In this document: positions 1-64,000 of the stretch, piece after piece | Layout of the letters: every line of letters begins with the position of its first letter | Numbering within the stretch: the stretch's first letter is position 1 | The notes under the pieces: generated by a model | What the model saw: the letters and a program-made list of their open reading frames with translations, nothing else | The model's database searches: none | What the model was told of the DNA's origin: nothing | DNA from: an uncultured Chloroflexia bacterium | GTDB taxonomy: Bacteria; Chloroflexota; Limnocylindria; Limnocylindrales; CSP1-4 | Length of the DNA stretch: 64,000 nucleotides | NCBI GenBank assembly: GCA_963763775.1 | Contig: CAVXPZ010000003.1 | Coordinates: forward strand, 384,001-448,000 | Reading direction: 5' to 3' | Position numbers and translations under genes: made by a program

Positions 1-1296
1 GTTGGTCGGCACGATCCCGGTGACCTCGCCGGGGAGGTCGATCCCGGTCTGCGCCCCGAACCCGTACTGCTTGGCCCAGTACCCGAGCCGGTCGATCCCG
101 AGCATCCCGCCGACCGTGAAGAAGTACGTGTCGCTGGAGTGCCCGAACCCGCAGTAGATGTTGCAGGCCCCGAACCCCTGGTGGTTCCAGTCGTAGTAGC
201 GCGTCGGCCCGATCGACAGGTAGCCCTTGGTATGGATCCGCGTCGACGCCGTGATCTTCCCGTCCGACAGACCACCCGTCCCGGCGACGAGCTTGTACGT
301 CGAACCGGGCGCGTAGTTCGCCTGCACGGCATGGTTGAGGAGCGGGAGGTCCTTGTTCTTGAGGAGCTTGCTGAAGGCCTTGTTGCTGATCCCACGGGCG
401 AAGGCGTTGTTGTCGTACGTCGGAAGGCTCACCATCGCCAGGACCTCGCCGGTCTGCGGGTTCATGGCGATGAGCACCCCGCGGTGGTTCCCGATCGTCC
501 GAAGCCCCCACTTGAGCGCCTTCTCGGCCTGCTTCTGGACCGTCGTGTCGATCGTCAGCTTGAGCGAGTCTCCCGGCTTCACGTCGGACAAGGTCGCGAG
601 GACCTGCGTCTTCTGGCCGCGCGCGTTCCGCTCGACGCTCTCGGTGCCGTAGGTCCCGCGGAGATAGGACTCGTACTCCTGCTCGAGACCCGCCTTGCCG
701 ATGAGATCGTCGGGGAGGTAGCCCTTCGGCTGGAGGTTCGGGAGCTGCTCGGCCGAGACGGGACCTGTGTAGCCGACGATCTGCGACATCAGCGGCCCTG
801 TGGCGTACTCGCGGCGAGCCTCGACGACGACCTCCACGCCTGGCATGTCCGTCGACGACTCGGAGATGAGGCGGGCGGTCGCCTCGTCGACGTCGCCGGC
901 GATCCGGACGAAGTCGAACGCCGATCCGGGATTGCTGTCGATCGTCGAGTTGATCTCGGCCGCATCCATCCCGATCAACGAGGCGAGCCGGTCGACGACC
1001 TCGGGTCGGAACTGCACCGGCAGGTCGGACGGACGGATCTTCACGGCGAACGTCGGCACGTTCGAGACGAGGGGACGACCCTCGCGGTCGTAGATGAGGC
1101 CGCGCGGCGCCGGGATCGACTCGACGACGGTCCGCTGCGCGGTCGAGAGGGCCTTGAATTCGCCGCCATTGACGATCTGGAGGTAGAAGAGCCGGGCGGT
1201 CAGCGACGTGATGGCCAGCACGATGACCACGCCGAACACGAGGAAGCGCGACAGCCGTCGCGCGGGCTCGACCCGCCCGTCGAGGTAGCCGTTCAC
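1..1296 (-). CDS. mrdA: Penicillin-binding protein 2 (runs off the left edge of the window)
   Basis: Own translation from GTG at 1296 (overlapping the mreD stop): MNGYLDGRVEPARRLSRFLVFGVVIVLAITSLTARLFYLQI..IPAPRGLIYDR..PGSTYK (SxxK) and HSSDTYF; lies downstream of mreD. Confidence 0.93.
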   Translation of the reverse strand, partial: MNGYLDGRVEPARRLSRFLVFGVVIVLAITSLTARLFYLQIVNGGEFKALSTAQRTVVESIPAPRGLIYDREGRPLVSNVPTFAVKIRPSDLPVQFRPEVVDRLASLIGMDAAEINSTIDSNPGSAFDFVRIAGDVDEATARLISESSTDMPGVEVVVEARREYATGPLMSQIVGYTGPVSAEQLPNLQPKGYLPDDLIGKAGLEQEYESYLRGTYGTESVERNARGQKTQVLATLSDVKPGDSLKLTIDTTVQKQAEKALKWGLRTIGNHRGVLIAMNPQTGEVLAMVSLPTYDNNAFARGISNKAFSKLLKNKDLPLLNHAVQANYAPGSTYKLVAGTGGLSDGKITASTRIHTKGYLSIGPTRYYDWNHQGFGACNIYCGFGHSSDTYFFTVGGMLGIDRLGYWAKQYGFGAQTGIDLPGEVTGIVPTN

Positions 1297-1796
1297 CAGT
1301 CCACCCGCTCGGACTGGGCGGCGCGCCGGTCATGGATCGAGATCACGAGCGGCCCGATGACGGCGGCGAGGATCGTGTCGTAGATCGCGCCGGGCAGGAT
1401 GAGGCTCAGCGGGTCCGAGACCGGGAGCGGCGAGCGGAGAGCACCGAGCAAGACGAACATGACCATCGAATAAAGGAGACTCAGCAGGAACGTTGCGATG
1501 ATCGGGGCCAGGGGGCGGACCCGCGAGAAGATGTGCCCAAGGATCGACGCGCCACCCATGCAGAGCAGGAGGGCGAAGGCGGTTGATCCGAGTGGTCGCT
1601 GCGCCAATACATCAAGAGCAAGCCCGCCCACAAAGGCCCAGACGAGCCCCGCTTCGAGTCCGACCGCGATGGTGACGATGATCCCGAGGACCAGGACGAG
1701 GTGTGGAACGGCATCGCCGACCCGAAGGTACGGCGCCACGGTCAGTTCGAACAGGGCCGCCATCGTCGCGCCGACCGCGGCGAGCAGCAAGGTCAT
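1293..1796 (-). CDS. mreD: Rod shape-determining protein MreD
   Basis: Hydrophobic ~167 aa protein with 'PHLVLVL' and 'AFVGGLALDVL..PLG' MreD-like motifs, coupled to mrdA; start placed at ATG 1796. Confidence 0.85.
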   Translation of the reverse strand: MTLLLAAVGATMAALFELTVAPYLRVGDAVPHLVLVLGIIVTIAVGLEAGLVWAFVGGLALDVLAQRPLGSTAFALLLCMGGASILGHIFSRVRPLAPIIATFLLSLLYSMVMFVLLGALRSPLPVSDPLSLILPGAIYDTILAAVIGPLVISIHDRRAAQSERVDW

Positions 1797-1992
1797 GGAG
1801 CGGTCGATCCTCGGAGAGGTGCCCGAAGGTCGCGCGCCCGCCAACGCGGCACTCGACGCGATCGATTCGGCGGTGACGTCGGTGCCGAGTATCCCACGGA
1901 ACTTCGCGGAACGGCAACGGCCTCGTGGACGGCCGGGCCTCCGAGCATCGCTGCGAGGGATGTGCCCAGGGTCCGACACAGCGTCGGCCTCA

Positions 1993-2008
1993 TGTTTCAC
2001 GTGAAACA
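1993..2008. promoter_or_regulatory. parS site 1
   Basis: Perfect palindrome TGTTTCACGTGAAACA matching the parS consensus, upstream of parAB. Confidence 0.95.
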
Positions 2009-2098
2009 CTGCTGCAGGTGGCGATCGGTGGTGGCGGCGAACGCGGGGTCGCGATTTCGGACAGACACGTGGACCGACCGCCGGGGCGTGCCGCGTCG

Positions 2099-2114
2099 CG
2101 TTTCACGTGAAACA
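2099..2114. promoter_or_regulatory. parS site 2
   Basis: CGTTTCACGTGAAACA, one mismatch from the parS consensus. Confidence 0.92.
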
Positions 2115-2263
2115 CCGCCGGCCGGGCACGGAGTGCCGTAAGGCCGCGATACGCCGCGATGAATGCCGCTGTGGCACGCTCGCCGTCCCCGTCTCAACCT
2201 GAGGTCCGAGCGTCAGCGATGGTAGAATCAATGACCGTGAGACCACCCCGAGCAGGCTACTGA

Positions 2264-5957
<3,694 letters not shown>

Positions 5958-5958
5958 G

Positions 5959-6489
5959 GTGCGCGAGGTCCGGACCTCGCCACTCGCTCGGTTCGAGTTC
6001 GAACCGCACAACTGCTTCGCGTGCGGCTCGCTGAACACGGGCGGACTCCAGTTGTCGCTCCATCTGGACGATGCCCGGTCGTGGGCGGACATCACGCTCG
6101 ACCGACGCTTCGAGGGGTGGGAGGGGATCGCCCACGGCGGGATCCTGTGCACGATCCTGGACGAGGTCATGGCCTGGGCCCTCGTCGCCGAGGACAACTG
6201 GGGCGTGACCGCCCGCATGAACGTCGAGTTCCGAAAGCCGGTCTCGGTCGGCACGCCGATCCGGGCCGAAGGCTGGATCGTCCGGTCGCGCCGACGCATC
6301 GTCGAGACCGAAGGGCGCATCAGCGACGTCGAGACGGGCTCGGTGCTCGCGACGGCGACCGGGACCTACGTCGCGGCCGACGCCGAACGCAAACGCCAGC
6401 TGCGGGAGCGCTACGGGTTCCGCCTGCTCGAGATGCGCGGGGATACCGACACGCCCGGCTCCGTGGACAGCCAGGGGCGCCCGCGATGA
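5959..6489 (+). CDS. PaaI-family (hotdog fold) thioesterase
   Basis: CFACG..N, GIAHGGILCTILDEVM; start inferred at the GTG just after the gyrB stop. Confidence 0.85.
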   Translation: MREVRTSPLARFEFEPHNCFACGSLNTGGLQLSLHLDDARSWADITLDRRFEGWEGIAHGGILCTILDEVMAWALVAEDNWGVTARMNVEFRKPVSVGTPIRAEGWIVRSRRRIVETEGRISDVETGSVLATATGTYVAADAERKRQLRERYGFRLLEMRGDTDTPGSVDSQGRPR

Positions 6490-7520
6490 CGCCGGCCACG
6501 ACCGCCCCTGCGGAGGCCGCGCCGACCACGGCGCCGTCTGCCGAGTCAGCCGACAGCGCCCGCGTGCGCAGCCCCATCACCGAGCGGGCGGTGGCCTTCG
6601 TCGCCGAGCGCCGGCCGACCGCCGAGGCCATCGGCGCCGGCCTGGCCGACCACATCGGCGATCCGGACGCGTTCGCCAAGGCCCTGACCGCCGGTCTCCA
6701 GCAGCTGGCCGATCCGGAGTATCTCGAGGGTGCCCAGCGGATCGCCCCCGGCCTCGGTCCGGTCTACGGCGTCCGCTGGCCGTTGATGGCCGCGATCGCG
6801 CGTGGCTTCCGCCACGCCACACGGCAGGACCGGCCGACGCCGCTGCTCTTCATCGCCGATCGCCTCTTCGATGAGTCCCACCTCGAACCCCGCTGGTTCG
6901 CCTTCGGCCTCCTCGAGCGCACGCTGGGCGGCGAGACCGAGCGGACCTGGCAACTGCTGCGCCGCGCCGCCCGCGAGTCCGGCGACTGGATCACGGTCGA
7001 TTCGCTCGCGCATCCGTACGGCAAGGGCGTGCTCGCGGAGGCGTATCGCTGGGCCGAGCTGGAGCAGCTCGTGTACTCCCCGTCGCGCTGGGAGCGCCGC
7101 CTGGTCGGCTCGACCATCGCGACCATCCCGTTCGCGGACCGCCGCCTCGGCCGCGACCCCGAGGTGGTTCGCCGGGCCATCCCGATCCTTGCCCAGCTCA
7201 TCGGCGACGCCGAGCCCGACGTCCAGAAGGCCCTTTCCTGGGCGTACCGCTCGATGGCGGCCGTGGACCTCGCCATGACGACCGACGCGCTGCGCGCCGA
7301 GACGGACCGCGCGGCCGAGACGCACGACGGCCATCGCGCCTGGGTCATCCGCGACACCCTGGCCAAGCTCGACCCGGCCGATGCCGCCGAGCTCCGGACA
7401 CGCCTCGACGGCATCCGCAAGCGCCCCGGCGCGCCGACGACCTCGACCGCCGCCGAGACGGCCGCCCGTTTCGGCGAGCTGCCCGACCCGGCGATGTTCC
7501 CCGACCCACCGCTCACCTGA
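6486..7520 (+). CDS. DNA alkylation repair protein (AlkD-like HEAT-repeat)
   Basis: YGVRWP, WITVDSLA, WERRL, VQKALSWAYR motifs typical of the AlkD family; ATGA overlap with the thioesterase. Confidence 0.75.
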   Translation: MTPATTAPAEAAPTTAPSAESADSARVRSPITERAVAFVAERRPTAEAIGAGLADHIGDPDAFAKALTAGLQQLADPEYLEGAQRIAPGLGPVYGVRWPLMAAIARGFRHATRQDRPTPLLFIADRLFDESHLEPRWFAFGLLERTLGGETERTWQLLRRAARESGDWITVDSLAHPYGKGVLAEAYRWAELEQLVYSPSRWERRLVGSTIATIPFADRRLGRDPEVVRRAIPILAQLIGDAEPDVQKALSWAYRSMAAVDLAMTTDALRAETDRAAETHDGHRAWVIRDTLAKLDPADAAELRTRLDGIRKRPGAPTTSTAAETAARFGELPDPAMFPDPPLT

Positions 7521-7551
7521 CGAACCTGACCACCTGGAGGAGTAGCGCGAC

Positions 7552-10116
7552 GTGACCGACGACCTCGGCGACATCCGGGCCATCCGCATCGAGGACGAGA
7601 TGCGGACCAGCTACCTCGACTACGCGATGAGCGTGATCGTGGCGCGCGCGCTCCCCGATGTCCGCGACGGCCTCAAGCCGGTCCACCGCCGGATCCTCTA
7701 CACGATGGGCGAGATGGGGCTCTCGTCCAACAGCTCCTACCGCAAGTGCGCCGCGATCGTCGGCGAGGTGATGGGCAAGTACCACCCGCACGGCGACGTC
7801 GCCCTGTACGACGCCCTCGTCCGGCTGGCCCAGGACTTCTCGCTGCGCTACCCGCTGGTCGACGGGCAGGGCAACTTCGGATCGGTCGACGGCGACAGTG
7901 CGGCCGCGATGCGCTACACGGAAGCCCGCCTGACGGCGATCGCCGCCGAGATGCTCGACGACATCGATAAGGACACCGTCGACTACGAGGACAACTACGA
8001 CGGGACCCAGCGTCAGCCCACCGTCCTGCCGGCAAAGCTCCCGAACCTCCTCATCAACGGCTCGTCCGGCATCGCCGTCGGCATGGCCACGAACATCCCG
8101 CCGCACCACCTCGGCGAGATCGTGGACGCGGCCGTCGCCATCATCGACGACCCCGACCTCACGTCGGACGACCTCTGCAAGTTCGTCCTCGGGCCGGACT
8201 TCCCGACCGGCGGCACGATCTTCCGCTACGAGAAGCAGCGCAACGCCCTCACCGGGGAGTGGGAGACCGTCGACGCCATCCGGCAGATGTACGCCCACGG
8301 CCGCGGCCGCGTCGTGATGCGCGCGCAGGTCGCGTTCGAGGAGGTCCGCGGCGATCGCACGGCGATCATCGTCACCGAGCTGCCGTACCAGGTGAACAAG
8401 GCGACGCTCCTCGAGAAGATCGCGGAGCTCGTCAAGGACAAGCGGATCGAGGGCATCGCCGACCTGCGCGACGAGTCCGACCGCGACGGGATGCGGATCT
8501 ACGTCGAGATCAAGCGCGACGCGAATCCGCACAAGGTCATGAACAACCTCTTCAAGCACACGCCGATGCAGCTCGCGTTCAACATGAACATGCTCGCGCT
8601 CGTCGACGGCCAGCCCCAGACGCTCCCGCTCCGGAGCGTGCTGGTCCACTACATCGACCACCGTCAGGACATCGTCCGCCGCCGGACCGAGTTCGACCTC
8701 GGCAAGGCGCGCTCGCGGGCGCACATCCTCGAAGGCCTCAAGATCGCGCTCGACCACCTCGACGCGGTCATCAAGACCATCCGCGAGTCCGCCGACGTCG
8801 AGCTGGCGCGCTCGAACCTCATGTCGCGGTTCGACCTCTCCGAGCTCCAGGCGCAGGCCATCCTCGACCTGCGGCTGGCCCGCCTCGCGGCCCTCGAGCG
8901 CCAGAAGATCGAGGACGAGTACCTCTCGGTCATCCAGCTGATCGCCGAGCTCGAGGACATCCTCGCGAACCCGGCGCGCGTGCTCCAGATCATCAAGGAC
9001 GAGCTGGCCGAGCTGAAGAAGAAGTACGCCGGCGAGCGGCGGACGCGCGTCGCGGACGACGCCAGTCGCGAGATGACCGACGAGGACCTCATCGCCGACG
9101 AGGACGTCGTCGTGACGATCTCGGGCCGCGGCTACATCAAGCGGCAGCCGGTCGACACCTATCGCCGCCAGCACCGTGGCGGGAAGGGGATCATCGGCCA
9201 CGTCACCCGCGAGGAGGACGCGGTCGAGAGCCTGCTCGTCGCGAACACGCACGATTGGGCGCTCTTCTTCACGAATCGCGGCCGCGTGTTCTCGGCCAAG
9301 GTCCACGCCATCCCCGACGCCAGCCGCCAGGCGAAGGGCATCCCGATCATCAACCTGCCGGGCGTCCAGGTGGAATCGGGCGAGGTCCCGATGGCCACGA
9401 TCATGCTGCCCGACTTCCAGGCTGGCTCCTATCTCGTGCTGGCCACGCGCAACGGCATCGTCAAGAAGACCCCGCTGGAGCAGTTCGAGCGGGTCCGCTC
9501 CTCGGGGATCCGGGCGATCACGATCGCCGACGACGACGAGCTCGCCTGGGTCGACGTCTCGACCGGCGCGGACGACGTCATCATCGCCACATCCAAGGGC
9601 AAGCTGGCCCGCTTCGCCGAGACCGAAGTCCGGGCGATGGGCCGCGACGCCGCGGGCGTGATCGGCATCCGGCTCGCCCGCCAGGGGGACGCCGTCGTGG
9701 GCATGAGCATCGTCCAGCCGAATGCGGACATCCTGGTGCTCACCGAGACCGGCTACGGCAAGCGCGTGCCGCTGACCGAGTTCCGCCGCAAGCATCGGGG
9801 CGGCCAGGGGGTCGGCCTGATCTCGCTCGAGGGCCGCAAGACCGGCGACGTCGCCGCGGTCCAGCAGGTCACCGACGAGGACGAGGAGCTGCTCCTCATC
9901 TCGGCGGGCGGCCAGGTCATCCGGACCGAGACGAACACGATCAACCGCTACTCCTCGTCCGCGCGCGGCGTCATCGTCATGCGCCTGGCCGAAGGCGACC
10001 GTGTCGTGGCGATCGCGGCGTTCCGCGCCGGACTTGCGGAGCGGGACGGCATGGGCGACGATGGCGACCCCACGCCGGGCGGACCCGGGTCGGCCGCGCC
10101 GACCGGCGGCGGGTGA
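7552..10116 (+). CDS. gyrA: DNA gyrase subunit A
   Basis: [37 protein letters not shown], GyrA-box QHRGGKG; SD GGAGG. Confidence 0.98.
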
Positions 10117-10177
10117 TCCGGCGTGACGGGCACGTGACCAGCACCTGACGGCCTTGGACGACCAGGAAGGGACGCCC

Positions 10178-11257
10178 TTGTACGCGGACCAGTTCGAGAT
10201 CTATCACGGCAACTCGAACCCGGGCCTCGCCCGAAAGATCTGCCGGTATCTCGGCACGGAACCGGGCAAGGCCGAGGTCTTCCAGTTCGCGAACGAGAAC
10301 ATCTTCGTCAAGATCCTCGAGAACGTCCGCGAGAAGGACGTCTTCCTGATCCAGCCGACGAGCCACCCGGTCAACCAGTCGATCATGGAACTCCTGATCC
10401 TGATCGACGCGTTCAAGCGGGCCAGCGCCGGACGCATCACCGCGGTGATCCCGTTCTACGCCTACGGTCGGTCCGACAAGAAGGACCAGCCCCGCGTGCC
10501 CATCACGGCCCGCCTCATCGCCGACATGATCACGGTGGCGGGCGCCGACCGGGTCCTGACGATGGACCTCCACCAGGGCCAGATCCAGGGCTTCTTCAAC
10601 ATCCCGGTCGACGAGCTGACCGCGGTCCACATGCTCTCGAACTACTTCCGCCACAAGCGGATCGACGAGCCGGTCGTCGTCACGGACCTGGGCTTCGCCA
10701 AGCGGGCCCGCACCTTCGCCGAGCTGCTGGACGCCCCACTGGCGATCATCGAGAAGCGGCGTGTCGGAAACCTCGACCGCGCGGAGCTCATGAACGTCAT
10801 CGGCGACGTGAAAGGCAAGCGCGCGATCATCGTCGACGACGAGATCGACACGGCCGGCACCCTCGTGGAGATCGTCCGGGCCCTGGAGCGGGAGGGCGTC
10901 ACCGAGATCTACGCCTGTGCCACCCATGGGGTCCTCTCGGACCCGGCCGTCGACCGTATCGCCGCGTCGTCGCTCATCGAGGTGGTCCTCACGGACTCGA
11001 TCCCGCTCCCGGAGCGCAAGCGGATCCCGAAGATCACGACCCTCTCGGTCGCGCCGCTGATCGGCGAGGCCATCAAGCGCATCCACCGCGGGGAGTCCGT
11101 CGGCGCCCTCTTCTCGAGCGAGGTGTCGCTGACGCAGGAGATGCTCCTGTGGGAGGATGGCACGGAGGGCACGCTCGATACCCGTGACGAGGGCGAGGAT
11201 GACGGAGAACCCTCGACGGACCCCTTTCTGAGCGTCGTACCCTCGGGAGACCGATGA
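10178..11257 (+). CDS. prs: Ribose-phosphate pyrophosphokinase
   Basis: PFYAYGRSDKK, MDLHQGQIQGFF, IVDDEIDTAGT, CATHGVLS; TTG start after AGGAAGG. Confidence 0.96.
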   Translation: MYADQFEIYHGNSNPGLARKICRYLGTEPGKAEVFQFANENIFVKILENVREKDVFLIQPTSHPVNQSIMELLILIDAFKRASAGRITAVIPFYAYGRSDKKDQPRVPITARLIADMITVAGADRVLTMDLHQGQIQGFFNIPVDELTAVHMLSNYFRHKRIDEPVVVTDLGFAKRARTFAELLDAPLAIIEKRRVGNLDRAELMNVIGDVKGKRAIIVDDEIDTAGTLVEIVRALEREGVTEIYACATHGVLSDPAVDRIAASSLIEVVLTDSIPLPERKRIPKITTLSVAPLIGEAIKRIHRGESVGALFSSEVSLTQEMLLWEDGTEGTLDTRDEGEDDGEPSTDPFLSVVPSGDR

Positions 11258-11505
11258 CCCTCCAGCTCCACCAGCCCGACGACGAAGGCGGTCTCGCCCC
11301 GCGTGTCGTGACCGACAAGAACTGGCGCAACCAGCTGCGCTCCGCGCGCTGGGGCCGGGACCTCGACGGTGGGCACCTGCCGGCCCTGAAGAACCCCGAG
11401 ATGAACCCGACGTCACGCCTGCGGTCCGTGATGTTCTGGGCCGCGCTCGGCGTCCTGACGTTCGGACTCCTCGTCGTGGGGTACGGCACCGGCTTCTGGT
11501 CCTGA
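11254..11505 (+). CDS. Small hypothetical protein with C-terminal transmembrane helix
   Basis: ATGA overlap with prs, GC3-rich codons, hydrophobic C-terminus. Confidence 0.7.
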   Translation: MTLQLHQPDDEGGLAPRVVTDKNWRNQLRSARWGRDLDGGHLPALKNPEMNPTSRLRSVMFWAALGVLTFGLLVVGYGTGFWS

Positions 11506-11554
11506 GCCGTTTCCGGGGGCCGAACGGCGACCCGCCCCTATACTTGACCGTCCC

Positions 11555-14520
<2,966 letters not shown>

Positions 14521-14524
<4 letters not shown>

Positions 14525-15117
14525 GCCGGGACCTCGTTCGACTCGCGGCCATCGGCGTCGCGGGCGCGTTCCTCATCACGGCCTACACGACCTGGCGGAT
14601 CATCGCCCAGGGTGACCGCGACGACGCGCGCCCGGCGGATGCCATCGTGGTCATGGGCGCCGCGCAATACGACGGGCGGCCGTCCCCGGTCTTCGCGGCA
14701 CGCCTGGACCACGCCATCGACCTCTATCACCAGGGGATCGCCCCGCACCTGGTCGTGACGGGCGGCAAGCAGGCCGGGGACCGGACCACCGAGGCCGCGA
14801 GCGCCATGGCCTATGCGATCGCGCGAGGGGTCCCGGCGACGGCGATCCTCGTCGAGGACCAGGCACGGACGACCCTCCAGTCCGTCCGTGCCGTCGGGTC
14901 CGTCATGCGCGACGCCGGCCTCCACTCGGCGGTCTTCGTATCCGACCGCCAGCACATGCTCCGAGTCCTGCGGATGGCGCAGGACGCCGGCATCGTCGGG
15001 TGGGGATCGCCCACGGCGACGAGCCCGCTCGAAGGCGACGCGATGGCCCGCGTCGACGCCACGGTCCACGAACTCGGCGCCCTCGCGATCTACTTCGTGA
15101 CCGGCGAGTCGCCCTGA
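14521..15117 (+). CDS. YdcF/DUF218 family membrane-anchored protein
   Basis: DAIVVMGAA, LVVTGGK, EDQARTT, VSDRQHMLR; start uncertain (CTG overlapping the secA stop). Confidence 0.85.
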
Positions 15118-15151
15118 CCGTTGCGGTGCGCGAACCGGACGGATTTCCCTC

Positions 15152-15180
15152 TTGGCGATAGGGGTTTGGCCCCGTATACT
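15152..15180 (+). promoter_or_regulatory. Putative sigma70 promoter for the Cys-rich ORF-prfB operon
   Basis: TTGGCG-N17-TATACT. Confidence 0.55.
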
Positions 15181-15275
15181 CATCCAAGCCTGCCATCCCG
15201 GACCGCCCGAGTCCCTCAGCAGGTGTGCCCCAGCCCTGGTCGAGCCGTGCCCCCCGAGCTAGAGAGAGGGAGTCT

Positions 15276-15500
15276 GTGAAGCAGGTCGAGGAAGCATCGT
15301 TCGTCGATCTCATCGCCTGCGAGCGCGACTGCCGGAACTGCAGCTATGCCGCGGCGCTCGACTGCGATGGCAACTGCGGCGTCTGCCCACATAACGGCTA
15401 TTGCCCCTGCGTGAACCCCGTCGTCGCCCGGAGCAAGACCGCGCTGCGGCTCATCGAGCTGCGCCCGTTGCTGCTCCAGGATCTGCAGACCAGGAACTAG
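15276..15500 (+). CDS. Small cysteine-rich hypothetical protein (74 aa)
   Basis: Purine-rich RBS GAGAGGGAG before GTG; two CxxxCxxC motifs plus CPC; stop directly abuts the prfB start. Confidence 0.75.
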   Translation: MKQVEEASFVDLIACERDCRNCSYAAALDCDGNCGVCPHNGYCPCVNPVVARSKTALRLIELRPLLLQDLQTRN

Positions 15501-16602
15501 GTGGACTCCGCCGCCATCCGGGACCTGGCCGAACGGATCCGGTCGACCTCGGGGCGTCTTTGACCTCGAGGCCAAAGGGGCTCGCGCCGACGAACTCGAC
15601 GCCCTGACCATGGAGCCCGGCTTCTGGGACGACAGCCGGGCTGCCCAGAAGGTCACCCGCGAGGCCAGCGGCCTGCGCGAGGAGATCCAGACATGGGGCG
15701 ACCTCGAGCGCCGTGCGGATGACCTGCTCGCCGCCGTCGAGCTGCTCGCCGAAGCCCCCGACGCGGATCTCGAGACCGAGCTGGACCGCGACGCGGCGTC
15801 GCTCGAGACCGACTTCCGCCGCGAGCGAACGGCCCTGCTGTTCTCCGGCGAGTACGACGATCGCAACGCGCTGCTGTCGATCAGCGCGGGCGCCGGCGGA
15901 ACCGAGGCGACCGACTGGGCGGAGATGCTCCTGCGCATGTACCTGCGCTGGGCCGAGCGGCACCGGTTCCCGACCGAGATCCTCGACCAGCAGGAAGGGG
16001 AGCAGGCCGGCCTCAAGAGCGTCACCGTCGCCGTCGACGGCCGGCGTGCCTACGGCTGGCTGCGACCGGAGCGCGGGGTCCATCGGCTGGTCCGGATCAG
16101 CCCGTTCGACTCCCAGAACCGGCGCCAGACGACCTTCGCCCTCGTCGAGGTCCTCCCGGAGGTCGACGACGACGTCGAGATCGAGCTCGACTGGGACGAG
16201 ATCCGGGTCGACACGTATCGGTCGCAGGGCGCGGGCGGCCAACACGTCAACAAGACCGACAGCGCCGTCCGCCTGACCCACCTGCCCACGGGGATCGTCG
16301 CGCAGAGCCAGAACGAGCGCAGCCAGACGCAGAACAAGGAGACGGCGATCAAGGTCCTCAAGGCGCGGCTCCTGGAGCGCGCGCTCGAGGAGAAGGAGGC
16401 GGAGCTCCAGATCCTGAAAGGCGTGCACGTCGAGGCCGGCTGGGGCAACCAGATCCGGAGCTACGTGCTGCACCCGTATCAGATGGTCAAGGACCTGCGG
16501 ACGAACCACGAGACGAGCAACACCGGCGCGGTGCTCGACGGCGACCTCGACGCCTTCATGCAGGCGGAACTCGAGCGCGGCATCGGCGTCGACGAGGCGT
16601 GA
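15501..16602 (+). CDS. prfB: Peptide chain release factor 2 with programmed +1 frameshift at CTT TGA C (15558-15564)
   Basis: GTG at 15501 reads in frame to CTT-TGA-C preceded by GGGG; the +1 frame has SPF and GGQ motifs. Confidence 0.96.
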
Positions 16603-17561
16603 CCGTCGCCGAGGCGCTCCAGTACCGCCCGGTCCGCGCGGAGGAGCTCTCGCGCTGCGCCGAGATCTGGCGCGACTCGATCAACGACTACATCGTCCGG
16701 CTCGGGCAATACGAGATCGGCAACGAGACCGGGCCACTGCTCCGGCTCTACGCCCATCTGTCCGCGACCGATGGTGAGCGCTTCGTCGTCGGGACGCGAC
16801 TGGACGCGGAGACCGGGACCGAGCGGGTCGTGGCGTTCGTCGCCGCCCTGGTCCGCGAACGGCTGTGGTTCCTGTCGATGCTGTTCGTGGACCCCGCCGT
16901 CCAGGCACAAGGCATCGGGCGGGCCTTGCTGGCACGAGTGATGCCGCCGGCCGGGAGCGGCATGTCGATGGCCACGGCGACCGACAGCGCGCAGCCGATC
17001 TCGAACGCGCTGTACGCCAGCTACGGGATCGTGCCGCGCATCCCGCTGCTGAACCTCATCGGACTACCGGAGCGGCTGGACGCCTTCGAGCCGCTGCCGT
17101 CGGGCGTGACGGCGGTCCCGTTCGAGGCGATCGCGGCGGGGCCACCGGACGGGCCCGGGCACCGCCAGTTGACCGAAGCCGTGGACGCGCTCGATCGCGA
17201 GGTGCTCGGGGTCGCGCACCCGGGGGATCATCGGTATCTGCGAACGGAGTCCCGGCGCGGTTGGCTGTATCGCGGTCCGGACGGTGCGGCACTCGGGTAC
17301 GGCTACGCGACGGAGGCCGGGCGCGTGGGTCCGATCGCGGTCCGCGACGAGGCCCTCCTGAGTCCGGTCCTCGGCCACCTGATGTCCGCCGTGCAGCCGC
17401 GCGGCGCGTTCGCCTTGTGGCTTCCGGGGACCGCCGACCGCGCCGTCGTGCCGGTGCTGCGGGCCGGGTTCCGCCTCGACCAGTTCCCCGTCCTGCTCTG
17501 CTGGGACCAGCCGTTCGCCGACTTCAGCCGCTACCTGCCGATCTCACCAGGCCTGCTGTAG
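16599..17561 (+). CDS. GNAT family N-acetyltransferase (tandem-domain type)
   Basis: LFVDPAVQAQGIGRALL acetyl-CoA motif, LYASYG; GTGA overlap with prfB. Confidence 0.8.
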   Translation: MTVAEALQYRPVRAEELSRCAEIWRDSINDYIVRLGQYEIGNETGPLLRLYAHLSATDGERFVVGTRLDAETGTERVVAFVAALVRERLWFLSMLFVDPAVQAQGIGRALLARVMPPAGSGMSMATATDSAQPISNALYASYGIVPRIPLLNLIGLPERLDAFEPLPSGVTAVPFEAIAAGPPDGPGHRQLTEAVDALDREVLGVAHPGDHRYLRTESRRGWLYRGPDGAALGYGYATEAGRVGPIAVRDEALLSPVLGHLMSAVQPRGAFALWLPGTADRAVVPVLRAGFRLDQFPVLLCWDQPFADFSRYLPISPGLL

Positions 17562-17751
17562 CGGAACGCACCGGACCCCACCGCACCGGACCATCGTCCC
17601 GGGTGCGCGATGACCCTCGTCACGTTTGCCGGACCCCGGCGTCGATGGTAGCCTCGGACCGAGTGGCTCCCCTTGCCGTGCCCGCGGACGGAGTCCAGCC
17701 GCCTCCCACCGGCGACGTCGGTCGTCGGCAGCCTCGACCGCGGAGCCGAAC

Positions 17752-18528
17752 GTGACCATCGCCCCCGCACCGCCAGCGGTGCGCTCCATCCGCCACCGGG
17801 TCCTTCGCCGACCCACGGAGCAGGCCTCCGAGGAGCGCGATGTCCTGGTGCTGCACGACGTCACGAAGCAGTATCCCAACGGCAAGGTCGCGCTTCGCGA
17901 TGTGGACCTGGTCATCCCCGAAGGCGACTTCGTCTTCCTCGTCGGGCCGTCCGGAGCCGGGAAGTCCACGCTCATCAAGCTGCTGATCCGCGATGAGCTC
18001 GCCACTCGCGGCGAGGTGGTCCTCGACGGACAGGACCTCGCGAGGCTGCCTCGCCGCCAGGTCCCCAAGATGCGCCGCAAGATCGGGATCATCTTCCAGG
18101 ACTTCAAGTTGCTGCCGAGCAAGACGGTCTGGGAGAACGTCGCCTTCGCGCTCGAAGTGACCGGGACGCCCCGTCGCAAGGTCCGCCCCGCCGTGGACCG
18201 GGTGCTCGCCCTGGTCGGCCTGACAGCCCAGTCGAAGCAGGTCCCGGCGCAGCTCTCCGGGGGCGAGCAGCAGCGGACCGCGATCGCGCGCGCCCTCGTC
18301 CACGACCCGCGGCTGATCATCGCGGACGAGCCCACCGGCAACCTCGACCCGCTGATCAGCTGGGAGATCCTCCAGCTGCTGCTGCGGATCAACGAGCTCG
18401 GCGTGACCGTTCTGATGGCCACGCACAACGCCGAGGTCGTGACGTCGCTGCGACGCCGCGTCGTGGCGCTCGAAGAGGGCCGGATCATCCGCGACGAGGT
18501 CGGTGGCGCCTACCACCGCGAGGACTGA
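17752..18528 (+). CDS. ftsE: Cell division ATP-binding protein FtsE
   Basis: GPSGAGKS, FQDFKLL, LSGGEQQR, ADEPTGNLD; upstream of ftsX; start uncertain. Confidence 0.93.
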   Translation: MTIAPAPPAVRSIRHRVLRRPTEQASEERDVLVLHDVTKQYPNGKVALRDVDLVIPEGDFVFLVGPSGAGKSTLIKLLIRDELATRGEVVLDGQDLARLPRRQVPKMRRKIGIIFQDFKLLPSKTVWENVAFALEVTGTPRRKVRPAVDRVLALVGLTAQSKQVPAQLSGGEQQRTAIARALVHDPRLIIADEPTGNLDPLISWEILQLLLRINELGVTVLMATHNAEVVTSLRRRVVALEEGRIIRDEVGGAYHRED

Positions 18529-18531
18529 CCG

Positions 18532-19416
18532 ATGATCGGCTTCGTCCTCTTCAGCATGCGGCGCGCCTGGCAGGGCTTCTGGCGCAACGCGGTCATGAGC
18601 CTGGCGGCGACCGCGACCATGGTGCTGATGCTGCTGCTGCTCGCAGGGTTCTGGATCATCCAGACCGGCCTGCTCGCCGGCCTCCAGTTCACCGAGCAGA
18701 AGGTCGAAGTCGTCGCCGACCTCCAGGACAACATCCTCGACAGCCAGGTGACCGACCTCTCGGACCGGGTCAAGGCCCTGCCCGAGGTCGCCACCGTGAC
18801 CTACGTCAGCCGCGATGACGCCCTTGCGCGTTTCCGCGAACGACTCAAGGAGCAGGGGCAGGAGGACCTGACGCGGTACCTCGATACGAACCCGCTCCAC
18901 GCCAGCCTCGAGGTCAAGCTGGTCGATCCCCACGTGTTCGGCTCGGTGGTCGAGATGCTCCGCCAGGAGTCGATCGTCGCCTCGGTGAAGGAGCAGCAGA
19001 AACTCGTCGACCAGGTGCTGACCGTCACGAACATCCTGCGGACCGCCGGGACGGTGGTGCTGCTCATCGTCGGCGTCATCGCCCTGTTCATCATCGTGAA
19101 CACGATCCGGCTCGCCGTCGTCGCACGCGCCGAGGAGATCGAGATCATGCGGCTCGTCGGCGCGTCCGATGCCTTCATCCGTTGGCCGTTCGTGTTCGAG
19201 GGCGCGTTCGTCGGCCTGCTCGGGGCGGTGATCGCGCTCGGCATCCTCGTCGCGGTGGCCGATCCGGTCAGCGCGTTCATGGTCGACTTCTTCCGCGTGC
19301 TGCCGCTCCAGTTCGGCTCGCTCTCGCGCGACCTGATCGTCCTGATCCTCGGGTCCGGGCTCGGCCTGGGAATCCTCGGGTCGTGGGTCTCGGTCCGCAC
19401 CTACCTGATCCGCTAG
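18532..19416 (+). CDS. ftsX: Cell division permease FtsX
   Basis: NPL..SL, NTIRLAVVARAEEIEIMRLVGASDAFIRWPFVFEG. Confidence 0.95.
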   Translation: MIGFVLFSMRRAWQGFWRNAVMSLAATATMVLMLLLLAGFWIIQTGLLAGLQFTEQKVEVVADLQDNILDSQVTDLSDRVKALPEVATVTYVSRDDALARFRERLKEQGQEDLTRYLDTNPLHASLEVKLVDPHVFGSVVEMLRQESIVASVKEQQKLVDQVLTVTNILRTAGTVVLLIVGVIALFIIVNTIRLAVVARAEEIEIMRLVGASDAFIRWPFVFEGAFVGLLGAVIALGILVAVADPVSAFMVDFFRVLPLQFGSLSRDLIVLILGSGLGLGILGSWVSVRTYLIR

Positions 19417-19422
19417 CGCCAG

Positions 19423-20794
19423 ATGCCTCCCGACGACGAAGCCGCCGAACCCAGCGAGGCGGCGAGCCCGACCGGCGGACGCGACCGAGCCGGTGGCCGA
19501 GGCCTGAGCCGACGGCCAGGCAGCCGCGAGCGCCAAGCCTCGACGTCGTGGCGTCGTCCTCCCGGTCGCCATCGTCCTGGTCGCGCTCCTCGCGGGCGGT
19601 GCCCTGTTCCTTTCCGGCTACACGCTCGGGCTGCGGACCAGCACCGAACCCGGCACCGCGGTCACGGACGAGACCGCCTTCACGCCCTTCTGGGACACGT
19701 ACCACGCGATCGTCGACCGATATGCCGGCGGGCCGGTCGACCGCGAGGTCCTGGTCCAGGGGGCGATCCGCGGCATGATCGATGCCCTCGGCGACCCGTA
19801 CTCGTCGTACCTCACATCCGACGAGTACCGGGCGAGCCTCCAGGGGATCAGTGGCCAGTTCGAGGGCATCGGCGCCGAGATCGCGACGCAGGCCGCGGAC
19901 GGAACGCAAGGCTGCGCCACGCTGAGCCCGACGTGCCGCCTCCTGGTCGTCGCCCCGGTCGCCGGCTCGCCCGCCGACAAGGCGGGACTCAAGGCCGGCG
20001 ACCTGATCCTCGCGACGGACGGCGCCCCGCTCGACGGCCTGAACGTCGACAGCGCCCGCGACAAGATCCGCGGGCCCAAGGGCAGCGTCGTGACGCTGAC
20101 CGTCCAGCGCGGCACGGCGTCCCCGTTCGATCTCACGATCACTCGAGACATCGTCCAGGAGCAGGAGGTCGTCAGCCGCGATCTCGCTGACGGGACCGTC
20201 GGATACGTCCGGGTGAATGGGTTCTCCGACACCGCGGCCACCGCGGCCCATGACGCCATCGCCGCGCACGTCGCGGCCGGCCGGAAGTCGATCGTCCTCG
20301 ACCTGCGGGGCGATCCCGGCGGCTACGTGACCGCTGCTCGCTCGATCGCCAGCGAGTTCATCGCCACGGGGCCGATCTTCTTCGAGGAGGACGCCAAGGG
20401 CGTCCAGATCGCCACCGACGCGATCCCCGGCGGCGTCGCCACCGACCCCGCCATCCGCGTGGTCGTGCTCGTCGACGGCGGCAGCGCGTCGGCAAGCGAG
20501 ATCGTCGCGGGGGCGCTCCAGGACACGGGCCGGGCAACGCTCGTCGGCCAGAAGTCGTTCGGGAAGGGGACCGTCCAGCAGTGGCAGGAGCTGACCGGCG
20601 AGGGCGGGGCGTTCAAGCTGACCGTCGCGAAGTGGCTGACCCCGAAAGGGCGCTGGATCCACGGCGTGGGCCTGACCCCGGATGTCGTCGTCACGCTCCC
20701 GGACCCGGTCCCGGCCGGCACGGACCCGACGCTCGACAAGGCGCTCGAGGTCCTCGGCAAGACCGGCGCCGCCAAGCTCGATCCGGCGGCCTGA
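19423..20794 (+). CDS. S41 family C-terminal processing peptidase (PDZ); apparent +1 frameshift near 19500
   Basis: LGDPYSSYL, DLRGDPGG, SASASEIVAGALQD, SFGKG; the TM anchor PVAIVLVALLAGG lies in frame upstream of ATG 19775 but after a stop at 19505, so the ATG at 19423 needs a frameshift. Confidence 0.85.
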
Positions 20795-20873
20795 CTCGCG
20801 CCCCGGCCGCCTTCAGCGCTCGCGGGCCGCGCTGCTTCGAGCACCCGGGGGCGATCTCCCCACGTCATTGATA

Positions 20874-20900
20874 CTTCGATTTCGTACTACGAAATCGAAG
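20874..20900. promoter_or_regulatory. Perfect 13-1-13 inverted repeat, putative operator
   Basis: CTTCGATTTCGTA-C-TACGAAATCGAAG, AT-rich relative to its surroundings. Confidence 0.6.
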
Positions 20901-20972
20901 GACCGAAACGGCGGGTACGGGCGAGGGCGGGCGAGGGCGACGGGAGGCGACCCGGCGGCGCTCGGTTCGGGG

Positions 20973-21001
20973 TTGCACTCGGTCCGGGGTTCGGGTACGG
21001 T
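20973..21001 (+). promoter_or_regulatory. Putative sigma70 promoter of a small transcript
   Basis: TTGCAC-N17-TACGGT. Confidence 0.55.
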
Positions 21002-21007
21002 TCGCCC

Positions 21008-21140
21008 GAACGAAAGGAGGTGATGTGCAGTGATCGACAGTACGCCTAGCTGCACCACCTCGCAGGAGATGGCCGTTTAGTCGGACACCCCTGTGGGTGG
21101 GAACGCTATCGAACGCCGGCCCGCAACGGGCCGGCGTTCG
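21008..21140 (+). ncRNA. Putative small RNA or 16-aa sORF transcript with extended Shine-Dalgarno
   Basis: GAAAGGAGGTGAT at 21012-21024; sORF GTG 21030-TAG 21080 (MIDSTPSCTTSQEMAV); bounded by a promoter and a strong hairpin. Confidence 0.5.
21110..21140 (+). terminator. Strong hairpin (14-bp stem), probable terminator
   Basis: CGAACGCCGGCCCG-CAA-CGGGCCGGCGTTCG; no long U-tract. Confidence 0.55.
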
Positions 21141-21205
21141 TGCGCTCAGGACCTGCTGCGACCGCCGCGGCCATACTTCCACCCTCACGTCCGAAGGAGC
21201 CCTCC

Positions 21206-21673
21206 ATGCGCGACGAAGTGACCGTCGCCCTCAACCGAAGAGCCCGCCATGACTTCACCATCGACGACACGTTCGAGGCGGGCATCGTGCTGACCGGCAC
21301 GGAGATCAAGTCGATCCGCGCGGGCAAGGTCAACCTGTCCGATGCCTACGCGCGCGTCGAGCGCGGTGAGGCGTGGCTCATCGGTGCGCACATCGCGCCG
21401 TTCGAGGGCGGCAACCGCTACAACCACGAGCCCAAGCGCAACCGCAAGCTCCTGCTCCGACGCTCGGAGATCGATGAGCTCCTGGGCCGGGCGAAGGCCA
21501 AGGGGCAGACGATCGTCCCACTGCGGATGTACATCAACCCGAAGGGCCGGGCCAAGCTCGAGCTGGGCCTCGCCCGCGGCAAGCAGCTGCACGACCGCCG
21601 GCGCGATATCGCGGATCGCGACGCCCGGCGCGACGTGGCGCGTGAGCTCGCGGACGTCCAGCGCGGCCGATAG
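21206..21673 (+). CDS. smpB: SsrA-binding protein SmpB
   Basis: NRRARHDF, EAGIVLTGTEIKSIR, RKLLL, ARGKQLHDRR; SD AAGGAG. Confidence 0.97.
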   Translation: MRDEVTVALNRRARHDFTIDDTFEAGIVLTGTEIKSIRAGKVNLSDAYARVERGEAWLIGAHIAPFEGGNRYNHEPKRNRKLLLRRSEIDELLGRAKAKGQTIVPLRMYINPKGRAKLELGLARGKQLHDRRRDIADRDARRDVARELADVQRGR

Positions 21674-21706
21674 CGCGGCGACAGGACGACGCACGTGGAG
21701 GGGCCG

Positions 21707-22786
21707 ATGACGAGCACCATGCCGGACCGCCTGCGGATCGGCCCGGTCATCGAGGCCGTGGACGCGCACGCGTGCGGCGAACCGGGACGGGTCATCGTCG
21801 GCGGCGTCGAGGACGTCCCTGGCTTGACGATGTTCGACAAGATGACCTGGCTCCAGGCCAACCGCGACGACATCCGCCTCCGGATGCTGCGCGAGCCGCG
21901 GGGCTACCCGGCGGCGAACTGCAACCTCATCCTGCCCTCGAACCACCCCGAGGCGGCCGCCGGGTACGTGATCATGGAGCAGGTCGAGTACCCCGGGATG
22001 TCCGGCACGAACACGATGTGCGTCGTCACGGTCCTGCTGGAGACCGGGATGCTCCCGATGACCGAGCCCACGACCGAGCTCACGCTCGAGTCGCCGGCCG
22101 GGCTGATCCGCGTGACCGCCACGTGCCGAGACGGCAAGGTCGAGGACGTGACCTTCCGGAACGTGCCGGCATTCGCGACCCACCTCGACGCACCGGTGGA
22201 GGTCCCGCACCTCGGCACCGTGACCGTCGACGTCGCCTACGGCGGGATGTTCTACGTCATCGCGGACGCGGAGCGGTTCGGGCTCCGGCTCACCCCGGAC
22301 GAAGGCGCGGACATCGTGCGGATCACCGAGATGATCAAGGCCGCGGCCAACGAGCAGTTGCCCGTCGTCCACCCGGACCAGCCGGGGTTCGCGGGCATCA
22401 CGATCGGGCAGCTGTCGGGGCCGGCGCACGACGCGGCGAACAGCCGCCGGAACGTCGTGACCGTCTCGACCGGGACGCTCGACTGGGAGCGACCGGCAAC
22501 GTGGACGGGCGCCATCGACCGCTCGCCCTGCGGCACCGGGACGTCCGCGAAGATGGCGACGCTCTACGCCAAGGGCCAGCTTCGCGTGGGGGAGCCGTTC
22601 CGCCACGAGGGCATCCTCGGCACGGTGTTCACCGGCCGGCTGGTCGAGGAGACCGCGATCGGGTCGTACCGAGCGGCCGTCCCGACCATCACCGGGCAGG
22701 CCTGGATCACCGGGTTCGCCCGCTACGTCGTCGACCCCAGCGACCCGTTCCCGGACGGCTACACGATCGGCGACATCTGGGCGTGA
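21707..22786 (+). CDS. Proline racemase superfamily protein (Ser/Cys active-site pair)
   Basis: HACGEPGRV, REPRG, GMSGTNT, DVAYGG, DRSPCGTGTSA. Confidence 0.9.
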   Translation: MTSTMPDRLRIGPVIEAVDAHACGEPGRVIVGGVEDVPGLTMFDKMTWLQANRDDIRLRMLREPRGYPAANCNLILPSNHPEAAAGYVIMEQVEYPGMSGTNTMCVVTVLLETGMLPMTEPTTELTLESPAGLIRVTATCRDGKVEDVTFRNVPAFATHLDAPVEVPHLGTVTVDVAYGGMFYVIADAERFGLRLTPDEGADIVRITEMIKAAANEQLPVVHPDQPGFAGITIGQLSGPAHDAANSRRNVVTVSTGTLDWERPATWTGAIDRSPCGTGTSAKMATLYAKGQLRVGEPFRHEGILGTVFTGRLVEETAIGSYRAAVPTITGQAWITGFARYVVDPSDPFPDGYTIGDIWA

Positions 22787-23589
22787 AGGCCGGGATCACG
22801 CTCACCGTCGGCGGTCCGCGCGAGACGGCCGCCCTGGCGGCGGAAGCCGAAGCCGCGGGCTGGGACGGCGTCTTCACCTGGGACGGGATCGCGATCGGGA
22901 CGACCGAGACCTACGACCCGTGGGTCGTCCTGGCGGCGATCGCGATGCGGACCGAGCGCGTCCGGATCGGCGCGCTCGTCACGCCGCCGGCTCGACGACG
23001 GCCGTGGAAGCTGGCGCGCGAGACCATGACCCTGGATGTGCTCTCCGCCGGCCGGCTCGTGCTGCCGGTCGGACTCGGGGCCCTGGACGACGGGGCGTTC
23101 GGCAACGTCGGGGAGCCGACGGAGGCGCGGGTCCGGGCCGAGCGCCTCGACGAGAGCCTGGCGATCCTCGAGGGCCTGTGGAGCGGCGAACCGTTCGGGT
23201 TCGCCGGCGAGCACTACCGGTTCGACCCGATGACGTTCCTCCCGACGCCGGTGCAGCGCCCGCGGATCCCGATCTGGGTGATCGGGGCGTGGCCGAGCGA
23301 ACGGTCGGTGCGTCGCGCCCTCCGCTTCGACGGCATCCTGCCTCAATCCGACGACCCGGCGGTGGTCCGCGAGGTCGCCGCCCTCGTCGAGCGCGAGCGA
23401 CCCGCGGCGTCTCGCGACCGGCCGTTCGACATCGTCGTCGAAGGCGTCACCGCCGATCCGGCACGGGTCGACGACACGGTCGGGCCGATGCGCGAGGCCG
23501 GGGCGACCTGGTGGATCGAGTCGGACTGGACCGGCGCGACGGTGGACTCGCTCCGGCGGCGGATCGCGGCGGGGCCGCCGGCCGGCTGA
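22783..23589 (+). CDS. LLM class flavin-dependent oxidoreductase
   Basis: AEAAGWDGVF, DPWVVLAAIA..TERVRIG, LDVLSAGRLVL, PVQRPRIPIW; GTGA overlap. Confidence 0.88.
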   Translation: MKAGITLTVGGPRETAALAAEAEAAGWDGVFTWDGIAIGTTETYDPWVVLAAIAMRTERVRIGALVTPPARRRPWKLARETMTLDVLSAGRLVLPVGLGALDDGAFGNVGEPTEARVRAERLDESLAILEGLWSGEPFGFAGEHYRFDPMTFLPTPVQRPRIPIWVIGAWPSERSVRRALRFDGILPQSDDPAVVREVAALVERERPAASRDRPFDIVVEGVTADPARVDDTVGPMREAGATWWIESDWTGATVDSLRRRIAAGPPAG

Positions 23590-23620
23590 CCGAGGCCGCC
23601 CTCGCCCTGACCGCGATCGG

Positions 23621-25327
23621 TCAGCGCAGCCAGTACCGGCGATTGAGCGGGAGCACGTCCACAGGAGCGACCTCGAGCGCCCGACCGGCGAGCGTCACGC
23701 GGCCATCCGACCGGTCCACCTCGATCGGCGCCGTCGCGCGGTTCCGGGCGAGCGCCTCGCGGGTGATCCCTCGAGTGCCCCCGACGGCGACGGCTGTGCG
23801 TCCCGGAGCCTCGAGGCGCGCGACCAACCGGCGGTCCGCGGCACCGTGCGCGGACACGAACGTCAGCGACAGGCTCGCGGCCGCCCGACCGTCGCCACCC
23901 CAGTCCGGCCGGTAGCGGGTGGGCTCCGCGTGATCGACGGTGGCGTTGCCCTCGCCCAGCGGGCCCCACGCGGCGACACCGCCCTTCAGCACGAGCTCAG
24001 GTTTCACGCCGAAATACGCCGGGCTCCACAGGACGATGTCGGCGAGCCGTCCGGGCGCGAGCGACCCCACGTGGTCCGAGATGCCGTGGGCGATGGCCGG
24101 CTCCGTGGTGACCTTGGCCAGGTAGCGGAGCACCCGGTCGTTCGCGTCGAACAGGTCGCCGCTCTCTGGCGGGAGCCCGGGATGACCGGCGCCGGCCGTT
24201 GACGCGCGCCACGCCTGCATGACGTGGGCGAGCTGGAACGTCCGCCGGACCGTCTCCATCATCCGGCCCATGCCCTGTGAGTCCGAGTTGACGATCGCGA
24301 TCGCCCCGAGCTCGTGGAGCGGACCCTCGGCCGCCATCGACGCCGGGTGGACGCGCTCCGAGACGAGCGCCACGTCCTCGGCCACGCCGAACGACTGGCC
24401 GTGGTTGAGGATGATCATCGGGATCTGTTCCGCCGCGGCGTTGACGCCGAACGGGATCGTCGGGGTCGTGGACGAGCACAGGATGTTCGGCTCGCGCACG
24501 AGTCCCAGCAGATCCGGGACGTGGCCGCCTCCGCTCCCCTCGACGTGATACGCGTGAACGGTCCGACCCGCGATCGCCGCCACCGTGTCCTCGAGCTCAG
24601 CCGACTCGTGGAGGCCGTCCGTGTGGAGGGCGACCGCCACGTCATGCGCAGTCGCGAACCGCAGCACGTGGTCGATGAGTTCGGGATAGGCGCCGTAGTC
24701 CTCATGGATCTTGAACCCGCAGGCCCCGGCGTCGAGCAGCGCCTCGAGGACGGCATCGTCCTCGGCGCGGGCGCAGGCCTGCAGGCCGACGTTGAGCGGC
24801 CAGGTCGCAAGGCGATCGAGGGTGCGGGCCATCGCGTACGGCGGCTCCTCGAAGCCCGCTGTGAGCAGGGTGGTCACGCCGCCGGACAGGGCCGCTGGGA
24901 GCAGCTCGGGCGTGATGAGGTGCACGTGACTGTCGACCGCGCCGGCCGTCGCGATGAGGCCGTAGCCCATGATGGGCTGGGTGTGCGGGCCGATCGGCAG
25001 GTCGATGCCGTCGCTGACCGCGTCGCTCCCGGCCCGACCGACGCCGACCACGCGGCCGTCCTTGATCCCGATGTCGGCCTTCACGACGCCGATGAGCGGA
25101 TCGACGACGAGCGCACCGGCGATGACGACATCGAGCTCCGACGGGCCGGGACGGCCCTGGATCGAGCGTGGCCGGATGGTCTTGGCGTAGCCCCAGATCG
25201 GCTCGTCGCCGGGAGCCTGCCGGTCCTCCTCGACGCGGACCCACAGGTCCGTGTCGGCGAGCCGGACCCGGTCGCCGGTCGTGGGACCGTAGCGGGCGAG
25301 GCGCTCCTGCGGGGTGAGGCGCGTCAC
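23621..25327 (-). CDS. Urease alpha-subunit-like amidohydrolase (divergent)
   Basis: YGPTTGDRVRLADTDL, DSHVH, FKIHED, HTD, HAYHVEGSGGGH, SDSQGMGR; substrate loop and flap altered. Confidence 0.88.
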   Translation of the reverse strand: MTRLTPQERLARYGPTTGDRVRLADTDLWVRVEEDRQAPGDEPIWGYAKTIRPRSIQGRPGPSELDVVIAGALVVDPLIGVVKADIGIKDGRVVGVGRAGSDAVSDGIDLPIGPHTQPIMGYGLIATAGAVDSHVHLITPELLPAALSGGVTTLLTAGFEEPPYAMARTLDRLATWPLNVGLQACARAEDDAVLEALLDAGACGFKIHEDYGAYPELIDHVLRFATAHDVAVALHTDGLHESAELEDTVAAIAGRTVHAYHVEGSGGGHVPDLLGLVREPNILCSSTTPTIPFGVNAAAEQIPMIILNHGQSFGVAEDVALVSERVHPASMAAEGPLHELGAIAIVNSDSQGMGRMMETVRRTFQLAHVMQAWRASTAGAGHPGLPPESGDLFDANDRVLRYLAKVTTEPAIAHGISDHVGSLAPGRLADIVLWSPAYFGVKPELVLKGGVAAWGPLGEGNATVDHAEPTRYRPDWGGDGRAAASLSLTFVSAHGAADRRLVARLEAPGRTAVAVGGTRGITREALARNRATAPIEVDRSDGRVTLAGRALEVAPVDVLPLNRRYWLR

Positions 25328-25331
25328 GAGG

Positions 25332-25946
25332 TCACCCGCGGCCGCCTGGCTCGCCTGGACCGCGATGCCCGCCGAAGCGGACCAGGCGGACGGTCCGGGT
25401 CTCGCCCGGCGACCAGCGCTCGGTCGAGCCGGACGGGAGATCGAGGCGGTACCCGGCCGCGGCGGCCCGGTCGAATTCGAGTCGCGGGTTGACGCGCTCG
25501 AACGGGTAGTGGCTCGACACCCGGACGACCCGGGTCGAGCCGTTGCGGACCGTGAGCTGGATCGCCTCCGTCGCGTCGGCGCCGGCCGGCGCGGCGTCGC
25601 TCGTCGACGCGAGACGGACGGCTCCAGGACCGTCCTCCGCTGCCGGGCCGAGCGGGTCGAGCAGCACGACGAGCCGCGTCCCGTCGTCCATCAGGACCTC
25701 GAGCGTGACGCGGTCGACGAGCGCCGGCACGCCCGGAAGGACCTCGGCCGGATCGACCGCTCCACGCCCGGCCGCCTCCACCTCGGCGTAGGTGGCCCCG
25801 GCGCGGGCCGCCTCGAGCATCGCGTCGCAGATCAGCGCGACGGCCTCGGGGGCGTTGAGCGCCAGGCCGGCCGCCCGATGGCGCCGAGCCAGCTCGGCCG
25901 CGGTGAAGATCAGGAGGCGCTCCTCCTCCCAGTGGGTCAGCCGCAT
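25332..25946 (-). CDS. Urease gamma/beta fusion subunit-like protein
   Basis: MRLTHWEEERLLIF..LNAPEAVALI (gamma) fused to VRVSSHYPFERVNPRLEFDR..GYRLDLPSG (beta). Confidence 0.9.
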   Translation of the reverse strand: MRLTHWEEERLLIFTAAELARRHRAAGLALNAPEAVALICDAMLEAARAGATYAEVEAAGRGAVDPAEVLPGVPALVDRVTLEVLMDDGTRLVVLLDPLGPAAEDGPGAVRLASTSDAAPAGADATEAIQLTVRNGSTRVVRVSSHYPFERVNPRLEFDRAAAAGYRLDLPSGSTERWSPGETRTVRLVRFGGHRGPGEPGGRG

Positions 25947-25979
25947 CGACCCATCGTAGCGGCGTCGGGCGCCGGCGCG

Positions 25980-27260
25980 CTAGGGCGCGATCGACGACCG
26001 GCTCGACGCGGTTCGCAGGTCGGGCGCCATCGTGGGTCGCGCCGGCTCCGGGATGGCGATCGGGGCCGCTGGGGTCGCGGCCGGCATCCCGGCTCGCGCG
26101 TAGAGGACGACCCCGATCCCCGTCGCGACGGCGCACAGGAGCAGGCCCGCCGTGACATCGACGATCCCGGCCTGGAGCAGCGCGCTCATGAGGAACGCGG
26201 CGACGATCCCGCGCGCGCCGGTGATCGCATTCCAGCCGGCCATCGCGGCCGCGCGCGACTGGAGCGGCGTGTGGTCGCTGACGACGGCGGCGATGCCGAC
26301 ATCGATCGAGGCGCTCGCCGCGCCGGCCGCCAGCGCCGCGACCCACAGCACGAGGACGCTCGGCGCGAACGCCACGGCGATCAGCGAGAGCAGGCCCATC
26401 GTCGTGCCGATGCGCATCGCGACGAGCGCTCCGAAGCGGTCGCTCACCACGCCCCAGGCCATGAACGAGACCGTGGTCGAGGCCGCCGTCAGGATGCCGA
26501 TGATGCCGACGTCGGCGAGCGACAGGTCGAGCCGATCGACGTACACGAGCGCGTAGAGCGGAAGCGCGGCGATCAGCCCGCCGCCGTAGAACCCCTGGGC
26601 CAGGGCCACCTTCGAGAGGACCGGGCGCTCGCGCAGGGCGCGGATGGAGTCACGGGCGGAGAACACCGGCGGCCGCTCGGCAGCTCGCGCGCGGAACCCC
26701 ACGTACGCGATCGCGCACACAGCGCCGACGATCCCCGCGATCGCGACGGCCGTCGGCCCGCCCAGTCGGTCGGCGATGATCCCGCCGGCGAAGGCCGCGA
26801 GCGCCGCTGCGGCGGCCCGACCCGTGCCGATGACGCCGACGATCCGGCCGCGAAGTCGGGCCGGGTACATCGCGCCCCACAGGCGCAGGTGGAACGGGCT
26901 CCCGAACGACAGGCTGATCCAGAAGATGACCGTGGCGACGACCATGACCGGCGCCGTCGGCACGACGAACAGGGCGACGAGACTGGCCGACCCGATGGCG
27001 CGGATCAGCGCCAGCTGGCCGGTCGAGCGTGGCCCGAAGCGGCCGGCGAACGCGCCGAGCAGGTTGGCGATGAACGGGGCCGCGGCGAGCGCCGCGAGAC
27101 CCATCGGCTCGAGGCCGCCGCGCCGGGCGATCGTCGGCAGGAGGGAGGTGACGAGGGCGGCGCTGACGCCGACGCCGACGCCCGCGACGAGGTCGAGGGC
27201 GAGGTTGCGCCCGACCGCGCGCTGCGTCGGAGAAGGATGGATCGCCGGCCGGAACACCAC
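25980..27260 (-). CDS. MFS transporter
   Basis: About 12 hydrophobic segments, GGIIADRLG and GVVSDRFG motif-A-like loops. Confidence 0.88.
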   Translation of the reverse strand: MVFRPAIHPSPTQRAVGRNLALDLVAGVGVGVSAALVTSLLPTIARRGGLEPMGLAALAAAPFIANLLGAFAGRFGPRSTGQLALIRAIGSASLVALFVVPTAPVMVVATVIFWISLSFGSPFHLRLWGAMYPARLRGRIVGVIGTGRAAAAALAAFAGGIIADRLGGPTAVAIAGIVGAVCAIAYVGFRARAAERPPVFSARDSIRALRERPVLSKVALAQGFYGGGLIAALPLYALVYVDRLDLSLADVGIIGILTAASTTVSFMAWGVVSDRFGALVAMRIGTTMGLLSLIAVAFAPSVLVLWVAALAAGAASASIDVGIAAVVSDHTPLQSRAAAMAGWNAITGARGIVAAFLMSALLQAGIVDVTAGLLLCAVATGIGVVLYARAGMPAATPAAPIAIPEPARPTMAPDLRTASSRSSIAP

Positions 27261-27283
27261 GTACCTCGAAGCAAGCCCGCTTG

Positions 27284-27389
27284 GCCTGCGAGGTGAGCTG
27301 TCGGGCTCGGCGTGGGTTCGCCGTCGCGGTCGCTCCGCGATTCGCCCCAGGTGGTGGGTCCCCCGTCCTCAGCGTGCTGAGGCTCGGCC
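27284..27389 (-). ncRNA. Cyclic di-AMP (ydaO/yuaA) riboswitch
   Basis: Minus strand GCCGAGCCTCAGC..GCTGAGG-ACGGGGGACCCA..TGGGGCGAATC..GCCGAGCCCGACAGCTCACCTCGCAGGC matches the ydaO consensus blocks; lies in the MFS leader. Confidence 0.88.
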
Positions 27390-27399
27390 AGGGACAACC

Positions 27400-27930
27400 T
27401 TACCAGTCATCGCGCACTCGGGGCGATGGCCCGTTGGTCCTACGACGCGGGCGGGCTCGCGGTGCCGTCCCGGCACATCCGGCGCAGAGCCCGGTGATCG
27501 TGATGTGCGAGCGGTCCACCGAGAAGGACCGCCCCGCGTCGAGCATCGACACGATCGCGTCGGCCTCGCCCGGCTGGATCTCCCACGAGCCGCCACAGGC
27601 GTGGCAGTGGAGATGCCCGTGCTCATCGGTCGGGAGGACGTGGTACTCCTCGCGGCCGTCGATGCCGTGGTGGTGGCTGACGTACCCGAGGTCTTCGAGG
27701 ACGTCGAGCGTCCGATAGACCGTCGATGGCGTCGTGGTCGGGTCCAGCTCGCGGCAGCGCTCGACGAGATCACTGCCGGTCACGTGGCCGTCGACCTGGC
27801 TCAGGACGTCCACGAGCGTCCGCCGCTGCGGTGTCCAGCGAAGCCCTTCGGCGTGCAGTCGCTCACGGACACCCGGCCATCCAGGCGACGCGGCGGCGTC
27901 CTTCGACCCGGCCGTCGTGGATCCGGGCAC
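27400..27930 (-). CDS. Fur family transcriptional regulator (Nur/Zur-like)
   Basis: GLRWTPQRR, STVYRTLDVLEDLG, HGHLHCHACG, GLCAGC. Confidence 0.92.
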   Translation of the reverse strand: MPGSTTAGSKDAAASPGWPGVRERLHAEGLRWTPQRRTLVDVLSQVDGHVTGSDLVERCRELDPTTTPSTVYRTLDVLEDLGYVSHHHGIDGREEYHVLPTDEHGHLHCHACGGSWEIQPGEADAIVSMLDAGRSFSVDRSHITITGLCAGCAGTAPRARPRRRTNGPSPRVRDDW

Positions 27931-27932
27931 GG

Positions 27933-28892
27933 TCAGAACGGCAGGATCGAGCCGAGGTCCGGCAGGACGCCGTCGAGCCCGAAGAGGAAGACGGCGCCGA
28001 TGATGAGGCTGAAGCAGCCGGCGACGGCGCCGATCCCGACGTAGATCCGCTCGCGCGTCTGGCTCGCGACGAACCCGACCGAGCTGATCATCACGATCGC
28101 GAAGTTCGAGAGCAGCAGGCCGATGACGAACGCGAAGAGCATCGGCACCCCGAGCCCGGCACTCGCCGCACCGCCGACCGCGGCGATGAGGAGCACCTGC
28201 GTGCCGGTCTCCGCGCCGATCCCGTGGATCATGCCGACGCCGAAGGCCGTCCTCGTCCCGTACGAGCTCATCTCGAGCGGCTCGACGTGCTCGTGGCCGT
28301 GGAGCCGCGCCTGGAGATGGCGCCAGCCGAGCCGCATGCCGTCGAACACGAGCATCCACCGGCTCCGGATCCGGAACGACTCGCCGGCCCGTGCGTAGCG
28401 GTACACCGAGTAGAGCACCCAGACCCCGAGCAGGACCAGTGTCAGGCCGACGATCCGACCCATGATCGGGTCGAGCCAGTCGGGGAGGAGCGCGCCGAAC
28501 GCCAGCGCGGCGAGGCCCAACGCGATGACGACGGCCCCGTGTCCGAGGGCGTACAGCGTGCCGAGGCGGATCGCCTCGACCTGCTCGCCGGAGAGGAGTC
28601 TCGGGCGGGACCGCGTGATCATCATCGCGGGGGCGAGCGTCGCCGCGCCCGGGCCGGCGTCGTGGGCCCGCTTCTCGGTGGTGCCGCCGTGGACGTGGTG
28701 GTCGCCGGTGACGTCGCGGTGCTGCTCCTGGTGGGCCGCCTCGGCGACGCCGGCGGCCGCGGCCGTGCTCGTGATGTCGGTGATCGCGGCGATATGGTCC
28801 CAGTCGATCCCGTGGCGGATGCCCAGGAGCAAGCCGGTCACGAGGATGCCGACCGCCGCCGGGTCCAGCATGATCTGCCCGCCGATATCCAC
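27933..28892 (-). CDS. NiCoT (HoxN/HupN/NixA)-like nickel/cobalt transporter
   Basis: GIRHGIDWDHIAAI signature, YALGHG, GMIHGIG, His-rich loop; SD GGAGG. Confidence 0.8.
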   Translation of the reverse strand: MDIGGQIMLDPAAVGILVTGLLLGIRHGIDWDHIAAITDITSTAAAAGVAEAAHQEQHRDVTGDHHVHGGTTEKRAHDAGPGAATLAPAMMITRSRPRLLSGEQVEAIRLGTLYALGHGAVVIALGLAALAFGALLPDWLDPIMGRIVGLTLVLLGVWVLYSVYRYARAGESFRIRSRWMLVFDGMRLGWRHLQARLHGHEHVEPLEMSSYGTRTAFGVGMIHGIGAETGTQVLLIAAVGGAASAGLGVPMLFAFVIGLLLSNFAIVMISSVGFVASQTRERIYVGIGAVAGCFSLIIGAVFLFGLDGVLPDLGSILPF

Positions 28893-29094
28893 CACTCGCA
28901 CCTCCGCTGGTCGCCCTCAGGGTACCGGCGACCGCTCGTTGTTGCAACACGTCGCAGTTACGCCCCCGGCCCGCTGGACTCGTCCACCTGGTGATACGAA
29001 CGGCCACGCCGAGCGGATGCATCGCGGCGGGATGCTGGCGGAACGCCCGGGTCGGTGATAGCATCCCCGGTCCGAACCGGTGTTCGGCACCTGT

Positions 29095-29470
29095 GGGGAT
29101 GTGTGGTTTCGACAGGGCTTGGCTACCGGGGAACGCGAGCCGAGGATGCTGCTCAGGCCTCGTTAATCAGGCAGCAAAACGAAGTACCTGGCAACCGCCA
29201 GTCGACTCTCGCCCTCGCTGCTTAGGCAGTAAGGTGAGCGTGGAAGCGACCTCCGCCTCGCGGGTCGTGGAAGCGTCACTCAGCGAGGCTGCGATCCGGA
29301 CCAGCGTCACGTAGTCCGGAGTCAAGCCCGATCTAGGGGCACGTGACTGGACCGCCCGGCAGAGTGCCGATGCCCGTCCGGGCGGTCGACGACAAACCAT
29401 CGGACACGCTCGTAGTGGTCTCCGGCGAAGGGTCCTGGACGGGGAGTTCGACTCTCCCCCATCTCCACCA
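29095..29470 (+). ncRNA. ssrA: tmRNA
   Basis: 5' GGGGATG..GGTTTCGAC, 3' GTTCGACT..CATCTCCACCA with G3-U pair; tag frame 29190-29225 (A)GNRQSTLALAA*. Confidence 0.95.
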
Positions 29471-29516
29471 AACACTCCGGCCGGGCGATCCGGTCGGCAG
29501 GTGGTGGCCGCTCCGA

Positions 29517-29824
29517 TCAGACCGGCGGCGGGTCCTTGAGCTCCACGCCGATGACGACGAGGTCGTCCGACCCGGTGTTCTCGATGGTGTGCCGGGGCGT
29601 CCCCTCGGAGAACATTACGTGCGGCATGACCCAGTCCGGATCCGCGCTCGTGTCGAACATCGTCGCCCCGGTGTCGTCGCGGCGCACGAACCGCGACCCG
29701 GAGATATCGGCGTGGTGTCGCCCGCGCGGATCGTCGTCTCCAGGACGCGCACTCGTTCATTCTCGAACAGCACCCTGTGGTGGTCCGGCGCGGCCATCGG
29801 CCCGTCCTGGTCATCGGGTGGCAT
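29517..29824 (-). pseudogene. Cupin-domain protein, frameshifted with apparent internal deletion
   Basis: HHRVLFENERVRVLE..AGDTTP continues in another frame as ISGSRFVRRD..HTIENTG..VIGVELK; the HxH motif expected between them is absent. Confidence 0.6.
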
Positions 29825-29886
29825 CGGTGGTGCTCCTTCGTGACGTCCGTCGCAGCGGCCCCGGGAGAGCCTAGCGGGGTGCCCCC

Positions 29887-30693
29887 TCAGAGGTGCCGCA
29901 GGTAGGACTCGGGATCGCGCAGGAAATCGCGGGTCAGCGTGACGTGTTCGAGGTCCTCGTACGCGACTCGGGCGAGCGGCGCGGCATCGAAGCTCCAGAT
30001 CGCGGCGTCCGGGAAGGCGAGCAGGATCGGCGAATGGGTCGCCATCACCACCTGCACGTCTTGGGCGACCATGGCCTTGAGCAGGGAGAGGAACGACAGC
30101 TGCCGCGCCGGCGACAGCGGTGCCTCGGGTTCGTCGAGGAAGTAGATCCCGCCCGGGACGAGCCGCTCCTGGAAGAAGTGCAGGAAGCTCTCGCCGTGCG
30201 AACGGGTGTCGAGCCCGTCGCCATACCGCTCACGAAGCGCGGCGAGCTCGCGAAGCATCGGGCTGCGGGCGAGCGACCGCGCGTAGTCGGACGCATCGGC
30301 GAACTCCACGTCGACACGGCGGAGCTCCGCCTCGAGCCCGGCACGCGTCTCGTCCATCCGCTTCGCGTACCCGAAGAAGTCCTCCGCGCGAAGGAAGAAC
30401 CCACGGCTCGGCCGCTTCGCCCACGTCAGGCGGAGATCCGCCGCGAGGGCACGAGCCCCCGACAGGCTGGCGTCCGAGGCGGCCTCCGCGCTCCCGGCGG
30501 TGATGGCCCGGGCCGCGACGGCGAGCGCCTCGAGCAGCGTGGACTTCCCCGAGCCGTTCTCCCCCACGAGGATGGTGACCGGCGCCTCGAACGCGAGCTC
30601 GCGGACGCCGCGCAGTGCCGGGAGGTCGAACGGGAAGACCGTCGGCTCGTCGACGGCGCGAGCCCGGATCGCGACGCGGCGAAGGTGGATCAC
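29887..30693 (-). CDS. Predicted ABC-type/AAA ATPase (COG3910-like)
   Basis: GENGSGKSTLLEA, RSHGESF, LDEPEAPLSP, ATHSPILL. Confidence 0.88.
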   Translation of the reverse strand: MIHLRRVAIRARAVDEPTVFPFDLPALRGVRELAFEAPVTILVGENGSGKSTLLEALAVAARAITAGSAEAASDASLSGARALAADLRLTWAKRPSRGFFLRAEDFFGYAKRMDETRAGLEAELRRVDVEFADASDYARSLARSPMLRELAALRERYGDGLDTRSHGESFLHFFQERLVPGGIYFLDEPEAPLSPARQLSFLSLLKAMVAQDVQVVMATHSPILLAFPDAAIWSFDAAPLARVAYEDLEHVTLTRDFLRDPESYLRHL

Positions 30694-30809
30694 GTGCCGA
30701 TGGTGCCGCATCTCGGGTATCGTGGGGCGGCCCACTCCACCAACCCCACGTCGTTCTGGCACGGACCCGCGCCAGTCCTGCGCAACACCCCCGAGCATCG
30801 GGAGGAGCC

Positions 30810-32564
30810 ATGGACCACGAGCCCGTTCTCATCACGACCATCGCGGTCGGCCTCGTGGCCGCCTTCATCGGCGGTCTCATCGCGCGGCGCCTCGGGCTCC
30901 CGTCGATCGTCGGCTACATCCTCGCCGGCGTCGTCATCGGGCCGTTCACGCCGGGGCTGATCGCCGACCGCGGGATCGCCACCGAGCTCGCCGAGATCGG
31001 GATCATCCTCCTGATGTTCGGCGTGGGCATCGAGTTCTCGATCAAGGACCTCCTCGCCGTCCGCGCGATCGCCGTCCCCGGGGCCGTCGTCCAGACGGTC
31101 GTGGCGACGCTGCTCGGGATCGGCGTCGGCGTCGCCCTCGGCTGGGGGATCGGCGGCGGGCTCGTCCTGGGGATCGCGATCTCGGTCGCGAGCACCGTCG
31201 TCCTCCTGCGGGCGATGACCGATCGCCAGGAGCTCTACACCGCACAGGGTCGTATCGCGATCGGCTGGCTCATCGTCGAGGACCTCATGACCGTGGTGGT
31301 CCTCGTCGTGCTGCCCAGCATCGCGCCGATGCTCGGCGGCATCGAGTCTCCGACGGTCGCCGGCGACCTGGGCCTCGGTGCGGCCGGCGCGCTGCTGCTC
31401 GCGATCGGCAAGACCGCCCTCTTCGCGATCCTCATGGTCGTCGCGGGCGCCCGTCTCGTGCCGTGGCTGCTCACGTTCGTCGCCCGGCAGGGATCGCGCG
31501 AGCTGTTCACGCTCGCGGTCCTCGCGATCGCGCTCGGGATCGCGTTCGTCTCATCGGTCGTCTTCGGCGTGTCGTTCGCGCTCGGGGCATTCCTCGCGGG
31601 CGCTGTCGTCGCGGAGTCGGACATGAGCCACCAGGCGGCCGCCGACGCCCTGCCGCTCCGGGACGCGTTCGCCGTGCTGTTCTTCGTCTCGGTCGGGATG
31701 CTCGTGGACCCGGCGTACCTGCTCGCCAACCCGCTGCCGATCGTCGGCGTGCTCCTGGTGATCGTCGTCTCGAAGGCGTTGCTCAAGTTCGTGCTCGTCA
31801 CGATCGCCGGCTACCCGGTCCGGGTGAGCCTCACGGTCGCCGCCGGGCTCGCCCAGATCGGCGAGTTCTCGTTCATCCTCGGCACCGTCGGGCTCCAGCT
31901 CGGGCTCTTGCCGCCCGACGGCTTCCAGCTCATCGTGGCGGGCGCCCTGCTGTCCATCACCGTCAACCCGTTCCTGTTCGACGCGATCGGGCCGCTCGAG
32001 GCGCGGCTGCGCGGGGCCGCGTGGCTGAACCGGTGGCTGGCGTGGCGGGCCGGCGACCTCGCGGTCCTGACGCCGAGCGCCGACGAGATGGGGCTGCGCG
32101 GCCACGCCATCCTGTGCGGGTTCGGACGCGTGGGTCGGATGGTCGGGCCCGCGCTCGACCGGCGCGGGTTCACGTACGTGGTCATCACGCTCCAGCGCCA
32201 GGAGGTGGAGCAGCTCCGCGCCCGCGGCATCCCGGCCATCTACGGCGACGCGTCGAACCTCGAGATCCTCGAGCGCGCGCATGTGGGCTCAGCGCGGCTC
32301 CTCATCGTGGCGAGCTCCGACGCGCAGGCGTCCTTCCTCATCGTGCAACGGTCCGTGGCGGCCAATCCCGGGATCGACGTCGTCGTCCGGACGCACAGCG
32401 ACGACGAGGCGGGCCAGCTCCGCGCGCTCGGCCCGAAGGTGCGGGCGATCCATGGCGAGCGAGAACTCGGCGTCCAGATGGCGCGCTACTCCCTGCGCCG
32501 GTTCGGGGTGCCGACCACCGAGGCCGAGGCGATCGCGCAGGGCCTGCGTCAGCGCGGAGGCTGA
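30810..32564 (+). CDS. CPA2 cation:proton antiporter with TrkA-N domain (YbaL/Kef-like)
   Basis: GYILAGVVIGPFTPG, ASTVVLLR, GWLIVEDL, LRDAFAVLFFVSVGM, CGFGRVG; SD GGAGGAG. Confidence 0.92.
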   Translation: MDHEPVLITTIAVGLVAAFIGGLIARRLGLPSIVGYILAGVVIGPFTPGLIADRGIATELAEIGIILLMFGVGIEFSIKDLLAVRAIAVPGAVVQTVVATLLGIGVGVALGWGIGGGLVLGIAISVASTVVLLRAMTDRQELYTAQGRIAIGWLIVEDLMTVVVLVVLPSIAPMLGGIESPTVAGDLGLGAAGALLLAIGKTALFAILMVVAGARLVPWLLTFVARQGSRELFTLAVLAIALGIAFVSSVVFGVSFALGAFLAGAVVAESDMSHQAAADALPLRDAFAVLFFVSVGMLVDPAYLLANPLPIVGVLLVIVVSKALLKFVLVTIAGYPVRVSLTVAAGLAQIGEFSFILGTVGLQLGLLPPDGFQLIVAGALLSITVNPFLFDAIGPLEARLRGAAWLNRWLAWRAGDLAVLTPSADEMGLRGHAILCGFGRVGRMVGPALDRRGFTYVVITLQRQEVEQLRARGIPAIYGDASNLEILERAHVGSARLLIVASSDAQASFLIVQRSVAANPGIDVVVRTHSDDEAGQLRALGPKVRAIHGERELGVQMARYSLRRFGVPTTEAEAIAQGLRQRGG

Positions 32565-32669
32565 CGCCCGACGACGGACGTCGTCGGGCCTATCCGATGC
32601 GGACGATGCCGGGATCCACGACACCGCCCGGACGAGCCGGGCGGCGACAGTGGCGCGGGTGGGCTGGGG

Positions 32670-33707
32670 CTAGGCGCCCGCTCGCGGGACGAGGACGACG
32701 CGGCGGTTCGGCTCCTCGCCGATGCTCTGGGTCGCGACGTCCGGGTTGTCCCGCAGGGTCAGGTGGATCCAACGGCGCTCGAGCGCGGGCATGGGCTCCA
32801 GCTGGAGCATCTTGCCGGTCTCGACCACGCGGGCAGCGGCACGCAGGGCCAGGTCGCGGAGCTGGCGCTCACGACGACCGCGGTAGTCCTCCACGTCGAC
32901 GAGCACGCGGGTCCACGCGCCCATCTCCTTGGAGAGCATCAGGTTCACGAGGTGCTGGAGCGCCGAGAGACGCTCGCCCTTGCGGCCGATGAGGGCCCCG
33001 AGCGCCTCGCGCTCGTCGCCGTCGCCGACCACGTTGAGCCGGCTCGTCTCGCCCGCGGCGACCTCGACCTTCACGTCGAAGCCGAGGTGCGTCATCAGGT
33101 GCTCGAGGATCGCCTTACCGGCGGCGAGCGCCTCGGGCGACGCCTCCGCGGCCTCGAGATCGGCCCGTTCCGCGGCGAGCGAACCGCGCGCGGCCGCGAC
33201 TTCCGCCGCCTCGGACGCGGTCAGGCCGCCGGCCGGCTCGCGGCGCGGGGGTCGGTCGTCGCGACGGGGCCCTCGGTCGTCGCGACGCGGGGGACGGTCT
33301 TCACGAGGCGCCTGGTCCTGGCGGGGCGCCTGGTCCTGGCGGGGAGGCCGATCCTCGCGCGGTCGGTCGTCCGACCGAGGTCGGTCGTCATGGCGCGGAG
33401 GCCGGTCGTCGCGCCGGGGCGCTCGGTCGTCGCGGCGGGGCGGGCGGTCGCGGTCCTCACGGTCACGGGGCGGCGCAGCCGGCAGCGGCACGGAGGCGGC
33501 CGCCTCCCGCTTGGGCGCGGCGCCACCAAGGGCGGCGCGGGGCGCGGCGACGATCCGGGCGGGCTCGGCGCCCATCCCCAGGACCCCGCGGCTGCCGGGG
33601 GTCAGGATCTCGAAGTCGAGGTCCTCGAGACCGGCTCCGAAATCCTCGCGGGCGAGGCGGAGGGCTTCCTCCACGGTCTTGCCCGAGAACTCCTTGTAGG
33701 CACTCAT
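32670..33707 (-). CDS. jag: RNA-binding protein Jag/EloR/KhpB
   Basis: GKTVEEA N-terminal Jag domain, LIGRKGERL KH, ERRWIH R3H; downstream of yidC. Confidence 0.93.
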   Translation of the reverse strand: MSAYKEFSGKTVEEALRLAREDFGAGLEDLDFEILTPGSRGVLGMGAEPARIVAAPRAALGGAAPKREAAASVPLPAAPPRDREDRDRPPRRDDRAPRRDDRPPRHDDRPRSDDRPREDRPPRQDQAPRQDQAPREDRPPRRDDRGPRRDDRPPRREPAGGLTASEAAEVAAARGSLAAERADLEAAEASPEALAAGKAILEHLMTHLGFDVKVEVAAGETSRLNVVGDGDEREALGALIGRKGERLSALQHLVNLMLSKEMGAWTRVLVDVEDYRGRRERQLRDLALRAAARVVETGKMLQLEPMPALERRWIHLTLRDNPDVATQSIGEEPNRRVVLVPRAGA

Positions 33708-33708
33708 G

Positions 33709-34893
33709 TCAGCGTCGTCTCCCTCGTCGGCCCTGACGGCCCCGCTCCTTGGGGCGGATCGTCTTGGTGGCCGTCGTCTTCTTGTCGGCGTCTGTCAGGA
33801 TCGCCGCGCGTTTGCCGGGCTCTGGTGGCGGTGGCATCTGGACGGGGAATCGGGGCGTATGGCCCACGGCGAACGATGGCGTCCAGCCGAAGATCGGGAA
33901 CATGCCGCCCCAGCCCACGATCAGGTATTGCTGGACGATCCCGAAGATCGTCGCCGTGATCCAGTAGAAGAACAGGCCGGCCGGCAGGAAGCCGCCGTAC
34001 ACGATCGAGATCAGGGGCAGGAAGAGCATCGTCTGCCGCTGGATCTTGGTATTGGGGTCGTCCTCGCCGGACACGACCGGGAGCATCATCCGCGACTGCA
34101 CGAGCTGCAGCAGTGCCGAGATGATGGCCAGGATGCTGATCCCGAAGCCGGCGATCGCGAAGATCGTCGAGGGCGCCCCGACGTTGATCGAATGTCCGCC
34201 GGGCAGCGGGATGATCGTGTTGATGCACGCGCCGAGGGCCGCGTCGGGCACCCCGGTGGCGGGGTTGATGTTGACGCAGGCCAGCGGCACGACCTGGTGG
34301 CCGAAGACCACCAGCATCGCCGTCGGGTTGACGTTGGTCAGCCCGTTCGAGATGACCGAGTACATGATGAACAGGAGCGGCATCTGGAGGAGGAGCGGGA
34401 AGCACCCCGAAAGCGGGTTGATGCCGCGCTCCTTGAAGAGCTCCTGCTGTGCGACCCGGGCCTTCACCGAGTCGCCCTTGTACCGCTTCTGGATCTCCTT
34501 GATCTCGGGCTGGAGCAGCTGCATCCGTCGCTGCGAGGTGAGCTGCTTGCGCACGAGAGGGATCACCGCGCTTCGGACGATGATCGTCAGCATGACGATG
34601 GCGAGGCCGATCGCCGCCGGCAGGCTCAACGCGGTGAACAGGTCGTAGAAGGCGACCAGGACGATGAACATCACCTGGAAGATCGGCGTGAAGAGCCACG
34701 CGATCGTGCTGACGGGGTCCGTCCCGGGCGTCGCCGGCTCGAGCGGCGGGTGTGGGGTCGGTGACGGGGTCACGACGGGCGAGGCACCGGGCGACCCGGT
34801 TGCCAGGCCCTGGCACGCGACGAGGATGATCGGCACCACGACGAGCAGCAGGAGCGGCCCGAACGGGATTCCCCTGAGGCGGGAGCGAATCAC
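33709..34893 (-). CDS. yidC: Membrane protein insertase YidC
   Basis: LQPEIKEIQKRY, NPLSGCFPLLLQMP, PAGLFFYW; lipobox-like ILVAC. Confidence 0.93.
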   Translation of the reverse strand: MIRSRLRGIPFGPLLLLVVVPIILVACQGLATGSPGASPVVTPSPTPHPPLEPATPGTDPVSTIAWLFTPIFQVMFIVLVAFYDLFTALSLPAAIGLAIVMLTIIVRSAVIPLVRKQLTSQRRMQLLQPEIKEIQKRYKGDSVKARVAQQELFKERGINPLSGCFPLLLQMPLLFIMYSVISNGLTNVNPTAMLVVFGHQVVPLACVNINPATGVPDAALGACINTIIPLPGGHSINVGAPSTIFAIAGFGISILAIISALLQLVQSRMMLPVVSGEDDPNTKIQRQTMLFLPLISIVYGGFLPAGLFFYWITATIFGIVQQYLIVGWGGMFPIFGWTPSFAVGHTPRFPVQMPPPPEPGKRAAILTDADKKTTATKTIRPKERGRQGRRGRRR

Positions 34894-34908
34894 AGGCCGA
34901 ACGCCTCG

Positions 34909-35124
34909 CTAGCGGACCGGGTCATACCCACCCGGGTTCCAGGGGTGGCAGCGGGCGATCCGCTTCGCGCCCATCCAACTGCCCTTCAGGAGACCGTATT
35001 TCGTGATCGCCTGCTCCGTGTAGCGGGAGCAGGTGGGCTCGAACCGACAGCTCGACGGCAGCCAGAAGAACACGACCCGGTAGAGCCTGATGAGCCCGAC
35101 CCCGATGGCCTTGTCGATCCGCAT
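34909..35124 (-). CDS. yidD: Membrane protein insertion efficiency factor YidD
   Basis: [23 protein letters not shown]. Confidence 0.95.
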
Positions 35125-35456
35125 CACGCGACTGGTCCTCCGAGCGCGCCGCCCTTGATCAGGATGCGGCGCAGAGCCCCGACCAGCACGTCGTGATCGA
35201 CTTCGACGATCGCCGGCCGGGCGATGATGAGGACGTCCCAGCCGGGCTGGAACGCGGGCGCCATCGCCCTGAGCGTCTCGCGGAGACGGCGCCGGACACG
35301 GTTCCGGATCACGGCGCCGCCGAGCTTGCGCCCGGTCGACAATCCGAAACGGGTCGTCTCGAGGTCCGTCCGCAGGAACCGGGCAGTGAACAGCGGGTGG
35401 GACTTGGTCGTCCCCGATCCCCCGATCGCCGCGAAGTCCTGCGGGCGAGAGAGCAT
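35124..35456 (-). CDS. rnpA: Ribonuclease P protein component
   Basis: [25 protein letters not shown] (RNR motif). Confidence 0.93.
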
Positions 35457-35491
35457 CACGAGCCGCGGCGGGTTTGGGCCGCGCTCCGTCG

Positions 35492-35626
35492 TCAGGCCGT
35501 CAGCTTCTTTCGACCACGCGCGCGTCGGGCCGCCAGGACACGTCGACCCGCGGTCGTCTTCATCCGGGCGCGAAAGCCGTGCTCCTTGGCGCGATGGCGC
35601 TTCTTGGGCTGGTAGGTCTGCTTCAT
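35492..35626 (-). CDS. rpmH: 50S ribosomal protein L34
   Basis: [22 protein letters not shown]. Confidence 0.97.
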
Positions 35627-35741
35627 GGGGCTTGGTCCGGGATCCTCTCCATCCGGCCTCGGGGCGGTGTCGGTTTCGACCCCTAGAGGCACGCAAACGC
35701 GCCCGGCGCCCGAAAGCGCGGAGCGCGTCGTCGTCCGGCGG

Positions 35742-35771
35742 ATGATACGGCCCGTTCGGAAGGGGTGTCAA
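35742..35771 (-). promoter_or_regulatory. sigma70 promoter of the rpmH operon
   Basis: TTGACA-N18-TATCAT on the minus strand. Confidence 0.65.
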
Positions 35772-35856
35772 TCGCGCGTGGGGACGCGCGGGCGGACCGG
35801 ACGCCGCGGTCGTCGTTCCGATCGCGTTTCGCGGCGGGGCGGGTCGCGGTGCGCGC

Positions 35857-36044
35857 AGGGGTGCCGTTCGGTTAGGACTCCCAGTCTTATGGTCTGCACT
35901 ATCAAGCTGATACGGCTTGCCCTCGGCCCCTTGGATGCATCCTGGCTGCATCGACCGGGTGGCGACGGGCGTCGGCGAGGGTCGTTGCCGCTCCGTAGCG
36001 GCGATCCTAAGACTGCCATTCCTATCCTGGTGCCGAAACGCCTT
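35857..36044 (-). ncRNA. Structured ncRNA, 6S RNA-like
   Basis: ~190 nt closed by a long imperfect stem (TAGGA..CAGTCTTA / TAAGACTG..TCCTA); 5' GCGTTTCGG and 3' CCGAACGGCAC resemble 6S terminal motifs; strand inferred. Confidence 0.5.
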
Positions 36045-36269
36045 GGGTCGGCCGGCCGGGTCGGCACGGCCCAGACTGGCGCCATGCGCTCAGGGGGACC
36101 GGCGTCGCGGGCGTGGTCCCGAGCGAGCCACCTGGGACGACGTGACCGGACCTCATCCGGTGCCGGCCGACGCTCGGTCCGAGCCTCGAACCGGCCACGG
36201 CACCGGGGCGGTATCGGTCCACGCCGGTGGTCACGCTCGGATACTCCCCAGGGGTATTGCAGGATCGCC

Positions 36270-36299
36270 TTGCGACGGCGCGACGGCCGGTGCTATCCT
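36270..36299 (+). promoter_or_regulatory. Putative dnaA promoter
   Basis: TTGCGA-N18-TATCCT with extended -10 TG. Confidence 0.5.
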
Positions 36300-36490
36300 C
36301 TCCGAGCCCTTCGGCGCCGGGACGCCAACGGGAGGCCCGGGAACCCCCAGGACATCCGGGACCCGGGAGCGCGTATCGCCCGGTCTGCCGAGGCCATTCG
36401 AGATCGCTCGCGTGCCCGCGGCCCCTCGCAGGTCCCTGGTCAAGGCTACCCATCAACCGTTCCCCGATAGCGACAGGTCCGATCGAACGA

Positions 36491-37877
36491 ATGGACGCGA
36501 AGCAGGTCTGGCGCGCGGCTCTCGGTGAGCTGCAGGTCTCGCTTTCCCCGGCGAACTACGAGACATGGCTGCGCGACACGCAGCTCGTCGACGTGGAGGA
36601 CAACCGGTTCCGGATCTCGGTCCCGAACGGCTTCGCCAAGGACTGGCTCGAGACCCGCTACCGATCGTTGATCAGCCAGACCCTCGCGCGGATCGTCGGC
36701 TATAGCGTCCAGGTCGAGTTCGTGATCGGGACGTCGTCGGCCGAGTCGGCGGCGCCGGACGGCGCCGAGCCCATCGGCCAGGCGGACGCCGTCGCCGGCT
36801 GCGGCGAAGCACGTCCGCGTGGAGCCCACCCGCGTCGGCGGCGAGGGCGGCACCACCAACATCAATCCGCGCTACACGTTCTCGAACTTCATCGTCGGCT
36901 CGGCGAACCGCCTGGCCCATGCGGCGAGCCTGTCCGTGGCGGAACGGCCGGGGCACGCCTACAACCCGCTGTTCCTCTACGGCGGGGTCGGACTCGGCAA
37001 GACCCACCTGATGCACGCCATCGGGAACCAGGTCATCGCCAAGTTCCCGCGCAAGCGCGTCGTCTACGCCACCAGCGAGAAGTTCACCAACGAGTTCATC
37101 ACCTCGATCCAGCAGGGCAAGATCGACGAGTTCCGCGCCCGATACCGCCGGATCGACCTGCTCCTCATCGACGACATCCAGTTCATCGCGGACAAGGAGC
37201 GGACGCAGGAAGAGTTCTTCCATACGTTCAATGCCATCCACGAGGACGGCAAGCAGATCGTCATGTCGTCCGACCGGCCGCCGAAGGCCATCCTCACCCT
37301 GGAGGAGCGCCTCCGCAGCCGGTTCGAGTGGGGCCTGATCGCCGACCTGACGGCGCCGGACCTGGAGACGCGCATCGCGATCCTGCGGGCCAAGGCGGAA
37401 GAGGGCTCGCTGCCGATCACGTCGGACGTCATCGAGTTCATCGCGCGCAAGGTCGTGAGCAACATCCGCGAGCTCGAGGGGGCGCTGAACCGGATCGTCG
37501 CCTACGCGAGCATGGGCGCCACGCCGATCAGCATCGAGCTCGCCCAGGCGGTCCTCTCGAACGTCCTCTACAACCCCAAGAAGCGGATGGTGACGCCCGA
37601 GCGCATCGCCAAGGCCGTGTCGGACTACTACAGCGTCCCGATGGACGTCCTCCAGGGGCAGAAGCGCGACAAGTCGATCGTCATGCCGCGCCAGATCGCG
37701 ATGTTCCTGATGCGCGAGGAGACCGACGTCTCGCTCCTGCGGATCGGCGCAGAGCTCGGCGGACGGGACCACTCCACGGTCCTGCACGCCTGCGACAAGA
37801 TCACCCGCGAGTCCGCGGTCAACGATGAGTTGCGGCGCGAGATCGCCGCCGTCCGCGAGCTCATCTACGCCGACTAG
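36491..37877 (+). CDS. dnaA: Chromosomal replication initiator DnaA; apparent +1 frameshift near 36760-36800 (domain II linker)
   Basis: Domain I (MDAKQVW..YETWL..VPNGF) in one frame; [22 protein letters not shown] and [11 protein letters not shown] in the next. Confidence 0.95.
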
Positions 37878-38349
37878 CACGCCCGCCGGACCCCTCCGGC
37901 GAACGCCATCCGCCACGCCAGACCCGTCTCGACGGCCATTTCGTGTGGATAACCGCGCCAAATCGGTGGAAAACCATGCCCGGGTGTGGACATCCACACC
38001 GACCCGTGTCGACCACCGGGCGCCTCTGACGGCAGGTCGTGGATGGTCCCGCGAGTCCTCCACCATCCATCCCTGGTCGCATCCCCGACCGACGGAGCCT
38101 CGTCCCCACACCGGGCGTCGCCATCCACAGTCCCGCCGAACGGCGCCGAGCACGGATGTCCACGCGCTCCACACCATGATGACGGTGATGACGGAGTGAG
38201 AAGATAGAGAGAAGATACCCACCACCCATGCGGACGGCCCGGAACGCCGAGCACCATCCAGGACGCGATCCCGCCGACCGCCTGCCCAGCCCCATCGGCG
38301 TCGCGGTCGCACCGTCCGCCGTCACGACGATGCTTGGAGTGAACCCGAC
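37878..38349. other. Probable oriC (DnaA box cluster)
   Basis: Perfect TGTGGATAA at 37944-37952 and degenerate boxes at 37965, 37985, 37990, 38102, 38121 and 38165, between dnaA and dnaN. Confidence 0.8.
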
Positions 38350-39468
38350 GTGAGACTCTCGGTGATGCAAGAGAACCTGGCGCGTGGCCTGTCCGTCGTC
38401 AGCCGCGCCGTCTCGAGCCGAAGCACCCTCCCGGTCCTGGCCAACGTCCTGCTCAAGACCGAGGACGCCGGACTCAAGCTGACCGCGACGAACCTCGAGA
38501 TCGGCATCACGTACTGGGTCCCCGGCAAGATCGAGACCGACGGGGCGACGACCGTGCCGGCCAAGCTCCTCACGGACCTCGTCAACTCCCTCCCGGCGGG
38601 CGACAAGATCGACCTGGAGCTCACCTCGGGCGAGTCGCTCCACCTTCGCAGCGGTCGCTTCGAGACGCACATCAAGGGCATCGACGCGGACGAGTTCCCG
38701 GCGATCCAGACCGCCGGCGACCGGCCGACGACGCGGGTCGCCCAGAACATCCTGCGACAGGCGCTGACCGAGACCGCGTTCGCGGCCGCCAGTGACGAGG
38801 CGCGACCGATCCTGACCGGTGTCCTGGCGAAGTTCGAGGGCGACCAGCTGACGCTGGCGGCCGCGGACAACTACCGGATCGCGGTGAAGACCATCCCGAT
38901 CCTCGACGCGGTCCCCGAGACGAGCGTCGTCATCCCGGCTCGCGCGCTCAACGAGCTCGCCCGGGTCCTCGCGGACGTCGACGACCCCGTGGACATCGTC
39001 CTGGCGGCCGGCCGCAACCAGGTCCTGTTCCACCTCGACGGCATCGACCTCGTGAGCCGGCTCATCGACGGCCAGTTCCCGAACTACCAGCAGGTGGTTC
39101 CCAAGGAGCACACGACCCGCGCGGTCCTCGATCGCGAGGAGCTCCTCAAGGCCGTCCGCCCGGCGGCGCTCATCGCCCACGAGTCGGCAAACATCGTCAA
39201 GCTCCAGATCGGTGCCGAGGGCGAGCCCGGCATCACGGTCAGCGCCAACGCCGAGGTCGGCGACCACGTCGGCCAGGTCGAGGCGACCGTGGAGGGCGAC
39301 GGCACGACGATCGCGTTCAACGCCCGCTACCTCGCGGACGTCCTCACGAACGTGGATGCCGAGCAGTTCGCGCTCGAGCTCAACGGGCCGCTCTCGCCGG
39401 GCGTCTTCAAGCCGATCGGCGACGACCGCTACGTCCACGTCGTCATGCCCGTCCGCACGACCTCCTAA
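38350..39468 (+). CDS. dnaN: DNA polymerase III beta sliding clamp
   Basis: LPVLANVLL, ATNLEIGI, RPILTGV, SRLIDGQFPNY, VVMPVR. Confidence 0.97.
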   Translation: MRLSVMQENLARGLSVVSRAVSSRSTLPVLANVLLKTEDAGLKLTATNLEIGITYWVPGKIETDGATTVPAKLLTDLVNSLPAGDKIDLELTSGESLHLRSGRFETHIKGIDADEFPAIQTAGDRPTTRVAQNILRQALTETAFAAASDEARPILTGVLAKFEGDQLTLAAADNYRIAVKTIPILDAVPETSVVIPARALNELARVLADVDDPVDIVLAAGRNQVLFHLDGIDLVSRLIDGQFPNYQQVVPKEHTTRAVLDREELLKAVRPAALIAHESANIVKLQIGAEGEPGITVSANAEVGDHVGQVEATVEGDGTTIAFNARYLADVLTNVDAEQFALELNGPLSPGVFKPIGDDRYVHVVMPVRTTS

Positions 39469-39513
39469 AGCGACGACCGGAGGCCGGACCGGCCTCGACC
39501 GGACCGGGACACC

Positions 39514-40674
39514 CTGCTCGATTCCATCCGCCTGCTCGACCTCCGGGGGTACCCCGCCCTCGAGGTGACCTTCGGCCCGGGCCCGCACCTGGTCTGGGGC
39601 CCGAACGCGGCGGGCAAGACCAGCCTGCTCGAGGCGATCGTCCTGCTGGCGTGGGGCCGGTCGCACCGGACGTCGTCGGACGGCGAGCTCATCCGCTGGG
39701 GGACCGACCTCGCCCGCGTCGAGGGCCACGTCGGGATCGATGTCGTCGAGGTGGCCGTGGCGCGGTCGGGCGCCGGAGGCACCAGCGGGCGCAAGCGGAT
39801 CCGCGTGAACGGCGTCGGCCGGCGAGCCGGCGGCCTCGAGGGCCCGCTTCGCGTCGTCGTCTTCGCGCCGGAGGAGATGCTCCTCGTGATCGGTTCGCCA
39901 GGTCTGCGCCGAGCCAGCCTCGACCAGCTCGTGGCGGCCACGACCCCGGGCTACGGCAGCACGCTCGCGACGTACGGGCGCGCGCTCCAGCAGCGCAACG
40001 GGCTGCTCCGCGCGATCCGGGAGGAGGGAGCCGGCCGAGACGAGCTGCGCTTCTGGGACGCCGCGTTCCTGGACGCCGGGGGGCGGATCGTCGCCGACCG
40101 GCTCGCGCTCATCGGCCGGCTCGCGGCGCCTTTGGCGCGGGCCCACGCGGAGATCGCCCCCGACGAGGCCGCCGCCGCAGCCCTGACCGTCCGCTACGCG
40201 ACGAACGCCCCGGCGAACCCTGGAGAGACCCCCCGGGACGCGCTCGCCCGGCGTCTCGTCGAGACGGCCGACAAGGAGGTCTGGAACGGGGCGACCCTCG
40301 TCGGCCCGCATCGCGACGACCTCGTCTTCGAACTCGCGGGCCGGGACCTCGCGAGTTTCGCGTCTCGCGGCCAGCAGCGGACCGCGATCCTGTCCTTCAA
40401 GCTCGCCGAGCTCGACCTGCTCACGGAGCAGGACGGCCGTCCGCCACTCCTGCTGCTCGACGACGTGTTCTCGGAGCTCGACCCGGACCGACGTGCGCAC
40501 CTCGTGCGGCGGATCGCCGAGCTGCCGCAGGCGTTCGTCACGACGACGACCCTCGACGACCTCGACCCGGCCCTGCGGGCGATCGGGACCTCGTGGGAGG
40601 TCCGGGCCGACGCCGACGGCGCTCGGCTGATGCCCCCTGCGGGTACGCCCAGCGAGGCGGTCCCGGGGTCGTGA
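39514..40674 (+). CDS. recF: DNA replication/repair protein RecF
   Basis: GPNAAGKTSLLEA, GPHRDD, SRGQQR, LLLDDVFSELD; the N-terminal strand LLDSIRLLDLRGY implies a start at CTG 39514. Confidence 0.93.
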   Translation: MLDSIRLLDLRGYPALEVTFGPGPHLVWGPNAAGKTSLLEAIVLLAWGRSHRTSSDGELIRWGTDLARVEGHVGIDVVEVAVARSGAGGTSGRKRIRVNGVGRRAGGLEGPLRVVVFAPEEMLLVIGSPGLRRASLDQLVAATTPGYGSTLATYGRALQQRNGLLRAIREEGAGRDELRFWDAAFLDAGGRIVADRLALIGRLAAPLARAHAEIAPDEAAAAALTVRYATNAPANPGETPRDALARRLVETADKEVWNGATLVGPHRDDLVFELAGRDLASFASRGQQRTAILSFKLAELDLLTEQDGRPPLLLLDDVFSELDPDRRAHLVRRIAELPQAFVTTTTLDDLDPALRAIGTSWEVRADADGARLMPPAGTPSEAVPGS

Positions 40675-41000
40675 GCCCGAGGAAGCGGCCGATGGTCCGC
40701 CTCGGCGACCTCATCCCCGACGCGGCCCGTGCGCTCGGCCTCGAAGAGGAGCTGCGCCTGTCGAAGGCCATGGCGACCTTCGAGTCCATCGTCGCCGAGC
40801 GGGTCCCGGCCGCCGCCGGCGCGTGCCGCGTGATCCGGATCGAGGGTTTCGCGGTGGACGTGGAGGCTGACGCCCCGATCGTCGGCCAGGAGCTGCGGCT
40901 GCGGTCGTCCGAGCTCCTGGCGGCCTTCGCCGCCTCACCCGGCGGTCTCGGGGTGCGGGAATTGCGCGTGCACGTCCGCCGAGGGGGTGCCCGCGTATAA
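40671..41000 (+). CDS. dciA: DciA/DUF721 family protein
   Basis: Small ORF overlapping the recF stop (GTGA); LGDLIP..LGL..QELRL pattern and typical synteny. Confidence 0.7.
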   Translation: MSPRKRPMVRLGDLIPDAARALGLEEELRLSKAMATFESIVAERVPAAAGACRVIRIEGFAVDVEADAPIVGQELRLRSSELLAAFAASPGGLGVRELRVHVRRGGARV

Positions 41001-41119
41001 TCCGCGGAACCTGCCTGCCACTCGGGGCGAACGTCCCCGACCGAACCGGGATCGTCCGCCGCACGAAGCCCCCAGCCCGACCGGAGGGATGGGGGACCCG
41101 CCGACCACGAGAGGCCCGC

Positions 41120-43396
41120 ATGGCCGTCAGACTCCAGATGAAACTCGGCGTCGTCGCCGAACACGACCGCCTCCCCGACTCGCCGGACACGCTCGTCGTG
41201 GTCGAGCCGAGCGTCGGCTCGGTCGCCCGTTCCAAGGGCCTGCTCTACCTGCTCGTCACCTCGCGGATCAGCTCGCGCCACGCGCTGGAAGCGACCCGCC
41301 TCGCCGCGGAGACGATCCGCAACGAGTACTACTACGACGAGTCGGCGGGCATCCGCGTCTGCCTCCAGAAGGCCATCGCGACCGCCAACAAGCGGCTCGC
41401 CCACCAGGCGGACCGCCTCGGCCTCAAGTCGACCGACGAGAACGGGCCGATCGGCGTGGCCGTTGCCGTCGTCCGCGGCAACGAGATGTACGTGGCGACG
41501 GTCGGGCCGGCCGAGGCCTACCTGATCCGCCAGGCGCGCCTGTCGACGCTTCCCGATCCGGACCGCGACCGCGGACTGCCGTCCGGCGAGCTCGAGCCCG
41601 AGGTCTGGCGCGGCGAGGTGTCCGTCGGCGACTCGCTGGTGCTCATCTCCCCGAACGTGATGGTCAAGCTCGGCCCGGACGAGCTCAAGGACGCGATGCT
41701 CACGCTCCATCCGCAGTCGGCGATGGAGCACCTCCACCATCGATTCGTCGCCGATGGCGGCGCCGGCAGCGACGGGGCCATCGCGTTCGAGGCCGGCGAG
41801 GTCTCCGCGACCGCCCGCGGTCGGGCGCCCGTGCCCGTCAAACCGCCCGAGCCGCTGGCCGGGGCACCCGACCGGTCGCCGATCCCGCTCGCGGACAACG
41901 TCCAGGCGGCCGGCGTGGCCGTGAGCGCCGCGGCTGGCAGCGCCAAGGTCAAGGCCGGCGGGGCCGCGGGCCGGGTCGTCGGGCGCCTCCAGGAGCTGCT
42001 GCCGCGACGGAAGCCCGCGTACCGACGGGTGACCCCGCTCTCGTCGCGGCGCGAGACCCAGCGGCGTGCCGCGCTCGCGATCCTGGCCCTGGTCCTCGTG
42101 GTCGGCGGGCTGGGACTCGCGGTCTACGCGTTCGGGGGGCAGAGCAAGCAGGGCGCCATCAGCTCGGTCACGGCCGGGCAGCAGGCGCTGGACACGGCCA
42201 AGGCGGACCTCGCGGCGGTCAAGGGTCCCGGCGTCGACCTCGTCGTCGACGACAAGAAGAAGGCCAAGGAGCTCCTGACCGACGCCTACCAGCAGATCCA
42301 GGCCGCGAAAGCGGCGAAGGTCAGCGCCGCGGTCACCGGCCCGCTGGAGAAGCAGGCGATCGACGGCCTGGACCGCCTCAGCGGCGTCGTCCCGGTCGCG
42401 AGCACGACGCTCTTCACGTTCGCGCCGGCCGACGGCGGGGGCCCCATCGACCTGTCGGGGATGGTCAAGGGCCCGGACGGCGCTCCGTACGTCATCGACG
42501 ACTCGACCAAGACGGTGTACCGGATCGACCCCAAGTCCCGGAAGGCGACCGTCGTCGCGCGCACCGGGCAGAAGACGGCGGGCACGACGTTCGCCACGCC
42601 GCGGTTCCTCGCCGTGGGCGGCCTGGACCTGTTGATCCTGGACTCGAAGAACGTCCTGTGGCGCTGGCGTCCGTCGAACGCGACGGGCAAGGGCACGCTC
42701 ACGAAGGTCAAGGTGATCGGCTCGGCGTCGTGGGGCGACGACGTGTCCGGGATCGGCACGTACCTCAAGGACGAGACTCGCGGCCTGTACAACCTGTACG
42801 TGATCGATCCGTCCGAGCAGCAGATCCGGGCCTACTCGCCGGCGTTCGACGGCAGCGGCTTCCCGCAGGCCTCGACCGGCTGGCTCGCGACCGCGCGGCC
42901 CGTCGACGGGATGACCTCGCTCTATATCGATGGCGACCTGTTCGTGACCGAGAACGGGACGCTCGAGCGGTTCGCTTCGGGCAAGAACGACGGATGGAAG
43001 GCCGACGCGCCGGACGACGCGCTCCTGCGCCCGAACCCGACCTTCTCGCTCGTGGCCGGCGGCACGGACCGGCGAACTGGCGTGGTCTACATCTACGACA
43101 AGGAGAACGCGCGGATCGTCGCCATCGACAAGGCCAACGGCGACTTCAAGGGCCAGTACCGGCTGGCCGGCGACCAGCCCGGCTGGGACGACCTGCGCGG
43201 GATGGCCGTCGTCCCGGGCATCGACACGGCGGCCGACACCCTGTTGTGGATCTCGAAGGACGGCGTCCACCAGGCCGTGCTCGAGGCCGTCGCCGACGGG
43301 TCGTCGCCGAGCGCGTCGCCGGTCCCGTCCGCCTCGGCATCGCCGTCAGCGTCCACGAAACCCACCAAGTCCCCGAAGCCGACGAAGAAGCCGTAG
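41120..43396 (+). CDS. Membrane protein: degenerate PP2C-like domain, single TM, extracytoplasmic beta-propeller-like domain
   Basis: AN..L, VAVAVVRGNEMYVATVGPAEAYLIRQ (PP2C-like); TM AALAILALVLVVGGLGL; repeated YVID/LILD/IYIYD strands; TATAAT at 40996. Confidence 0.7.
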   Translation: MAVRLQMKLGVVAEHDRLPDSPDTLVVVEPSVGSVARSKGLLYLLVTSRISSRHALEATRLAAETIRNEYYYDESAGIRVCLQKAIATANKRLAHQADRLGLKSTDENGPIGVAVAVVRGNEMYVATVGPAEAYLIRQARLSTLPDPDRDRGLPSGELEPEVWRGEVSVGDSLVLISPNVMVKLGPDELKDAMLTLHPQSAMEHLHHRFVADGGAGSDGAIAFEAGEVSATARGRAPVPVKPPEPLAGAPDRSPIPLADNVQAAGVAVSAAAGSAKVKAGGAAGRVVGRLQELLPRRKPAYRRVTPLSSRRETQRRAALAILALVLVVGGLGLAVYAFGGQSKQGAISSVTAGQQALDTAKADLAAVKGPGVDLVVDDKKKAKELLTDAYQQIQAAKAAKVSAAVTGPLEKQAIDGLDRLSGVVPVASTTLFTFAPADGGGPIDLSGMVKGPDGAPYVIDDSTKTVYRIDPKSRKATVVARTGQKTAGTTFATPRFLAVGGLDLLILDSKNVLWRWRPSNATGKGTLTKVKVIGSASWGDDVSGIGTYLKDETRGLYNLYVIDPSEQQIRAYSPAFDGSGFPQASTGWLATARPVDGMTSLYIDGDLFVTENGTLERFASGKNDGWKADAPDDALLRPNPTFSLVAGGTDRRTGVVYIYDKENARIVAIDKANGDFKGQYRLAGDQPGWDDLRGMAVVPGIDTAADTLLWISKDGVHQAVLEAVADGSSPSASPVPSASASPSASTKPTKSPKPTKKP

Positions 43397-43409
43397 CGGC
43401 CACGACGCG

Positions 43410-44135
43410 GTGATCCCGCTGCGCGACGCCAACCCGACGCGCCGCACCCCGGTCGTCACGATCGGGATCCTGGTGGCGTGCAGCGTGGCGTGGGCCTGGG
43501 AGCTTGGGCTCCTGGCGAGCGGTGGCGATGACTCGCTGAACGCGTTCGTCACGACGTGGGGCGTCGTCCCGGCGGAGCTGCTCAAGGCCTGGGGCGCCGG
43601 CCAGGTCGTCTCGCAGGAGACCGCGACGCTCATCACGAGCCAGTTCCTGCACGGCGGCTGGCTGCATCTCCTGGGCAACATGCTCTACCTGTGGATCTTC
43701 GCCAACAACGTCGAGGACCGCATGGGCCGCCCGGGGTTCCTCCTGTTCTACCTGGCGGGCGGCGTCGCGGCCGCGCTCGCCCAGGTCGCGGTGGACCCGT
43801 CCTCGACGATCCCCACCATCGGGGCATCCGGCGCGATCGCGGCCACGCTCGGCGCCTATGCGGTCTTCTACCCGCGGGCGCGCATCACGTCGCTGGTCTT
43901 CCTCGGCTTCTTCTACCAGCTCATCGACGTCCCGGCGATCCTGGTGCTCGGCTTCTGGTTCGTGCTCCAGGTCATCGACGGGCTCACCTCACTCGGGATG
44001 GTCGAGAGCAACTCGGGCGGCGTGGCGATCTTCGCCCACATCGGCGGCTTCCTCGCGGGCGCGCTGGTCGCCCGCCTGCTCGTCGCCCGGGGGCTCGGGA
44101 CTGGACGGCCGCCCGCCCCGGCCAGCGTGGGATAA
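43410..44135 (+). CDS. Rhomboid intramembrane serine protease
   Basis: FLHGGWLHLLGNM, GASG, AHIGGF. Confidence 0.94.
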   Translation: MIPLRDANPTRRTPVVTIGILVACSVAWAWELGLLASGGDDSLNAFVTTWGVVPAELLKAWGAGQVVSQETATLITSQFLHGGWLHLLGNMLYLWIFANNVEDRMGRPGFLLFYLAGGVAAALAQVAVDPSSTIPTIGASGAIAATLGAYAVFYPRARITSLVFLGFFYQLIDVPAILVLGFWFVLQVIDGLTSLGMVESNSGGVAIFAHIGGFLAGALVARLLVARGLGTGRPPAPASVG

Positions 44136-44142
44136 TCCGGCC

Positions 44143-44709
44143 ATGGCGGGCGACGAGCTGGTCGAGATGGTCGTCGAGAGCGTGCGGGTCCACATGCTGT
44201 CGAGCCGGCACGTGGTGATCCTCAAGGAGACCGACCGGGACCGCTACCTCCCGATCTGGATCGGACCGTGGGAGGCCAGCGCGATCGCCATGAAGCTGCA
44301 GGGCCTGACGCCCGAGCGGCCCCTCACCCACGACCTGTTCGCGACCACGCTCCAGGAGCTCGGCGTCCGCGTGGAGCGCGTCGTCATCAGCGACCTGGCC
44401 GACGAGACCTTCCACGCCCGTCTCGTCCTCGAAGGATCGGGCAAGACCGTCGAGATCGACGCGCGGCCGTCCGACGCGCTCGCGCTCGCGGTGCGGACCG
44501 GCGTGCGGATCTTCGCGGCGGACTCGGTGCTCGACCAGGCGGGCCTCGGCGCCGACGGCGGCCTCGACGATGACGACGAGGGGACCGAAGGGGATGCGCT
44601 GCTCGAGTCGACCGGTGAGCGCATCGTGGACCCGCGCCTGGACGTCTTCCGCGACTTCGTGAACTCGCTCGAGGTCGACCCCGACGCCGAGGGGCGCCGC
44701 GGCAGCTGA
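44143..44709 (+). CDS. Bifunctional nuclease family protein (DUF151)
   Basis: LPIWIGPWEA, RPLTHDL, DARPSDALALA. Confidence 0.93.
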   Translation: MAGDELVEMVVESVRVHMLSSRHVVILKETDRDRYLPIWIGPWEASAIAMKLQGLTPERPLTHDLFATTLQELGVRVERVVISDLADETFHARLVLEGSGKTVEIDARPSDALALAVRTGVRIFAADSVLDQAGLGADGGLDDDDEGTEGDALLESTGERIVDPRLDVFRDFVNSLEVDPDAEGRRGS

Positions 44710-44738
44710 CTCGGCACGGCCGCTGACCCGGCGCGGTG

Positions 44739-45545
44739 TCAGCCGAGGATGGAGGCTCCGCGGCGGAGCGCGCGAGCTCGGTTCACCCACATGTGGAGCC
44801 GGAGCCGCCAGAAGTCGCGGACGGCCCGCAGGATCACCTGCGGCTTCGCCCCGGTCGGCGAGCCGGCCGTCCTCGGATAGTGCGGGACGCCCACTTCGGC
44901 GATCGTCCGGCCGGCGGCCTGGGACTTGATGAGGAGCTCGGCCGAGAAGAACGCGCCGTCGCTCTCGACGTGCAGACCCTCGAGGGCCGAGCGCCGGAAC
45001 AGCTTGCAGGCGCCGTCGACGTCGGTCACGCGCAGGCCGAAGAAGACGCGGTTCGCGAGTCGGTAGGCCCGTGCGTAGGCGATGCGGATGGGCGGGTCGG
45101 CCCGCTTGATCCGGAAGCCCGCGACGATGTCGGGCGCGTCCGGCGCCGCGAGCCGCGCCGTCAGGCGGCCGATGTCCACGACCTTGAACTGGCGGTCGCC
45201 GTCGGTGAATGCGACGAGCTCGAACCGCGCCGCCGCGAACCCGGACCGCAGCGCGGCCCCGTAGCCGCGGTTGACCGGGTGGTGGACGACGCGCACGACG
45301 TCCGGGTGGCGGGCGGCGAGGGCGTCAGCCAGGGCCGGCGTCCCGTCCTTCGACCCGTCGTCGACCGCGATGATCTCGAACGTCTCGGCCAGCGACGGCA
45401 GCGTGGCCAGCGCCTCCTCCACGAGCCCTTCGAGGTTCGCCTCCTCGTTGTGGGCCGGGAAGAAGTACGACAGGCGCGGCACGCGCGGCGTCGAACCGGC
45501 ACCGGCCGGGGTCTCCTCGGTCGCGGGCGTCGCCACGGTCGTCAT
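44739..45545 (-). CDS. GT2 glycosyltransferase, DPM1/Ppm1-like (polyprenol-phosphate sugar synthase candidate)
   Basis: PAHNEEANL, VDDGSKDGT, NRGYGAAL, FTDGD. Confidence 0.88.
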   Translation of the reverse strand: MTTVATPATEETPAGAGSTPRVPRLSYFFPAHNEEANLEGLVEEALATLPSLAETFEIIAVDDGSKDGTPALADALAARHPDVVRVVHHPVNRGYGAALRSGFAAARFELVAFTDGDRQFKVVDIGRLTARLAAPDAPDIVAGFRIKRADPPIRIAYARAYRLANRVFFGLRVTDVDGACKLFRRSALEGLHVESDGAFFSAELLIKSQAAGRTIAEVGVPHYPRTAGSPTGAKPQVILRAVRDFWRLRLHMWVNRARALRRGASILG

Positions 45546-47119
45546 GCGGCGGAGCGCTTCGCGATGACGTGGATCAGCAAGCCTTGGTCCTCCGGGGTCA
45601 GATACTCGATGTCGTACTTCTCGGCGAGGTCGGGGATCGCCGCGAGGGTCTCCCGCAGGAGATACACGGGGGCACGTCCCAGGTTGGCGTCGATGACGTC
45701 CTCGATCGACCCGAGGTTCTTGTCGAGTCGCGTGCGGTCGTCGACGATGACGATATCAGGCCGGACGCCCTCGACCCGCTGGGCGTACCACAGCGGTGTC
45801 GAGTAGCTCCACCAGCTGATCACCACGGCACCCGGCTGGAGCTGCGACAGGACACTGTCCAGCCAGACCGACGCGGTGCGGTCCCGGCTGCGGTCGACGG
45901 AAGCGAGCGTGGTGTCCGCCGCGGCGACCGACGGCAGGACGAGCAGGCACGCCGCGATGCCGGCCACCACGGCCGGGACGCGTGAGACCCGGGGCCGGGG
46001 ATCGCCATCGTCGAACCGCCCGCCCGGGTCGCCGCGGCCCAGCATCTCGACGACCCCCTCGACGGCGACGGCGGCGAGGATCGCGAGCCAGGTCCAGGCC
46101 ATGAGGATCGGCCCGAGGTAGTAGCGGTCGATATCGGCATTGATGTACGACGCGGCGAAGAAGCACGTGATGAGGACCGCCGTGCCGGTCAGGAGAGCGT
46201 AGGCGGGTCGGCGCGCGACGGTCGCCGCGAACCCGACCGGGATCAGTGGCGCCAGGATGCCGAACTGGGCGACCGTGACGTCGATGAGCGCATGCACCTT
46301 GCCTGGCAGGTCGCCGATCGGGTCCTGGAGGCTCCCCTGGAACTGCTGGGCGAACACGACGTACAGGAACCCGTCGAGGGTCTCGGGCCGTCCGTAGACC
46401 AGCGCCGCGCGGAATGGCCCGGCCCGGAGCGGGAGCTCGAGATACACGAGGAAGAGCGTCACGGCGAGGGCCCCCATGCACGTCAGGATGAAGCGTGGAC
46501 GGCCGAGGATGGCCCGGTCCACGGCCAGGACGTACAGACCCACCGGAAGCGCGAGGAGCAGCGTCAGCGAGTGGTTGCCCATCGCGAGCCCGAACGCCAC
46601 CGTCGCCGCCAGCAGGTAGCGATCGGCGGTCGGCTGCCCGGCGCGGACCCGGTCCTCCCAGGCGACGAGCAGGCGCAGGAGGACGGCCACCAGTGCGAGG
46701 TGCAGCGCGTGCGGGTCGGCGTGCGTGCCGATCGCCCAGACGATCGGCGTCAGCGCCAGCCCCACGCCCACGGCGACCCCGAGGGCGACGGATCGCGTCA
46801 GCGCGCGGACGAGGTCGACGGCGACCGCGGCGGCCACGCCGACGCAGATGGCCGAGAGGGCGTTCATGCGGAACGCCGGGTCGCCGAGAGGCTGGAGCAC
46901 CACCGAGGCGAGCCAGCCGAGCAACACGTACGTGGGGAAGCCCGTCGGGTGGGCGGTGCCCATCAGCGGTCCGACGGCCTGGAACTCGGCCGTGTCCCAG
47001 AACCCGACACCCGGCATGAGCGCGAGCCACGACGCGGCGAACGCCAAGACGCCGACCGCGACGGCCGGCGCCAGGTGCGAGGGGTCCGTTCGGCGACCCT
47101 GTGCTACGCTCAGATCCAC
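45542..47119 (-). CDS. DUF2723/TMEM260-like GT-C membrane glycosyltransferase
   Basis: WDTAEF, AHPTGFPTY, GNH, multiple TMs; start uncertain. Confidence 0.75.
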   Translation of the reverse strand: MDLSVAQGRRTDPSHLAPAVAVGVLAFAASWLALMPGVGFWDTAEFQAVGPLMGTAHPTGFPTYVLLGWLASVVLQPLGDPAFRMNALSAICVGVAAAVAVDLVRALTRSVALGVAVGVGLALTPIVWAIGTHADPHALHLALVAVLLRLLVAWEDRVRAGQPTADRYLLAATVAFGLAMGNHSLTLLLALPVGLYVLAVDRAILGRPRFILTCMGALAVTLFLVYLELPLRAGPFRAALVYGRPETLDGFLYVVFAQQFQGSLQDPIGDLPGKVHALIDVTVAQFGILAPLIPVGFAATVARRPAYALLTGTAVLITCFFAASYINADIDRYYLGPILMAWTWLAILAAVAVEGVVEMLGRGDPGGRFDDGDPRPRVSRVPAVVAGIAACLLVLPSVAAADTTLASVDRSRDRTASVWLDSVLSQLQPGAVVISWWSYSTPLWYAQRVEGVRPDIVIVDDRTRLDKNLGSIEDVIDANLGRAPVYLLRETLAAIPDLAEKYDIEYLTPEDQGLLIHVIAKRSAA

Positions 47120-47148
47120 CTTCCACGCTCGTGCAGGAGCCGTTCCCG

Positions 47149-50100
47149 GTGACTGGCCCCGCCTCCGATGGCACCGAGCGAGGCACAGGCGCGCCGTCGC
47201 GGTTCACCGGGACGCAGGGAGCCGTCGGCGCGATCCTGATCGTCCTCGCGCTCGGACTCGCCCTCCGCCTCATCATCGCATACCTGCTCCCCGGGTCCGG
47301 ATTCAAGGTCGACCTCGGGGCGTTCCGGTTCTGGGCGAGCGAGCTCGCGACCCACGGCCCGTGGGGCTTCTACGACCGCGACTTCCTCCACGACTACATG
47401 CCCGGGTACATGTACGTCCTGTGGCTGGTCGGGATCGTCGGCCAGGTCACCGGCGGTGTCGGCGACCTCATCAAGATCCCGCCGATCCTGGCCGACCTCG
47501 TCGTCGGCTACCTCGTCTACTCGATGGTGCTCGAGCTCGGCGGACGCAGGGCCGTCGCCCTCGGCGGCGCCCTGCTCGCGGTCCTCAACCCGATCAGCTG
47601 GTTCGACAGCGTCGCCTGGGGCCAGGTCGACTCCTTCGGGGTCGTGTTCCTGCTCCTCGGCCTGCGCGAGCTCTGGCGCGACCGGCCGGAACGCGCGGCG
47701 ATCTACACGGTCATCGCCGCCATGATCAAGCCCCAGCTCGGGATCCTCGTGCCACTCGTCGCCGTGGTCGTGATCCGGCGGGCCCTGTGGCCGGCCGGCG
47801 GTGACGGCGACCCGGAGCGCACCGGGCACCCGCGCCGGATCGTCACGACGGCCATCGCCGGCGTGGCGACCGCCGTCGTGATGTCGATCCCGTTCGGGCT
47901 GACGCCGGCCGGCTTCGTCCGCCAGCTGCTCTCGACCGGCGGCACGTACCCGTTCACCACGGTGAACGCGTACAACCCGTGGGCGCTCCTCCCCTCCGAC
48001 ATCGGCAACAGCCCCGCCGCCACGGGCGGCTGGATCTGCGACGCGGCGTCGACCTTCGTCCACGACGACTGCGGCTGGGGGACCGCGTTCATCGGGCCGT
48101 TCCCCGCGATCGTCGTCGGGACGGCGCTGCTGATCGGCGTCTTTGCGCTCGTCCTCGCCGTGGCTGCCCGGCGACCGGACCGACTCACGCTCCTGGTGGC
48201 CCTCGCCATCCTCGCGCTCGCCTTCTTCATCGTGCCCACGCGCGTCCACGAGCGGTACGGGTACCCGTTCTTCGCGCTCGCGGTGATCCTCGCCGCGGTC
48301 TCCCTGCGCTGGCTGACCGCGTACCTCGTGCTGACCGTCGCCACGTTCGCGAACATGTACGTCGTCCTCACGACGATCTACTCGGACAACCCGTCGGTGG
48401 AGGACTGGCTGGGGATCGGGCCGGCGATCCGGTCGCCGGCGGGCGTCACCGTGATCGTGCTCCTGCACCTCGCCGGGTTCATCTGGGTGGTGCTCCAGCT
48501 GCGGTCGTCGGCACGGGCACGGCTCGCCGGCCGAACTCGCGGCCGCGGCCGAACCCGAGGACCACGCGACGGACGCCGAGACGGATCGGTCGGACGTGCC
48601 GGCGGCGGCCATCGGCCCGGGCATCGCGGCCATCCCGGCCACCCGGGCCGTCACGTCCTCGTCGGTGGTCACGCCACCGCCGCGACCCGACGTCGAGATG
48701 CCGCGCTGGTCGGGCCGGCCGTCCGTCGCCGAGGTGGGGGTCGTGGCCTGGCTCCGTGATCGCTGGGGGACGCCACCGATCCGCCCGGATCGCAGTGCCA
48801 CCCTCGTGTCCGAGGGCGGTGGACGCCTCGACCGCCTCGACCTGTGGTTCCTCGTGATCCTCGTCCTCGCGTCGATGAGCCTGCGGATGTTCCGGCTCGC
48901 CGAGCCGTACCAGATGCATTTCGACGAGGTCTATCACGCCCGTACCGCCACGGAGTTCCTCCAGGACTGGCGGTACGGCGAGTCCCACGACATCTACGAG
49001 TGGACGCATCCGCATCTCGCGAAGTACGCGATGGCCGCCGGGCTCGTGCTCTGGGGCGAGGACGACGTCGCCGCGACCAGCGAGCTGGGCGTCCCCGTGA
49101 AGGCCGCCGTGGTCGAGCCGCGACGGGACGACCCGACGGCGCCAGGCGGCCGGGCCGGCGAGCGCCTGCACGTCGCGACCGGCACCGAGATCCGGACGTA
49201 CGACCTCCGCACGCGGGCGCTCATCGCGACGATCCCGGCGCCCGGCGTCTCGGCCCTCGCCCTCGATCCCGCGGGGACCGAGATGATCGTCGGGTTCGAC
49301 GACGGCCGTGTCGCGACCCTTGACCTCGGCTCGATCGATGCCGACGCGGCGGCGGCCGGCGTGGCGCCCCTCGACCTCGGCAAGGTCGGCGGTGCGGTCA
49401 CGCAGCTGTTCGTCCCCGACGACGGGTCGACGATCATCGTCGGGCAGCACGACCGGCTCGACGTCATCGACGATTCGACCGGCGACCCCCTCGGCGGCCT
49501 CGACGTCCCCGGGCTCGCGGACATCGGCGATGGCGGGAGCGGCGACGCCCTCCAGGCGACCCTCGCGGACGTCCCGGACCCATCCGCCGCCGCGTCCGAG
49601 CTCGCGAGCCTGCTCGACGGCGAGGCGGCGACCTATGAAGCCCTCCTGCGCGGGACCGGCGAGACGGCCCTGCTCGGCAGCCCAGGGAGCGGCGACACCC
49701 GCAAGGCCGTGGACACGGCGATCGCCGACGGCAAGCTGCCCGGCATCGAGGTGACGCAAGTCTCCCGCGTGGCGGTCGCGACCGCCGACGGCGTCGAGTT
49801 CATCGACCCGGCCACGGCCCAGGTCTCCTCGACCATCCCGCTCGTGGGTGGCGCCCACGGCCTGGGACGCGTCTCCGGCATCGAGGACGACCAGCTCTAC
49901 GTGACGTCCGGCACGCCGGACGCGCCGACGTACGACGTGGTCGCGATCTCGGGGGATGCCGCGGCCAGCGGTCCGGCCAAGTCGGGGGGAAGCCACCCGC
50001 TGCCCGGACTCGGGAGCAAGGTCGTGTACGACAAGGCCAGCCAGATGGTCCACATCCTCGGGCTCGCGCCGGACGCGACGACGACCGGCGCGGGCGCGGC

Positions 50101-52468
50101 GGACGGGCCGTGGACCGTCTATGTGGTGGAGCCGCATGCGAAGGCGGTCTTCGCGGACGCCCGGCTCGGCGACGGGTTCGTGCCGGCGGCGTGGGCCGCG
50201 GACATCAACGACCAGTACCCGTCGGCTGACCGGCAGGACCTCCTCGTGTTCGACGGCAGCGGTTCGATGGCCTCGATCGAGCTCGGGTCGCACGCGTTCG
50301 CGTGGCGTCTGCCGGGCGTCATCGCGGGCACGCTGACCCTCGTCTGCCTGTACCTGCTCGCGCGCATCCTGTTCCGCCGCCGATTGATCGCCGGCCTCGT
50401 CGGGCTCTTCGTCCTCGTCGACGGGATGTTCTTCGTCCAGGCGCGGATCGGGATGAACGACGTCTATGTCGGGCTGTTCATCATCGCCGCGTACACGCTG
50501 TTCGCCGCGGTCTGGACCGGGTGGTGGCGCGGCCGTGCGGCGTTCTGGATCTCGATGCCGATCATCGGCCTGTTACTCGGGCTCGCGCTGGCGAGCAAGT
50601 GGGTGGCGCTGTACGCGATCTTCGCGCTCGGCCTGCTCATCCTCCTTCGGAGCGCGCTCGGCCGGGTGATCTCGATCCTCGGGCTCATCGCGATCACGAG
50701 CGTGCTCGGGTACATGGCGATCAGCGTGCCGGAAGGGCAGGGCTTCGGGAACATGACGTTCCTGCTCATCATGGTCGCGCTCACGCTGCTGGCGGTGGTC
50801 GTGGCCGTGTGGCACCCGATCGCCTGGACCGACGACGAGATGCGGTTCGCCGTCATGGCCCCCACCGCGCTCGGAGCGCTCGTGTTCTTCGGGGCGCTCG
50901 CGACCGGCCGCCTCGACTCGCAGATCGTCATCCGCTCGATCGCGGTGACGCCGTTGGTGGTCGCCATCCTGCTCGCCCTCGGGTCGTTGCTGGTGTGGCT
51001 CGCCTTCGCGATCGGGGGGCGGATCGGGTTCGGGCCGCTCGCCGCGGCGCCCGGGCCGGACGACCCGGCGCGGTTCCTCGAGCCGCCGGCGCCCGCGCCG
51101 GAGGGCTGGCTGCGCCCCGGCTACCTGCTCGGCTTGCCGGTGGTCTGGGCCGTCATCTGCCTGCTGGCCCTGCCGGTCGCCGTCTACGTGGTCTCGTACA
51201 TCCCCTGGGCGCTCATCGAGAACCACCGACTCTTCGGCGACATCGCGTTCCTCGGCATCCACATCCCGGCCTGGCCGGCCGGCCATACCGGGCAGACGCT
51301 CGTCGAGCTGACCCAGCAGATGTACGGCTACCACAACGGCCTGACGGCCCCGCACCCGGCCTCGTCGCCGTGGTGGGCGTGGCCGCTCGACCTCAAGCCG
51401 GTGTGGTTCTACCAGGAAGGCCTCGCGGGCGGGACGGCGGCCGCGATCTACGACGCGGGCAACCTCGTCATCTGGTGGCTCGGCGTCGCGGGGATGGTCT
51501 TCGTCAGCGTCATGGCCTTCCGCCGGCGCAGCCCGGCCCTCGCGCTGATCGCGATCGGGTTCGCCGCGCAGTGGATCCCCTGGGCCCGCATCGATCGGGC
51601 GGCGTTCCAGTACCACTACTACACCGCCCTGCCGTTCGTGGCGCTCGCCCTGGCGTACTTCATCGCGGAGATCTGGCACGGGGCGTCACGATTCACATGG
51701 CAGTTCGCCCGGGTCGCCGGCGCCGTGGCCCTGGTGCTGCCGGCGGCGCTCTGGCTGTTCTCGCGGCCGCTCTGCGCGATCGTCGGCGTCGAATCGGTGA
51801 ACCCCGGGTCGGCGGCCTGCCCCGCGGTCATCCCCGAGTTCGTCCTGACGACGCGGACCGCGGCGCTGGCCGTGGTCGCCGGCATCGGGCTGTTCTTCGT
51901 GCTGCGCACGGTGCTGGCGATCTCCGACGCGGACCGCGACGGCGCCAGCAGCGAGCGCGGCTGGTACCGGTCGCTCGCGATCACCGGCCTCGTCGTCGGC
52001 GGGGCACTGGTGATCGCGTCGCTCATGCCCGACACGCCGATCCTCACGCTCACCCGGATCCCGGTCGAGCCGATCGTCCTCCTGGCGGCGCTGCCGCTCG
52101 CCTACCTCGCGCTCGGGGTCTTCGCCGCACGCGACCCGCGACGGTTCGTCGTCGGGTACGTCGCCGCGGCCGTGGCGTGGGGCGTCGTGCTCTACCCGAA
52201 CATCGCGGCGCTGCCGCTGCCGGCGGTGATCGTGAACGCGTACCAGGGGGTCATCCCGACCTACCTGTACGCCTTCCAGTTCCCGGTCAGCACGACCGAT
52301 CGCACGGTCGCGACACCGATCCTGACACCGGAGTTCGCCCTGCTGACGGTGGCGCTGACCGTGACCTGTCTCGTGATCGCCTACTGCGCCTGGTTCTGGA
52401 GGTTGTCGCTGGCGGGCTCGTCCGACGTCGACGACGCCGAAGCCTTCGCCCGCAGCAGCGGCGCCTGA
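47149..52468 (+). CDS. Very large phospholipid-carrier-dependent glycosyltransferase (GT-C plus PMT-like fusion); apparent +1 frameshift near 48529
   Basis: N-module DYMPGY, WGQVDS, KPQ, HERY; C-module FDEVYH, HPHLAK, ASKW, HPASSPWWAWPL, FQYHYY; removing one G at GCCGGCCGAA joins the two ORFs. Confidence 0.75.
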
Positions 52469-53619
52469 GGGATCTCGGCGCGGAACCCGTCGGGGAGCTG
52501 GCCGGCCGCCGCGAGCCGGCGGATCACGAAGCCGTAGTACTCCTCGACCTTCGCGGTCACGCGCGGCCAGCTGAAGTCCTCGGCGCGACGGCGACCGGCC
52601 TCGCGCATCGACGCCTGGAGATCCGGCTCGTCGAGGAGGCGCGCGATCGCCACGGCGAGGTCCTTCGGCTCGCGCGGCGGGACCAGGAGCCCCTCGCGAT
52701 CCCGCCGGACGACCCCCTTGTAGCCGTGGATGTCCGAGCAGACGATGGGCGCGCCGGCGGCCATGGCCTCGAGGAGGACGATCCCGAACGACTCGCCGCC
52801 GGTCGCCGGGGAGACGAAGACCGTCGCCGTGCGGTAGAGCTGGGCCTTCTCGGTATCGCTGACGCGGCCGAGGAACTCGACGCCCTGGAGTCCGCGCGTG
52901 GCCACGTAGCGGCGCGCCTCGCGCTCCTGTGGGCCACCGCCGACGATCAGGAGCCGCGTGCCGTACCCGGTCTTGCGCAGGATGCGCTGGGCCTTGAGCA
53001 GGTCGAGGAGCCCCTTGCGCGGCTCGTGGCGCCCTACGAACAGCAGGTTCGGCGTGCCGTCCTGCCATCGGGCGATCGGCACGGCGTTGGCAAATCGCGC
53101 GATGTCGACCCCATTGGGGATCACCTTGTAGTCGCCCGGGAAGAACCGGTCGATGAAGTGGCGCGCCGCGGCGCTGACCGCGATCCGGCCGTGGAGCCGT
53201 CCCGCGTAGCCGCGCATGACGCGGCTGCCCAGCTCGTACGAGGGCGAGAAGCCGGCGTACGCGTGGAACGTCGCCACGTTGACGCTCGTGGATTCGCGGA
53301 GCAGGAACAGCGACAGGAACGGCACGAACGGTTCGTGGAAGTGGAGGAGGTCGAAGCGCTCGCGCTCCAGCATCGCCTTCACCTGCCCGATGTAGCGCGG
53401 CGAGAACGTCAGGGTCCCGACCGACCCGTTCGTCGGCATCGAGAACCCGACGCCGATGCGCAGGATGTCGCCTTCCGACGAGCGCTGCGGCCCGTGGCTC
53501 GCGGTGATGATCCGCACGTCGTGCCCGGCCAGGCGCAGGTTCTCGTACAGGAATCGCACGTGCTGCGCGACGCCGCCCGCCTCCGGGTAGATGTACGGGC
53601 AGACGAGGCCGATCTTCAT
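52381..53619 (-). CDS. GT4 glycosyltransferase, phosphatidylinositol alpha-mannosyltransferase PimA-like
   Basis: MKIGLVCPY..GGV..HV, HFHEP, EPRKG, GGESFGIVLLEAMAAG. Confidence 0.85.
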   Translation of the reverse strand: MKIGLVCPYIYPEAGGVAQHVRFLYENLRLAGHDVRIITASHGPQRSSEGDILRIGVGFSMPTNGSVGTLTFSPRYIGQVKAMLERERFDLLHFHEPFVPFLSLFLLRESTSVNVATFHAYAGFSPSYELGSRVMRGYAGRLHGRIAVSAAARHFIDRFFPGDYKVIPNGVDIARFANAVPIARWQDGTPNLLFVGRHEPRKGLLDLLKAQRILRKTGYGTRLLIVGGGPQEREARRYVATRGLQGVEFLGRVSDTEKAQLYRTATVFVSPATGGESFGIVLLEAMAAGAPIVCSDIHGYKGVVRRDREGLLVPPREPKDLAVAIARLLDEPDLQASMREAGRRRAEDFSWPRVTAKVEEYYGFVIRRLAAAGQLPDGFRAEIPQAPLLRAKASASSTSDEPASDNLQNQAQ

Positions 53620-54440
53620 CGGCCGTCGGCCTCGTATCGCGGGGGCCGCTGGCGCCCGCCCGGATACCCGTGGTCCCGCCCGGTGCCGTCGCGGCGCAGC
53701 CGGCCGCCGACCTCGTCCTTCGCGTCACGGCCGCGCTTGCGCAGCTGCTGCCCGAAGACGCCGAGCTGCCCTGTCGCCCCGTGGAACGAGCCGTGGTGCT
53801 TCGTCTCCCGCGCGAGGATGGCCGCGCGCAGGTCCGCCGCCGTGTGCCCGGGAAACGACGTCCAGCCGGTCCCGACGGCCTCGAGCGCGTGCGCGTCGCT
53901 GTCGCCGAGGTGCGCGAGCCCGTGCGCCGTCGCGAAGCGGACGACGCGCTGGTGCCACGGCCGCCCGAGGGCCGTCGGGTTGAAGGTCTCGAGGCCGTCC
54001 GGGTGGACTCGCTCGTCCGGGTCGTCCAGGAGACCCCGGAGGACGCGCCCCTGGGCGCAGAGCGGATACGGCACGAGCGGGTGTGCAGGGACCGCCAGGC
54101 CGCCCGCATCGTGGACGGCGGCGATCGAGTCCCGGAGCGAGCGGTACGGACGGATCCGCTCCTCGACGAAGAGCGCCAGGAGGTGCCCGCCGCGCGTGGT
54201 GACCTCCTCGCCGACGACGACCTCGATCGGGAGTCCGCGATCGCGCGCCATGGCGCGCCCCGCGACCGCCGCGTCGATCCGCTCGTGGTCGGTGATCGCG
54301 ATGACGTCGAGCGTGCGGGCGGCCGCGACGTGCTCGAGGATCGCCTCGACGCTCGCGGTGCCATCGGACGCGACGGTGTGGATGTGGAGGTCCGCCCGGC
54401 CGGGCCGATCGGGCCGATCGGGTCGATCGCGACCGGTCAT
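53616..54440 (-). CDS. PHP domain phosphoesterase
   Basis: DLHIHTVASDG, AITDH, GEEV..GH, AHP, GDSDAH. Confidence 0.9.
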   Translation of the reverse strand: MTGRDRPDRPDRPGRADLHIHTVASDGTASVEAILEHVAAARTLDVIAITDHERIDAAVAGRAMARDRGLPIEVVVGEEVTTRGGHLLALFVEERIRPYRSLRDSIAAVHDAGGLAVPAHPLVPYPLCAQGRVLRGLLDDPDERVHPDGLETFNPTALGRPWHQRVVRFATAHGLAHLGDSDAHALEAVGTGWTSFPGHTAADLRAAILARETKHHGSFHGATGQLGVFGQQLRKRGRDAKDEVGGRLRRDGTGRDHGYPGGRQRPPRYEADGR

Positions 54441-55376
54441 GCCGCGGCCTCCTCGAGGTCGGGCCAGATCGGGAAGAAGACCGCCCACCATTGCTCCGGA
54501 GCGGTCTCGACGATCCGCTCGAAGGCGTGGGCAAGGTCGGTCATGGTGGCCGTGACGCGATCGCGGCGCGTCCCGTCGAGCGGGACCGTGATCCGCTCGA
54601 GCCGACCGCTGTACCGTCCGACCCCCATGCGGCGCACGCCGACGACGTAGGGCCTCGCCCCGCTCTCGACGGCCAGCATGGCCGGGCCGAGCGGCAGCTT
54701 GGCCGGCGCCCCGAACAGCGGCATCAGCACGCCGCCACCGGTCAGGTCGCGGTCCCCGACCAGCCCGACGGCGGTCCCGTCGCGGAGCGCGGTCAGGAGC
54801 TCGCGACGCGCCTCGCGGAGCCCGACGATGCGGACACCGGCGGCACCGCGCGTCCGGACGAAGAACGCCTGGAGGGCCGGGTCGTCGATCGTCTCCATCG
54901 GCGCGACCGCGCCGCCCGACGCGTTCGGCGAGGAACAGCGAGGGGATCTCCAGCGACCCGAAGTGGAGCCCGACGAAGATCACGGGCGGCCCGGCGCCGA
55001 ACGCCTCGTCCACGACCTCGGGCGTCTCGACGGCCATGAGGCGGTCCACCTCGCCCGGGCGGATGGACGGGGTCCTGGCCACCTCGAGGTAGTAGCGGGC
55101 GTTGTGCCGGAACGCGGACCGGACGAGCCGCTCCAGCGCGCGTGGGTCGGCGGCCGCGGCCTTGACGCGTGCTCCGCCGCGCCCATCCGCCGCCAGGGCC
55201 GTGACGACGCGGCGCAGGTTGCGGCGCGCCTGGGACGCGCGGTCGGGCGCGGCGCGATACCAGAGGTCGCCGGCCAGGTCCGCCAGCCGGACCAGCGGAC
55301 CCTCCGGGAGCCGGCACGCGACCCAGGAGGCGCCGATGAGCAACCGGCCCCGCGCACGCCGGAGCAGCCGGTTCAC
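54437..55376 (-). CDS. Lysophospholipid/PatA-like acyltransferase; apparent +1 frameshift near 54915
   Basis: YARY-like NARYYLE, LHFGSLE, LVGDRDL, FGAPAKLPLGPA, PEQW; extra G in GTCGGGCGG. Confidence 0.82.
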
Positions 55377-56473
55377 CGGCCCGCCTCGGACGCCGGTGCG
55401 CTCCCGACGGCCGTGGCGTCCGCGGGGGGCGCGAAGCCGCGGCCCGGGCCGGGATCGGGCTGACCGGCCTGCATGACGAGAGCGCGCCGTTCAAGGTCCG
55501 CGGCCTCGGCGGCCGTGGCCGGCCAGATCGGCTTGAAGCTGTACCACTGATGCGGTGCGGCGGCCACGGTCTCGGCCAGCCAGTCGGCGAGGGCCTGGGT
55601 GACCCGCCAGAGCTCGGCCGGGTCCTCCGAGACGATGTCGATCGGCCCGCGCCACGTGACCAGCATCGTGTCGTCGGGCTGCCGGCGGATCGAGATCGGG
55701 AGGATGCGCGAGCCGGTCTTGGCGGCGAGCGTCGCGGGACCGGCGGGCAGGGCCGTCCATGCGCCGAAGAGCCGGACCGGGATCCCGTCGCTGCGGTAGC
55801 CCCAGTCCACGAGAAGCCCGAGGAGCTCCTTGCGCCGGAGCACGCCGAAGATCCCGCGGAGGTTGCGCCAGCCGATGAGCTTGACCCCCCAGCCCTCGCG
55901 CTGGCGTCGGAGCAGGTCGAACAGCTCCGGGAAGGACGAGTCGTCCGCCACGACGCTGAGCGGCAGGCCGTGCCGGGCGATCCCGGCCGCGACCGCCTCG
56001 TTGCTGCCCATGTGCCCGACGACCAGGATCATCCCGCCGCCGCGCGGCGCCTCGTGCCAGAGGCGTCGGACCTCCCCGATATCGAGCGTCGGCGTCAGGC
56101 CGGCCACCTCGTCGAGCGGACGCGACGGCAGCCGCATGAGCTCCACGAGGTAGCGGCCGTACTCGAGATAGGCGCGAAGCGCCATCCGACGGACGCGCGG
56201 GTCGTCGGGCGACAGGCCGAGGACGTGGCCGAAGTTGCGGTTCGACCAGCGCCGTTTCGTCGGCCAGACGAGGTACGAGAGTTGCGACAGCCGGCCGACG
56301 ATCCCGCGAGCGAGGCCCTGCGGCAGGACCCCGAACACCCACGCCGTCACCCGGTAGGCGAGGACCGCCAGGCGCTCGACGACGCGGGGACTGCTGCCCC
56401 CGCGTCGATGCGGGGCCTCGAGGCGGCGTTCGCCCGGGGCGACCCCGTCGGTCCGCTGACGGCCGTCGGTCAC
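55373..56473 (-). CDS. Lysophospholipid/PatA-like acyltransferase
   Basis: [37 protein letters not shown]; GTGA overlap with ino1; start uncertain. Confidence 0.85.
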
Positions 56474-57717
56474 TTCGCCGCGGCGGTCGCGACCTGCGCC
56501 TTGTTGCCGGCGAGCTTGCGCAGCTTGCGCTTGACGGGCGCCTCGGTGCCCACGAGCGTCTCGTTGTCCTCGCCGCGGATGAACGCCTCCACCCGGTTGA
56601 AGGCGATGTCGTCGTGGATCTGCTGGGGCGGGCTCTTCATGAAGTAGCTCGAGGGGGCGACGAGCGTGCCCTTGAGCCCGCGGTCGAGGCCGAGCTTCAT
56701 GCAGCGGATGGCGTCGGTGATGACGCCGGCGCTGTTCGGGCTGTCCCAGACCTCGAGCTTGAGCTCCGCGTTGAGCGGCACGTCGCCGTAGGTCGTGCCC
56801 TCCATCCGGATGTAGCACCACTTGCGGTCGAGCAGCCACGGCACGTGGTCGCTGGGGCCGACGTGGATGTCGTCCTCGTCGAGCTCGTAGTCGAGCATCG
56901 AGGTGACGGCGTTGGTCTTGGAGATCTTCTTGGACTCGAGGCGCTCGCGCTCGAGCATGTTGAGGAAGTCCGTGTTGCCGCCGAAGTTCAGCTGGTAGGT
57001 GCGGTCGAGGCGGACGCCGCGGTCCATGAACAGGCGGGTGAGGACGCGGTGGGTGATCGTGGCGCCGACCTGGCTCTTGATGTCGTCGCCGATGACCGGG
57101 AGGCCGGCCTCCGCGAAGCGGCGCTGCCAGTAGGGCTCACGGCCGATGAAGACCGGGATCGCGTTGACGAACCCGACGCCGGCCTTGAGGGCCTGCTCGG
57201 CGTACCACTTCGTCGCCTCCTCGCTGCCGACCGGCAGGTAGGAGACCATGACGTCGACCTCGCGCTCCTTGAGGATGCCGACGATGTCGGCGGTCTCGCC
57301 CGGCGCCTTCTCGATGATCTGGCTGAGGTACTTGCCCAGGCCGTCGTGGACCATGCCGCGCTCGACGGTCACGCCGATCTTGGAGACCTGCTGGAAGACG
57401 TACGTGTTGTTCGGCTTCGTGTAGATCGCCTCGGACAGGTCCTTGCCGACCTTGTTCTTGTCGATGTCGAACGCCGCGACGAAATCGATGTCGCGGATGT
57501 GGTAGCCGCCCAGGTTGACGTGCATCAGCCCGGGGACGAAGTCGTCGTCGTTCGCGTTCTCGTAGTAGTAGCGGCCCTGGACGAGGCTGCTCGCGCAGTT
57601 GCCGACGCCGACGATCGCGACGCGGATCTTGCCGTCGCCGCGGCGCCCGGCGCCTGCCCACGTGTTGCCCGGCGTCGCGCCGTTCTTCCCGTTGCCGTTG
57701 CTTCCGTTCTTGGCCAC
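56470..57717 (-). CDS. ino1: myo-inositol-1-phosphate synthase
   Basis: [46 protein letters not shown]. Confidence 0.96.
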
Positions 57718-57736
57718 TGTGCTCTCTCCGTTGCGC

Positions 57737-58384
57737 TTACTTGGTCTGGGTGGTCGAGGTGGACTGCTGCTGATCTTGGCGGCGGACGAACAGGATCCGC
57801 TGGATGACGGTGATGACGGCCCCAACGAGGATGACGCCGAGCGCGAACTCGATGGCCGCGATGCCGATGCTCGTCCCGGTCAGGACGATCCCGAGCGAGA
57901 TGATGACGAGGCGGACCTCACGGGGCATGACCCCGATCGCCGCCAGTCCCATCCCCGAGGAGTAGCCGAGGGCGTCGGACTTCGCCCGGGCGTAGCTGAC
58001 CATGATCGATGCGCCCATGGCGGCCGCGGCCACGAGGACGGGCAGGTCCGCCGCGCCGGCGGCCTGCATCCCGGCGATGACGCCGAGGAAGACGACGATC
58101 TCGCCCGCCTTGTCGAAGAACGAGTCCATGAAGGCGCCGAGCTTGCTGGCCTGGCCGGTCGCGCGCGCCAGCGTGCCGTCGAACATGTCGAAGACGCCGC
58201 CGACGAAGACGACGATGCCGCCGACGACCCAGGCCTGCAGCCCGACCAGGATGGACCCGACGACGGTGATCGCGAACCCGATGAGGGTCAGCCCGTTCGG
58301 GGTGAGCCCGATGCGGCCCATCCCGAGCGCGATCGGCTCGAAGATCCGCTTGACGCGGTCGCGGGAGTCGTTGGAGATCGTCAT
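57737..58384 (-). CDS. CDP-alcohol phosphatidyltransferase (phosphatidylinositol-phosphate synthase-like)
   Basis: [24 protein letters not shown] signature, SYARAK, TVIQR; adjacent to ino1. Confidence 0.9.
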
Positions 58385-58393
58385 CGCGCCGGG

Positions 58394-58726
58394 CTAGCTC
58401 GCGAAACCGAGGATCGCGCGCTCGCGCTCCGCGACTTCGCCGAACGCCTCGGAGCGGAGGCGGCAGACCGTCTCGCGGCCGACCCGGCGGCTCTCGATGA
58501 GCCCGGCGGCGCGCAGGCGCTTGAGGTGGTGGCTGACGAGCGGCTGCGAGAGGCCGACGTGGGCGATGAGGTCGTTGACGGACGCCTCGCCCTCGGCGAG
58601 CCGCCGCACGATGCGCAGCCGGTTCACGTCGGCCAGCGCCTTGTGGAAGGCGCGCAGGTCCCGCAGGTCGTCGGGCTGGATGACGATCGACGCGATGGTC
58701 GAGCGGATCCGGGCGGGCGTGGGCAC
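58394..58726 (-). CDS. ArsR/SmtB family transcriptional regulator
   Basis: KALADVNRLRI, LSQPLVSHHLKRLRAAGLI..RRVG. Confidence 0.9.
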   Translation of the reverse strand: MPTPARIRSTIASIVIQPDDLRDLRAFHKALADVNRLRIVRRLAEGEASVNDLIAHVGLSQPLVSHHLKRLRAAGLIESRRVGRETVCRLRSEAFGEVAERERAILGFAS

Positions 58727-58770
58727 GGGCGGGGCGATCTCCTGGGCCGTCTGGGGACGGTGGCCGTCGT

Positions 58771-58802
58771 ATCAACGACGGTTGATATCAACGGATGTTG
58801 AT
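58771..58802. promoter_or_regulatory. Tandem ArsR-type operator
   Basis: Two abutting palindromes ATCAAC-N4-GTTGAT (58771-58786 and 58787-58802) between the divergent arsR and MFS genes. Confidence 0.75.
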
Positions 58803-58847
58803 GCTACGACCCCGACGATGTCAAGCCCGCGCCGTACACTCCCGCGC

Positions 58848-60531
58848 ATGGATCGCCGGTCGAGGTCGGTGCTGCTCGCCGTCTTCGGGACCGGCGTGTT
58901 CCTCGCCGGGCTGGAGCTCATGATCACCGCCGTCGCGCTGCCGTCGATCCTCGACGACCTCGCGGACCCGAGTCGCGGCTCGGCCTGGGTCGAGCTGCGC
59001 AAGGCCAGCTGGATCATCAACGGCTACCTGCTGGTCTACATCCTCACGATGCCGCTCGCGGGGCGGTTCACCGATCTGTGGGGCGCCCGCCGACCGTTCC
59101 TCGCGGCCCTCGCGATCTTCACGATCGGCTCCGCGCTCGCCGGGCTCGCCCAGACGATGGACCAGCTCATCGCGGCTCGGCTGGTGCAGGCGGTCGGGGG
59201 CGGCGTGCTGGTCCCCGTCGGGACGGCCGCGGCCGCCCACCTGTACCCGGGCGCGGCGCGGCCCCGTGCGCTCGGCATCATCGCCGCGCTGACGTTCCTG
59301 GGGATGGCCGCTGGCCCGTTCCTCGGCGCGGCGATCCTGGCCTCGTTCCACCCGGCCGACGCGCTGGCCGGCGCCGGGCTCGGGTCGCCATGGACGTCGT
59401 TCTTCGCCCCGGCGTGGCGCTGGATCTTCTTCATCAACGTGCCGATCGGCCTCCTCGCCCTGCTCTTCGGGTGGGCGGCGTCGAGCGGCTGGGATACCCC
59501 GCGGCGACCGGGTCGCGCGGACCTGCTCGGGGCGGCCTGGTTCGGCCTGGCGCTCGTGAGCGGGCTCGTCGGTCTCACCCTGATCGGAACGACCGAGATC
59601 GCCGGCGGCCTCGCGGACCCGGCCGTCGTCACCGCGGTCCTCCTGGTCGCCGGCATCGCATTCACGCTCCTGGCGATCCGGCACGGACTGCGCCGCGAGG
59701 ACCCGTTCCTCGATCCGCGGCTCTTCACGATCCGTCCGTTCGCGGCGGCGTCGCTCGTGTCGCTGCTGACCGGGTACGCGTTCGCGACGGCGATCATCGG
59801 CGGGGCGGTGTTCGTCGACCGCGTGCTGTACGGCGGCCCGGACGACCAGCGGCTCGCCCTGGGCGCCCTCGCCGGGGCGACCGCGGTCGGGGCCCTGGTG
59901 TCGGGCTTCGCGCTCCGGATCATGTCGCCCGCGGGTGGCGACGCTCCTGGGCCTCGCGCTCAGCATCGCCGGACTGGTCGCGATGGCCGCGTGGACGTCG
60001 GAGACGGACATCGGGATCGTGGCGCTCTCGCTCGCGACGTTCGGGCTCGGGTTCGGCCTCACCGTCACCCCTCGTTCGACCGCGGCCGTGGAGGCCGCGG
60101 GCCGCCGGTCGTTCGGGGCGGCGGCGTCGGTGGTGACCGTCGCGCGGATGATCGGCATGGCGATCGGCCTGGCCATCCTGACGGCGTACGGCTCCACGAC
60201 CATCGACCGGCTCGCGACGCAGGTCTACGCCACCCCGGATGCGTACCTCCAGTTCATCCCCGCGACGCTCCAGGACCGGCCGCTCCGTGATCCGCTCGTG
60301 GTCGACGCCCTCGAGGAGTGGGCGTCGCGCGAGGCGGCGCGGATCATGGTCGGCCTCTTCGTCGTGGCCGCGGCGGTCACCGCGCTCGCCATCCCGCCGT
60401 CGCTCGTCCTCGGCAGTCGCCCGCGTATGCTGGGCACCGAACGCGCCGCAGCCGATGCGGCCGTCGCGGGAGGGCTCGAACCCGATGGCCGCGAACCCGC
60501 AGAAGCCGGCGGCCCCAGCGCCGCCCTCTGA
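58848..60531 (+). CDS. MFS transporter (DHA2-like); apparent +1 frameshift near 59930
   Basis: WIINGYLL, GRFTDLWGAR, RLVQAVGGG, WRWIFFINVPIG; extra C in TCGCCCGCGG. Confidence 0.85.
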
Positions 60532-61600
60532 CGCCGAGGGCGGCGCCGCGCACGAGCGCGCGCTCCTGCTCGGCCGTGCCGGCGAGCCGGTCAGCTTCAG
60601 CCGGCGGAACGCGGTCTCGAACGAGGGGCCAGGGCTCATCCGCGTCGCCGCGGTCCTCGGCGACGCGGTCCACGAACTGACCGGCGCCGAGGCGCTCGAC
60701 CGTCTCCCGGGGTTCCTCCAGACGACCGGGGCGAGCGTCTGGGTCGACCTCGCCGGCCCGTCGCGCGAGCAGGTGGAGGCGCTCGGGGCCACGCTCGGGC
60801 TGCACCCGCTCATCGTCGAGGACGTCCTCGAGGGGAACCAGCGCGCGAAGATCGAGACGACCGACGACGTGGTCCACATCGTGCTGTTCCACCTCGACTA
60901 CCAGGCGGCGCTCGTGGCGTCGGAGACGGACATCGTGCTCGGACCCGGGTTCCTGCTGACGACGCACGACGCGAGCTGGGACCCGCGAGCCTCGAACCAC
61001 CTGCGCGGCGGCGTCGAGACCATCCTCAAGCACGGCCCGGACCACATGCTGTGGGCGCTCGCCGACGACATCGTCGACGGCTACTTCCCCTTCGCGGACC
61101 AACTGGGCTACGCGATCGACGAGGTCCAGGACGAGGTCGTCCAGAAGGCCGACAAGGCGGCGCTGGAGCGCCTGTTCTTCCTCAAGCGACAGCTCATCGA
61201 CGTGCGGCGCGCGGTGAGCCCCGTCCGCGAGGTCTTCAACCAGATCACGAACCGGGACATGCCGCTCGTCGACGAGGACGAGCTCCTGTACTTCCGCGAC
61301 ATCTACGACCACGTCATCCGGTTGACCGACGAGCTCGACAACTACCGCGAGCTGGCGTCCTCGACGCTCGACGTGTACCTCACCACGATCAACAACAACC
61401 TCTCGATCATCATGAAGCGGCTGACCGGGGTGACGGTCATCCTCGCGGGGATCGGTGCGGTCGCCGGGATCTTCGGCATGAGCGAGGCCGGACTCGCCCT
61501 CGGCGGCGGGGAGGCCGGCGGGTTCTGGGCGGTCACCGCGTTCGTCGTCGGGATCGCGGCGCTCGCCGCGATCGTCCTGCGCAAGATCGACTGGATCTAG
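60485..61600 (+). CDS. corA: CorA family divalent cation transporter
   Basis: WVDL, LHPLIVED, QRAKIE, YFRDIYDH, MKRLT, GIFGMS; start uncertain. Confidence 0.88.
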   Translation: MAANPQKPAAPAPPSDAEGGAAHERALLLGRAGEPVSFSRRNAVSNEGPGLIRVAAVLGDAVHELTGAEALDRLPGFLQTTGASVWVDLAGPSREQVEALGATLGLHPLIVEDVLEGNQRAKIETTDDVVHIVLFHLDYQAALVASETDIVLGPGFLLTTHDASWDPRASNHLRGGVETILKHGPDHMLWALADDIVDGYFPFADQLGYAIDEVQDEVVQKADKAALERLFFLKRQLIDVRRAVSPVREVFNQITNRDMPLVDEDELLYFRDIYDHVIRLTDELDNYRELASSTLDVYLTTINNNLSIIMKRLTGVTVILAGIGAVAGIFGMSEAGLALGGGEAGGFWAVTAFVVGIAALAAIVLRKIDWI

Positions 61601-62292
61601 CCGCAGACGACCGGGTGCGGTTTCGGGTGCGCCGACCCGTGGTCGGACGTCTCCTGGGAGAGCGGCTTGGCGAGGACCTGCAGCTTTCCGACGGTCCCGT
61701 GCGGGCCTTCCGATGTCTGGAGCCAGAGCTCGTCCTCGGTCGCGGCGAGCGCGTCGTCGAGGGTGCGCTGGTGGCGGCGGACCTCGGTGATCTCGTAGAG
61801 GAAGCGCTGGTCGTCGTTGGTCCAGACCTCGACCACCATGCCGAGCAGGCTCTTGCCGTTCTTGATCTTCGACCGTTCCAGGAGTGGCAGGAACATGCCG
61901 TCACGGGCATGGGCGTACAGGTACGTCGCCCGGCCCTCGCCCGGCTGTCCGAGGGCGCCGATCCACATCGCGACGTCGCACAGCGGGTAGTCCGTCGGCG
62001 CGCCCGGCTTGACGACCGGGAGGTCGATGTCGAGCGCGGCGATCCGGACGCGCGTCGCGACCCGATCCGGCGGAGGACTCGGACTGGCGGTCGGTCCGGA
62101 CGACCCGAGCGGCGGCAGCGTCATGAGCGGGATCGGCGTCTCGGGCGCGTCGGTCACCGTGGGGTCGGCCGTCGACAGGCCGCCGGCGTCGGCCGTGACC
62201 GGCGTCCCGTACGACAGCAGGCCGCCTGCCAGGAGGGTGACGCCGAGGGCCGTGAGGATGGCGGGCAGGAGACGCGATCGGACGCCGGACAT
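61597..62292 (-). CDS. Sortase-like membrane-anchored protein
   Basis: N-terminal TM, RVRIAALDIDLPVV, YLYAHA, LWLQTS in place of TLxTC. Confidence 0.65.
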   Translation of the reverse strand: MSGVRSRLLPAILTALGVTLLAGGLLSYGTPVTADAGGLSTADPTVTDAPETPIPLMTLPPLGSSGPTASPSPPPDRVATRVRIAALDIDLPVVKPGAPTDYPLCDVAMWIGALGQPGEGRATYLYAHARDGMFLPLLERSKIKNGKSLLGMVVEVWTNDDQRFLYEITEVRRHQRTLDDALAATEDELWLQTSEGPHGTVGKLQVLAKPLSQETSDHGSAHPKPHPVVCG

Positions 62293-62372
62293 CGGAGCGG
62301 CATCGTAGCAGCGGCTCCACCGAGGCGCCCCGAGCCGCTCGTACTGGTGTCCGGGCTGGTACCCTCGGGCCC

Positions 62373-63077
62373 ATGTGGGCACGTCTGTCGATCGTCGCCG
62401 GCCTCGTGGCCGGGGTGGCCGTCGCGGGACTCGTGCTCGGCGCGATCCTGCTCCTCAGCCCGACACCCACGCCCCCGCCGGTCGTGACGCCCCCGCCGGT
62501 CGCCGTGGCGACATCGTCGATCGCCCCGAGTCCGACGGCTGCCCCGTCGGCCACCCCGGCCGTGACGCCGTCGCCCGCCTCGCCGTCGGCGACCGCCGAG
62601 GCTCCCGATGCCTCGCCCAGCCCCTCGCTCGCCACCCTGCTCCACATCGGCGAGCCCGCGCCGTCGCTCGTCCTGCCCAAGGTCGGCGGCGGCACGATCG
62701 ACCTCGCGGCCCTCAAGGGCAAGCCGGTCTGGCTCGACTTCATGAGCACGGCCTCCCCGGCCGCCCAGGAGGAGTTCCCGCTCATGGCCGGGTTCGCCAC
62801 CCGCTACGCGGACGCCGGGCTCGCCGTCGTCGCGGTCGACGTCGGAGAGGACGAGGCCACGGCCGCGGCCTTCGCCCAGGCGCTCGGGACGACGTTCCCC
62901 ATCGGTCTCGACGCGGACGGGGCGGCCTCGACCGCGTGGAGCGCCCACGACCTGCCGGTCCATTACTGGATCGATGCCGACGGCATCGTCCGCGACGGCG
63001 CCACGGGCGGGATCGGGTCGGACATCATGGCCCGCGGCGTGGGCGCGATCCTGCCCGGAGTCGTCGTCCAGCCGTGA
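62373..63077 (+). CDS. TlpA/ResA-like thioredoxin-fold protein lacking CxxC
   Basis: N-terminal TM, Pro/Thr linker, LKGKPVWLDF-MSTASPAAQEEFP, LPVHYWIDADG. Confidence 0.78.
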   Translation: MWARLSIVAGLVAGVAVAGLVLGAILLLSPTPTPPPVVTPPPVAVATSSIAPSPTAAPSATPAVTPSPASPSATAEAPDASPSPSLATLLHIGEPAPSLVLPKVGGGTIDLAALKGKPVWLDFMSTASPAAQEEFPLMAGFATRYADAGLAVVAVDVGEDEATAAAFAQALGTTFPIGLDADGAASTAWSAHDLPVHYWIDADGIVRDGATGGIGSDIMARGVGAILPGVVVQP

Positions 63078-63967
63078 CCGACGCGGTCTCGACGCGCGCC
63101 GAGATCGCCGCGGCACTCGACGGACTCATCGGCACCGCGGGGCTCCTGCTCGTGGTCGCCGACTTCGACGGGACGCTCGCCGCGGGCTCCCGCGATCCCG
63201 CGGCCGCGCGCATCGAGCCCACGGCGCAGCGGGCGCTCCGTCGGCTTGCCGGGGTCACGGCGGCCCGGCCCGATCGCGTCCACGTCGCGATCCTGACCGG
63301 CCGGACGGTGCCGGATGTGGCGGCGCGTGCCCGGGTCGGCGGCATCGAGTACCTGGGCGACCACGGCCTGCAGGCCGCCACCCTGCCGCGTGGCGCGCGG
63401 GCGGGATCGATCGTGGCGGTCATCGAGCCCGGGTTCGACGGGCATGCGATCGCCGCGGAGGCCCTCGCGTCAGGTGTCGCCGACGAGCTGGGCCGGCCGT
63501 CGTGGCTGTTCGTCGAGCGCAAGGGGCCGTCCGTCGCGTTCCATGTGCGGCAGGCCGATGATGTGCCGGCCGCGCGGGCGGCGGTGCTCAAGGCGGTCGC
63601 CGCGGTCGAGTCGCGGGCGGACCTCGGTGCCCATGGTCTCGCGCCCTACCGCGGCCGGTCCGTGGTCGACCTCCGGCCGGAGGCCGCCGGCGGCAAGGCC
63701 GAGGCCGTCGATCGGCTGCTCGCTCGGCTCGCGCCGCGCGCCGCGATCGTGCTCGGCGACGACCTCTCGGACGGCGACGCGTTCGATGCCGTGCATGCGG
63801 GGGTGGGCGACGGACGGCTCGGCGTCGGGATCGCCGTGGCGGTCCACGGCCGGCTCGCGGCGCCGCCCGACGTCCTGGAACGAGCCGACCTGGTCGTGGC
63901 GGGGTCGCGCGAGGTGGGCCGGCTGCTGGGGGGACTGGCGCGACGACTGGCGAGCGAGCCGGTCTAG
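63074..63967 (+). CDS. otsB: Trehalose-6-phosphate phosphatase (HAD)
   Basis: DFDGTLA, ILTGR, GDHG, ERKGPSVAFH, GKAEA, LGDDLSDGDAF. Confidence 0.85.
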   Translation: MTDAVSTRAEIAAALDGLIGTAGLLLVVADFDGTLAAGSRDPAAARIEPTAQRALRRLAGVTAARPDRVHVAILTGRTVPDVAARARVGGIEYLGDHGLQAATLPRGARAGSIVAVIEPGFDGHAIAAEALASGVADELGRPSWLFVERKGPSVAFHVRQADDVPAARAAVLKAVAAVESRADLGAHGLAPYRGRSVVDLRPEAAGGKAEAVDRLLARLAPRAAIVLGDDLSDGDAFDAVHAGVGDGRLGVGIAVAVHGRLAAPPDVLERADLVVAGSREVGRLLGGLARRLASEPV

Positions 63968-64000
63968 CTCGGGATCGTCGCGATCGCGGCGGCGGCCTGC

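Follow-up and report, generated by a model that had tools for sequence, protein, structure and literature searches.

A urease-like gene pair of Chloroflexota with a complete di-metal centre, a shortened active-site loop and no neighbouring maturation genes

Organization of the urease-like locus

The DNA analysed here is a stretch of 64,000 nucleotides (referred to as the window) from a soil or freshwater bacterium of the phylum Chloroflexota. Two genes on its minus strand resemble urease structural genes: ureAB (25332..25946), which encodes a fused gamma/beta subunit of 204 amino acids (P0002), and a ureC-like gene (23621..25327), which encodes an alpha subunit of 568 amino acids (P0001), a urease-fold binuclear-metal amidohydrolase. 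Only 4 nt separate the stop codon of ureAB from the start codon of the alpha gene. Pfam profiles recognized Urease_gamma at residues 1-98 (E value 8.4e-28) and Urease_beta at residues 125-195 (4.2e-23) of P0002, and Urease_alpha (2.7e-31) and Amidohydro_1 (6.9e-37) in P0001, such that the gamma, beta and alpha architecture of the urease structural enzyme is complete. The score of P0002 against model NF009671 (211.2) was below the cut-off of 243. Of 80 related loci, 79 contained a UreAB homolog, and in all of these but L076 it immediately precedes the alpha gene.

A TACGAT hexamer on the minus strand (25953..25958), 6 nt upstream of the ureAB start codon (ATG), is a putative -10 element. Among the 75 related loci with enough upstream sequence, 63 carried a TAnnnT hexamer 6-8 nt before the start codon (offsets of 5-8 allowed; background 0.0006 per position), and the element was kept whether or not a locus carried the MFS gene described below. 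From its position and conservation, TACGAT is predicted to be the -10 element of a leaderless transcript, and the pair would then possess its own conserved leaderless-type promoter. A scan of positions 23000-29200 for consensus promoters and terminators returned no match.

Upstream of ureAB, at a distance of 33 nt, lies a gene for an MFS transporter (25980..27260, minus strand; Pfam MFS_1, 2.6e-22), which was found in 38 of the 80 related loci. Neither profile nor ESM Atlas searches provided an informative family name for this protein, and it is unrelated to the MFS protein encoded beside a urease-like pair of Streptomyces (E value 0.039). The transporter is a possible functional partner of the urease-like pair. 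A c-di-AMP riboswitch aptamer of the ydaO/yuaA type (27269..27399, minus strand; Rfam RF00379) ends 8 nt upstream of the first codon of the MFS gene. It matched the full model (positions 1-134) with 65.3 bits (gathering score 38; E value 6.9e-13), and in 35 loci homologous sequence immediately precedes the MFS gene. The riboswitch was considered as a regulator of the urease-like pair and set aside because the aptamer precedes the MFS gene rather than ureAB, roughly half of the loci lack an MFS gene, and ureAB keeps its own promoter-like element.

Farther upstream, the window encodes a Fur-family metalloregulator (27400..27900, minus strand; Pfam FUR, 1.4e-19; start codon uncertain) that reached none of the NCBIfam equivalog cut-offs for Fur, Zur or PerR, and a membrane protein distantly related to NiCoT transporters (27933..28901, minus strand). 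The latter contains a His-rich loop and an HX4DH-type motif (RHGIDWDHI), which we take to be the NiCoT signature; its profile matches are weak (NicT, 31.7 bits; TIGR00802, 27.9 bits; Pfam NicO, 14.8 against a cut-off of 27.7). Close Fur-family homologs were present at the matching place in seven of the 80 loci, and a NiCoT-like homolog in two (L001 and L065). The possibility that both genes constitute a dedicated nickel supply was set aside, as they occur in too few loci to support it (2-7 of 80). With the window and L059 included, a Ni/Co-type transporter gene is among the neighbors in four of 81 genomes, a weak hint that the metal is nickel or cobalt and not iron. In five loci an ArsR-family gene (cluster 19) is located divergently before ureAB.

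Across the Limnocylindria, the pair occupies a stable, housekeeping-like position between smpB and the tmRNA gene (SmpB in 66 and the tmRNA region in 53 of the 80 loci), with the reservation that almost all information on gene context stems from one subclade, 76 of the 80 loci being of the HTDGLHE type. The tmRNA was detected by Rfam, whereas ARAGORN predicted neither a tRNA nor a tmRNA. Conserved neighbors of the pair in the related loci do not include catabolic partner enzymes, and therefore no specific alternative substrate is indicated by the context.

The alpha subunit retains the metal centre of urease

An initial annotation of the window had characterized P0001 by a set of urease-like motifs and claimed that its di-metal centre is intact. 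All quoted motifs were located in the translation (HVH at 134, TAGFEEPP at 156, FKIHED at 205, HTDGLHE at 235, YHVEG at 260, ILNHGQ at 306 and SDSQGM at 348), and the two minus-strand genes lie where they had been placed. Alignments identified all six metal ligands (H134, H136, K206, H235, H261 and D349) as well as four further catalytic or substrate residues (H208, D210, H309 and R325). The Klebsiella aerogenes residue numbers are those of the variant names in PDB titles, and they were presumed to map to P0001 by an offset of 11.

Of the 224 proteins that contain an exact AGFEEPP motif, 223 have the ligands and the four auxiliary residues intact, as do all 15 proteins with a one-residue variant of the motif. 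These residues are also invariant in the 102 rows of a wider alignment (A2), with the exception of D349, which is conserved to at least 90%. As 223 of the 224 exact-motif proteins retain all six ligands, the AGFEEPP pattern is not a chance occurrence. An AF2 model of the alpha subunit, built from a 102-sequence alignment, had a pLDDT of 91.3, and the first 39 Foldseek ranks were all urease chains (TM 0.91-0.94), although their sequence identity to it is just 37-41%.

These data also bear on the view that the pair is a dead or decaying urease remnant, or that its product has a non-enzymatic role. Such a state would agree with the absence of accessory genes nearby, and the match to the alpha gene is shortened in four related loci (L024, L032, L033 and L076). 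Against it stand the retention of the ligands in 223 of 224 proteins, a sequence identity of 60-90% among relatives from hundreds of species, and intact reading frames with high third-position GC. We regard it as highly improbable.

In databases, proteins of the P0001 type are labelled simply 'urease subunit alpha', and the ESM Atlas gave no more than a generic 'urease subunit alpha' cluster for the alpha subunit and a generic 'MFS' cluster for the transporter. P0001 passed the NCBIfam subfamily model NF009686 ('urease subunit alpha') with 604 bits (cut-off 354). This result, together with the retained ligands and urea-contacting His, Asp, His and Arg residues, would be expected of an ordinary urea-hydrolysing nickel urease from a divergent lineage, in which a short loop is tolerated and UreD, UreF and UreG are encoded elsewhere. 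That explanation is conceivable though doubtful. It is at odds with the scores of P0001 against the NCBIfam urease-alpha equivalogs, all of which were below the cut-off (TIGR01792, 528.7 against 680; NF009685, 530.7 against 907; NF009834, 482.6 against 1001).

A deleted active-site loop and a probably rebuilt substrate pocket

One departure from urease concerns the canonical GGGTGP..ATT.TPG loop of the active site, which is 11 residues shorter in P0001 and reads TAGFEEPP. The shortening was seen with HMMER against H. pylori UreB and with MAFFT against three UreC proteins (Thermus thermophilus, Rubrobacter and a K. aerogenes plasmid). The loop-bearing segment comprises 27 residues in TAGFEEPP proteins and 38 in canonical ones. 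The pattern GGGTGPxxGTxATTxTPG, used as a membership feature of ureases, is absent from P0001; a near-invariant TAGF-E-E-P-P-W/Y stands in its place. The initial annotation had read this as replacement of the loop by a short motif, which three comparisons confirmed as an 11-residue deletion. Loss of the most conserved active-site loop, with a different but equally conserved motif instead, argues against an ordinary urease.

In the clade, the flap reads LNHG or AVHG rather than the canonical VCHH. The catalytic His is kept in P0001, while Cys is changed to Asn and the second His to Gly. Further pocket changes are HTDT to HTDG and RIR to RVH. Not all substitutions listed in the initial annotation carry equal weight. 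All of them are present, but the urease encoded on the K. aerogenes plasmid (L084), whose gene is adjoined by annotated ureG and ureF, likewise has SDSQGM, YHVEG and a flap devoid of Cys (MTSHHL). DSQGM, YHVEG and the loss of the flap Cys are therefore, as judged from the alignments, not diagnostic.

The deleted loop carries the backbone carbonyl (Ala170 in Sporosarcina pasteurii) that forms a hydrogen bond with urea. All residues known to touch urea outside this loop are retained in P0001, and so urea may still be the substrate.

Phylogeny and distribution of the TAGFEEPP clade

The phylogeny against bona fide UreC that the initial annotation had proposed set the TAGFEEPP proteins apart. In an IQ-TREE analysis of 44 rows, the 25 TAGFEEPP rows, a monophyletic and strongly conserved clade, and the seven canonical rows were each split off from the remainder by a branch with 100/99 support. 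P0001 falls outside the group of ureases that have annotated accessory or urea-transport genes at their loci, and this position of the clade outside the canonical group is a further point against an ordinary urease. Members of the clade occur in hundreds of species genomes, mostly of Limnocylindria-type Chloroflexota, and a single genome collection contained relatives in at least several hundred species. A second subclade, of the AVHGGS / HTDGLNE type, is assigned to Actinomycetota by the names of a few records. No protein with more than 60% identity to the alpha subunit was found among the PLSDB plasmids, and Streptomyces plasmid copies (L081-L083) fall in another non-canonical group of the tree. 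Some relatives outside the canonical group are located in non-urea settings, i.e., in an NRPS cluster and in an operon with PucR, Amidohydro_3 and MFS genes, which fits a specificity other than that of classical urease. Literature searches, at the level of listings and text passages, retrieved no paper on the function or the pocket of the TAGFEEPP clade.

Absence of maturation genes from the neighborhood

No Pfam match to the UreD, UreE, UreF, UreG/CobW, HypA or HypB families was obtained among the 30 + 23 + 1 ORFs of the window; for UreE, the search consisted of Pfam on called ORFs only. Likewise, tblastn queries consisting of two references each for UreG and UreF plus a pair of ORFs presumed to encode UreD found no match in the 64-kb window or in L001-L083 (E ≤ 1e-3), while the reference loci matched each other. 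The UreD queries were chosen by position and mutual similarity, without Pfam confirmation. Among 181 representatives of neighbor clusters from the 10-kb flanks of the 80 related loci, accessory or urea-transporter families were lacking altogether. The earlier claim that no ureD, ureE, ureF or ureG lies adjacent to the pair thus holds for the whole window, and for UreD, UreF and UreG also within 10 kb in the 80 loci. The metal centre may be loaded without dedicated UreD, UreF and UreG proteins encoded in the neighborhood, with the reservation that ureDEFG may lie elsewhere in the genomes.

The context is read differently by the competing explanations. An ordinary urease would suit the stable, housekeeping-like place between smpB and the tmRNA gene and the Ni/Co-type transporter genes near the pair in the window, L001, L065 and L059; it is disfavored by the lack of accessory and urea-transporter families among the neighbors of all 81 loci. 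Missing accessory genes would also be expected if the enzyme were a self-activating urease with another metal (Fe, Mn, Co or Zn), either a nickel-independent isozyme like UreA2B2 of Helicobacter mustelae or weakly self-maturing like the Bacillus subtilis enzyme. Precedents are described for B. subtilis (PMC8600894) and H. mustelae (PMC3919588), and the Fur-family regulator upstream of the pair in the window and in seven of 80 loci as well as the divergent ArsR-family gene in five loci would also suit such an enzyme. However, such regulators and transporters are neighbors in a minority of loci, the sole transporter hints are to Ni/Co, the loop deletion is left unexplained, and P0001 has no specific relation to UreB2. 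We consider this explanation unlikely.

Proposed function and its implications

The pair is probably an uncharacterized relative of urease. Our favored explanation, held with about even confidence, is a urease-type enzyme of a deep and widespread clade whose specificity is unlike that of classical urease and which does not need UreD, UreF and UreG from neighboring genes. UreAB and the alpha subunit would form a working enzyme that most likely uses the chemistry of urease: two metal ions bridged by a carbamylated lysine, attack of a metal-bound hydroxide on the carbonyl group of an amide of the urea type, and general-acid catalysis by the flap histidine. Removal of the loop, leaving TAGF-E-E-P-P-W/Y, would have rebuilt the wall of the substrate pocket. 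On top of the observed fold, ligands, clade, conservation and gene context, an altered specificity of the clade enzyme is suggested by the probable rebuilding of this wall through the loop deletion and the flap, HTDG and RVH changes. The substrate may be a urea-like or amide compound that is substituted or charged, and urea would then be no more than a side substrate. A tentative, more specific version assumes a new activity on the urease fold, directed at a urea-like, guanidino or carbamoyl substrate that is larger or carries a positive charge, with assembly of the metal centre free of UreD, UreF and UreG; here, the Phe-Glu-Glu-Pro-Pro-Trp wall would bind the extra group of the substrate. We rate its chances somewhat below even.

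The active site of urease, a textbook enzyme, hardly varies, and ureC is a common marker gene for environmental urea hydrolysis. The clade described here is large and conserved; it retains the metal centre but has lost the most conserved loop of the pocket, and it lacks maturation genes alongside. If its members act on another substrate, they add a new activity to a classic family of enzymes and are a source of systematic mis-annotation. With a new activity, the ureolytic potential of abundant Chloroflexota and Actinomycetota would be overestimated from 'ureC' counts in metagenomes of soil and freshwater. If they are real ureases, the conserved loop is dispensable, and a maturation route free of UreD, UreF and UreG may be indicated.

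Comparison with known ureases

Canonical nickel ureases (K. aerogenes, S. pasteurii, H. pylori UreAB) share with the window enzyme the domains and subunits, the fold and the six ligands, among them the lysine carbamylated in urease, as well as the His and Asp of KxHED, the flap His and the Arg. The window alpha subunit is 37-42% identical to them and differs by the loop shorter by 11 residues, the LNHG flap, HTDG and RVH; the pair lies outside the canonical clade and has no ureDEFG nearby.

The iron urease UreA2B2 of H. mustelae (PDB 3qga) has a fused gamma/beta subunit, as in the window, and is not known to depend on the standard accessory proteins for maturation. The initial annotation had pointed to this enzyme for comparison, but no special kinship emerged: the window alpha subunit scored 431.5 bits against UreB2 (3qga_C; 39% identity) and 456.8 bits against H. 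pylori UreB (1e9y_B), and 3qga_C ranked below the nickel ureases of H. pylori and K. aerogenes. The alignment to 3qga_C spans 562 residues (chain length 563), as with other ureases. The iron enzyme is described in PMC3919588. Its regulation by NikR is not applicable to the window pair.

In B. subtilis, the subunits are three separate proteins, in contrast to the fused gamma/beta subunit of the window, and the active-site loop of UreC is canonical. Like the window pair, its ureABC genes are structural genes without accessory genes, and some, though very low, activity is formed without UreDEFG according to PMC8600894. A parallel in gene arrangement is provided by Streptomyces, in which clusters consisting solely of ure(AB)C (e.g., SCO5525-5526) combine, as in the window, a fused ureAB with ureC and no accessory genes. 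They were noted in 2008 and 2017 (PMC2492869, PMC5489568) and, in these papers and in PMC3293853, are treated as urease genes, which lends some weight to an ordinary urease also in the window. The accessory-less ure(AB)C arrangement as such is already known from Streptomyces.

Active site of the urease-like α subunit

Two closely packed minus-strand genes encode the urease-like pair. ureAB (25332–25946) codes for fused urease γ and β subunits of 204 residues (Pfam), and the ureC-like gene (23621–25327) codes for P0001, a urease-α-like protein of 568 residues with a Urease_alpha N-terminal domain and an amidohydrolase barrel. The AF2 model of P0001, based on a 102-sequence alignment, was confident (pLDDT 91.3, pTM 0.94). 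Foldseek matches in the PDB were all ureases at ranks 1 to 39 (TM 0.91–0.94, 37–41% identity), followed by hydantoinases and allantoinase (TM <0.5). Among these matches there was no solved structure from the TAGFEEPP clade, i.e., the relatives that share the short active-site loop of P0001.

P0001 was aligned to Helicobacter pylori UreB and to three UreC proteins, one each from Thermus thermophilus, Rubrobacter indicoceani and a Klebsiella aerogenes plasmid. The initial annotation had described a urease-like enzyme with an intact metal centre, a rebuilt pocket and no maturation genes; every motif it quoted was found in P0001 at its assigned position, and, taken together with the alignments, its observation as a whole stands. 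All six metal ligands (H134, H136, K206, H235, H261 and D349) are kept. So are both the His and the Asp in KxHED, H309 in the flap, and R325, the Arg with which the RIR motif begins. The canonical loop GGGTGPxxGTxATTxTPG is indeed lost, with TAGFEEPP in its place and a net loss of 11 residues. In addition, P0001 has the flap ILNHGQ instead of MVCHHL, HTDGLHE instead of HTDTLNE, and RVH instead of RIR. Beyond the deletion, positions in P0001 equal K. aerogenes numbering minus exactly 11; by this offset, its residues can tentatively be mapped to K. aerogenes K217, H219, D221, C319 and H320, which were taken from variant names in PDB titles. SDSQGM, YHVEG and the Cys-less flap, also pointed out initially, are present but not diagnostic, since the K. 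aerogenes plasmid urease, with annotated ureG and ureF alongside, carries all three. Judged from the aligned proteins, the features specific to the TAGFEEPP clade are the loop deletion and the changes HH to HG, HTDT to HTDG and RIR to RVH.

Conservation and phylogeny

A word-indexed protein search found relatives in 7952 of 8000 scored candidates (top 120 at 76–100% identity), and an exhaustive search run on 50%-identity representatives yielded 464 proteins (E≤1e-30). In an alignment of 267 full-length proteins taken from both searches, the AGFEEPP motif was exact in 224 and differed by one residue in another 15. The short segment common to all 239 comprises 27 residues, compared to 38 in canonical UreC proteins. 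The six ligands were kept in 223 of the 224 exact-motif proteins, as were four auxiliary residues, and the replacement loop is conserved as strongly as the metal ligands. The predicted enzyme is almost certainly an active binuclear-metal hydrolase working by the urease mechanism, and a dead remnant is highly improbable. As a separate observation, the match to the α gene ended early (at about 11430–11580 versus about 11700) in L024, L032, L033 and L076, four of the related loci, which may reflect frameshifts, assembly errors or decay.

In urease, a backbone carbonyl of the loop deleted here binds one nitrogen of urea, and no other part of the pocket wall is as conserved as this loop. Because the replacement of this loop is as conserved as the ligands, and because three residues around the metals have become glycine, the comparison points to a substrate pocket that is changed relative to canonical urease.

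The TAGFEEPP clade consists of two subclades, one of the window's type (LNHGAS and HTDGLHE) and one with AVHGGS and HTDGLNE. A few records of the latter are named Actinomycetota and one Verrucomicrobiae, labels of metagenome-assembled genomes (MAGs) that are possibly unreliable. In an IQ-TREE phylogeny of 44 proteins, a branch separated the 25 TAGFEEPP members from all others (support 100/99). The seven canonical proteins, including three ureases whose loci carry annotated accessory or urea-transport genes, were likewise set apart by a branch. P0127, a protein with another short loop (48–49% identical), was sister to the TAGFEEPP clade (support 99/97), and further non-canonical proteins, Streptomyces plasmid copies included, made up a third group. 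P0001 passed only the NCBIfam subfamily model NF009686 (604 versus a cut-off of 354) and was below the cut-off of all equivalog models, scores that agree with its placement outside the canonical group.

Maturation genes

As initially reported, no ureD, ureE, ureF or ureG lies near the pair: the 54 window ORFs contained no UreD, UreE, UreF or UreG/CobW family (Pfam), and no HypA or HypB. Neighbourhoods reaching up to 10 kb in either direction were retrieved for the best 80 of at least 555 confirmed matches, with 76 of the 80 belonging to one subclade. The 963 ORFs called in them were grouped into 182 clusters, and none of these six families occurred among the 181 non-urease cluster representatives scanned (150 + 31). 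In frame-independent tblastn, six queries from reference urease loci (two each for UreG, UreF and presumed UreD ORFs) gave no match in the window, in the 80 loci or in three Streptomyces plasmid loci (L081–L083), while the references did match one another's loci.

P0001 could be an ordinary urease whose accessory genes are located elsewhere in the genome, outside the flanks searched. Given its separation from the canonical branch, we regard this as an appreciable but lesser possibility. With about even confidence, we favour a functionally distinct enzyme that would prefer another substrate and mature without dedicated neighbours. The corresponding initial inference from the rebuilt pocket and the absent maturation genes is reasonable but unproven.

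Genomic setting and gene neighbourhood

The window (G+C about 70%) contains dnaA, dnaN, recF, gyrB, gyrA, parA, parB, yidC and jag and hence a chromosomal replication-origin region (markers dnaA, dnaN and recF with parA, parB, gyrB and gyrA at 36819–40674 and 2264–10116). The pair is thus a stable chromosomal core-region component in the lineage. P0001 has its nearest relatives in Chloroflexota MAGs, many of which bear the label Limnocylindria or Limnocylindrales.

Among the best 80 of at least 555 loci, a ureAB homologue was found in 79, directly upstream of the α gene except in L076, where about 3.5 kb and a peptidase M1 gene lie in between. The sequence of the remaining locus, L077, begins within the α gene. 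In the same set, the pair is flanked by smpB on one side (66/80) and a tmRNA gene on the other (53/80). In the window, the latter (29095–29470, plus strand; Rfam, 113.8 bits) was missed by ARAGORN. A minus-strand ORF (29167–29814) overlaps it, and the tmRNA presumably explains why this ORF had tblastn matches of 55–100% in 53 loci. A luciferase-like monooxygenase gene (22789–23589, plus strand; Pfam 7.8e-37) separates a proline-racemase-family gene from the end of the ureC-like gene; it is conserved over about 800 nt in five related loci and over about 460 nt in one more (L009).

Of 75 loci with sufficient upstream sequence, 63 have a TAnnnT hexamer (background frequency 0.0006 per position) 6–8 nt upstream of the ureAB start codon. 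In the window, TACGAT (25958–25953, minus strand) is followed by six bases and the ATG, and might serve as −10 element of a leaderless ureAB mRNA. Upstream of ureAB are an MFS transporter gene (25980–27260, minus strand) and a full-length c-di-AMP riboswitch aptamer (27269–27399, minus strand; RF00379, 65.3 bits) that ends 8 nt short of the MFS gene start. Among the best 80 of at least 555 loci, 38 have the MFS gene, 35 of them with riboswitch-like sequence directly before it. Since the promoter-like element of ureAB is retained in loci devoid of the MFS gene, the most likely target of the riboswitch is the transporter rather than the urease-like enzyme.

Farther upstream, a Fur-family gene (7 of these 80 best loci have close homologues) is immediately preceded by a gene for a distant NiCoT-like membrane protein (2 of 80), the two together spanning 27400–28901 on the minus strand. 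The NiCoT-like protein has an HX4DH-type motif (RHGIDWDHI) and a His-rich loop and scores below the Pfam NicO cut-off. The two genes recur together in L001 and L065; in L059, a CbiM-type transporter adjoins the Fur gene in place of the NiCoT-like one. An ArsR-family gene is divergent from ureAB in five loci. These neighbours weakly hint at a link to metal (Ni/Co), and nothing beyond. A self-activating or alternative-metal urease would fit the lack of maturation genes around the pair, but is unlikely: the initial likening to the iron urease described in H. mustelae (PMC3919588) found no specific support when P0001 was compared with known ureases.

Comparison with known systems

In the literature searched, with subscription journals mostly outside, nothing was found on function, loop or metal of the TAGFEEPP clade; absence from print is unproven. 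The ureABC genes of Bacillus subtilis come without accessory genes, and activity there is very low (PMC8600894). Clusters "of only ure(AB)C genes" were noted for S. coelicolor and S. avermitilis in 2008 (PMC2492869), SCO5525-5526 were termed urea-utilising genes in 2012 (PMC3293853), and a 2017 paper counted ure(AB)C among three types of Streptomyces cluster (PMC5489568). The three Streptomyces plasmid copies fall outside the TAGFEEPP clade. In L081 (7279–9644) and L082 (7267–9647), a urease γ/β and α-like pair, labelled plain urease by PGAP, resides inside an NRPS cluster beside genes for an adenylation-domain protein, a condensation-domain protein and phosphotransferases, with an annotated 2OG-Fe(II) oxygenase gene downstream in L081. 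In L083 (6049–12721; Streptomyces sp. NBC_00841), a PucR-type regulator, ureAB, the ureC-like gene, an Amidohydro_3 enzyme and an MFS transporter form a row resembling an operon for the breakdown of some nitrogen-rich compound that is not urea. These contexts show that urease-like pairs without maturation genes serve outside urea metabolism.

Follow-up and report, generated by a model that had tools for sequence, protein, structure and literature searches.

Phosphatidylinositol (PI) is made in bacteria and archaea via a phosphorylated intermediate, phosphatidylinositol phosphate (PIP), and PI is the substrate of mycobacterial PimA in its known mechanism. The genes for PIM-type glycolipids are usually treated as an actinobacterial trait. 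To our knowledge, the enzyme that dephosphorylates PIP has been assigned in Bacteroides only, where it belongs to the PgpA family. BT_1525 of Bacteroides thetaiotaomicron was assigned genetically in 2022 as the PIP-DAG phosphatase (PIPPh), its deletion strain accumulates PIP and its gene lies in an inositol-lipid cluster, adjoining the genes for MIPS and PIP synthase (PMC9246714). The mycobacterial PIP phosphatase is still called unknown (PMC6506517; PMC7502851). A sequence-only reading of the locus described here had held the enzyme to be not firmly assigned in bacteria, which agrees with the mycobacterial literature but has been overtaken in part by BT_1525. Here, we describe a six-gene operon that carries, between genes of the PatA and PimA types, a metallo-phosphoesterase of the PHP family, and we propose its product as a candidate for this step. 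It is a plausible PIP 3-phosphatase, non-homologous to the PgpA-type enzyme of Bacteroides, and we judge the case for and against this role to be evenly balanced. A literature search found no paper on the proposed role of the PHP protein, nor enzymology or genetics for any member of its family.

The window, that is, the whole stretch of 64,000 nucleotides that was analysed, comes from a soil Chloroflexota bacterium (Limnocylindria-like), not from an actinobacterium. All six genes lie on the minus strand, in the order PIP synthase, INO1, PatA-like, PatA-like, PHP and PimA-like, and are joined by four 4-base start/stop overlaps and one 17-base gap. The first (57737..58384) encodes a PIP-synthase-like CDP-alcohol phosphatidyltransferase of 215 aa (Pfam CDP-OH_P_transf, 53.5 bits), the only PF01066 match found in its own genome, which scores 122.6 bits on the NCBIfam profile PIPSynth and 124.1 bits on that for archaetidylinositol phosphate synthase, under the curated cut-offs of 170 and 180. 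INO1 (56470..57717), the myo-inositol-1-phosphate/inositol-3-phosphate synthase, matches Pfam Inos-1-P_synth at 121.4 bits and scores 535.7 bits on TIGR03450 (cut-off 638). Its probable start is the GTG at 57717, which lies 17 bases past the PIP synthase stop and is the sole in-frame start codon within the range examined. The first PatA-like acyltransferase gene (55373..56473; Lip_A_acyltrans, 105.2 bits) also begins with GTG and has a 4-base overlap with the INO1 stop; its product scores 121.1 bits on the NCBIfam PIM acyltransferase profile, under the cut-off of 209, and its nearest solved structures are those of PatA (5f2t/7ojt/5oce, E 4e-19), with no other structure at E<=1e-5. In the second PatA-like gene (54437..55376), a surplus G in the GGG run at 54915-54917 divides the reading into two frames that both match Lip_A_acyltrans, over profile positions 18-145 and 151-287. 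Relatives have the gene uninterrupted, in a single frame that reads LAARVGGAVAPMET. The one-base frameshift brings the N-terminal half of this gene into the PHP frame and so gives rise to a longer frame at 53616-55376, which we rejected as an artefact. The final gene (52381..53619) encodes a PimA-like GT4 glycosyltransferase of 412 aa (Glycos_transf_1 134.5 and Glyco_transf_4 79.1 bits), whose nearest solved relative over residues 1-364 is mycobacterial PimA (4n9w/2gej, E 4e-61, versus 1e-20 for the next-best solved GT4) and whose E-x7-E residues, E276 and E284, show no variation across 57 sequences. Judged by these matches, this is a genuine PI/PIM-type operon, with PimA- and PatA-type genes that are specifically related to the characterised enzymes.

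The PHP gene itself (53616..54440) is an open frame of 274 codons plus stop. Its ATG (54440-54438) shares an ATGA with the TGA of the upstream PatA-like gene, and its TGA (53618-53616) shares another with the ATG of the downstream GT4 gene; the intact gene overlapping patA-like and pimA-like neighbours that had been claimed from the sequence is thus confirmed. The predicted gene is real, not a chance frame of 72% G+C DNA, and its product has 4655 homologues at E<=1e-5 among 8000 candidates scored in the protein database and 5412 at E<=1e-3 in the representative library. The only Pfam families matched are PHP_C (PF13263; 48.1 bits, cut-off 21.3) and PHP (PF02811; 30.0 bits, cut-off 26.4). The catalytic core spans approximately residues 14-217; a long helix occupies residues 222-244, after which the protein ends in a basic tail. 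Across 70 diverse homologues H21 is invariant and H19, D26, H52, E79, H86, H120, D182 and H184 are each conserved in at least 90%; these nine positions we take to be the classical ligands of a trinuclear metal site. The AlphaFold2 model has a mean pLDDT of 92.1 and finds 43 PDB matches at E<=0.001 with Foldseek, those listed all being PHP-domain proteins, among them the phosphoesterases 3e38, 7ug9, 2anu and 2yb1. Profile matches and model together place the protein in the PHP superfamily, with a predicted PHP barrel fold. It does not reach the family level for the CehA/McbA metallohydrolases (NF038032), where it scores 66.1 bits against a cut-off of 80 and aligns over residues 15-166 only. A search of the Protein Atlas gave PHP_C clusters from Chloroflexota only, labelled 'hypothetical protein'.

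The C-terminal tail has a median net charge of +5 and carries at least +3 in 52 of 69 tails, and it may serve to associate the enzyme with the membrane. We rejected an amphipathic C-terminal helix as membrane anchor, given that its hydrophobic moment is no improvement on that of shuffled tails (median z 0.41). Positive charge is the only conserved property of the tail, and such basicity would be as fitting for contact with nucleic acid as with an anionic membrane. A complex prediction for the PimA-like and PHP proteins returned a score of 0.00, which gives no verdict either way, and a search of sequencing runs for the host strain found shares of at most 0.15 and no run with the strain.

From glucose-6-phosphate to an acylated PI-mannoside, PIP to PI is the only step that lacks a gene among the other five of the operon, as the sequence-only reading had pointed out. 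The product would be a cytoplasmic, metal-dependent PHP-family phosphomonoesterase of the PI pathway. Inositol-3-phosphate from INO1 would be coupled by the PIP synthase to CDP-diacylglycerol, giving PIP at the inner membrane face; the PHP enzyme would then strip the remaining ring phosphate to leave PI, which the PimA-like transferase would glycosylate and the PatA-like enzymes acylate. The intact gene, its complete metal site, the translational coupling, and the kept linkage and sister-clade fusion described below all support this role, as does the finding that neither PgpA (PF04608, which does match in the B. thetaiotaomicron control) nor PAP2 or PAP2_3 was found in the host genome, which is 87% complete.

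Operon position indicates involvement in the pathway and not a substrate, so the same evidence could be read as another hydrolytic job tied to it, such as the removal of a nucleotide, whether product or donor (GDP, GDP-mannose), or the cleavage of an inositol-lipid head group by phosphodiesterase action. We consider this unlikely. The Nudix gene that follows pimA in the mycobacterial operon would offer a parallel, and the nearest named PHP relatives (RNase AM and 3',5'-nucleoside bisphosphate phosphatase) have nucleotides or RNA ends as their substrates. However, the protein scores far under the cut-offs of both families (52.8 bits vs 375 for RNase AM/TrpH, NF047791; 39 bits vs 400 for the bisphosphate phosphatase, NF041577; residues 16-83 only in each case), and such a job would leave the PIP step without a candidate in a genome in which PgpA, PAP2 and PAP2_3 were not found. 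More generally, the PIP-phosphatase role is weakened by the functional breadth of the superfamily, which by the names of the profile and structure matches includes nucleases, a nucleotide phosphatase and carbamate hydrolases, by a tail that also suits nucleic acid, and by STAS-domain fusions among close homologues (P0251, P0233), which indicate that the fold has other uses.

Across Chloroflexota, the PHP gene stays with its neighbours. In 80 close-relative genome loci (68-86% identity), the GT4 gene lies within 450 bp downstream of PHP in 79, and the full order PIPS-INO1-PatA-PatA-PHP-GT4 is present in all 57 that have at least 4.3 kb upstream. The order PatA-PHP-GT4 is also seen in 29 of 29 further PHP loci from the phylum sample, including families f18, f34 and f42 at 43-48% identity. 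PHP lies beside the PimA-like gene across at least 14 families, and the PIP synthase is no more than 6 kb away from it in 54 of the 64 genomes with both positions listed (14 families). The operon occurs in two arrangements, with the synthase first at approximately 4 kb or last at approximately 1.9 kb; in each, PHP keeps its place between PatA and GT4. Trees of PHP and of GT4 agree in broad outline, which argues for vertical inheritance. In genus g4, PHP identity is 40-43% versus 74-77% for GT4, but in the tree g4 sits on a long branch whose sister group unites f2 with the other members of the g4 family; we therefore rejected in-situ replacement in favour of fast PHP divergence as the likelier explanation. 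Apparent PHP-GT4 and PatA-PHP fusions at 55-88% identity were also rejected, as their wrong-frame stretches mark them as frameshift chimeras from error-prone assemblies. PHP is thus genomically associated with PIP synthase and INO1. The co-occurrence proposed earlier as a check fails to discriminate as presence or absence in 301 phylum genomes, where PHP (270), PIPS (287) and INO1 (275) are all too common and where E-values do not separate PIP synthases from PgsA-like paralogues (the f9 and f33 matches sit between FtsK and Lgt).

Alternatively, PHP could have a housekeeping role, as a phosphoesterase in the metabolism of nucleic acids or nucleotides whose gene is simply carried along with the lipid genes; we regard this as very unlikely. 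PHP homologues of 42-47% identity do stand alone in unrelated contexts in four families (f13, f9, f22 and f44), with no recurring partner gene found in these neighbourhoods, and the basic tail would also suit RNA or DNA binding. Yet such hitch-hiking is hard to reconcile with translational coupling at both ends of the gene, a position kept through operon rearrangement in 14 families and independent fusion to a PimA-like domain in another phylum.

These fusions comprise at least 33 protein clusters (P0345-P0377, 624-680 aa), two of which are named by NCBI as Thermoleophilia and Solirubrobacteraceae, and consist of an N-terminal PimA-like domain followed by a C-terminal PHP-family domain, the reverse of the Chloroflexota gene order. 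The PHP domain belongs to the family of the window protein (profile E 1e-39 to 5e-48) and its ligand positions are invariant, with the equivalent of His86 an invariant Glu. PimA is the best solved relative of the glycosyltransferase part, which has lost the GT4 catalytic signature in 30 of 33 clusters. In a set of 80 metagenome loci, INO1 is at most 3 kb upstream in 31 of the 40 with room, and a PIP synthase is at most 5 kb away in 23 of 27. No PatA was found at these loci, and a PAP2_3 gene sits just upstream of the PIP synthase in 19 of the 21 with room, where it is a rival phosphatase.

The same data bear on the order of steps. The PimA-like enzyme, and perhaps PatA, could act on PIP, with PHP dephosphorylating the glycosylated or acylated intermediate afterwards, which would parallel the pairing of synthase and phosphatase in other sugar-phosphate pathways. 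It would fit a PHP gene that in both operon arrangements always lies directly upstream of the PimA-like gene, after PatA and never beside the synthase, and a sister clade that is physically fused to a PimA-like domain. Nevertheless, we find late dephosphorylation improbable, given that PI is the substrate of mycobacterial PimA, as the title of its solved structures indicates, and that the 30 fusions without the glycosyltransferase signature would make no glycosylated product. Action of PHP on PIP itself, before glycosylation, is the order that we prefer, although the sequence by itself fits either order.

Several PI clusters weaken the assignment nonetheless. PHP is not present wherever the PIP-synthase pathway lacks another known phosphatase: in f30, 7 of 7 genomes have GT4-PIPS and INO1, yet neither PHP clade gave a match in any of them at the thresholds used, and the clusters of f19 (INO1-GT4-PIPS) and of f20, f7 and f16 (INO1-PatA-GT4-PIPS) are without PHP. 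Conversely, two f13 genomes that are 99-100% complete (G011, G024) have a PHP match at about 1e-40 and no INO1 match. These cases and the stand-alone homologues count against PHP as the PIP phosphatase, as do the closer relationship of the fusion PHP domain to a second paralogue and the PAP2_3 genes of the fusion loci. The original proposal is partly supported, as a candidate role backed by operon, metal site, linkage and fusion, although several PI clusters do without the gene.

The second PHP paralogue of the host lies 35 kb from the operon (G000:C3:348567-349409), translationally coupled to an LPG_synthase_TM (flippase-like) membrane protein and among cell-wall genes (MreB and an EPSP_synthase-family, MurA-like gene). 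In 4 of 4 cases tested, the fusion PHP domain scores 107-129 bits against this paralogue versus 75-80 bits against the operon PHP, and it groups with the former in the tree (support 0.996), in a clade sister to the operon PHP. The PIP phosphatase of the host could be this paralogue, an IMPase-family protein or an unrecognised enzyme, with the operon PHP redundant, regulatory or in salvage on inositol lipids; we give this a low probability. Besides the grouping with the fusions and the coupling to a membrane protein, it would account for a paralogue-type PHP that adjoins the PIP synthase in f12 (G010, G059 and G107, among the genomes listed) and lies 5-12 kb from it in 12 listed genomes of f20, for the two IMPase-family loci of the host genome and for the PI clusters without any PHP. 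Against it, most genomes of f17, f26, f15 and f14 gave no paralogue-type match (found in 1 of 6, 0 of 4, 0 of 5 and 0 of 2, respectively), families in which the operon-type PHP lies within the PI cluster, and in the host the paralogue is distant and in a cell-wall context.

A broader reading, taken as one joint claim, is that compact PHP plus PHP_C proteins are widespread and unrecognised lipid head-group phosphatases of the cytoplasmic face, which we hold to be rather doubtful. Within it, both sister clades may descend from an ancestral PIP phosphatase, and an enzyme of this ancestral type, non-homologous to the Bacteroides PgpA type, may complete PI synthesis in Chloroflexota and Thermoleophilia. 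In Thermoleophilia, a PimA domain that is no longer active may have been taken on to anchor the enzyme to the membrane by binding PI or PIP. On this reading, the family might also point to the unassigned archaetidylinositol-phosphate phosphatase, because PHP_C matches are found in 4 of 4 archaeal control genomes, 3 of which have INO1 too.

If the operon PHP is indeed the PIP phosphatase, the dephosphorylation of PIP would have been solved twice, the second time by a PHP-family enzyme unrelated to the first. It would complete the PI pathway for Chloroflexota, in which INO1 and a PIP-synthase-like gene are present in approximately 90% of 301 sampled genomes, and a single operon would be enough to reconstruct the full PI/PIM pathway in a heterologous host. 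PIM-type glycolipid genes would then be common in abundant soil Chloroflexota. The mycobacterial question would not be settled even so: PHP_C gives no match in the control genome of Corynebacterium glutamicum, and the PHP family is hence probably not the answer in the mycobacterial group.

Set beside the known systems, the fusions of the Thermoleophilia type share the PHP family and the neighbourhood of INO1 and PIP synthase with the window protein, but belong to a sister clade, have a mostly degenerate PimA-like domain and Glu for His86, and occur without PatA and with PAP2_3. The closest folds are TM0559 (2anu, Foldseek E 3.9e-12) and BVU_3505 (3e38, E 1.8e-10), with a TM-score of up to 0.74 on the target; both are likewise compact and without an inserted domain, yet are only 17-19% identical and are structural-genomics proteins without substrate information. 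Of the solved structures, those closest in sequence are the COG0613-type PHP phosphoesterases RNase AM (7ug9, 9etk) and the Chromobacterium violaceum protein 2yb1 (family profile, E 7.6e-26 to 2.5e-17). They share the PHP fold and the N-terminal HxH...D...DH motifs, but their profile match is split in two by an inserted domain that the window protein lacks, and the latter is set among lipid genes. The 2yb1 structure was solved with Mn, AMP and phosphate, and NCBIfam names its family 3',5'-nucleoside bisphosphate phosphatase. Such chemistry, in which one ring phosphate is removed and a second kept, would be formally like that on PIP. BT_1525 performs the proposed reaction, with PIP converted to PI after the PIP synthase by the product of a gene in an inositol-lipid cluster, but it is of an unrelated fold and family, and its role is assigned genetically where that of the window PHP is a candidate one. 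The PI/PIM locus of mycobacteria and corynebacteria has the same gene types as the host operon for PIP synthase (PgsA1), PatA and PimA, to which the host operon adds INO1, a second PatA-like gene and PHP.

The operon comprises six minus-strand genes running from 58384 down to 52381, which encode a CDP-alcohol phosphatidyltransferase, the inositol-3-phosphate synthase INO1 (535.7 bits), two PatA-like acyltransferases, a PHP metallo-phosphoesterase and a GT4 glycosyltransferase. The phosphatidyltransferase is closest in NCBIfam to archaetidylinositol-phosphate synthase (124.1 bits) and phosphatidylinositol phosphate (PIP) synthase (122.6 bits), both below the curated cut-offs. By sequence comparison the GT4 protein classifies as specifically PimA-like: mycobacterial PimA structures match it over its full length at E = 4e-61 and the next GT4 at 1e-20. 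PatA structures are the sole solved matches of the first acyltransferase at E ≤ 1e-5. According to start-codon analysis, 17 bases separate the synthase from INO1, and at each of the other four junctions the genes overlap by 4 bases. The host is a member of the Chloroflexota and not an actinobacterium.

The G+C content around the PHP gene is 67–76%, which produces many long spurious frames. The frame at 53616–54440 (minus strand) is a genuine gene, with a stop-free translation of 274 residues, scores above the Pfam cut-offs for both PHP_C (48.1 bits) and PHP (30.0 bits), and thousands of homologues. At each end it shares an ATGA with its neighbour: its start codon runs into the stop of the preceding gene, and its own stop into the ATG of the next. 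The sequence-only reading had described an intact PHP phosphoesterase overlapping both the patA-like and the pimA-like gene, and was exact in this and in the coordinates. A longer frame reaching 55376 was rejected: it contains the N-terminal half of the upstream PatA-like gene, brought into the PHP frame by a 1-base frameshift. This second PatA-like gene (54437–55376, minus strand) is split into two frames by a surplus G in the GGG at 54915–54917, and four relatives read LAARVGGAVAPMET there in one frame. Given that the IMPase genes of the same genome are also broken (one internal stop, one in two pieces), the split may just as well reflect an assembly error as a true pseudogene.

Several neighbours lie outside the operon. 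An MFS transporter gene (Pfam MFS_1; 58497–60290, plus strand) seems to run on in an overlapping frame (59935–60531, plus strand), which suggests another assembly frameshift. Farther upstream, in separate transcription units, are a CorA transporter gene (60239–61597, plus strand), a sortase-domain gene (61600–62382, minus strand) and a trehalose-phosphatase-family (HAD) gene (62375–63964, plus strand); a redoxin gene lies at 62373–63074. Flanking the operon are genes for two protein-O-mannosyltransferase-type membrane glycosyltransferases (PMT, PMT_4TMC, PMT_2/TMEM260-like), at 48596–52465 (plus strand) and 45545–47119 (minus strand), one of them convergent with the operon end. In mycobacteria, GT-C enzymes extend phosphatidylinositol (PI)-mannosides into larger lipoglycans, and by analogy the flanking enzymes might do the same.

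In an alignment of 70 diverse representatives of the PHP protein, H19, H21, D26, H52, E79, H86, H120, D182 and H184 are invariant or at least 90% conserved, and we take these nine positions to be the ligands of the trinuclear PHP centre. The AlphaFold2 model (mean pLDDT 92.1, pTM 0.89) consists of a barrel, a long helix (222–244) and a less ordered tail. Foldseek returned PHP proteins exclusively, with BVU_3505 (3e38), the RNase AM PHP domain (7ug9), TM0559 (2anu), PsfC (7rty) and 2yb1, whose structure holds bound Mn, AMP and phosphate, as the best matches. A sequence-profile comparison places RNase AM and its relatives nearest among solved proteins, with the match split at an inserted domain that they have and the PHP protein lacks. 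No NCBIfam family reached its curated cut-off. Net charge differs between the catalytic core, which is acidic (median −5), and the C-terminal extension, which is basic (median +5; 52 of the 69 tails reach at least +3). Compared with shuffled versions, the extension shows no greater amphipathicity, and inspection of the sequence by eye showed no hydrophobic segment or signal peptide. Two clean PHP proteins of the operon-type clade (42–43% identical), P0251 (392 aa) and P0233 (510 aa), carry a C-terminal STAS domain.

The gene context is conserved. Among 80 close-relative loci (68–86% identity), GT4 directly follows PHP in 79, the 80th contig stopping just past PHP, and the full six-gene order is kept in all 57 loci with sufficient upstream sequence. 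A search of 301 Chloroflexota genomes added 29 loci, all with PatA-PHP-GT4, including three other families at 43–48% identity in which PIP synthase follows GT4. The synthase comes first in the window's class and last elsewhere, and PHP stays between PatA and GT4 under both arrangements, as it also does in families f23 and f27; in f12 the adjacent PHP is a sister-clade member encoded on the opposite strand. In the best 150 matches of each search, a biased subset, PHP lies within 6 kb of PIP synthase in 54 of 64 genomes from 14 families, and in nine of the ten exceptions the two genes are on different contigs. The trees of PHP and GT4 are broadly congruent. That the enzyme works after glycosylation is improbable in our estimate. 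In one genus of the window's family, g4 (L095–L097, L099, L100), PHP is 40–43% and the adjacent PimA-like protein 74–77% identical to the window's; its PHP forms a long branch sister to the remainder of the family plus f2 and therefore appears unusually fast-evolving.

A second association comes from gene fusions. Apparent PHP fusions of high identity were rejected as frameshift chimeras. A profile search of longer proteins yielded at least 33 clusters of clean PimA-like::PHP fusions (624–680 aa) from several sources, two named Thermoleophilia and Solirubrobacteraceae by NCBI. GT4 forms the N-terminal and PHP the C-terminal domain, opposite to the order of the genes in Chloroflexota. Among solved structures, PimA matches the GT4 part best (E = 3e-40 and 2.5e-19). 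The E-x7-E glutamates and the conserved Lys/Gly positions, all invariant in Chloroflexota PimA-like proteins, are gone from 30 of 33 fusions. The PHP ligand positions are invariant, with Glu taking the place of His86. Among 80 metagenome loci, 31 of the 40 with room have INO1 at most 3 kb upstream, and 23 of 27 have PIP synthase at most 5 kb away. The fusions are a second link, in another phylum, between the PHP family and both PimA and PIP synthesis.

Two observations make the fusions weaker support for the operon PHP in particular. First, the fused PHP is nearer to a second PHP/PHP_C paralogue of the window's genome in four of four comparisons, and groups with it in the tree (support 0.996). 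This paralogue (G000:C3:348567–349409, L138:7568–8410, minus strand; 281 aa, 35% identical) lies outside the window, 35 kb from the operon PHP. It is preceded by MreB and an EPSP_synthase-family (MurA-like) gene, and overlaps a downstream LPG_synthase_TM (flippase-like) membrane protein gene by 4 bases. Among the matches listed, paralogue-type PHP adjoins the synthase in three f12 genomes (G010, G059, G107), lies 5–12 kb from it in 12 f20 genomes and is unlinked in most others. Second, 19 of the 21 fusion loci with room have a PAP2_3 gene (for example L139:5226–6002 and L166:3136–3930) immediately before the synthase, in the order PAP2_3, PIP synthase, INO1, fusion, at times with one gene in between; its product may be what dephosphorylates PIP in those bacteria.

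In the Chloroflexota loci examined, PAP2_3 was not found, and the window's genome (87% complete) yielded no PgpA, PAP2 or PAP2_3 although controls matched; two IMPase-family loci are present on another contig. PI clusters without PHP also occur: ParB-GT4-PIP synthase in f30, INO1-GT4-PIP synthase in f19 and INO1-PatA(-PatA)-GT4-PIP synthase in f20, f7 and f16. No alternative phosphatase is visible in the annotated f30 and f19 loci, and neither PHP clade was found in the seven f30 genomes at the thresholds used. We consider it unlikely that another protein performs the PIP step, and similarly doubtful that PHP has a different hydrolytic role linked to the pathway. In f13, f9, f22 and f44 operon-type PHP genes are solitary, and no neighbour was found to recur beside them; two f13 genomes have PHP and no INO1 match; set against the conserved operon context, a housekeeping function seems very improbable.

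Co-occurrence with ino1/pgsA, proposed as a check by the sequence-only reading, does exist but does not discriminate. A PHP homologue (E ≤ 1e-10) is present in 270 of 301 genomes, INO1 in 275 and a PIP-synthase-like gene in 287, and as the latter two are nearly universal, presence or absence carries no information. These tallies, and that of the paralogue, include up to five unpublished genomes (G038, G145, G173, G227, G272), which are absent from all loci, alignments, trees and linkage counts.

The most economical reading, to which we give an even chance, is that the PHP protein is a cytoplasmic phosphomonoesterase converting PIP to PI. The synthase would supply it with PIP at the inner membrane face, and PimA would take up the resulting PI. 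A search of the 87% complete genome found no CDP-alcohol phosphatidyltransferase besides the operon synthase, and neither a PgsA- nor a Pss-type gene. If this holds, the organism makes no CDP-alcohol-derived phospholipids other than inositol lipids, and cannot do without the PIP step. The candidacy of PHP, first raised from its position in the operon, is plausible and has gained two independent genomic associations, although the role may fall to either of the two paralogues.

Searches of open-access papers and preprints turned up no study that connects PIP with a PHP-domain protein or deals with PI-mannoside genes in Chloroflexota. The premise that the bacterial PIP phosphatase is not firmly assigned fits mycobacteria, for which passages of two papers call it unidentified (PMC6506517, 2019; PMC7502851, 2020), but not Bacteroides, in which the PgpA-family protein BT_1525 has been assigned and a deletion strain accumulates PIP, according to passages of PMC9246714 (2022) and a summary in PMC10191378. 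An archaetidylinositol phosphatase is named in the abbreviation list and references of PMC9385802. The pathway step is a known one, and the candidate belongs to an enzyme family non-homologous to the one known to carry it out.
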